A stretch of 32,000 nucleotides of DNA from Nitrosospira multiformis ATCC 25196. Lineage in GTDB: Bacteria; Pseudomonadota; Gammaproteobacteria; Burkholderiales; Nitrosomonadaceae. This document shows, one piece after another, positions 1-32,000 of the stretch. Numbering within the stretch: position 1 is the stretch's first letter; each line of letters opens with the position of its first letter. Below the pieces are notes generated by a model. The model had not been told where the DNA came from and did not search any database. It was given only the letters and a program-made list of their open reading frames with translations. Both the position numbers and the translations under genes were made by a program. The stretch spans positions 930,001-962,000 of the forward strand of contig NC_007614.1 in the NCBI RefSeq assembly GCF_000196355.1, written 5' to 3'.

Positions 1-103
1 CAAGACTCGGGCTTTCCGTAAGGGAGTTGTAGTGATAGAAAAAAGAATAATCCGAGTCGGGAACCGCTCCAGCCTGTATGGCTGGACGAGATGGGATGTT
101 TCA

Positions 104-877
104 TCAAAAGAGAATTGTCGTATCCCTGGGGCTTGATTGGGTGCTTAGCTCATCCGCCAGCTCCTGGGCTACCTTGAAGTCGAGCGTCCCTTCATAAATG
201 GCGCGTCCCGTTATTGCACCTGCAATACCTTCCGGTTCCATCTCGCACAGTGCCTTGACGTCATCAAGGCTGCTCACGCCGCCACTGGCAATGACGGGAA
301 TCGTCAGCGCCCTGGCCAGCTCCAGGGTCGCCTTCAGATTGACACCGCTCAACATGCCATCGCGCCCGATATCGGTATAGATGATTGCCTCCACGCCATA
401 GTCTTCGAATTTTTTCGCAAGATCCACCACGTCATGCCCCGTCACCTTGGACCAGCCATTGACCGCCACCTTGCCGTCCTTTGCATCCAGCCCGACCATG
501 ATATGACCTGGAAAAGCATTGCACGCGTCGTGCAGGAATCCGGGGGTTTTTACTGCGGCTGTGCCGATGATGATGTAGGTAATACCGTCATCGAGGTAAC
601 GTTCGATGGTTTCCAGATCACGTATGCCGCCGCCGAGTTGAGTCGGAATCTCATCCCCGATGGCATCTACGATGTCGCGGATTGCCAGCTCGTTCTTCGG
701 TTTGCCCGCAAACGCGCCATTCAGGTCTACCAGATGCAGTCTTCTGGCGCCTTGATCCAGCCAATGCCTGGCCATGGCAGCAGGATCTTCAGAAAATACA
801 GTAACGTTTTCCATCACACCCTGTTTCAGCCGTACACAGTGACCGTCTTTCAAATCTATAGCGGGAATGATAAGCAT
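104..877 (-). CDS. hisA: 1-(5-phosphoribosyl)-5-[(5-phosphoribosylamino)methylideneamino]imidazole-4-carboxamide isomerase (HisA)
   Basis: 257-aa ORF. The N-terminus [20 protein letters not shown] and the Gly-rich phosphate-binding segments are typical of HisA. It is the last gene of a co-directional hisGDCBHA run. Confidence 0.95.
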
Positions 878-941
878 TTTGAATCAGGATAAAAATGAAT
901 TGAGTTTCAGAATTCGTAGCGCGCAAACCTTCTAACGTTTC

Positions 942-1580
942 TCAAACGGGCTTCCAGCGGACAAAGTTACCGAGGAGCGTCAGGCCGGCCGCGTGGCTCT
1001 TTTCGGGGTGGAACTGTACGGCAAAAATGTTATCTTTCGCCACCGCACAAGTAAAAGAAAAGGGGTAAGCACTGTGACCCGCCGAATCGGCGTCAGCGGG
1101 TTCGACATAGTAGCTGTGCACGAAATAAAAGCGCGAATCATTGGCAATGTTTTTCCAGAGGGAATGCCCGACCGACTGATGGACCTGATTCCAACCCATG
1201 TGCGGCACCTTGAGTTTCTGCCCTTTTTCATCTTTCATCGCACTTGCGGGAAAACGCTTTACCCTTCCCGGCACGATACCGAGCCCGGAGACATTGCCCT
1301 CCTCGCTGCTGTCGAACAGCATTTGCAGGCCGATGCAGATACCCAGGAATGGTTTGTTGGCGGCTGCGTCCCGCACGGCTTCGCGCAATCCGAGCCGGTC
1401 CAGTTCACGCAGGCAGTCCGGCATGGCGCCCTGCCCGGGAACGACCACGCGCTCCGCTTTCCGCACTACTTCAGGGTTATTGGTGACAGCGATGACAGCC
1501 TCGGGGGCGACATGTTCCAGTGCTTTGGCTACGGAACGCAGGTTTCCCATGCCGTAGTCAACAATTGCAATATCAGTCAT
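942..1580 (-). CDS. hisH: imidazole glycerol phosphate synthase, glutamine amidotransferase subunit (HisH)
   Basis: 212-aa ORF with class-I amidotransferase motifs: YGMGNLRS, catalytic Cys in FLGICIGLQ, and FHPEKS near the C-terminus. It sits between hisB and hisA. Confidence 0.95.
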   Translation of the reverse strand: MTDIAIVDYGMGNLRSVAKALEHVAPEAVIAVTNNPEVVRKAERVVVPGQGAMPDCLRELDRLGLREAVRDAAANKPFLGICIGLQMLFDSSEEGNVSGLGIVPGRVKRFPASAMKDEKGQKLKVPHMGWNQVHQSVGHSLWKNIANDSRFYFVHSYYVEPADADSAGHSAYPFSFTCAVAKDNIFAVQFHPEKSHAAGLTLLGNFVRWKPV

Positions 1581-1603
1581 ACCGCATCTATGAGTGTGGG
1601 AAA

Positions 1604-2191
1604 TTACAGAGTGCCTTTGGTGGAGGGTATTGCACCCGCTGCCCGCGGATCGGCTTCCACCGCCATGCGCAGCGCGCGCCCGAACGCCTTGAATATGGTT
1701 TCCGCCTGGTGATGCGCATTTGTGCCCGATAAGTTGTCGATATGCAGGGTAACCATGGCGTGGTTGACAAAACCCCGGAAAAATTCGCTGATGAGATCGA
1801 CATCGAATTCCCCGATACGCGCCCGCACAAACTCGACATTGAACTCCATTCCGGGGCGGCCGGATAGATCGATCACCACCCGGGAGAGGGCTTCGTCCAG
1901 GGGCACGTAGGAATGGCCGTAGCGGCGCAAGCCGCTCTTGGTTCCAACCGCCTGGGTGAATGCCTGCCCAAAAGTGATGCCGATATCTTCCACCGTGTGG
2001 TGAGCGTCGATATGCAAATCTCCCTCGGCTGAAACCTCGAGATCGATCATTCCGTGACGCGCAACCTGGTCCAGCATATGATCGAGAAACGGTACCCCTG
2101 TAGCCAGAACCGCCTTTCCGCTTCCATCGAGATTGACTTTGATGTTGATGCGGGTTTCCAGCGTATTACGGTTGACCTGAGCGTGACGCAT
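1604..2191 (-). CDS. hisB: imidazoleglycerol-phosphate dehydratase (HisB, monofunctional)
   Basis: 195-aa ORF with IGPD metal-binding motifs ([12 protein letters not shown] and NAHHQAE). Operon context supports the call. Confidence 0.95.
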
Positions 2192-2248
2192 GCGAGGAAT
2201 CAGGTGAAATAAATCGAATAAAACTGCAATAAAAATGGGGATAGGGCG

Positions 2249-3355
2249 TCAGGCTTTCGCTTCAACCTTCACGAGCAAAGTTTGCAGGACCTCCAGAAAC
2301 TGCGCATTTTCATCCGGCATTCCCACGGTCACCCGCAAGCAGTTTTTGAGCAATGGGTGAGCGCCGTCCAGATTTTTGACCAATATGCCACGTTGTTTGA
2401 GTTCCTGAAATACCTGGGTTGCCTTATGATCCTGGTTCAGGCGAAACAGGATGAAATTCGCATCCGTCGGAAAAACCTCGATACCTTCCAATTCCGCCAG
2501 CCGCCTGCTCATCGATGAACGTTCAAGCTTGATGGCTGCCGCCTGTTGCAGCAGGACATCACGGTGCTGCAGTAATTTCTCTGCAATCCGTTGAGTAACG
2601 ATTCCTACATTATACGGCAGCCGCAATTTTTCCAGCTGTCTTAGCCATTCGGGTTTTCCCGCCAGCAAGCCCAGCCTCAAGCCGGCCATTCCCAGCTTCG
2701 AAAGTGTGCGCATCAGCAACAGATTGGGATGATGCGCGAGCTTGTCCATGAAACTCGCATCGGCGAAGGCATGGTAAGCCTCATCGACGACCACCACGCC
2801 CGGGGCAGCGTCAATAATACGTGAGATTTCAACGGCGTCAAACAGGTTACCTGTAGGGTTATTGGGATAGGCGATAAAAATGACCGCAGGCTGGTATCGC
2901 GCAATTGCGGCAAGCATTGCCTCCGCGTCGAGTGAAAAATCGGGATGTAATGGGACACCCACATAATTCATCGAAGCAAAAGTGGCAATCATGCGAAACA
3001 TGACGAATGCAGGCTCCACGCTCATCAATACCGCGCCGGGCTTCCCGCATGCTAAAGCAATAATCTGGATGATCTCATCCGAACCATTGCCGAGCATGAT
3101 ATCCATCCCGTCCGGGATGCTCAATGCCTCGCGTAACGCCGCTTTGAGCGCTGCTGCATCGGGGTCGGGGTAGCGATTGACCGGCGTCTCACCTGCAAGC
3201 TTCGCAATTTCATCGCGCAATTCCGGGGGAAGCGGGTAAGGGTTTTCCATCGCATCCAGCTTTATCATTCCGCATGCGGGAGGCACGTGGTAAGCGGAAA
3301 GCGCGAGAATTTCGGGGCGAATGATCTGATCGGGGGAAAAAGGCATAACAGCCAA
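2249..3355 (-). CDS. hisC: histidinol-phosphate aminotransferase (HisC)
   Basis: 368-aa ORF with class-II aminotransferase features (YPNNPTG, PLP-Lys context [14 protein letters not shown]). The start is either TTG at 3355 (GAGG 5 nt upstream) or ATG at 3346. Confidence 0.92.
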
Positions 3356-3605
3356 TTCTACCTCATGGTCGAGTTAATTACCTCAGGTTTATTCATCCCC
3401 CCGCCGAGCCGGATGTCGATAGTTCCTTGAGCCTGGGCCGGTGGGATCATAGGGCGTTCACTACCTGATATCTCCTGCATCCGCTGAATGCAGCGCGGCT
3501 CGATCCATGCGCAAAATTCCCAGGATTTATCATAAGAATGGATTGTACGCTCTCGCCCGGCTTCCGGCTTTCCCGGCGGGGGAGAAGGAAATCCGGGAGA
3601 GGTCC

Positions 3606-4928
3606 TCAATTTTTTCCAAGGGCTATTTTTTTTGTGTAACGATATTCCGCTGACATTGCGTGTGCCTGCAGCCCTTCACCTTGGGCCAGGATAGAGGCAA
3701 TGGCGCCCAATTTCGCTGATCCCTGCCCCGATACCTGAATAATGCTGCTGCGTTTCTGAAAATCGTATACTCCGAGTGGCGACGAAAAGCGTGCAGTACG
3801 GGAAGTGGGGAGGACGTGGTTGGGACCCGCGCAATAATCTCCCAGCGCTTCCGATGTATGGCGACCCAGAAAAATCGCACCCGCGTGTCTTATTTTTTCC
3901 ACCCACTTTTCCGGCTGTTCTACTGATAACTCCAGATGTTCGGGCGCGATGCTGTTGGCGATCTCACAGGCTTCTTCCAGATCATGCACCTGAATCAAGG
4001 CGCTCCTGTTTTCGAGCGAAGTCCGGATTATCTCCTTGCGTGGCATCGTTTCCAGCTGCCGGACGATACTCGCTGCGACTGTTTCGATAAAATGAAGATC
4101 GGGTGACAGCAGGATTGCCTGCGCCAACTCGTCGTGCTCCGCCTGGGAAAACATGTCCATCGCAATCCAGTCCGGATTGGTTTTGCCATCGCAGATGATC
4201 AGAATTTCGGAAGGTCCCGCGAGCATATCGATCCCTACCACACCGAAAACATGCCGCTTGGCTGTTGCCACATAAGCGTTTCCCGGGCCGACGATCTTGT
4301 CCACTCGCGGCACGGTAGGGGTGCCATATGCCAGTGCGCCCACGGCTTGAGCGCCCCCTATGGTGAAAACCCGGTCAACCTCGCAAATGGCCGCAGCAGC
4401 GAGCACCAGGTCATTTACTTCGCCCTGTGGAGTGGGTGTCACCATGACAAGTTCGCCCACTCCTGCCACCTTGGCGGGAATTGCGTTCATCAGGACTGAT
4501 GAAGGGTAGGCTGCCTTGCCGCCGGGAACATACAGACCGGCACGATCGAGAGGGGTGATTTTCTGCCCAAGGTGTGTTCCGTCAGGCTCCACGTAGCTCC
4601 AGGATTGCGTCAACTGTTTCTCATGATAGACGCGGACCCGTTCCGCAGCCTGCTCCAGGGCGTTACGTTGCTCGCCAGGCAGGTTATGAAGAGCTTGTTG
4701 CAGGCGATTTCGGGGCAATTCCAGATCCGCCGCCGATTTTGCATCCACGCGATCGAAACGGAGCGTGTATTCCAGCAAGGCTTTATCTCCCTCCGTCCTG
4801 ATCTTCGCGAGAATATCTGCGACAGCAGCCTCCAGCTTTGCATCCTGGGTGTTTTCAAACGCCAGCAGTTCCGACAGCGCCTTATCGAACTCGGTATCGG
4901 CAGAAGACAATCTCTTTATCGAAATCAT
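3606..4928 (-). CDS. hisD: histidinol dehydrogenase (HisD)
   Basis: 440-aa ORF of typical HisD length, with motifs such as [10 protein letters not shown] and FSQAEHDE. Operon context supports the call. Confidence 0.95.
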
Positions 4929-4987
4929 GAGGGGTAAGGAAAGGGATAAGGGATAAACGAGCGGGGCAGTTGCAGTTCCGAGCCCGC

Positions 4988-5671
4988 TCAGGGGGTTGCT
5001 CCAAGGGGGTAAGGAGATAGAGGTGTAAGGGGAGTAATCGCAGCCGAGAAGGCTTCCAGCATCGGTTGTATTGCGCGGCGTTTCAATTTCAACGCTGCCT
5101 GATTGATGATCAGTCGGGATGAGATCGGCATTATTTCTTCGACGGCCTTGAGATTGTTCGCTTTCAGCGTATTGCCGCTTGAAACCAGATCCACGATTGC
5201 GTCCGCCAATCCTACCAGGGGAGCAAGCTCCATGGATCCATAGAGCTTGATGAGATCGACATGCATTCCTTTTTCCGCAAAGTGTTCACGCGCCGTCTGT
5301 AGATACTTGGTAGCGACTCGCACTCGCGCGCCCCGCCGGACCGCAGATTCATAGTCAAAATCGCTGCGTACAGCCACCATCATGCGACAGCGGGCGATAT
5401 TCAAATCGAGAGGCTGATAGAGCCCTGCGCCGCCATGCTCCAGCAGCACATCCTTTCCCGCGATGCCCATGTCTGCCGCGCCATATTGCACATAGGTCGG
5501 TACATCCGAAGCCCGTACGATGATGAGCCGCACGTCGTCGCGATTGGTGGCAAGGATCAGCTTGCGTGATGTTTCGGGGTCATCCAGCGGAATAATTCCC
5601 GCGGCTTTAAGCAGGGGTGCGGTATCGTCAAAAATCCGCCCCTTGGAAAGGGCGATGGTGATGCTCGTCAT
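4988..5671 (-). CDS. hisG: ATP phosphoribosyltransferase, short form (HisG-S)
   Basis: I trimmed the track ORF (to 5764) to the internal ATG at 5669-5671, giving [14 protein letters not shown]..., the canonical HisG N-terminus. At 227 aa it lacks the C-terminal regulatory domain of long HisG, so a hisZ partner is expected elsewhere. Confidence 0.9.
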
Positions 5672-5896
5672 GAAGAATGCGCAAAGGCTGTATTTTACCG
5701 CAAAAGTCGTCGAGCCGGTTTGCCGACAATTCAAGGACGAATGACAATCCCGGAATTCCAGCAACGGGCTCCTGAAAACGACTTCGGGAAGCAGGAAAAT
5801 GACGTCAGCAAGCCAGGATTTCCGGAGTTGCCGGACAGGATGAGATTCGGGCGAAGTGCCAGCGGACTTGCCGGGATTCAGCCCAGGATGGCCTTG

Positions 5897-6006
5897 TTCA
5901 CAATTTCTTCACAAAATTACAACATTTGATTCACATATTCATAACGTATACTTCACATCAACCTCACAAGTGCATCACATATTGTTCACAATATATTCAC
6001 GCTTCG
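5897..6006 (+). promoter_or_regulatory. Array of NTCAC(A/G) hexamers at exact 11-bp spacing; candidate multi-site winged-helix response-regulator operator upstream of the beta-barrel gene
   Basis: Read directly. Hexamers start at 5897, 5908, 5930, 5952, 5963, 5974, 5985 and 5996 (TTCACA x5, CTCACA, ATCACA, TTCACG). That fills 8 of 10 consecutive 11-bp registers. The array ends about 116 bp before the ATG at 6122. Confidence 0.5.
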
Positions 6007-6121
6007 CGGGGTCCGTTCCAAACAGGTACAAAATTCAACATCAATACAAAAAGAAAGTGAACTGTAAATGTCAGTACTATCGAAAGAAAGCAGCAAAGTC
6101 AACACGATCGTATCAAGGGAA

Positions 6122-7192
6122 ATGAAGAAGTATCTGCGCCTTTGTCTGTTTCTCGGCGCCGCCTTTATGTCATCCAGCGCACTGGCACTGGCGCAAACAG
6201 AAGACGAGCTCAGGAGGAAACTGGAACTGCTGGAGGCGAGAATCGCTGAGCTGGAAGGGCGACTGGAGAATCAGGAGGCTCAGGATGTGCGTGGCAAAGG
6301 GCATCATGGCGGCGTGAATCTGAAGAGGTCTCCGTCCTCTGGCGTGGCGCATCCAGCCTTTGCGCAAACCGAGGCCGAGCCCAGGAAATCCGAAGCCAAG
6401 GAGATCAAGGAAGCCAACGGGGCGCATATGAAGGGGCATGCAGAAGGCGGATGGCAGGCTGCTCATGACAAAGATCATGGCTTCGACAAGGAAAAATTTC
6501 ACGGTGGCGTGACCTTGAAGCAGGATGCATTCTTTGGCTTTCAGACCATACTCGATGCGGGTTATGAAGTTGCCGACAACATCGACTTTACCTTCTACAG
6601 CTGGCTTTGGACAAGTCCCAACTTCGGCCGTAGCCGGGTAGTCGCCGGACCTAACGGCATGCAGGTGGATGCAGGGGGTAACGGGTTATGGACCGAAGTC
6701 GGAATGGGCTTGAATTTTCGACTTTTCAATGACACATTGAGTATCAATCCCCAGTTCGGTATTCTCAACGGCGCCTTGCTTTCCAGCCGGATTGTCGGCA
6801 GAGGCATTCGCGCTGGCGAAGGCATAGTACCCAGCATCACCTTCAACTATGACAACGGATTTTTTACCGGGCAGGCGTATCTTGCTTACTACGCCGCCAT
6901 TCGTGACGAGCGCGCCAGGGACTTCATCCATAACTGGATCAACATCGGTGTCAAGCCGGCGCTGTTCAATTTCAAAAATGTCCCGATCAATTCTGTCGGG
7001 GTTCACTGGGAGCATTTGCGATTTCACGTAGACCGGATTGAAGGCAATCCCGGTACGGTCTACAACTGGATCGGCCCTTACGTGGAGTTTGCACTACCCA
7101 TGCATCTCGCCCTGCGCTTCGCCGCTGGCGCCGATCTCAAGGGTGAAGTATCCAACGAGTTCTATCAAGCCAGCATCAAGATGCATTTTTAA
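6122..7192 (+). CDS. putative outer-membrane beta-barrel protein/porin with N-terminal coiled-coil
   Basis: I trimmed the start to MKKYLRLCLFLGAAFMSSSALALA (signal peptide, ALA-Q site). A heptad segment (LRRKLELLEARIAELEGRLE) is followed by alternating-hydrophobic strands with aromatic girdles. The C-terminal residue is Phe (..IKMHF), typical of OMPs. The family is not assigned. Confidence 0.7.
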   Translation: MKKYLRLCLFLGAAFMSSSALALAQTEDELRRKLELLEARIAELEGRLENQEAQDVRGKGHHGGVNLKRSPSSGVAHPAFAQTEAEPRKSEAKEIKEANGAHMKGHAEGGWQAAHDKDHGFDKEKFHGGVTLKQDAFFGFQTILDAGYEVADNIDFTFYSWLWTSPNFGRSRVVAGPNGMQVDAGGNGLWTEVGMGLNFRLFNDTLSINPQFGILNGALLSSRIVGRGIRAGEGIVPSITFNYDNGFFTGQAYLAYYAAIRDERARDFIHNWINIGVKPALFNFKNVPINSVGVHWEHLRFHVDRIEGNPGTVYNWIGPYVEFALPMHLALRFAAGADLKGEVSNEFYQASIKMHF

Positions 7193-7214
7193 GGTCGAAG
7201 GCGCTATCGGTCCA

Positions 7215-7886
7215 ATGGTAACTTCAGGAAAAAAAATGGAGCAGAAGCTGGAGCATCTCACGAGCTCGGAATTGCGGGCCTTGATAGCGGAGCTGCGGCC
7301 GCTAGAGGTATGCGATCTGGTGGAGCGTGAACATCAGGTACTGGCTGCGCGGCAGATGCTCGACTCCTTGTCGGAACAACTGCGGCACGCCAAAACGGAA
7401 GCAAAGGCGGCTCACCGGCAGTTATGCAACTGGCGCCTGTCTCATCCGTTTCGCACACGACTGCATTATCTGGGATGGATGCCTTCCCGATTTCTTGCAG
7501 AGCGCGAGTCAAGCAAATCTGCGGCGGAGACGGAAGTGCTGCAATTGACCGAGCGTGTCTATCTTGCTGCCGAGCATCTCAAAAAAATAGAGGGCGAGGC
7601 GGAGGCGCGGATTCAGTTGGAACAGGCGCCGGTAAGGGAACGCATTGCCGAGTTGGAATATCTGTGGCAGAAGAGGGCGGCCCAGGAACAGATGGAGCGG
7701 AAGCAGACGCAGGAGCCCGCCAGCAGTTTGTCGCCATTCATGGCCCACAAGCTCAAGCGGGAGATGAAGACACAGGACCTTCATCCTGCGGAGGCTGGCC
7801 GCACTTCGGCCGACTCATCCCACAACACCGGTACAGCCGGTACAGTGGCTAAACCGAGAGGGTTCTGGAAGGTGGCCAGCAGGTAG
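7215..7886 (+). CDS. hypothetical coiled-coil protein
   Basis: The ORF 7038-7886 overlaps the porin gene upstream, so I trimmed it to ATG 7215 (alternative ATG 7236, preceded by AGGAAA). The product is charged and helical with no recognisable domain. Confidence 0.45.
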   Translation: MVTSGKKMEQKLEHLTSSELRALIAELRPLEVCDLVEREHQVLAARQMLDSLSEQLRHAKTEAKAAHRQLCNWRLSHPFRTRLHYLGWMPSRFLAERESSKSAAETEVLQLTERVYLAAEHLKKIEGEAEARIQLEQAPVRERIAELEYLWQKRAAQEQMERKQTQEPASSLSPFMAHKLKREMKTQDLHPAEAGRTSADSSHNTGTAGTVAKPRGFWKVASR

Positions 7887-8023
7887 GCAGTCTTGTCATT
7901 CGCTTGAGCTTGTTGAACGGCTTCGAAAGCAGCCCTTGTCCCAATCCTGACCCCTGACTCCTGATTTGAGCTTGCGGAAGAGTACAAACGCCAAAAGGTT
8001 AGAATCAGGCCCAACAATTTTTC

Positions 8024-8060
8024 AAAGGCTTATGGATGAAACCGTAAGCCTTTTTCTTTT
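8024..8060 (+). terminator. possible rho-independent terminator
   Basis: AAAGGCTTA (8024-8032) pairs with TAAGCCTTT (8045-8053) around a 12-nt loop, followed by a T-rich run (TTTTTCTTTT). The stem is only moderately GC-rich. Confidence 0.4.
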
Positions 8061-8469
8061 GTTGAGGCACTTAAGGGGCAATTTATCAAGAAAATTACTG
8101 GTGCCTTCTCCCTGGCATAAGGCTGATCGACGCATAGGCGCTTGCCGAATGCCATCTTCCCACCTGGTGCTCCGAAGGAAGATCCAGGTAGCTCCGCAGC
8201 GTCGATTCTGGAGGGCACTAAACTACAGCATGCGGCTAGGGATGCGTTCGCCTCAGTCCACCTCCCTCTTCATTTCTGTTTCAACAGAATATAAGCAGCG
8301 CTAGCTCGCTCAAATTGTACAAGCCGTTTATTTGGTGGTTTGGCAATGGTCGAATGTGCGGTAGCGAACAGTCCTATTCCAGTCCCCTCATGATATTTTT
8401 AAACTTTCTTCCCAGCAATCACTCCTTCAGCTGTAAGGCCAATACCTAAACGGGACAGCAGGCACAGAG

Positions 8470-8934
8470 ATGCAGAAAGAGGATTTGAAGGTCCTTTCCG
8501 GACTCAAGCTCTTGATCATGTATGACGAACCAGAAGCGCTGGACGTTACTAAAGAGATACTGTCTTTTTATGGAGCGGAAGTGATAATCTGTACCGAGGT
8601 TTTGGAGGGATTGGAGCAGCTGCAAACAGACAAACCTGACGTCATCCTCTGTGACCTGGGTACATTCCCGGTAAAGGGCTACCAGTTCCTCTGGGCCGTG
8701 CGGAACCTGCCGGTGGGCAAAGGCAGGGATACTCCTGCCGTCGCGCTGTCAGTCTGGAGCAGGAAAGAAGTGCTGGCCAAAGCAATCAATGCGGGTTTTC
8801 AGAGGTATTTTTGCAAACCTGTAGAGTTTTCGGCGCTGGTTGAAATGATTGCAGGTTTGGCAAGAAAGCAGCAGGACCTAAAGGGCAAGCAGGTCTCAAA
8901 TATTCAATCTGCACAAGATTCATACAGAGGATAA
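8470..8934 (+). CDS. single-domain CheY-like receiver protein, divergent paralog of 14485-14952
   Basis: 154 aa, alignable by eye along its length to the receiver at 14485-14952 (GAEVI, GYQF..AVRNLPV.KG.DTPA.AL, ALNAGFQ, KPV). The acidic pocket is altered (MYDE vs VDDE) and the MPxMDG loop is replaced by TFPVKG. Confidence 0.75.
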   Translation: MQKEDLKVLSGLKLLIMYDEPEALDVTKEILSFYGAEVIICTEVLEGLEQLQTDKPDVILCDLGTFPVKGYQFLWAVRNLPVGKGRDTPAVALSVWSRKEVLAKAINAGFQRYFCKPVEFSALVEMIAGLARKQQDLKGKQVSNIQSAQDSYRG

Positions 8935-8962
8935 ACCACAAACGTAATGCAGTACAATGTGG

Positions 8963-9175
8963 TTTTTCCTCAAGGGTTGAAGCCTCCTGACAAGGCCTTG
9001 CATCTCCTGGCATGCTTCCCAGGAAAGTTGTTCCGTGGTGTTCTGCGCTATCAACTTCAATACTGCCACCATGGCTTTCCGCGACGCTGGGCACCTACGG
9101 CAAGCCTGTGCCCCAGCCTTGTTCCCTTCCCTTGCGGCGGCTGCCCTTTGGAATACCTGGAACAGGCTCTCCATT
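8963..9175 (-). pseudogene. 5'-truncated, frameshifted copy of the histidine-kinase 3' end (HATPase_c tail)
   Basis: The DNA aligns by eye with 18419-18635, the 3' end of the intact kinase, at roughly nine-tenths identity over the last ~175 bp. A 4-bp deletion (one CCTT of CCTTCCTT) breaks the frame. The peptides MESLFQVFQRAAAAREGNK and SVAESHGGSIEVDSA.HHGTTFL fall in two different frames. Homology stops abruptly at 9175. Confidence 0.85.
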
Positions 9176-9339
9176 CAAATGGCCAGAGTGGACGCCAGCC
9201 CTCGTTATCCCTGCCCATGACGCCTGTTCGATCCCCTTTGTCGTCGTAGGGCATTGAGGATCACGGACTGCTCAGCAAACGAGCAATTTGCACATGCGAA
9301 ATTCCCACTGCATTACGGTTTGCTCGCAGCGTGAAAACC

Positions 9340-9536
9340 TTACCAAATATTGGACGCCTGCTTGTCCTTCGGGCCCTGCGTAACCCGAGCGTTATTTTTT
9401 GACTTTCCTTGAGGGTTTTGAGGCCGGACAGGGTGATTTGGGAGAAGTGTGCAAACAGATCTTCATTGTCGTCATCAGGGGTAATGAAGCCCCAGTCTTT
9501 TTCATCATTGAATCATTCGACTGTGCCAGTTGCCAT
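9340..9536 (-). pseudogene. cold-shock protein (CspA family) pseudogene
   Basis: The reverse strand reads [46 protein letters not shown] at 9513-9515 replaces the conserved Trp of the KWFN motif. The C-terminal ..[14 protein letters not shown] is recovered only in another frame. Confidence 0.8.
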
Positions 9537-9666
9537 TCCTGCTTCCTAAAAAAACCGGCCTGAGCGCGAACGTAGATCGCAAAAACATCGAATGGTCCAA
9601 AGAAGGGATGCAATTTTACGATAGCGCTGACCAGGTAGTTTTACAGTCTCTCGAGACGAGAGATGA

Positions 9667-9870
9667 TCAGGCGATAATGCGCATTTCGCGCAGCCGACGG
9701 CGAAGGAGTTTGCGAGTTTCATCCTTGTAAGCCGCGAAGACAGTGTCCATATCGAGTTCTGACCTGGATTTTCCAGCAGAGCGAAGCTTTTTGTTGATCC
9801 CACTTTCCAGCCAGTGGTCAAACTCATCCTGCGTATATCCGTACAGGTCAATGTATTTTCGTTTCTTCAT
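9667..9870 (-). CDS. hypothetical small basic protein (67 aa)
   Basis: I trimmed the track ORF to ATG 9870 (MKKRKYIDLYGYTQDEFDHW...). There is no recognisable domain and the RBS is weak. Confidence 0.3.
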   Translation of the reverse strand: MKKRKYIDLYGYTQDEFDHWLESGINKKLRSAGKSRSELDMDTVFAAYKDETRKLLRRRLREMRIIA

Positions 9871-10128
9871 GACATTTCTTCCGGGATAGGGAAACATATC
9901 AGTCAAAAAAGCCCTGAGTTCAGGGCTGCCGCATTCTGACAATCTCCAGACGAGGAATATGTGCAGTAACGCACCTACGAAATCCCTGTTCACGATTTTC
10001 CTTAATTATGAGTGTGACATACCAAACAGTATGAGTTACTAAGGAATATTAATCTGATCTCCAATGTCATGCAGGGACTGCTGAGCAAGGATAGCTGGCA
10101 GATAACGTATGACAAAGGAGAAAATAGT

Positions 10129-10989
10129 ATGAGGGTTACGAACAAGCCGATTCTCCTCGTCAAGACGAGCCGGTGGACAAGATGACGGTTATGAGGCCGC
10201 TCAAGCAGATTCACGTGATAAACAAGGTCATTCATCTGGAATCTGGAAAACGGCGAGGATGCGCTGAACACTACCTCGGGGATGAGAACAGCGACAAACC
10301 CTGCCTCATCTTGCTCGACTTGAACATGTCCATCATGAATGGAATTGAATTCCTGCAAGCGGTAAAAGATGATGAGCAGCTCAGACGTATTCCCGTAGTG
10401 ATGCTGACCACCTCGGATGAGCAGCACGACAGGCTGTACAGCTTCAATTTCGGTGTGGCGGGATAAATGGCCAAGGCCGTTGACTACCAGAAATTCGTCG
10501 AAGTCATGCGTCCAATCGATGCGTACTGGATGATCAGCGAAATATCCTGGAATGGCATTGTTCAACTTTCGAACTGCCTCTTTACCCGACATGAATCCGG
10601 TGCTCGCAATTTATTGACCTTGACCGCTTCAAGCCGATCAACGATTCGCTTGGCCATGAGATTGGCGACAAGCTGCTCAAGATCGTAGCCGAGCGTATGC
10701 AATCCAGGGTGCGCGAAACCGATACTGTCAGCCGGCTGGGAGGTGACGAATTTATTATCCTGTTGAGCCGGATTCAATGCACCCTCCAATGCCGCTAGCG
10801 TTGCCGAGAAAACTATCCCAGCCCTATCACATAGAAGGGCATGAACTGCTGCTAAGCGCGAGTGTGCGGATCAGCCTCTATCCAGATAATGGCAACGACG
10901 CAGACAACCTTTTGCGCAGTGCCGATGACGCGATGTACCTTGCCAAGAGACAAGGCAGGAGCCATTATCATGGTGCGAAACGCTCCTAG
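10129..10989 (+). pseudogene. response-regulator receiver + GGDEF (diguanylate cyclase) pseudogene
   Basis: AAAGGAG RBS followed by ATG 10129. Receiver motifs (KPILLV, LILLDLNM..MNGIEFL, IPVVMLTTS, GVAG) are spread over different frames. There is a 7-bp tandem duplication (TCTGGAA x2, ~10233-10246) and an in-frame TAA at 10464-10466 where Tyr is expected. GGDEF pieces ([54 protein letters not shown]) are again split across frames, and the N-terminal half of the GGDEF domain is missing. Confidence 0.8.
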
Positions 10990-11373
10990 GAGTTGGCGTT
11001 TCGTGAAAGCAGGGATCGAGGTAGGGAAAAGGAAGCACTGTTACGGCAGCGGCAGCCTAAGTAGGCTAGGTAGGGAAGTCAGTTCCCGTGGTTCCCCACG
11101 ATCCTTGCGAAAAAACCTGCAATGGATATTTTGGTAACCAAGGGCCAAGCCCGGGCTTGTCACTGCGCACCAGTAACCCATCCACAGTGGTATAGCAGGA
11201 AGTTTCGGTGTTCAATAGATTGCTTGCCGGAATGTCGGATTCTACCGAATGAATATGCAGGTTGATTCTGGAGAGCATTAATTGTCAAGATTGGAAATTC
11301 TATGCACATGCTGGATCTTGGACAGCAACAGAATCAGGTCGAGTCGAAAGGCCTCCTGCTGGAGGAATAGAAT

Positions 11374-13491
11374 TTGAGGCTGCCCGCATTCTTCGCTGTT
11401 TTCAATAGCAAGGAAACAAGAAAGGCACTGGAGGAAAAAACAGCGGAATTTAGCCGCTCGCTTTCGCTGTGCAAAGCCACCGTGGAGTTGACGGCTGAAG
11501 GGCTCCTGGTGACCGACAGGGTGGGCCGCGTGCTCTACCATAACCAGTTTTATCTGGAGATGTGGCCGATTCCCGAGGAGTTCATGGATAATATGTCACA
11601 CCAGGCAATTGTCCAGTATGGTTCGAGCCAATTAAAAGAGCCACAACGATTCCTGCACGCGACTGAGGAAATCTATCACGCATGGCCGCCTGAAAGCCTT
11701 GACCTCCTTCAGTTTAACGATTGCCGGATATTTGAACGCTATACCAAGGCCAAAGTCCTGGAGGGGCAAAACATGGTGCGCGTCTGGAGCTTGAGAAACA
11801 TTACGGAACGAAGGGAGGCGGATGCCTACAAAGCGCAGCTGGCGGCAATTGTCGAGTCCTCCAACGATGCGATCATTGTCCAGGACCTCAACGGCATTAT
11901 CACCAGCTGGAATGCCGGGGCAGAGGGGCTTTTCGGGTATCGTGCCAGCGAGGTAATAGGCTCTTCCGTAGAGATACTCATTCCTCCGGACCTCCGGGAA
12001 GAAGAGGGAGATATCATGTGCCTCATCAAAAGCGGAAGACGCGCGGATCATTTTGAAACCGTGCGATGGGGAAAGGGCAGAAAACCAATTGATGTCTCGG
12101 TCACGATATCGGCAATGAAGGATAGGGCCGGTAATATCATCGGCGCATCCAAAATAGTGCGAGACATCACCCAACGCAAGGAATCGCAGGAACGCATCGA
12201 GTATCTGGCCCATTACGACTCGCTGACCGGGTTGCCTAACCGGACGCTGCTCTCCGATCGCCTCAGGATTGCGATCGAGAACGCGAGGCGGTATTCCATA
12301 CGATTGGCGCTGCTGTTCGTGGACATTGACCGTTTCAAGCTGGTCAACGATTCGCTTGGCCATGAGATTGGCGACAAGCTGCTCAAGGCAGTCGCACAGC
12401 GAATGCAATCCACAGTGCGCCAGGCTGATACGGTGAGCCGGGTAGGGGGTGATGAATTTGTTGTCCTGCTAAGCCGGATCGAAACAGCGACGGATGCGGC
12501 GCGAAGCGCGGAAAAGCTTATTACCTCAATCTCCCAGCCCTATCAAATAGAAGAGCATGAGTTATTACTGACTGCGAGCATCGGGATCAGCATTTATCCA
12601 GACAATGGCAAGGATGCGAGCAGTCTGACGCGCAATGCGGATGCCGCGATGTACTCGGCCAAAGGGCAGGGCAGGAACCGCTATCAGTTCTATTCTGAGG
12701 ACTTGACTTATGCCGCGGCTGAACGGCTCAGACTTGAGCACGACTTGCGAGGGGCACTTTCGCGTGATGAAATTTTCCCGCTATATCAGCCTCAGATAGA
12801 GCTTGCCACGGGACGGGTCATCGGCGTGGAGGCCCTCATGCGCTGGAACCGGGCGGGGCAGGGGTTGATCTCTCCTGCAAGCTTTATTCCTGTAGCCGAG
12901 GACAGTGGTCTAATCCTCGCTCTCGGTGAATACATCCTGAGAAAAGCCTGCCTGCAGGCGCGCCAATGGCACGAACATCAGGGATTCCAAGGAACGATTG
13001 CGGTAAATGTTTCAGCGGTGCAGTTTCGCCAGAACGATTTCACGGATGTTGTGTTGCGCGTCCTTTCCGAAACGGGTTTTCCGCCTGAATGCCTCGAACT
13101 GGAAGTCACCGAGAGCGTCGTGATGCAGGGATTGGAATCGGTGGTGCAGAAGATGGGCATTCTTGAATCGCATGGTATAAAACTGGCCATCGACGATTTT
13201 GGCACTGGCTATTCCAGCTTGTCCTATTTGCGGCAGTTTGCCATTGACCGGCTAAAAATAGACCAATCCTTTGTTCGTGACCTGCCGGGGGATGCGGATG
13301 CGCAGGCGATTATCCGCGCCATAGTTGCGATGGGGCGCAGCCTGGGCTTACGGGTGATGGCAGAAGGCGTGGAGACGGAAGCGCAGGCCCGATTTCTGCA
13401 GGACATCGAGTGCACGGAAAGCCAGGGCTATCTCTATGCAAGGCCAATGAAGTCAAATGATTTTGAAGCCTGGCTAAAAACCAGGAATTAG
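11374..13491 (+). CDS. PAS-PAS-GGDEF-EAL cyclic-di-GMP signalling protein
   Basis: 705-aa ORF. It has two PAS-like segments (..IVESSNDAIIVQDLNGIITSWNAGAE..), a GGDEF domain (RVGGDEFVVLL, YSAKGQGRNRY) and an EAL domain (EALMRW, ELEVTES, DDFGTGYSSL, QGY). The start is uncertain: the track uses TTG 11374, immediately after an in-frame TAG. Confidence 0.85.
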   Translation: MRLPAFFAVFNSKETRKALEEKTAEFSRSLSLCKATVELTAEGLLVTDRVGRVLYHNQFYLEMWPIPEEFMDNMSHQAIVQYGSSQLKEPQRFLHATEEIYHAWPPESLDLLQFNDCRIFERYTKAKVLEGQNMVRVWSLRNITERREADAYKAQLAAIVESSNDAIIVQDLNGIITSWNAGAEGLFGYRASEVIGSSVEILIPPDLREEEGDIMCLIKSGRRADHFETVRWGKGRKPIDVSVTISAMKDRAGNIIGASKIVRDITQRKESQERIEYLAHYDSLTGLPNRTLLSDRLRIAIENARRYSIRLALLFVDIDRFKLVNDSLGHEIGDKLLKAVAQRMQSTVRQADTVSRVGGDEFVVLLSRIETATDAARSAEKLITSISQPYQIEEHELLLTASIGISIYPDNGKDASSLTRNADAAMYSAKGQGRNRYQFYSEDLTYAAAERLRLEHDLRGALSRDEIFPLYQPQIELATGRVIGVEALMRWNRAGQGLISPASFIPVAEDSGLILALGEYILRKACLQARQWHEHQGFQGTIAVNVSAVQFRQNDFTDVVLRVLSETGFPPECLELEVTESVVMQGLESVVQKMGILESHGIKLAIDDFGTGYSSLSYLRQFAIDRLKIDQSFVRDLPGDADAQAIIRAIVAMGRSLGLRVMAEGVETEAQARFLQDIECTESQGYLYARPMKSNDFEAWLKTRN

Positions 13492-13708
13492 GCTCTTCCT
13501 GGATTATGTTGGCCCGCCCGTCTGCTTCTTGCTGGCTTTAGGAATGTCATTAATTCTTACATTAAAATATCCTGCAAGGAAACTTCTCCCTTTAAATCAG
13601 AAACCTGTACACTGGCACCATTCATGCCTCTGTCTTCTAACAGATACCGCGAATCGGATGTGGGATCCCCGATGGATGGAAACACATATAAAAAAACAAG
13701 GGGGAAAC

Positions 13709-14337
13709 ATGAACAAACTTATCGCAACGGCATTCACTGGCGCTTTATGGGCGACAACACCGCTATCAGCTTCCGCCCTCGTCATTGACATAAATACACA
13801 CCTCATCGGCAACCCTGCTGCAGCAACGTAACAGTCGTCACCCTGACCCTGACCCAGAACGGGAATAGTGTGGGATTTCAATTTTCAGAATTCGGTAGGT
13901 GATCTCGGCGCTATTGGGGATGAGGCATTTATTTCCAAGCTTTTATTTTCCTACGAGGGCCCCACTTTGCTTAACAGCAGCTCATTCGCAAACTTCGGGG
14001 GAACGCAACTGGTAAGCAGCACCGATTTCGGAATAAACCCGCGGGAAAAGACGCAGGCTACGATTTTTACTTTGAACTGAAATATCCTCCGAGCAACAGG
14101 AGTCCTTCGCTCCGGTTTGTCGACGGTGAATACAGTACGTGGACAGTCAGTGCTGCAGATGGTGTGTCAGCTGTTCTGGTTAGCGATTTTGCTGTTCTGG
14201 TTAATACTAATGGTGGGGGCGATAAATCCGCTTCGCTCGCAATGGTGCATATCCAGGGACCGGGAGGCGGTGGCTTGAAGTATATTGGCAGCGTCATTAA
14301 TCGTGGTTGGGTTTCGATTGCTTTATTCATCAGGTAA
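13709..14337 (+). pseudogene. secreted protein gene broken by several frameshifts
   Basis: AAGGGGG RBS followed by ATG 13709, giving signal peptide MNKLIATAFTGALWATTPLSASA. The protein-like sequence then continues through three different frames (..VTVVTLTLTQNGNSV / DFNFQNSVGDLGAIGDEAF..SSTDFGINP / GYDFYFELKYPPSNRS..STWTVSAADGV..LKYIGSV) and ends at TAA 14335-14337. Confidence 0.6.
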
Positions 14338-14484
14338 GCTCAGGGAGCTTATCTTTGATGGGATTCGTGGCAGATAAAGGTCAAAGCTATTTTTTCAGTA
14401 GGCAGGAGAGAAACCAGACAGGGTTCATCTTTGGGGAGTTGCAATTTCCCGAGTCTAATGTAAAACACATTAAAGTAGAAAAAA

Positions 14485-14952
14485 TCAGGGCAAGCTGCCG
14501 AAGGGGGCTTGAGAAGGAGAGGAAATGGGTCTCTCCCCGAGAGCTGAGTGAGTGGGCAGATTTGTAATGTGCGCCACAGTCTCAATTAATACTTGAAGTG
14601 AGACGGGTTTGGAAAGATGCGCCTGGAAACCGGCATTCAGAGCTCTTTCCCGATCCTGGGAGCGGCTGAAAGCGGTAAGGGCCAAGGCCGGAGTGTCTTT
14701 CCCTTTATGGACGGGGAGGTTCCGCACCGCCTGAATGAACTGGTAGCCGTCCATGTGAGGCATGCTGATATCGCTTATGACGATGTCGGGTCTTCGCATC
14801 CGCACCTGCTCCAGCGCTTCAACGGCAGTAAGAGAGGTAATTACTTCAGCGCCGTGTAACTCCAGCATCAACCTGGTGATAACCAGTATATCTTCCTCAT
14901 CGTCTACGACCAATACCTTCTGTCCGGAAAGGGGCGGATTTATGTTATTCAT
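14485..14952 (-). CDS. single-domain CheY-like response regulator
   Basis: 155 aa with the canonical receiver residues: VVDDEED, phospho-acceptor context IVISDISMPHMDG, LALTAFS, LSKP. Confidence 0.9.
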   Translation of the reverse strand: MNNINPPLSGQKVLVVDDEEDILVITRLMLELHGAEVITSLTAVEALEQVRMRRPDIVISDISMPHMDGYQFIQAVRNLPVHKGKDTPALALTAFSRSQDRERALNAGFQAHLSKPVSLQVLIETVAHITNLPTHSALGERPISSPSQAPFGSLP

Positions 14953-15003
14953 CGCAATGGAGACAGAGCTGCTATTGGTTTAAATTTTATTAACACTCCC
15001 TTA

Positions 15004-15820
15004 GGGCCTGTTCACAGTAGTTGATTTGTGTTTACATCCGGAATTTGGATGTGGGTCATGGATCGGGACATGTTGAGCGATGCGCAGTGGGCTCGTATTT
15101 CGGGACTATTGCCGGGCAAGCCAACCGACAAGGGAGGGCGAGCGGCGGATAACCGGTTGTTCGTTGAGGCGGTGCTATACACGGCGCGGGTTGGAAACCC
15201 CTGGCGCGACCTGCCGCCGAAGTTTGGGAACTGGCATTCGGTGTATGTGCGCTTCGCGCGCTGGGAAGCCAACGGCGTGTGGTCGCGTGTTGCCGAAGCG
15301 CTCCAGGGCGAGGCCGATCTGGAAGAGCTATTCATCGACTCAACCGTCGTGCGTGCGCACCAGCACTCGGCTGGCGCGTCAAAAAAAACGGTAGCGATCA
15401 GGCGATCGGCCGCTCGCGTGGTGGGCTGACTACCAAGATCCATGCATGCGTGGATGCCTTGGGCAATCCATTGCGCCTGATCCTCACCGGTGGCCAAGTA
15501 GCCGACATTACACAAGGGCCCGCACTGATCAATTCCATCAAGACTGATGCAGTTGTCGCCGACAAGGGATACGACAGCCACGTGTTCGTCGCAGTGATCA
15601 CCGAGACGGGGGCTGAGGCCGTCATCCCGTCTCGGAGCAACCGATGCGCCTCGCGCGAGTTCGATCGGGAGCGGTACAAAGCGCGTAACCTGGTGGAGCG
15701 ATTCTTCAATCGGCTCAAACAATTTCGTCGCCTCGCGACCCGCTACGACAAACTCGCCAACCGCTTCAATGCTTTCTTGCATCTGGCTTGCGCCTACATC
15801 TGGCTACTGTGAACACGCTC
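15004..15820 (+). mobile_element. IS5-family insertion sequence (IS427/IS1031-like), complete, 817 bp
   Basis: The terminal inverted repeats are GGGCCTGTTCACAGTAG (15004-15020) and CTACTGTGAACACGCTC (15804-15820). The element is flanked by TA on both sides (15002-15003 and 15821-15822). Confidence 0.9.
15058..15812 (+). CDS. IS5-family DDE transposase (orfA-orfB fusion by programmed -1 frameshift)
   Basis: orfA reads MDRDMLSDAQWARISGLLPGKP..DNRLFVEAVLY..PWRDLP. orfB, in the -1 frame, reads ..GGLTTKIHACVDALGNP..ADKGYDS..YKARNLVERFFNRLKQFRRLATRYDK. An A8 slippery run lies at 15381-15388 in the overlap. Confidence 0.85.
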
Positions 15821-15955
15821 TAACCTTTCTGTTCGCCGGCTCACATAAAAGAGCTTAAAGCGGTTGAAAGTAGAAGAAGGGTCAAGCCTTAAAGACTGAG
15901 TCAATAAACAAAAAACCCTGAAGGGGTTTGAGAAGGGAAATGCCTGAAAACTGAT

Positions 15956-16723
15956 TTAAAGCGCATTTGCCGCATTTATGCTGTTTTGCCTTACCTTCTC
16001 ACATGTCTTCACCTCATCAAATACCTGGTCAAATTCTTTTTTGACTTTTTTATAGCACTCGCAAGTCTCCTTCTGAAGACCGATCTGATCAATAACCATG
16101 ATGTGGCCGCGGCGGTAGCAAATCGTTCCCGCTTCCAGCAGCTTTCTTGCAATTGCTGTAACGCTCTCGCGTCGAACGCCCAGAATGCTGGCGATGGATT
16201 CCTGAGTCAGGATAAGGTCCTGGGGACCGAGGCGATCCAGCATTGACAGCAACCAGCGGCATAGCCGCTGCTGAGCTGTATGATACCTGCTGCATACCAC
16301 ATTCTGGACGGCTTCCGTGATAAGCGCCTGACTGTAGCGTAACAACAGGCGTTGTAGCATTCCCCCCTCATTGAATTCCTGGAGCAAAAATGCGGCGTTC
16401 AGCCGGTAGCCGTAGCCGGCGCTTTGCACGCTGACCCAGTTCTGGGTAGCTTCTCCTCCCATGAACAGCGAGACGCCGAGCATGCCTTCTCTCCCTACGC
16501 TTGTAAGCTCCGACGATGCTCCATTTTCCAACATGCAATGGATGGAAATGACGGAAGAAGTGGGAAAGTAGGCATAGGGAAGCGTCTCGCCCGGTTTGCA
16601 GAGAACATCACCGGGCAGCAGATGAACCAGTTCGAGATGCGGCGCCAGATCGTCAAGTTCAATTGGCGGCAAGGCAGCCAGGAGGCGGTTGTGGGTGGGA
16701 TGGGACGGGTGGAAAGTAGACAT
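15956..16723 (-). CDS. Crp/Fnr-family transcriptional regulator
   Basis: I trimmed the start to ATG 16723 (MSTFHPSHPTHNRLLAALP...). An N-terminal cNMP-binding-like beta-roll is followed by a C-terminal HTH (LTQESIASILGVRRESVTAIARKL). Confidence 0.85.
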   Translation of the reverse strand: MSTFHPSHPTHNRLLAALPPIELDDLAPHLELVHLLPGDVLCKPGETLPYAYFPTSSVISIHCMLENGASSELTSVGREGMLGVSLFMGGEATQNWVSVQSAGYGYRLNAAFLLQEFNEGGMLQRLLLRYSQALITEAVQNVVCSRYHTAQQRLCRWLLSMLDRLGPQDLILTQESIASILGVRRESVTAIARKLLEAGTICYRRGHIMVIDQIGLQKETCECYKKVKKEFDQVFDEVKTCEKVRQNSINAANAL

Positions 16724-17440
16724 TTGTATGGTAAAACAGGCGTGCGGCTGGAGCAAAAAAGATAGCAGGTGCTCTTAAAGTGTTATTTCACTCATGGTCT
16801 TCTCCTTGTTCCCCGTCCACCTTCTGGTTATTCATTAGATCTTCTTAAGGTAGGCCAGGGATAACACCAGAGATAACTTTATTCAGGCGCATTCTAAGCA
16901 TTGGGCGGGAAGGAATTAACTGTACTTTGGTACACGTTTTTCTATGATTTGCCTGATGATGTAAGGTGTGAAGGAATTCCTCCTTTGCAATCAAATAGAG
17001 ATTTCCAAATTCGGAAAAAATCTTTAAGCCTTGATGGTTTTCTTCGCGCGGCTGACTGCCAGCGTGGTAATCACAGGGTGTTTGCTCCGTGAGGTTTTGG
17101 ATGAAGCATATTGTTCATATCTTGCCGGGAAGAAGGAAAATGAGAAAAAGGATGATCAGCCCCATGGAACTGAGACCACAGCCTTGGCGAGGTAGGGCTG
17201 CAGCGGCGTAGTAGAGGGAAATACGGAACCGTCAGGCGCAATGACGATCAGGAGTACGTGCCCCTTCAACAATGGGCGAAATTTTGGGAGCGCGTGTTCA
17301 TCTGATCGGAGTGACAGTGGTGCGGGCAAGGTTGAGAAGGCGAGAATCGGTATTTATGACTAAGTATCATGAACCCTGCCAACAACAACGAATCGAGGTT
17401 CTCCTCTATCTTGGAAATTCCGGCGGTAATTGCCCCTGAC

Positions 17441-17637
17441 TTTCGGATCACGTAGATGATCCCGCTGATCACCCGCAGATCATCAACCGGGGACCCCGTG
17501 AGACAAGGGAAAATAACGCTTTATACGGTTGAACTGCGTTTCGGACAAGTAAAGCAGATCCCTCATGGCGCACCTCCACCATAAGTGGATCACAACCAGC
17601 TCCGTTCGTAAATCCTCAAATTAATAGGTCCTGAGCC
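17441..17637 (-). mobile_element. truncated remnant (left end plus ~45 codons) of an IS related to the one at 21998-22840
   Basis: The reverse strand shows an IR (GGCTCAGGACCTATTAATT), then MRDLLYLSETQFNRIK..ISGIIYVIR, about four-fifths identical by eye to 21998-22200. A 2-nt deletion is present. Homology ends near 17441. TA flanks the IR end (17638-17639). Confidence 0.7.
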
Positions 17638-18127
17638 TAGCTTAAAAATAGATAGGTTTGGACTTAAAGGTAGCTAGGGCAATGCGCCAGCACACAGAAG
17701 CTTATACCTCTTCATACGGCAACCCACCTAACCCTGGAGATCATGCTACACGGTCTTCGTGGCTGTACCCCGATTAACCCGCTCCCCTGCATTCAGCTGA
17801 ACGATTATTGTGAACCACCGTACAGATGAGAATCAGCACATTTCTTAAGATGCTTACTATGGGCATAGGTCATAGTACTTAGCCCATCAGTTGTTGATGG
17901 CAAGCCGAAGGCAACAACGGGAAGTATGTGTTGGTGCCGTTTGTACCTTAAATTAACCGAGACACTTAAAAGGGTGACAAGTATGGATGCCTCCTCAGAT
18001 GATCCACTCGAGAACTGGGACCTGGAAGAGATACCGGCATTAAGAGAGCTTTGGGAAAGTGACGATATTCCTGGGAAGTGGGAACAGGCCAGTATTACGC
18101 CCGAGTCGTTGGAGTAAAAATTGTGGC

Positions 18128-18160
18128 GCAGAATGGGTATCGCCATAGCCCCCATTCTGC
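18128..18160. terminator. perfect 10-bp stem hairpin, possible terminator
   Basis: GCAGAATGGG (18128-18137) pairs with CCCATTCTGC (18151-18160) around a 13-nt loop. On the reverse strand an AATTTTTA run follows. No clear gene assignment. Confidence 0.3.
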
Positions 18161-18415
18161 AATACAACAGCAGTCACGCCTCGCCCAACCAGTGAGCGCT
18201 GATGATTTTTGAGACTCAGGAAAAACAGGCCTTGGCAGAAGCTTTGGCATGGCAAGCAAACGAAGGACTCGTTTCCATGGCGGGTCGAGTTTGCAATGCT
18301 ATATTTTCTGGTAGCAACTGCCGTCCCTGGATGGCGGAGGATGAACGCAAGGATGTGTGCGTGCGAGACTTGCGGAAAAGTTATTCACCTTTACGTCTTC
18401 CGCTGCTATGCAGGA

Positions 18416-19567
18416 TCATTTTCCCTCAAGTGTTGGGACATGCTGAAAAGGCCTTGCGTCTGCTGGCATGCTCACCAGGAAAGTTGTTCCGTGGTGATCT
18501 GCGCTATCAACTTCAATACTCCCACCATGGCTTTCCGCGACGCTGCGCACGTACGGCAAGCCTATGCCCCAGCCTTCCTTGTTCCCTTCCCTTGCGGCGG
18601 CTGCCCTTTGGAATACCTGGAACAGGCTCTCCATTTGTTCCGGAGGAATCGGCTCTCCTTCATTATGCACGGTCAGTATCACGCGCCCATGTACCGGATC
18701 AATTTTGATCCTTACAGGAGTGTCAGAAGCGCCATACTTGACGGCATTGCCAAGAAGATTTTCCATTGCTCTTTTGACGGCTTCCCGATCCCACCAGACC
18801 CTGGCTGATTGGGCAATGAGTTGAAAACGCGGGCCGTGCGCGAAGGTGAATTGCCCGCATATTTCCTCTGCGAGCTGCTGGATGTCGAATTCTTCGAGGT
18901 GAAGCCGTAACCGTTCTCCACTCTGGAATCGGGCCGAATCGAGCAAATCCTGAATCATTCCGTCCATACGGTCGAGGCTTGCAACAATTTTCCCCGCAAA
19001 TTCCTTTATCCTGCCCAGATCTGAAGAATGCTCAATCAACTGGGCAGCAAGTTTTGCATTTGATAATGGGTTCCTCAGGTCGTGCGTCAGCGCGGCCATG
19101 AATCTTTCGCGCAGTGCTAACTGAGCAAGAGCGAAGGCATTTACCGCCTCACGCACTGATCCATCAATGGAAGCGTTGATCCGGTAAATTTCCTCATCGT
19201 TAAGCTGAACGCCATTCGCCTTCAAAACATCAAAGATCGTCCATCGCAATATCTGATATTCCGAGATAACCGAATGGACGTTGTAGTTCGTCAGCCTGGC
19301 GCGCTCGCCCCCGTGCTCGCTCGCTACGGTGTTGCTTTCATTTCCTGTGGCTCTGGGGTAGCCCGGGGTAATCGCTTCTGCAATGTTGTCGTATAGGGAC
19401 GGAAAGGTATTGATCAGGATCGGATGAGGCAACTGTTCGGCTTCTTTGACGGATTGCCGGACCCTTTCCGCCCATTCCCAGAGAATCTCATCCCGAAGCT
19501 CCAGCATTCTTCTGGCAGTTGGAGAAAGTTTGTCAAGGTCGAGATTCTGATCAGTTGCCAAAGTCAT
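18416..19567 (-). CDS. soluble sensor histidine kinase
   Basis: I trimmed the start to ATG 19567 (MTLATDQNLDLDKL..). There are no TM segments. An N-terminal helical sensory region is followed by the H-box ALTHDLRNPL, the N-box ENLLGNAVKY and a G-box (GWGIGLPYV..HGGSIEV). Confidence 0.9.
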   Translation of the reverse strand: MTLATDQNLDLDKLSPTARRMLELRDEILWEWAERVRQSVKEAEQLPHPILINTFPSLYDNIAEAITPGYPRATGNESNTVASEHGGERARLTNYNVHSVISEYQILRWTIFDVLKANGVQLNDEEIYRINASIDGSVREAVNAFALAQLALRERFMAALTHDLRNPLSNAKLAAQLIEHSSDLGRIKEFAGKIVASLDRMDGMIQDLLDSARFQSGERLRLHLEEFDIQQLAEEICGQFTFAHGPRFQLIAQSARVWWDREAVKRAMENLLGNAVKYGASDTPVRIKIDPVHGRVILTVHNEGEPIPPEQMESLFQVFQRAAAAREGNKEGWGIGLPYVRSVAESHGGSIEVDSADHHGTTFLVSMPADARPFQHVPTLEGK

Positions 19568-20054
19568 AAATGATCGCCCTTGTCGGTAGGGATCTAAAAA
19601 AACGGCGACGGTCGCCGTGTCTGGCTTGGATATAAAGGAGAAACAAATTGGGTCTTGCCCCACACCGAATCAGGGATAGGGTTGTGTGACTGATGGGACG
19701 GCGCGCATTTTAGCGTCCCATTACGGTCCGGTCTAGGAGATTGTGAGATTGCTAAGGAAGAAGCATCTACCATCTTATTGCTGATGCCGGTCAAATGCGT
19801 TAAGAATGGATACGCTTAGATTGAGCAGCGTTTTCCAGCGATCGCTTTCCATTCCTTCTTCAAAGCGGATGAGTGCAATCTCGTTAATGCGGTTCTTCAG
19901 AAGATTGTTGGCTTGCGCACAGACTCTGCAAACGTTATGGATATAAATCAAGTCTGTTTGTCGCGTCCTGTTTTGCGCAGGCAAAATTGAAGGGCATTAG
20001 CTTCCAACACTAAGAGAAAGTACTTTGGCTCTCACGGCTAAAAGGAGTATCAAA

Positions 20055-20384
20055 ATGGAAAATGTAAAAATGACGCTTGCAGCACTCATCTCAACCGCTG
20101 TGTTTAGTATGGTATCCACGGCATTCGCTCAGCAGTCTGGCCTGGTTAACGTTGATATCCGTAATGTTGCGAATAATATTGCCAAGAACATCAATGTCGA
20201 TGTGAGTCAAATCCCGGTAACAGTTCAGGCTCCAATTGGAGTGGCTTCCACCGTGTGTAACGTAGCAGCAAATGTTTTAGATGCACAAGGTGGAAGCGGG
20301 GGTGGAAGCTGCACAGCAGAAACGACTTCCACTGCTCTAGATCAAATTGTGCAGCGACAAATTGAAGGTACTGGACAACAATAA
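20055..20384 (+). CDS. small secreted protein of unknown function
   Basis: AAAGGAG RBS followed by ATG 20055. Signal peptide MENVKMTLAALISTAVFSMVSTAFA-QQ. The mature part is Val/Asn-rich (LVNVDIRNVANNIAKNINVDVSQIPVTVQAPIGVASTVCNVAANVL) with two Cys. Confidence 0.6.
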   Translation: MENVKMTLAALISTAVFSMVSTAFAQQSGLVNVDIRNVANNIAKNINVDVSQIPVTVQAPIGVASTVCNVAANVLDAQGGSGGGSCTAETTSTALDQIVQRQIEGTGQQ

Positions 20385-20822
20385 TGTTTCGTAACCGGTC
20401 ACAGCTCCGGCGTTGCCGGGGCTTTCGTTCTCTAGAATGGGTCAACACATCAAGCCTTCGCTCTTCAGCAGGGTACATATAGGGTTCCAAATTCGAATGG
20501 TTGTGCTATCCAGGGACTTCGGATCATCTTCCATTTCAATATAATTACAATGGAAGGCATCTTCGGCACGTTCATTCTGCAGCGGAAGAGGCCGCTCACA
20601 TTGACCAAAGCAAATCGCTGCCGCCCGAAGAATTCATGTTGTGGCGCGTGAGTCGGGAGGCAAACACCCTGATCCGTATAATGAAAGAACTGGTGGCGTC
20701 TCCTGGGGGGAATTGCATCCTGGGTGAGAGTGTTTTAGTGGGCCAGCGCAGTTGAGCCCGTCACTCTCGCCGGGATGCCAGATTGATGCACTGCAATTCG
20801 GGATACCATTTCAAGCCTTCAC

Positions 20823-21181
20823 TTACTGAGCAAGCAAGGTAAGACCGAGCGTGTTCCCCGCGGTACGCAGCTCCTGATTCAGTGTTGTCAAAGGAAGTTC
20901 GAGTCTCTGGGCCATTTCGAGATAGGCGGCATTATAGAGGGTGAGCTCACACCGCTGCGCCAGACACAGCGTGGTTGACTCAGCAAAATGTCTGTATCTG
21001 AATCGATAGTGATGTCCAACAGTCTCAGATCTGTTAGCGCCGCATCTCGAAACTCTTTACTGATGAGTCCTCGCCGGATTCCCCCTTGCAGACTATGGGC
21101 TACTATAAGGTGCCAGAGCGATGGCGCTCGTGCACCAGCAGCGTCAACTTGGTCGAAAACTTTCTGGGTGGCAGGGGTCAA
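20823..21181 (-). pseudogene. PIN-domain (VapC-like) toxin remnant, 5'-truncated and frameshifted
   Basis: Frame 1 gives ..APSLWHLIVAHSLQGGIRRGLISKEFRDAALTDLRLLDITIDSD. The C-terminal ..LTLYNAAYLEMAQRLELPLTTLNQELRTAGNTLGLTLL* lies in another frame. The N-terminal LDTxx/LDSSA strand and a cognate antitoxin gene are both missing. Confidence 0.55.
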
Positions 21182-21185
21182 CTCG

Positions 21186-21448
21186 TCACTTTAGAGCCAT
21201 TCCAAGGTGACTGAACTGTCCAGTATTCTGGATGAGCTCATAGACCAGCAGGTAATTTTCTTAAGGAACGAGTTTACGGGTACCAGGAATTCTTCCGGGA
21301 TGGCCAAGCATGGGATAGGTGGCAAGTCTCGTCGCGGCAACGCTGAAAGCTCATCCATTTCGGCAGCTGCATATGGATTGTCCGCTGCGATGTAGTTCCA
21401 TATATCGTCTCGGTCCTGGCTTGCCTCAGGCGTCCAGATAACCCTCAC
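21186..21448 (-). pseudogene. ParE/RelE-family toxin gene with frameshifts
   Basis: A GTG start overlaps the antitoxin stop by 4 nt. The first ~33 codons are ParE-like (MRVIWTPEASQDRDDIWNYIAADNPYAAAEM). The expected ..ATYPMLGHPGRIPGTRKLVP and ENYLLVYEL.. segments appear only in the other two frames. Confidence 0.7.
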
Positions 21449-21720
21449 GTTTGCTTCGCTGCATTACGTTGTAGCGCGAATTCGGCTTCAATCTCATCGT
21501 TCGATCGACCTTTCCCGGCCTGGGCTGATCTTCTGGCAGCCTCAACCTTCTGGTGTAGGAATTCGTCATATTCCCGTGCTTGACGCTGCCGTTGAAAAAA
21601 CTCGCGCATCATTTCGCGCACGACTTGGGAGGCAGGGCGGTGAGCAGCTTCGGCTTCCGCTATGAACCCGGCGCGCAATTCGGGCTCCAGCTTCATCGTG
21701 AAAACGGCTTCTTTTGTCAT
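21445..21720 (-). CDS. ParD/RHH-type antitoxin (intact)
   Basis: 91 aa. The N-terminal beta-strand/helix region resembles ribbon-helix-helix antitoxins (FTMKLEPELRAGFIAEAEAAHRPASQVVREMMREF). It lies upstream of, and overlaps, the toxin gene. Confidence 0.65.
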   Translation of the reverse strand: MTKEAVFTMKLEPELRAGFIAEAEAAHRPASQVVREMMREFFQRQRQAREYDEFLHQKVEAARRSAQAGKGRSNDEIEAEFALQRNAAKQT

Positions 21721-21742
21721 AATTCCGGTTCCCCTATCACTA

Positions 21743-21995
21743 GAGCGTGTTCACAGTAGCCAGATGTAGGCGTAAGCCAGATGCAAGAAAGCACTGAAGG
21801 GGTGGGCGAATTTGTCGTAGCGGGTCGCGAGGCGACGAAATTGTTTGAGCCGATTGAAGAATCGCTCGACCAGATTGCGCGCTTTATACCGCTCCCGATC
21901 GAACTCGCGCGATGCGCATCGGTTGTTCCGGGGCGGGATGACGGCCTCAGCGCCCGTCTCGGTGTAAACACAAACCAACTACTGTGAACAGACCC
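21743..21995 (-). mobile_element. internally deleted (MITE-like) derivative of the IS at 15004-15820
   Basis: Both IRs are present. About 32 bp of the left end is joined directly to about 222 bp of the right end, which corresponds to deletion of about 15036-15598 of the full copy. Only the last ~70 transposase codons are retained. TA flanks lie at 21741-21742 and 21996-21997. Confidence 0.85.
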
Positions 21996-21997
21996 TA

Positions 21998-22840
21998 GGT
22001 TCAGGACCTATTAATTTCATGATTCACGAATAGGATCAAATGTGATTCACTTATGGCGGAGGTGCTGCCATGAGAGATTTGTTTTACCTGTCGGAAACAC
22101 AGTTCAACCGTATAAAACCTTATTTTCCCTTGTCCCACGGAGTTCCCCGTGTTGATGATCTGCGGGTGATCAGCGGGATCATCTACGTCATTCGGAATGG
22201 CCTGCAATGGAAGGATGCCCCCAGGGAATACGGGCCGCACAAGACACTGTATAACCGTTTCGTGCGCTGGAGCCGACTGGGCGTGTTCAACCGCATCTTT
22301 GTGGAACTGACCGGTAAAGAGGAAACGCCCGAGAGGCTGATGATCGACGCCACGCATCTGAAGGCCCACCGCACGGCAGCCAGCCTGCTAAAAAAGGGGA
22401 TGTTCCCCGCCGTATCGGTCGCACAAAGGGCGGCCTGAACTCGAAGCTTCATGTGGTCTGCGACGGTCAGGGCAAGCCTGTGGCCATGCTCCTGTCCGAA
22501 GGGCAGATGAGCGATTACAAGGGAGCACGTGTGCTGCTGCCGTCATTGCCCAAAGCCAAAACCCTGATTGCAGACCGCGGCTATGACGCTGCCTGGTTCC
22601 GGGCAGCGTTGCGTGCCAAAGGCATGACGCCCTGCATACCGACAAAAAGGAATCGCAAAATCCAGATCAAATACGACAAGACCCTCTACAGGCAAAGGCA
22701 CAGGATCGAGAACATGTTCGCTCGGCTCAAGGACTGGCGCAGGATCGCCATGCGTTACGACCGCTGTGCCCATACCTTCTTCTCTGCCATCTGTATCGCC
22801 GCAACTGTCATCTTCTATCTCAATTAATGAGTCCTGAGCC
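21998..22840 (+). mobile_element. second IS5-family insertion sequence, complete, 843 bp
   Basis: The IRs are GGTTCAGGACCTATTAATT (21998-) and AATTAATGAGTCCTGAGCC (-22840). TA flanks lie at 21996-21997 and 22841-22842. The left TA is shared with the neighbouring deletion derivative. Confidence 0.9.
22070..22827 (+). CDS. IS5-family DDE transposase (orfAB, programmed -1 frameshift)
   Basis: orfA reads MRDLFYLSETQFNRIKPYFP..ISGIIYVIRNGLQWKDAP. The slippery heptamer A AAA AAG lies at 22390-22396. The -1 frame continues ..GGLNSKLHVVCDGQGKP..ADRGYDA..YRQRHRIENMFARLKDWRRIAMRYDR. Confidence 0.85.
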
Positions 22841-23089
22841 TAGGTATTAAGAAAGTATATATTTTTTCACTACTACATAAAATATAAAAAATAGGATCGC
22901 GCTTGCTGCTGTCATAGCCCCAAGCCGAGTTTTCCCCAATTGACGTGGATAGGTCTGTTGATAACTGCCTAAGCTTCTGTCTCAGCCTGGGTTTTACGGG
23001 CTGATCAGGATTGCAGCAGAGGTACTCGCACCACCTGAGGCAGCCGGGCTCATAAGCAGCTGGTATATTAAAAAATCAGCCAGAATATC

Positions 23090-23755
23090 ATGCAAAACTT
23101 TAATTATGATCTGGCAAGGCCAGAGCGGAAACAATCACAAGCGGAAGAAATCGCAAACAGCATTAGCCATGGTATAGCCTTGGTTGCCGCACTCGTAGGA
23201 GCTCCATTTCTCATCACTCATGCCGCTCGCTCCGGCGACACCGGATTCCTTGTAGGCACGAGTCTCTTCTCCGCGACTGTCATATTTCTTTACCTTGCTT
23301 CGACCATCTACCATGCGTTGCCGACAGGCAAGGCCAAGCGCGTGTTTAAAGTTGTCGAGCATTCTGCCATCTTTGTTCTTATCGCGGGCACATATACGCC
23401 ATTCACGCTTGGAGTCCTGGATGGAGTATGGGGACGTGCCCTTCTCGTGGGAATTTGGGGTCTTGCGCTGGCGGGTATAATGCTCAAGGTATTTTATAAA
23501 GCCTCTTTACCCATTCTATCAACCATCCTCTATCTGTTCATGGGGTGGCTTGTTGTGATTGCGGCTAATCCATTGGCGGCTAAAATGCCAATACAAGGGT
23601 TGCTCTGGTTGACTACAGGAGGCGTGTCTTACACACTCGGCGTAGTTTTTTTTGCACTCGATTCTCGGCTGCGGTATGGCCATCTGGTTTGGCACCTCTT
23701 TGTGATAGCGGGCACAACATGCCATTACTTCGCCGTGCTCTGGTATGCCGCCTAA
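23090..23755 (+). CDS. hemolysin III / PAQR-family membrane protein
   Basis: 221 aa with seven predicted TM segments and family motifs (EEIANSISHG, STIYH, VEHSAIFVLIAGTYTPF, HLFVIAGTTCHYFAV). Confidence 0.9.
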   Translation: MQNFNYDLARPERKQSQAEEIANSISHGIALVAALVGAPFLITHAARSGDTGFLVGTSLFSATVIFLYLASTIYHALPTGKAKRVFKVVEHSAIFVLIAGTYTPFTLGVLDGVWGRALLVGIWGLALAGIMLKVFYKASLPILSTILYLFMGWLVVIAANPLAAKMPIQGLLWLTTGGVSYTLGVVFFALDSRLRYGHLVWHLFVIAGTTCHYFAVLWYAA

Positions 23756-23927
23756 CGGGGCGGCCATGCGAAATAAAGTTTGACGTTCTTCAAATAGCGT
23801 GTATCCTGCAGTAGGTCTTTTGGATTCAAGCTGTAAAACGATACCTCTGGTTGACTCTTTCCCTTGATATTCAGCGGCTGATCACTTACAGATGACTGTG
23901 AGTGGAATTTTATTAAGGAGAAATGAC

Positions 23928-24137
23928 ATGGCAACAGAAACAGGTATTGTGAAATGGTTTAGCGATGATAAAGGCTTTGGCTTTATTACCTCAGATGAAG
24001 GTGGAAAAGATTTGTTTGCCCACTTCTCTTCGATTGTGGGTGAAGGTTTTAAAACGCTGCAAGAGGCCCAGCGTGTCACTTTTGATGTGGTAAGCGGTCC
24101 CAAGGGTTTACAGGCATCGAATATTAGACCTCAGTAA
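23928..24137 (+). CDS. cold-shock protein, CspA family (intact)
   Basis: I trimmed the start to ATG 23928, which is preceded by AAGGAG. The product is [36 protein letters not shown], containing the RNP1/RNP2 motifs. 69 aa. Confidence 0.95.
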
Positions 24138-24151
24138 AAAGTCAGTAAAGC

Positions 24152-24182
24152 AAACGAAAATCCTGTTGTGGGATTTTCGTTT
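24152..24182 (+). terminator. rho-independent terminator of csp
   Basis: A perfect 12-bp stem, AAACGAAAATCC / GGATTTTCGTTT, with a 7-nt loop and a T-rich 3' arm. It starts 15 nt after the csp stop. Confidence 0.7.
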
Positions 24183-24300
24183 GAGAAATTGTAACGTCCC
24201 CGCGGTTGACCCGCACCCGCTTCTCAGTCCCCGAACTCCCTACTATTTACAGTTATCCTGTTGCGAAACTCCCCTTGGAGTTAATGAGCCTTGGCACGCC

Positions 24301-24773
24301 CTAGCCCATGTCACCCGTTTTCTTTCGCCGTTGAGTATTCTCAAATGCCTCTGGGTGACTGCGTTCGCATTCATGGCACTGGGGTCGCACGCATGCTGGA
24401 TCAATAGAGTCTAAGCACTTGAGATCATCCTGGTAAGTCCATCTACCGGCCAGGCACGCAATTGCCTGAATCCCGTTCTTCTTGATCACGGTCAGTAGTC
24501 GCAATGCCGGGCCACCCGGCTTTTTGACACCTCGCTCCCAGTTTGAGACCAGGTTCTTGCTGACATTCAGGTAACGAAGACAGGCTGTGACAGGTGTTCG
24601 CGCTCTCGTAGCTCACGGATTTCCTCGGGTGACATGACTAGCACGGGAGCAAGGCACGACTCGTCGAACTCGCGCATGGTCTGTTTGTCGACCGCCCCAA
24701 TCTCATGCAGCACTTCCATTGTCTCGTGGATTGACGCGAGCGCATTACTCCGATACTTCTTCACCATTTTCAT
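24301..24773 (-). pseudogene. HTH (XRE/HigA-like) antitoxin gene with a frameshift
   Basis: Frame 1 reads MKMVKKYRSNALASIHETMEVLHEIGAVDKQTMREFDESCL..SPEEIRELREREHLSQPVF and stops at 24567. The HTH continuation YLNVSKNLVSQWERGVKKPGGPALRLLTVIKKNGIQAIA lies in another frame. Recognisable similarity ends near 24440 and the rest is a run-on tail. Confidence 0.7.
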
Positions 24774-25115
24774 GCATCTCCGAAAGCTGGTTCTTGCCGA
24801 TCAACTCAGTCAGCTGTTCGTCCGTCAGTCCAAGCACATGGGCCGCTGCCTTCTTGAACTGCGCTTCCTCGTCATCATCGATGTTGTCGCGCTCGCCTTG
24901 ACAAAGCCGTACAAGAAGAAGACACGTCCTGCTATGTGATACAGAACGATGGTGCGAAAACCTCCAGACATGCCCGGGCCTTTCCGCGCCACTCGCTGCA
25001 AGGCCAGAGGTTCGACGGCGGTTGGTTATTTCCCGGACTGAACCCCATTGATCACCTGAGCACCCGTCAGCTCAACCGCCACTCATTTGGCAGCCGCAAC
25101 AAATGGAGTCTTCAC
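24745..25115 (-). pseudogene. RelE/HigB-like toxin gene with two in-frame stops and one frameshift
   Basis: GTG at 25113-25115 overlaps the upstream stop (GTGA). The reading is MKTPFVAAAK*VAVELTGAQVINGVQSGK*PTAVEPLALQRVARKGPGMSGGFRTIVLYHIAGRVFFLYGFVK, then a frameshift, then ERDNIDDDEEAQFKKAAAHVLGLTDEQL..*. The stops are at 25083-25085 (TGA) and 25026-25028 (TAA). The 3' end overlaps the antitoxin start by 29 nt (24745-24773). Confidence 0.65.
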
Positions 25116-25594
25116 GGACACTCAGCGTCGCGGGGCACCCACAGGATGCATCTCCCGAATTCGTTCCGTTCGCAACAGCGTCGGGGAACTCCGCCACCAC
25201 CGCCGCTGCCACCGCCACCACCGCCACCACCGCCACCACCGCCACCACCGCCGCTGCCACCGCCACCACCGCCACCGCTTTCAAATGCGTCAACCAGATC
25301 CCTCATCCATTTAGGAATACAATCGCGGCAGAACCCAAACCCGACAATCGCCAGCGCCCCTGCCCAGCATGCATAACATGCTGCCGGACCTCCCCCGAGG
25401 CAGGCCGCGGTACATAAAGTCACGCCGCCTCCTATTGCAACACCACATGTGATTCCCTTAATCCATCCGCACGCTTGTGGAGCCAGGGTTACATGTCCAT
25501 CACTTGAGAAATTGCCGCCGGCAGTCAAGTAATGGTTGTTTGTACGATAGAGTGATGAGTCTGCAGTAAATCCAGGCATATTCATCGTATTCAC
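25112..25594 (-). CDS. 160-aa Cys/Gly-rich protein, candidate precursor or substrate of the S8 cassette
   Basis: GTG start 6 nt after a perfect AAGGAGG that abuts the upstream stop codon. There is no Cys in residues 1-41 and 12 Cys afterwards. It has a hydrophobic GxxxG-type core, a 29-residue Gly tract, and a C-terminal tail VPRRCCERNEFGRCILWVPRDAECP. Confidence 0.75.
   Translation of the reverse strand: MNTMNMPGFTADSSLYRTNNHYLTAGGNFSSDGHVTLAPQACGWIKGITCGVAIGGGVTLCTAACLGGGPAACYACWAGALAIVGFGFCRDCIPKWMRDLVDAFESGGGGGGGSGGGGGGGGGGGGGGGSGGGGGVPRRCCERNEFGRCILWVPRDAECP
25190..25276. repeat. GC-rich coding tandem repeat (GGY codons; 9-bp GCCACCACC units nested in a 48-bp period)
   Basis: Read directly. 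It encodes G7-S-G15-S-G5 on the minus strand. The two Ser codons (GCT on the plus strand) are exactly 48 nt apart. The other five frames give poly-Pro, His/Arg and Thr/Ala artefact ORFs. Confidence 0.9.
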
Positions 25595-25606
25595 TTCACA
25601 CCTCCT

Positions 25607-26614
25607 TTATCGGTTGAATTGATGTTCATAGTACGGAGAGATCTTGGTGACGAGGAAAGGGAACTCCTCGGTCACATCCACGCGCACGAAGTACTTTTCT
25701 GTAAAATCTGTATTGCGGTTGGTGTAGGAGAAAATAACCTCGACGATGTTGCGCCCGCTGCTTAAAGCCGAGGGACGCACCTCCACCCCTGTCAGGGAAT
25801 GATCTTCCGCGAACTCTTCCGCCGCCTTGGCATAAATGGCGGGATAGCGCATGGCAAGGTAGTTCAACGCCCGATGTTCATCCGTGGCGCCTGCGTTATC
25901 GGTCATGTGCATGATGCGATCGAACAGTTCTTCGGCAGCAGGGCCAAATCGCTCTTCGGCCATCTTCTTGGGCCTCGGGATTGCCTTGATCAATTCATTA
26001 CGGCCAAAAGAATAGATCTGGTCGAATACCACAATCGGCACCATCAGCCCGTTGCACATCTGGGGTGGCGCAATGGGGCCACGCATTCCGATGACCACGT
26101 CGATATCCTGGGGAGCAGGTGCAGGCCGGATGGCATCGATCAACATATCGACGTCAGCAGGATCGCGTGGAACCAGAAGGTAGGTTTCCAGTCCCTGTAC
26201 CGTCAGCACCCAGCACAGCTGCCGTACCAGATACCGGTTCTGTCGCTGGGACAGGACTTCATGGAAGGCCTGCTGGTCGGTTTTGCCAGCGGTTTCCGCC
26301 CGACCGGTTGCCTGGACAAATTCCTTTTCTGCGGAAAGATTGGGGAAACGCGCTTCCACCCGCCCGATGGCGTAGACAAACGCGTTCGTGCCGTCATTCG
26401 AACCCGTGCTTACGCTGTCGGTATTTTGCATCATCTGCCCTGCGCCACAACCGCAGCTTCCTCTGCCCATCTGGGGAGAGATCGGAGCGTTGCCACGAGT
26501 TTGGGGATAGGAAGCGTGATGGGAAGTGGGAGGAACATCATTTCTTTCACCCCGCCTTTGCTGGTCTGGTGTGTTTTCCATCGATTGTTCCAAAATTTCC
26601 CTTTGTTCACTCAT
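25607..26614 (-). CDS. 335-aa protein resembling the non-catalytic accessory domain found in PatA/PatG-type subtilases
   Basis: ATG lies 6 nt after AGGAGG. After a low-complexity N-terminus (..GRGSCGCGAG..) the pattern is FVYAIGRVEARFP..EKEF...LCWVLTVQGLETYLLVP...DVVIGMRGPI...GLMVPIVVFDQIYSF. This matches my memory of the 'VYALG..DFG.EARRD / W.L..d.tP.Y.i.P / V.G....L..G..VPv' domain next to PatA/PatG proteases. Not verified by search. Confidence 0.75.
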   Translation of the reverse strand: MSEQREILEQSMENTPDQQRRGERNDVPPTSHHASYPQTRGNAPISPQMGRGSCGCGAGQMMQNTDSVSTGSNDGTNAFVYAIGRVEARFPNLSAEKEFVQATGRAETAGKTDQQAFHEVLSQRQNRYLVRQLCWVLTVQGLETYLLVPRDPADVDMLIDAIRPAPAPQDIDVVIGMRGPIAPPQMCNGLMVPIVVFDQIYSFGRNELIKAIPRPKKMAEERFGPAAEELFDRIMHMTDNAGATDEHRALNYLAMRYPAIYAKAAEEFAEDHSLTGVEVRPSALSSGRNIVEVIFSYTNRNTDFTEKYFVRVDVTEEFPFLVTKISPYYEHQFNR

Positions 26615-26706
26615 ATTGCTCCTCCTGATAATGGCAGTAGTAGTGCTATCGGTTCTAAAAAAGGAAACTCCTAGACTCCTGATCCAATGATTCTCTTTCT
26701 TCGCTC

Positions 26707-26925
26707 TTACTTCTGTCGGCGCGGTGTGAAAGCGAGCCAGCGATTGAGTGCAACCCCACGGCGTTCACACCCTCCACAAGGTTTTATCCTAAAATAGGAG
26801 GAGGTGCGTTTGATGGCATCCCCCAGCCGGATTTCCTCATCGGTAATGAAGCCGGGCAGGCGGACGTGGTAGGTTGCCTGTTTGCTCTTGTTGTCTGGGA
26901 CGCTCTTGCCCTCATCCTTGATCAT
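26707..26925 (-). CDS. 72-aa mini-protein with LGD-x-IKR-x9-PCGGC-x2-R-x4-NRW motif
   Basis: I trimmed the track ORF to ATG 26923-26925, which overlaps the S8 stop (ATGA). The product is MIKDEGKSVPDNKSKQATYHVRLPGFITDEEIRLGDAIKRTSSYFRIKPCGGCERRGVALNRWLAFTPRRQK. The longer N-terminal extension would lie inside the S8 gene in another frame. Confidence 0.65.
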   Translation of the reverse strand: MIKDEGKSVPDNKSKQATYHVRLPGFITDEEIRLGDAIKRTSSYFRIKPCGGCERRGVALNRWLAFTPRRQK

Positions 26926-27863
26926 GCTGTTTGCCTCCTTGTACTCATTGCAGAAAGCATTTGATAGGCTGCTTCTGCATCGAGCAGGGGCGGCACTATC
27001 GAAGCGCGTCGTGGTCCGTAGCTTCGGGTAGACAGGAAGCCGCCTTGCATGAAGCTGCCTTGGCGGAAGGTTTGGGGTTGGCGCATGATGGCGAGTTTGA
27101 TCTGTGCAACCGTTGCATCGGGAAATTCCGACCACAACAGCGCGATGGCGCCGGTAACAAAAGGCACGGCCATACTTGTGCCGCTTAAGGTAATGGCCTG
27201 GCCGCCAGAGTCCAGACTGGTGATGTTCTCGCCCGGGGCGCTCAAACCCCGCATGCCGATACTGCCGCCAAGGTTCGATTCATTGATCGGACGGCCACGC
27301 AGATCGCAGGCCACCACAGGAATGACCCAAGGGTGGCGGGTGATGACGGAACCGCCCAAAGTGCCTTGATTGCCGGCTGCCGCAACGATCAATACGCCCT
27401 GCTTTAGCGCCTGAGTGAAGGCTTCATCCAATACCTTCTCTCCCCTGGTGGAAGGTCGCGCCAGGGCAAGGCTTAAGTTGATGACGCGCGCACCCGCGTT
27501 GATACAGTCAAAAATTGCCGTTGCCAGCTCCTGAGGCGTTGCGCTGGGCATGTGCTCACGGCCGAAAGTGGCCTCAGAAAAAATGGGGCGAATGAGCAAG
27601 GTGCAGTTGGGACAGATGGCAGGTGCGGAGGAAGTGCGTCTGGCAGCCAGAATACCGGCGACAAAGGTGCCATGCAGGCACGCTCCGCTATCTGTCTGAG
27701 TGCAACTCGCCGCGTTGCGTCCACCAATCTCCATAAGTTGTCCCTGAACGAGGTCGGCGTGTTGGGTGAAGACAGGGCCGTCGATGAGTCCAATCCTGAC
27801 TTCCGGACTGCCGCTGGTGCGTTGCATCAACGCCGGGAGTTTCACGAGTTCGGTGGGGAGCAA
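26922..27863 (-). CDS. S8 (subtilisin-like) serine peptidase, PatA/PatG-like, no signal peptide or prodomain
   Basis: TTG start 7 nt after AGGAGA. The catalytic residues are readable: D28 (IGLIDGPV), H64 (CLHGTFVAGIL), N165 (AAAGNQG), S230 (LSGTSMAVPFVTG). The C-terminal SIVPPLLDAEAAY tail resembles that subfamily, from memory. Confidence 0.9.
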   Translation of the reverse strand: MLPTELVKLPALMQRTSGSPEVRIGLIDGPVFTQHADLVQGQLMEIGGRNAASCTQTDSGACLHGTFVAGILAARRTSSAPAICPNCTLLIRPIFSEATFGREHMPSATPQELATAIFDCINAGARVINLSLALARPSTRGEKVLDEAFTQALKQGVLIVAAAGNQGTLGGSVITRHPWVIPVVACDLRGRPINESNLGGSIGMRGLSAPGENITSLDSGGQAITLSGTSMAVPFVTGAIALLWSEFPDATVAQIKLAIMRQPQTFRQGSFMQGGFLSTRSYGPRRASIVPPLLDAEAAYQMLSAMSTRRQTA

Positions 27864-27940
27864 AAGCGTTCTCCTGAATCAAAGTTATAACCCTTCGACG
27901 AAGGTTAATTGCTTCAATTTAGGTGATGGAATTCAAGCTG

Positions 27941-28320
27941 TCAAAGCAGATTGGGAACTTCACGGGCCGGAACCAGGAGTCGCATACCCGGGGCTATGCC
28001 ATCGATCATCCTGCGATCACCGCTGCCGTCGATGGTTCTGATGGCCATGCTGGTTGCCAGCATCGCAGTGGGACGCGATATCTCCTTCTCCCAGTCTTCA
28101 CCTGGGGGCTCACGTTTCGAACCCGGGCAATGCGGGCGTTTGACGAAGGGGTCAAAGACCGGTCACAGGAGACAGTTTTCAAGGCAGGAGCGTCCGGATC
28201 ACAAATATTGAACTCACTGCCACCAGAAGAACCTTGCGTGCAAGGAGGTACGGCTACAGTAACGATCTCCGCTCCAATAATGCAGATATCATAGTTGCCA
28301 ATCAACGCTATACCTTTCAT
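27941..28320 (-). pseudogene. uncharacterised ORF immediately upstream of the S8 gene, probably frameshifted
   Basis: ATG 28318-28320 overlaps the upstream stop (ATGA). MKGIALIGNYDICIIGAEIVTVAVPPCTQGSSGGSEFNICDPDAPALKTVSCD is protein-like. The same frame then turns Arg-rich, while another frame gives protein-like ..DPFVKRPHCPGSKREPPGEDWEKEISRPTAMLATSMAIRTIDGSGDRRMIDGIAPGMRLLVPAREVPNLL* ending at 27941. Confidence 0.3.
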
Positions 28321-28709
28321 TTGTTCCTGGCCGAGTTCATGCAAATCTGGACGCCAGTTACGAAAGCGCCACTCGGGAGCAAGGGGGTGAGCTGATCTCC
28401 GATTTTATGCCCCGCGCATTCCGAAAACTTTAATGATGGTTGTGCTTCCCAGGTTGCCACATCCCGATATTTGATTTCCATATAACATGGATCGTCAGAA
28501 TCCTCACCGATAGTCACGCCGTAGATCGACCCATTCGGGGAAGCTGCCTTAGCCAAAGTCCTGTTTGTCGGCGTCTTGCCGGATGTCGAGGCGGAACTGG
28601 ATGATTTAACAAATGCTGAACAGCTGCGCCGGGTGCCGAACTCGTGGGGGAACCTGGTTTGCCTGGCCGTTTCTTGGGCAGTCCGGATCTTGTGGACACG
28701 CTGCTGCAT
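28317..28709 (-). CDS. uncharacterised ORF (130 aa in track), N-terminus uncertain
   Basis: The C-terminal two-thirds look protein-like (SPNGSIYGVTIGEDSDDPCYMEIKYRDVATWEAQPSLKFSECAGHKIGDQLTPLLPSGAFVTGVQICMN). A hydrophobic N-terminal peptide (MIIWIGILLLASSAGS, ATG 28843) lies upstream in a different frame, so the gene may be disrupted. Confidence 0.3.
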   Translation of the reverse strand: MQQRVHKIRTAQETARQTRFPHEFGTRRSCSAFVKSSSSASTSGKTPTNRTLAKAASPNGSIYGVTIGEDSDDPCYMEIKYRDVATWEAQPSLKFSECAGHKIGDQLTPLLPSGAFVTGVQICMNSARNK

Positions 28710-29353
28710 TGCATACGAATCCTGTCCACAGGAGGTGGACTGCTCGGCTATCCAGCGGCTATCTCAACAACCTTTCTCGTCTGTTCCACTGTCACGCTTC
28801 CCGCGCTGCTGGCGAGCAGCAGAATCCCGATCCAAATTATCATAATCCGTCGGCAGCCCCTAATTCTCTCCTGGCAAATCGTGAGAAAGCATCGATGTGG
28901 TTTCGCGATAATCTATGCTCGATACAATCCTTTATATGTACGCTACCGCCCCCGTTTTCCAGGTCCTCGCTTTCGCCGGTTCAAAAGCAGGCATCCAGAC
29001 ATGATTAAATTTTCCATCCCAGATTTAAACCACTGGCTTTAGCTCGTCAGCTTTAGCATCTTCGTGTGTTATTCCCCCTTGTTTTTTGGAAAGCGTGATC
29101 TATTTTTAATAGTGTTTCCTTGCCCCTGACAGAAAAATGGTAAATGGCGGAATTTCTGCGACCAGCAAGGAAATACAGGCGAGCATGAAAAGAATCATCG
29201 GCATGAGAAAGGCGCTATCCACTCAAGGAGGACGCTAATTGCCGCGTGTTGAAAAAGAGCTGTGGGTCGCCTGCTCCATGAGTAACTCCACCAGGAGGGA
29301 AGAAAGGGTCGGTTACGTGATCTTGTTAACTTAACTATTGGTGAGAGGAAAAA

Positions 29354-30139
29354 ATGAAGAAATTAACTCATGCTTTTCTATTGGGAGCAGTACTGCTGGG
29401 CTCCATCGCCGTTATTGCCCAGCAACGTGAAGCTGGTGGAACCACCGGTGATCCGGCAAACCGTGCTGTAAACATTAACCTCGGCAGTACCGGAGGTGCG
29501 CTGGATAATTCCGCCCTGATGACAATTCGCCGGCAGGTCGGCAAGGCCATCTCCTCGGAGGCTGTCGATACTTTTATTGTCTACAGTCCAAAAATCGGTG
29601 GTTCCGTGCAAGTTGAAGGCGGTCTCAACGCCTGCGCGGAAGAAGGGTTCAGCGCGAAACCTAACCAGTTCAGGGAGTTTGTACACAAGTTGCGCGAGAT
29701 TCGTCCACGAACAGGTACCTTCCTGAATATCGAGCTCACAGGCCAGTGTAAACCTGTTGGTTCCGGGGCAGGGGAGGAGAACGTTTGCGGCGGCATTGCT
29801 GGGAAACGTTGTCCCGATGAAAAACAGTACTGTGATTTTGGTGTCGGTCAATGCAAGATCGCGGACGCGCAAGGCACCTGCAAGACAAAACCAAGAAATT
29901 GCACGCGCGAATTCCGGCCCGTTTGCGGCTGCGACGGAAAAACGTACGGGAACGCATGTACAGCGGCAGCTGCAGGAGTATCAATCGTCCATCAGGGTGA
30001 ATGCAAGACTGAGCAGCAAGCGTGTGGGGGAATCGCAGCGATTCCATGCCCCAAAGGCAAAACCTGTGTGGACGATCCTTCCGATGATTGCGACCCCAAA
30101 CAGGGCGGGGCTGACTGTAGCGGCATTTGCGTGAAGTAA
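29354..30139 (+). CDS. secreted Cys-rich protein with a Kazal-type serine-protease-inhibitor domain
   Basis: Signal peptide MKKLTHAFLLGAVLLGSIAVIA-QQ. A Kazal signature lies at residues ~176-217: C-x6-C-TREFR-PVCGCDGKTYGNAC-x15-C. It is flanked by two CGGIA-x3-5-CP..C..C..G.C modules. Confidence 0.85.
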   Translation: MKKLTHAFLLGAVLLGSIAVIAQQREAGGTTGDPANRAVNINLGSTGGALDNSALMTIRRQVGKAISSEAVDTFIVYSPKIGGSVQVEGGLNACAEEGFSAKPNQFREFVHKLREIRPRTGTFLNIELTGQCKPVGSGAGEENVCGGIAGKRCPDEKQYCDFGVGQCKIADAQGTCKTKPRNCTREFRPVCGCDGKTYGNACTAAAAGVSIVHQGECKTEQQACGGIAAIPCPKGKTCVDDPSDDCDPKQGGADCSGICVK

Positions 30140-30157
30140 AGCCTGAAATAGCACTCT

Positions 30158-30733
30158 GTGACTTGCTATTGTTTGGCCGCTGTAAGTGTATCCTTCGCCG
30201 CGCTCGGGATTACGCCATGCTCGCAGGCTTCCGAACCCGTTTCAGCGGAACGTATCGATGCAGCGAGCATGCGGCGCATAGGCACAGTCGATGAGCGGTT
30301 CCAATCTTACAACATCGAAATGATCGAAGTCATCGGTGGAAGATTCTGGAAGCCATACAGGGATATCGACCCTCTTCTCAAGGGGGGTCCTCCGGCGCAC
30401 AATCGAAAAAGAATTCGACAACCCGTGGGTATGAACCCGAATCTGTACCAACAGCGTCCGCCGATTGACCTTGCCAACCTGCGCTTGCACAAGCTCGCAG
30501 CCGCCTTGGGACCTGCTTATGTAAGAGTCACCGGAATGTGGGTCAACAGCGCCTACTTCCACAATTCCGATCAGCTCGCACCGAAGAGGCCTCCAAAAGG
30601 CTTCAGCGGAGTATTAACCCGTCGGCAATGGAAGATCGCGCAGCGGAGACAAGGAGTGGGGGCAACTCGCCTATCACTATCAGAGAGGTCAACCAGACGG
30701 TTGGTCCATGATGCAGACGGGAGACATTCGTGA
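30158..30733 (+). pseudogene. N-terminal fragment of a GH79-like (heparanase/beta-glucuronidase-like) glycoside hydrolase
   Basis: About 155 residues (..VDERFQSYNIEMIEVIGGRFWKPY...LANLRLHKLAAALGPAYVRVTGMWVNSAYF...GFSGVLTRRQW) match my memory of the N-terminus of this ~500-aa family. Similarity then stops in all three frames. The family call is unverified. Confidence 0.4.
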
Positions 30734-31497
30734 GTAATTTTATTGTTGTTGTCTTCCCGACGGAAAAACAGGCAGACGAGGGCAGGAAAGCGCTCAAGGA
30801 ACTTCAGGAGGAAGGCAAGCTTACGATTCATGGGATGGCCATCATCACCAAGCAAACAGATGGCAAGGTCTCGATGAAGGACCAGGCTGACAAAGCGCCC
30901 TTTGGGACGGCGGTAGGGACAGTCGTGGGTAGCCTTATTGGTTTGTTGGGAGGACCAGTGGGGCTTGCCGCAGGCGCAGCTGCAGGTGCTTTTTTAGGAT
31001 ACTCGGTCGATGCTTCCAATTACGGCTTGGGCACGGAGTTCGTTGATGAGGTATCACGGAATTTAACGACCGGAAAGAGCGCGCTGGTCGCCGAGGTTGA
31101 CGAGTATTGGACCGTACCGCTAGATTTGACGATGGAAGCGCTAGGCGGAATCATAGTTCGCCAATGGCGCCTGGATGTGGAACAAGACCTGATTCGGAAT
31201 GATGTCCGCGCTCGCAATGCCGAGCTTTCCCAACTCAAGGCTGAGTATGGGCAAGCCGAGGATGAGCATAAGGCGCGGTTGGAAGTCAGGATCAAGATTG
31301 TCGAGGCCAAACTGAAGGCCGCCTTGGAACGTGAAAAGGCCAAGGTGGAAGCGTTAAAACAGCAAGCAGACGCGAAGATCAAGGCCCTCCAGAAACAGGC
31401 TACAACGGCAAGCCCGGAAACCAGAAACATAATCGAGCAACGGGTCGCAGAAATTCAAGCGGAATCAGAGAAGCTTGCAAAACAGCATGGGACTTAA
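30730..31497 (+). CDS. DUF1269-like membrane protein with C-terminal coiled-coil
   Basis: The GTG start overlaps the preceding stop. The N-terminus IVVVFPTEKQADEGRKALKELQEEGKLTIHGMAIITKQTDGKV, a Gly-zipper TM segment (GTVVGSLIGLLGGPVGLAAGAAAGAFLG) and a second alpha/beta half fit the DUF1269 layout. About 90 residues of Lys/Glu/Ala coiled-coil follow. Confidence 0.7.
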   Translation: MSNFIVVVFPTEKQADEGRKALKELQEEGKLTIHGMAIITKQTDGKVSMKDQADKAPFGTAVGTVVGSLIGLLGGPVGLAAGAAAGAFLGYSVDASNYGLGTEFVDEVSRNLTTGKSALVAEVDEYWTVPLDLTMEALGGIIVRQWRLDVEQDLIRNDVRARNAELSQLKAEYGQAEDEHKARLEVRIKIVEAKLKAALEREKAKVEALKQQADAKIKALQKQATTASPETRNIIEQRVAEIQAESEKLAKQHGT

Positions 31498-31809
31498 AGC
31501 ACAGGCTCAGAATAGGTTCGTCTTGGCGTGATTGACCGAGCGTTTGAAAAACTGCCGACGAGGTAACTCACCACCTTCTTATTCATACAAGTCTCTTTCT
31601 GCGAGTGCTTGATTTGCTCGCTATTTTGTTGCGCTATTAGCAGACCCCTTTCCAAGGTGTGTCACCGAACGGACGGGAAGATGCCACGGCCCCTATAACT
31701 GCTTCCATCATTCAAGTTTCAACCGCGCTTCGATTTTGAGCTGAGCGTGACTTTAAAGTGCAAAGTAAGTGTGCTTTGCTACCTTCTACCATCCCAGGAG
31801 GAGAAAAAG

Positions 31810-32000
31810 ATGTCGGAAAAAGGGGAAATAGTTGTATTGGGATTCAGGGATCCCGAAGAGGCCGATCGCGTTTTATCCAGGCTTTATATGCTGCCCAGGG
31901 AATATCTGGCCGGTGAGGATGCGGTGGTCGTAGTGCGGGACGAGACAGGCTATGTTCATATCAAGCAAGGCAGCGATCTTGTCAAAACCGGGGCGAAGGA
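31810..32000 (+). CDS. second DUF1269-like protein, 5' part only (runs off the window)
   Basis: AGGAGGA RBS followed by ATG 31810. The product MSEKGEIVVLGFRDPEEADRVLSRLYMLPREYLAGEDAVVVRDETGYVHIKQGSDLVKTGAK.. shows the same N-terminal pattern as 30730-31497. It is absent from the ORF track because no stop falls in the window. Confidence 0.6.
   Translation, partial: MSEKGEIVVLGFRDPEEADRVLSRLYMLPREYLAGEDAVVVVRDETGYVHIKQGSDLVKTGAK

What the first reader, a model, noticed from the sequence alone, without database searches (positions are those of the whole stretch)
25112..27863. Tightly coupled four-gene cassette: leaderless PatA/PatG-like S8 protease, PCGGC mini-protein, PatG-accessory-like protein, and a Cys/Gly-rich 160-aa protein (candidate undescribed RiPP/bacteriocin-type system)
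All four minus-strand genes look intact in a region where most neighbours are pseudogenes. They are also physically coupled. The S8 stop and the mini-protein start share ATGA. The last two genes have perfect AGGAGG sites at 6-nt spacing, and one of these sites abuts the preceding stop codon. The protease has a complete D28/H64/N165/S230 set but no signal peptide or prodomain, which argues for an intracellular processing enzyme rather than a secreted subtilisin. The 335-aa protein resembles the non-catalytic domain that accompanies PatA/PatG cyanobactin proteases (from memory), but here it is a separate polypeptide. The terminal gene has the layout of a precursor: a Cys-free 41-residue N-terminus followed by a Cys-dense core. 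The window contains no cyclodehydratase, lanthionine synthetase, radical-SAM enzyme, macrocyclase-type second protease or ABC exporter. The cassette therefore does not match any RiPP or bacteriocin class I can name.
Basis: partly seen in the sequence, partly recalled or inferred. Interest (0 to 1): 0.85.

Follow-up and report, generated by a model that had tools for sequence, protein, structure and literature searches.

The report
Protease cassette maturing cysteine-rich leader peptides
These four genes are one copy of a widespread, mobile and apparently undescribed bacterial system, in which a cyanobactin-type (PatA-like) protease and two helper proteins sit beside genes for very variable, cysteine-rich proteins that all share one N-terminal leader sequence.

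Summary
The window is from Nitrosospira multiformis.

**The four genes**
- The S8 protease has an intact catalytic set. Its best solved relatives are the PatA/PagA cyanobactin leader proteases (E 1e-30, against 1e-18 for subtilisins).
- The 335-aa protein is a true PatG-type domain of unknown function: Pfam PatG_D 5e-39 and PatG_C 2e-36, and Foldseek to 4UVQ at 6e-14.
- The order S8, 72-aa CGGC protein, DUF protein, then precursor genes recurs in about 130 loci. These span Proteobacteria, Acidobacteria, Cyanobacteria, Chloroflexi, Nitrospirota and Streptomyces, including plasmids and a Tn3 element.

**The precursor family**
- Downstream genes (1-7 per locus, 225 unique) share a leader, M-N-M-P-G-F-T-A-E-A-S-L-Y..Y, then a V/I-x-P-Q motif about 30 residues later.
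- The cores are hypervariable. They have an even number of cysteines in 186 of 208 cases and include Kazal, Stig1-like and PLA2-like domains.
- The window's 160-aa protein fits: leader 1-40 (…LAPQ), first Cys at 42.

**Reading**
- This is most likely a leader-dependent maturation system for disulfide-rich effectors or bacteriocins.
- It is not a cyanobactin pathway: there is no macrocyclase, heterocyclase or C-terminal recognition site.
- Cleavage, the DUF's role and the export route are inferred, not shown.
- I found no description of it in the literature searched.

The parts
27916..27944 (-). Sigma-70-like promoter candidate (TTGACA, 17 nt, TAAATT) about 50 nt upstream of the S8 start
   Evidence: It is the only such site in 24700-28400, but one site is no more than the shuffles give (mean 1.9). 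This is weak evidence.
26922..27863 (-). S8 serine protease of the PatA (cyanobactin N-terminal protease) type, 313 aa, with no signal peptide or prodomain
   Evidence: Pfam Peptidase_S8 1.2e-25. Best PDB matches are PatA/PagA 4H6V and 3ZXX at E 1e-30, against subtilisins at 1e-18. D28/H64/N165/S230 are invariant in 40 of 40 homologs. AGGAG lies 7 nt before the TTG start.
26707..26925 (-). 72-aa accessory protein with an invariant VRLPGF…GD..K…PCGGCxxR…L..W core, translationally coupled to the S8 gene (ATGA)
   Evidence: 370 unnamed homologs of 68-96 aa were found. No Pfam or NCBIfam family matches. It is present in 40 of 50 sources between S8 and DUF.
25607..26614 (-). Stand-alone PatG-type DUF protein (PatG_D + PatG_C). 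Residues 1-78 are disordered and carry I-S-P-Q (45-48) and C54-G-C56. Residues 79-330 form the folded body.
   Evidence: Pfam 4.7e-39 and 2.3e-36. 4UVQ by sequence profile at 6e-5. AF2 model pLDDT 86 overall, about 97 over residues 79-330. Foldseek to 4UVQ at E 5.8e-14, TM 0.77, with no other significant hit. 59-91% identity across phyla.
25112..25594 (-). 160-aa precursor gene (including stop)
   Evidence: It is the only match to the leader HMM in the whole window (E 3e-14). Orthologs of the core occur in L023 (67% over 156 aa), L016, L046, L005 and L064.
25475..25594 (-). Leader, residues 1-40. The conserved box M4-N-M-P-G-F-T-A-D-S-S-L-Y…Y22 spans 25529-25585. The putative cleavage motif is L37-A-P-Q40.
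   Evidence: Leader consensus from 97 and then 208 family members. The boundary is supported by paralogs in L130, whose similarity starts directly after PQ.
25115..25474 (-). Core, residues 41-160. It has two hydrophobic Gly/Ala/Cys-rich stretches (48-66, 71-89), a Gly/Ser tract (107-135) and a C-terminal 4-Cys knob.
   Evidence: Hydropathy of at least 1.6 over 19-residue windows and 12 Cys. The same core type occurs in L016, L046, L064 and on the Mesorhizobium plasmid.
25191..25276 (-). GGT/GGC tandem repeat encoding the Gly/Ser tract of the core
   Evidence: Tandem Repeats Finder: periods 9 and 12, 6-9 copies.

Best explanation
The four genes form one operon encoding a self-contained, horizontally mobile maturation system for leader-bearing, cysteine-rich proteins. 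The system is built on the PatA module of cyanobactin pathways, here split into separate polypeptides.

The 160-aa product is the substrate. Residues 1-40 are a leader, made of a recognition box (MNMPGFTADSSLY…Y) and a boundary motif (LAPQ). Residues 41-160 are the core: a small-residue hydrophobic hairpin with 8 Cys, a glycine linker and a 4-Cys knob.

The cytoplasmic S8 protease removes the leader. Cleavage is most likely after the V/I/L-x-P-Q motif, as cytoplasmic LanP-type S8 leader peptidases do. The DUF protein, and where present the CGGC mini protein, are non-catalytic partners of the protease that probably recruit or hold the leader box.

The released core pairs its cysteines as disulfides. 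It probably acts as an antagonistic effector, in this window a membrane-active, bacteriocin-like one.

**Shown:** the homologies, the conserved gene order, the leader and core architecture, the cysteine parity, mobility, and the absence of other enzymes.

**Inferred:** that S8 cleaves these precursors and where, what the DUF and mini proteins do, export, disulfide formation and activity.
For: **The enzyme side is a split PatA.**
- The S8 is closest to PatA/PagA and its catalytic residues are invariant.
- The DUF is PatG_D + PatG_C.
- S8-linker-DUF fusions of 580-643 aa exist.

**Co-occurrence.**
- The order S8, mini, DUF, precursors holds across 46 genome loci from at least six phyla, 80 metagenome loci and plasmids.
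- 235 of 236 leader-bearing ORFs are on the DUF strand, 1-7 per locus.

**Precursor logic.**
- In the leader box, F and A are invariant (97 of 97), S is present in 94, P in 94 and E in 85.
- A PQ or AQ dipeptide lies 30-34 residues after the box proline in 51 of 97 sequences, against 3 of 56 control windows; with P4 counted, the strict phi-x-P-Q motif is found in 40 of 95.
- P4 is V, I or L in all 76 strict sites.
- Cys occurs N-terminal to PQ in only 4 of 40.
- The cores fall into 72 clusters, 55 of them singletons.
- N. multiformis strains carry different cores (L004, L006, L007 against the window).

**Boundary.** In L130 and L131, paralogs differ in spacer length and become alignable directly after the motif, which is PQ in the two L130 paralogs (…VSPQ|FLDF…) and PE in L131 (…VEPE|FLDF…).

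**Precedent.**
- The S8 leader peptidase ElxP is cytoplasmic and needs Leu/Val at P4 and Gln at P1 (PMC10885120).
- NisP cuts after ASPR, and other class I leaders have Q at P1 (PMC5812297).

**Disulfide-type cargo.**
- Cys number is even in 186 of 208, with a mode of 6.
- Cores include Kazal, Stig1 and PLA2-like domains.

**The DUF looks like a recruiting module.** It is fused to S8 in some relatives, and to a JmjC hydroxylase in operons that use the same leader.
Against: - No cleavage has been observed.
- The only experiment on a PatG-type DUF found no binding to the precursor PatE, with or without heterocycles (PMC4259220). That result argues against a leader-receptor role, at least in that pathway.
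- The strict phi-x-P-Q motif is present in only 76 of 208 precursors. The loose phi-x-[PA]-[QAS] form is in 75 of 95.
- The box contains A-E-A-S, which resembles the PatA site G(L/V)E(A/P)S (PMC10885120), so cleavage could occur there instead.
- There is no export route. No signal peptides are present and no transporter is conserved nearby, although the cores are of extracellular kinds.
- No immunity gene is evident.
- The mini gene is missing in three loci where S8 and DUF are adjacent (L019, L034, L042), so it cannot be essential everywhere.
- The resemblance between the mini motif RLPGFITD and the leader NMPGFTAD is short (hhalign P 0.009, probability 4.5%).
Confidence: 0.6

Rival explanations
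1. The system is the same, but the protease cuts inside the box, after F-T-A-E-A-S, as PatA cuts after G(L/V)E(A/P)S. Only about 14 residues are removed. The L-Y-K-T..Y…PQ stretch stays on the product, or is trimmed later by another enzyme.
For: - The S8 is PatA-like.
- PatA-like enzymes cleave after G(L/V)E(A/P)S (PMC10885120, PMC4282754).
- In the leader, E is present in 85 of 97, the next residue is A, S or T in 71 of 97, and S is present in 94 of 97. These are the best-conserved positions of the whole precursor.
Against: - Conservation continues eight residues beyond the Ser (L, Y, T, Y+15). That is unusual for P' positions.
- The Cys-free zone and the paralog alignments point to PQ as the leader-core boundary.
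- The box sits at the very N-terminus, leaving almost nothing upstream for the protease to hold.
Confidence: 0.2
2. The conserved N-terminus is mainly an export or targeting signal for a non-classical secretion route. S8, DUF and mini act as its targeting and signal-peptidase machinery. On this reading the cassette is a small secretion system for folded, disulfide-type proteins rather than a RiPP-like pathway.
For: - The cores include domains otherwise found only outside the cytoplasm: Kazal, Stig1-like and secreted-PLA2-like.
- In the window and in L001 the homologous Kazal module uses an ordinary signal peptide. In L035 and L054 it carries this leader instead.
- Cores reach 513 aa.
- The best NCBIfam hit of the S8 is the type VII secretion mycosin, though far below its cutoff.
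Against: - No membrane protein, ATPase or channel is conserved with the cassette in 130 loci.
- None of the three machinery proteins has a transmembrane segment or signal peptide (reading of the sequences).
- The mycosin score is 129 bits against a cutoff of 279.
Confidence: 0.12
3. It is an intracellular stress or defence module, for example a protease-activated toxin for abortive infection, or metal- or redox-buffering Cys-rich proteins whose level the protease controls.
For: - The cassette is mobile and patchily distributed. It lies next to toxin-antitoxin and transposase remnants in the window, and next to HEPN/nucleotidyltransferase genes on the Mesorhizobium plasmid and in L134.
- Generic S8 matches to defence-system subtilases (PADLOC subtilase 4e-20, IetS 1.6e-8).
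- The hydrophobic core of the 160-aa protein could damage the producer's own membrane.
Against: - The PADLOC hits are ordinary S8 similarity. None of the other three proteins matches a defence model.
- There are no phage matches.
- Even Cys parity and the Kazal, Stig1 and PLA2-type cores point to disulfides and extracellular action rather than cytoplasmic metal binding.
Confidence: 0.06

Closest known systems
Cyanobactin pathways (PatA/PatG/PatE of the patellamide cluster)
   Same: - The protease is of the PatA type.
- The PatG_D/PatG_C domain of unknown function is present. In relatives it is fused to the protease exactly as in PatA.
- Several precursor genes per locus have a conserved N-terminal part and hypervariable cores.
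- The box contains A-E-A-S, like the PatA site G(L/V)E(A/P)S (PMC10885120).
- Neither system has a dedicated exporter.
   Different: - There is no PatG macrocyclase, no PatD heterocyclase, no PatB/C/F and no C-terminal recognition sequence.
- Cores are 20-470 residues with paired cysteines, instead of 6-8-residue cassettes.
- The DUF is a separate protein here.
- An extra CGGC mini protein is present.
- The system occurs in many phyla, whereas cyanobactin clusters were described only from cyanobacteria (PMC4663559).
Class I lanthipeptide leaders and their S8 leader peptidases (NisP, ElxP)
   Same: - The leader grammar is the same: a conserved box (FNLD there, F-T/N-A-E here), a variable spacer, then Pro at P2 and Gln or Arg at P1 before a Cys-containing core (PMC5812297).
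- ElxP is a cytoplasmic S8 that needs Leu/Val at P4 and Gln at P1 (PMC10885120). This matches V/I/L-x-P-Q.
   Different: - No LanB, LanC or LanT is present in the window or conserved near any locus.
- The spacer is about twice as long.
- The S8 is nearer to PatA than to other solved S8 proteases.
- The cores are often whole domains.
Double-glycine-leader bacteriocins with C39 peptidase ABC exporters
   Same: - Multiple paralogous precursors per locus share a leader and have diverse cores.
- Strains differ in their cores.
- The loci are mobile.
   Different: - There is no GG motif at the boundary.
- There is no C39 peptidase.
- There is no ABC transporter.
Animal venom or defence peptide superfamilies matured by subtilisin-like proprotein convertases (own knowledge)
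   Same: - A conserved pro-region precedes hypervariable disulfide-rich products of 4-8 Cys.
- An S8-family protease does the cutting.
- The cargo includes Kazal and PLA2-like domains.
   Different: - This is an analogy only.
- The bacterial system has no signal peptide or secretory pathway.
- The cleavage motif is different.
- There is no demonstrated toxicity.

Membership tests
Peptidase family S8 (subtilases) | Asp-His-Ser triad in that order, with the oxyanion Asn, within the subtilase fold | tested here: met
   Pfam PF00082 at 90.9 bits against a cutoff of 21.8. D28/H64/N165/S230 are invariant in 40 of 40 homologs.
PatA-type cyanobactin N-terminal protease (NCBIfam TIGR03895) | Full-length match to the PatA/PatG family model (protease plus DUF in one chain), above the curated cutoff | tested here: not met
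   118 bits (S8) and 26 bits (335-aa protein) against a cutoff of 421. Each protein covers only its own part of the model. By PDB search the S8 is still nearest to PatA/PagA.
PatG-type domain of unknown function (Pfam PatG_D + PatG_C; PDB 4UVQ) | Both Pfam domains above gathering score, and the 4UVQ fold | tested here: met
   133.8 bits against 27, and 124.7 bits against 25.9. Foldseek E 5.8e-14 and TM 0.77 to 4UVQ, the only significant hit.
Cyanobactin biosynthetic gene cluster | A second, PatG-type protease with the macrocyclase insert | tested here: not met
   The window has one S8 only. It aligns colinearly with PatA from residue 17, but with the PatG macrocyclase domain only from residue 64. 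No second protease is conserved in the related loci.
Cyanobactin biosynthetic gene cluster | Precursor with short cores, each flanked by an N-terminal (RSII) and a C-terminal (RSIII, AYDG-like) recognition sequence | tested here: not met
   An RSII-like A-E-A-S exists once at the N-terminus. No conserved C-terminal motif is found. Cores are 20-470 residues and unrelated to each other.
Cyanobactin biosynthetic gene cluster | Occurrence in cyanobacteria (as described up to 2015, PMC4663559) | tested here: not met
   The host is Nitrosospira. Loci occur in at least six phyla. Calothrix is the only cyanobacterium with the full cassette; a short DUF fragment also turned up in a Nostoc contig.
Class I lanthipeptide cluster | LanB dehydratase and LanC cyclase next to the precursor | tested here: not met
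   None among the ORFs scanned in the window, and none conserved in 50 sources.
RiPP in the strict sense | Leader and core precursor, plus at least one enzyme that chemically modifies the core besides proteolysis | tested here: inconclusive
   The leader and core architecture is met. The window has no modifying enzyme. Related operons add a JmjC_2 domain and a sulfotransferase-like gene. Whether the DUF or the mini protein is catalytic is unknown.
Double-glycine leader bacteriocins | GG or GA cleavage motif and a C39-peptidase ABC exporter | tested here: not met
   The boundary motif is phi-x-P-Q. No ABC or C39 gene is conserved nearby.

The most novel reading that the evidence does not exclude
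This is an unrecognised, widely distributed bacterial 'pro-protein convertase' platform. A PatA-type S8 protease works with a PatG-type DUF that acts as receptor for a 20-residue N-terminal box. Together they mature, and perhaps route out of the cell, a polymorphic arsenal of disulfide-rich, venom-like effectors: knottin-sized peptides, membrane hairpins, Kazal inhibitors and PLA2-like enzymes. If true, this would give the first function to the cyanobactin DUF, unexplained since 2005-2014. It would also imply an export route with no known transporter.
Probability: 0.3. Interest if true: 0.85.

Novelty: new variant of a known kind. Interest (0 to 1): 0.72.

Why it matters
**A testable handle on the PatA/PatG DUF.** This domain is conserved in the patellamide-like cyanobactin pathways characterised so far (PMC4259220), yet no role has been found for it. 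Here it is a separate protein and the most conserved part of the cassette. It is paired with an obvious, short, invariant candidate ligand, the leader box.

**A large untapped family of ribosomal products.** The products are cysteine-rich. They come from organisms poor in known natural products: ammonia oxidisers, methanotrophs and Acidobacteria.

**A portable tag.** The shared leader could serve as a tag for making disulfide-rich peptides.

**An open export problem.** Extracellular-type domains here lack any signal peptide or transporter. Solving how they leave the cell could reveal a new secretion route.

**Ecology.** In Nitrosospira and other nitrifiers, such effectors could shape competition in soil.

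Tried and rejected
- **First structure prediction.** The DUF protein with a shallow alignment of close homologs gave pLDDT 40 and was discarded. A more diverse alignment fixed this.
- **Leader-only profile search of the big protein database.** The 44-column version collected only 58 candidates, all unnamed proteins of 44-77 aa, so it gave no census of cargo types.
- **Metagenome scan with the diverse alignment.** The closer alignment was used instead.
- **PHROGs and PADLOC.** Only generic S8 matches were found, plus one weak hit of the mini protein to a phage family of unknown function.
- **Mini protein as PatB or PatC homolog.** Considered and rejected: NCBIfam gave no hit at E up to 1.
- **Mini motif RLPGFITD as homolog of the leader box.** Profile comparison aligns only 8 residues (P 0.009, probability 4.5%). 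I keep it as a resemblance only.
- **Weak Foldseek similarities of the DUF.** Matches to MHC platforms and VirB8/NTF2-like proteins have probabilities below 0.6 and TM below 0.36, and were not used.
- **Conserved transporter, immunity gene or modifying enzyme.** All ORFs of 50 sources were clustered. Nothing is conserved beyond the cassette itself.
- **Metallothionein-like reading.** Rejected as the main explanation because of the even Cys parity and the Kazal, Stig1 and PLA2-type cores.
- **Literature.** Nine searches found no paper on this leader, this gene set or stand-alone PatG-type DUF proteins. Subscription journals are largely outside the library.

Full report
**1. The observation**

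- The S8 stop TGA (26924-26922) overlaps the start ATG of the 72-aa gene (26925-26923) as ATGA. An AAGGAGG lies 8 nt upstream.
- AGGAGG at 26626-26621 is 6 nt before the ATG of the 335-aa gene.
- The TAA of that gene (25609-25607) is followed directly by AGGAGG (25606-25601), then 6 nt, then the GTG at 25594.

The GTG start is credible. Many relatives begin MNTMNMPGF with an ATG at that position.

The S8 has D28, H64, N165 and S230, and these are invariant in all 40 homologous proteases from related loci. The 160-aa protein has its first Cys at residue 42 and 12 Cys in all. A promoter-like site (TTGACA, 17 nt, TAAATT) lies about 50 nt upstream of the S8 start, but one such site is no more than chance gives.

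The window is from Nitrosospira multiformis: the 335-aa protein is 100% identical to a protein of that species. The remark that most neighbours are pseudogenes is only partly right. A RelE fragment and a transposase fragment are nearby, but HlyIII, CspA, a Kazal-domain protein, the his operon and several regulators look intact. None of the large ORFs of the window is a cyclodehydratase, lanthionine synthetase, radical-SAM enzyme, second protease or ABC exporter.

**2. What the proteins are**

*The protease.* It matches Pfam Peptidase_S8. Among solved structures its best relatives are the cyanobactin N-terminal proteases PatA and PagA (4H6V, 3ZXX, 4H6W; E 1e-30 to 3e-28). Subtilisins score 1e-18 and the PatG macrocyclase domain 6e-17, aligning only from residue 64. 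It is therefore PatA-like and lacks the macrocyclase insert.

*The 335-aa protein.* It matches Pfam PatG_D (4.7e-39) and PatG_C (2.3e-36), and the PatG DUF structure 4UVQ by sequence profile (6e-5).
- A first AlphaFold model from close homologs failed (pLDDT 40).
- A model from a diverse alignment is confident: pLDDT 86 overall, about 97 for residues 79-330, with residues 1-78 disordered.
- Its only significant PDB match is 4UVQ (Foldseek E 5.8e-14, TM 0.77).

*The mini and the 160-aa protein.* Neither has any Pfam, NCBIfam, PADLOC or convincing PHROG match.

**3. The cassette is a conserved, mobile unit**

The DUF protein has thousands of close relatives: 8000 scored hits, the top 120 all at least 68% identical. 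It has 1563 clusters at the 50% level.

A scan of one genome per species found 46 loci. They lie in Nitrosospira, Nitrosovibrio, Nitrosomonas, Methylococcaceae, Acidobacteriaceae, Bryobacterales, Vicinamibacterales, Calothrix, Caldilineales, Ignavibacteria and Nitrospirota. Identity across these phyla is 59-91%.

In these loci the S8 gene is found in 44 and the mini gene in 40 of 50 sources, always in the order S8, mini, DUF. The misses are mostly contig ends. Clustering all ORFs of these loci shows nothing else conserved across lineages: no transporter, no modifying enzyme and no immunity candidate.

A metagenome scan found more than 480 further loci.

The cassette also lies on plasmids of Mesorhizobium (77% identity), Sinorhizobium and Streptomyces. 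In Streptomyces sp. NBC_01568 it sits between a Tn3-type resolvase and a Tn3 transposase. No phage carries it.

In the representative search, some relatives are 580-643 aa. These are S8-linker-DUF fusions, which is the PatA architecture. Three loci (L019, L034, L042) have S8 and DUF adjacent with no room for a mini gene.

**4. The fourth gene belongs to a large precursor family**

Downstream of the DUF gene, on the same strand, every sufficiently long locus has 1-7 small genes whose products begin alike. Over 130 sources (1.2 Mb) I found:
- 236 such ORFs, 235 of them on the DUF strand;
- 225 unique sequences, 208 of them complete;
- a median length of 94 aa, ranging from 49 to 513.

The shared part reads M-N-[MIL]-P-G-F-T-A-E-A-S-L-Y-K-T-x-G-x-Y. 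In the first 97 sequences, F and A are invariant, S is present in 94, P in 94, E in 85, and the last Y in 80.

A second motif lies about 30-34 residues after the proline: small residue, then V/I/L, then I/M/V/L, then P-Q.
- A PQ or AQ dipeptide is found at that distance in 51 of 97 sequences, against 3 of 56 control windows.
- P4 is V, I or L in all 76 strict sites.
- A looser form is present in 75 of 95.
- Only 4 of 40 sequences have any Cys before the PQ. The first Cys follows at a median of 10 residues.

After that point the sequences are unrelated: 72 clusters, 55 of them singletons. Cysteines come in even numbers in 186 of 208 sequences, most often six. By my own estimate, chance would give about half.

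A few cores are recognisable domains:
- Kazal, in L035 and L054;
- Stig1-like repeats, in L032 (1e-30);
- a secreted-type phospholipase A2-like domain with YGRWCGPGHGG and CMMHDLCY, in L134 (6.6e-6, below Pfam's cutoff).

Most cores match nothing.

The window's 160-aa protein is a regular member. It carries the box at residues 4-22 and L-A-P-Q at 37-40, and gives the only leader-HMM hit in the whole window (E 3e-14). Its core has four parts:
- two hydrophobic Gly/Ala/Cys-rich stretches (48-66 and 71-89) that reach transmembrane-like hydropathy;
- a 29-residue Gly/Ser tract, encoded by a GGT/GGC tandem repeat;
- a 4-Cys C-terminal knob.

The same core type occurs in N. communis (67% over 156 aa), other Nitrosospira, several metagenome loci and the Mesorhizobium plasmid. 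Other N. multiformis strains (Nl12, Nl18, Nl7) carry two quite different precursors at the same place. The cargo therefore varies within a species.

**5. A variant operon fixes the leader-core boundary and links the DUF to other enzymes**

Two relatives of the DUF are fused to a JmjC_2 hydroxylase domain instead of a protease. Their loci read: precursor(s), JmjC-DUF, S8, then a sulfotransferase-like gene.

The precursors there carry the same box:
- MAMPGFTAEHSL…YVSPQ|FLDFIKEAFE
- MAIPGFTAEQCLATPGAVSPQ|FLDFVKEAFE
- MSMPGFTATNSL…MVEPE|FLDFIRDA

The spacer differs by 17 residues between the two L130 paralogs, yet they become alignable directly after PQ. This is the best evidence that PQ marks the end of the leader.

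It also shows that box, S8 and DUF travel together while the partner enzyme changes. Elsewhere the DUF accompanies a macrocyclase/oxidase (PatG) or a kinase insert (DolG, PMC12639078).

**6. How it most likely works**

*Shown:* homology, gene order, the leader and core design, cysteine parity, mobility, and the lack of other enzymes.

*Inferred:* the S8, which has no signal peptide or prodomain, cleaves the leader in the cytoplasm. Two sites are possible.

I favour cleavage after phi-x-P-Q for two reasons:
- the boundary evidence above;
- precedent in S8 leader peptidases. The cytoplasmic ElxP needs Leu/Val at P4 and Gln at P1 (PMC10885120). NisP cuts after ASPR, and other class I leaders have Q at P1 (PMC5812297).

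The alternative is cleavage after A-E-A-S in the box, which resembles the PatA site G(L/V)E(A/P)S (PMC10885120, PMC4282754).

*The DUF.* It is the most conserved component. It is fused to whichever enzyme acts on these precursors, which is the pattern expected of a substrate-recruiting or scaffolding module. Against this, PatG-DUF did not bind PatE in NMR experiments (PMC4259220). Cleaved intermediates were not tested in that work.

The disordered N-terminal tail of the DUF has two notable features:
- It carries its own I-S/T-P-Q among close relatives (Q48 invariant).
- It carries a CxC or CxxC pair in 33 of 43 diverse relatives.

The tail may therefore be processed by the same protease, or act as a pseudo-substrate.

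*The mini protein.* It has an invariant VRLPGF…PCGGC…R core. Its RLPGFITD resembles the leader's NMPGFTAD, but the match is too short to be called homology. It could compete with leaders, or bridge S8 and DUF in the split form. This is speculation.

*The cores.* Even Cys numbers and the Kazal, Stig1 and PLA2-type cores indicate disulfide-bonded products meant for an oxidising compartment. Variable cores within a species, several paralogs per locus and carriage on plasmids and a transposon fit an antagonistic role (bacteriocins or effectors). Nothing has been tested.

*The main gap is export.* There are no signal peptides and no conserved transporter.

**7. Comparison with what is known**

The system works like a leader-peptide maturation pathway. 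Its enzyme is a split PatA. Its leader grammar is closest to that of class I lanthipeptides cut by LanP-type S8 proteases.

It is not a member of either family:
- It is not a cyanobactin cluster. There is no second PatG-type protease, no C-terminal recognition sequence and no heterocyclase. The cores are of a different size class, and the hosts are mostly not cyanobacteria (PMC4663559 lists these as constants of the family).
- It is not a lanthipeptide cluster. There is no LanB or LanC.
- It is not a double-glycine bacteriocin locus. There is no GG motif, no C39 peptidase and no ABC exporter.

NCBI's curated models give no name to the mini protein or to eleven precursors tested, and public records call the proteins hypothetical. 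On the two plasmids examined the precursor genes are not in the listed gene tables, which are incomplete.

Searches of the paper library for the leader strings, the Pfam accessions, PatG DUF homologs outside cyanobacteria, and disulfide-rich RiPPs with subtilisin-like proteases found no description. The library lacks most subscription journals, so prior description cannot be excluded.

**8. Verdict**

I rate it a new variant of a known kind: leader-dependent ribosomal peptide or protein maturation on a PatA-type module. Interest is high, for four reasons:
- the system is widespread;
- it appears undescribed;
- it offers a direct experimental route to the function of the cyanobactin DUF;
- it raises an export problem.

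Noticed in passing
window 29354-30139 (+): A 261-aa protein with an ordinary signal peptide and a Kazal-type serine protease inhibitor domain (Pfam 2.2e-9) lies 1.5 kb upstream of the S8 gene, on the other strand. Homologous Kazal modules lie beside the cassette in L001 (13838-14287). In L035 (11010) and L054 (64) they are fused behind the PGFTAE leader.
   Followed up: partly
L134 3166-3636: A leader-bearing precursor whose core has the hallmark motifs of secreted phospholipase A2 (YGRWCGPGHGG, CMMHDLCY). Pfam PLA2 gives 6.6e-6, below its cutoff. The locus has a fused S8-DUF gene and a second, decayed cassette (a mini gene plus a PatG_C fragment).
   Followed up: partly
L130 1513-6199 and L131 959-5500: A variant operon: precursors with the same leader, then a JmjC_2-PatG_D-PatG_C fusion, an S8 protease and a sulfotransferase-like gene. 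It has no mini gene.
   Followed up: partly
L085, ORF starting at 12335: A 337-aa leader-bearing protein with YWTD-like repeats (LYWTS, LFWVD, IYFSE, VFWGE, IYWGD) and almost no cysteine. It may be a beta-propeller cargo, and shows that not all cargo is Cys-rich.
   Followed up: no
L133 (Streptomyces sp. NBC_01568 plasmid) 1951-8923; L132 (Mesorhizobium plasmid pB2-1-1): The cassette is carried on plasmids. In Streptomyces it lies between a Tn3-type resolvase and a Tn3 transposase. The precursor ORFs just after the DUF gene (L133 from 5263, L132 from 5838) do not appear in the gene tables listed for these records, which are incomplete.
   Followed up: partly
window 25191-25276: A GGT/GGC tandem repeat (periods 9 and 12, 6-9 copies) encodes the 29-residue Gly/Ser tract of the 160-aa protein. 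Orthologs have shorter tracts, so its length may vary by slippage.
   Followed up: no
window 24567-25001 and 22453-22827: Just downstream of the cassette there is a RelE toxin fragment (matching profile positions 46-82 of 120) and a short ORF (24567-24773) that I read as an antitoxin remnant but that has no Pfam hit. Further on there is a truncated DDE transposase. These suggest a decayed mobile region around the cassette.
   Followed up: partly
L019, L034 (Calothrix sp. NIES-4105), L042: S8 and DUF genes are adjacent, with gaps of only 20-70 nt and no mini gene. The CGGC protein is therefore dispensable in some lineages.
   Followed up: no
window 30730-31497 (+): A 255-aa protein matching DUF1269 (3.6e-9, above its gathering score) and, below the gathering score, the YMGG-like glycine-zipper family (5.6e-6). 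It shares only its glycine-zipper-like composition with the hydrophobic core of the 160-aa precursor. No link was tested.
   Followed up: no
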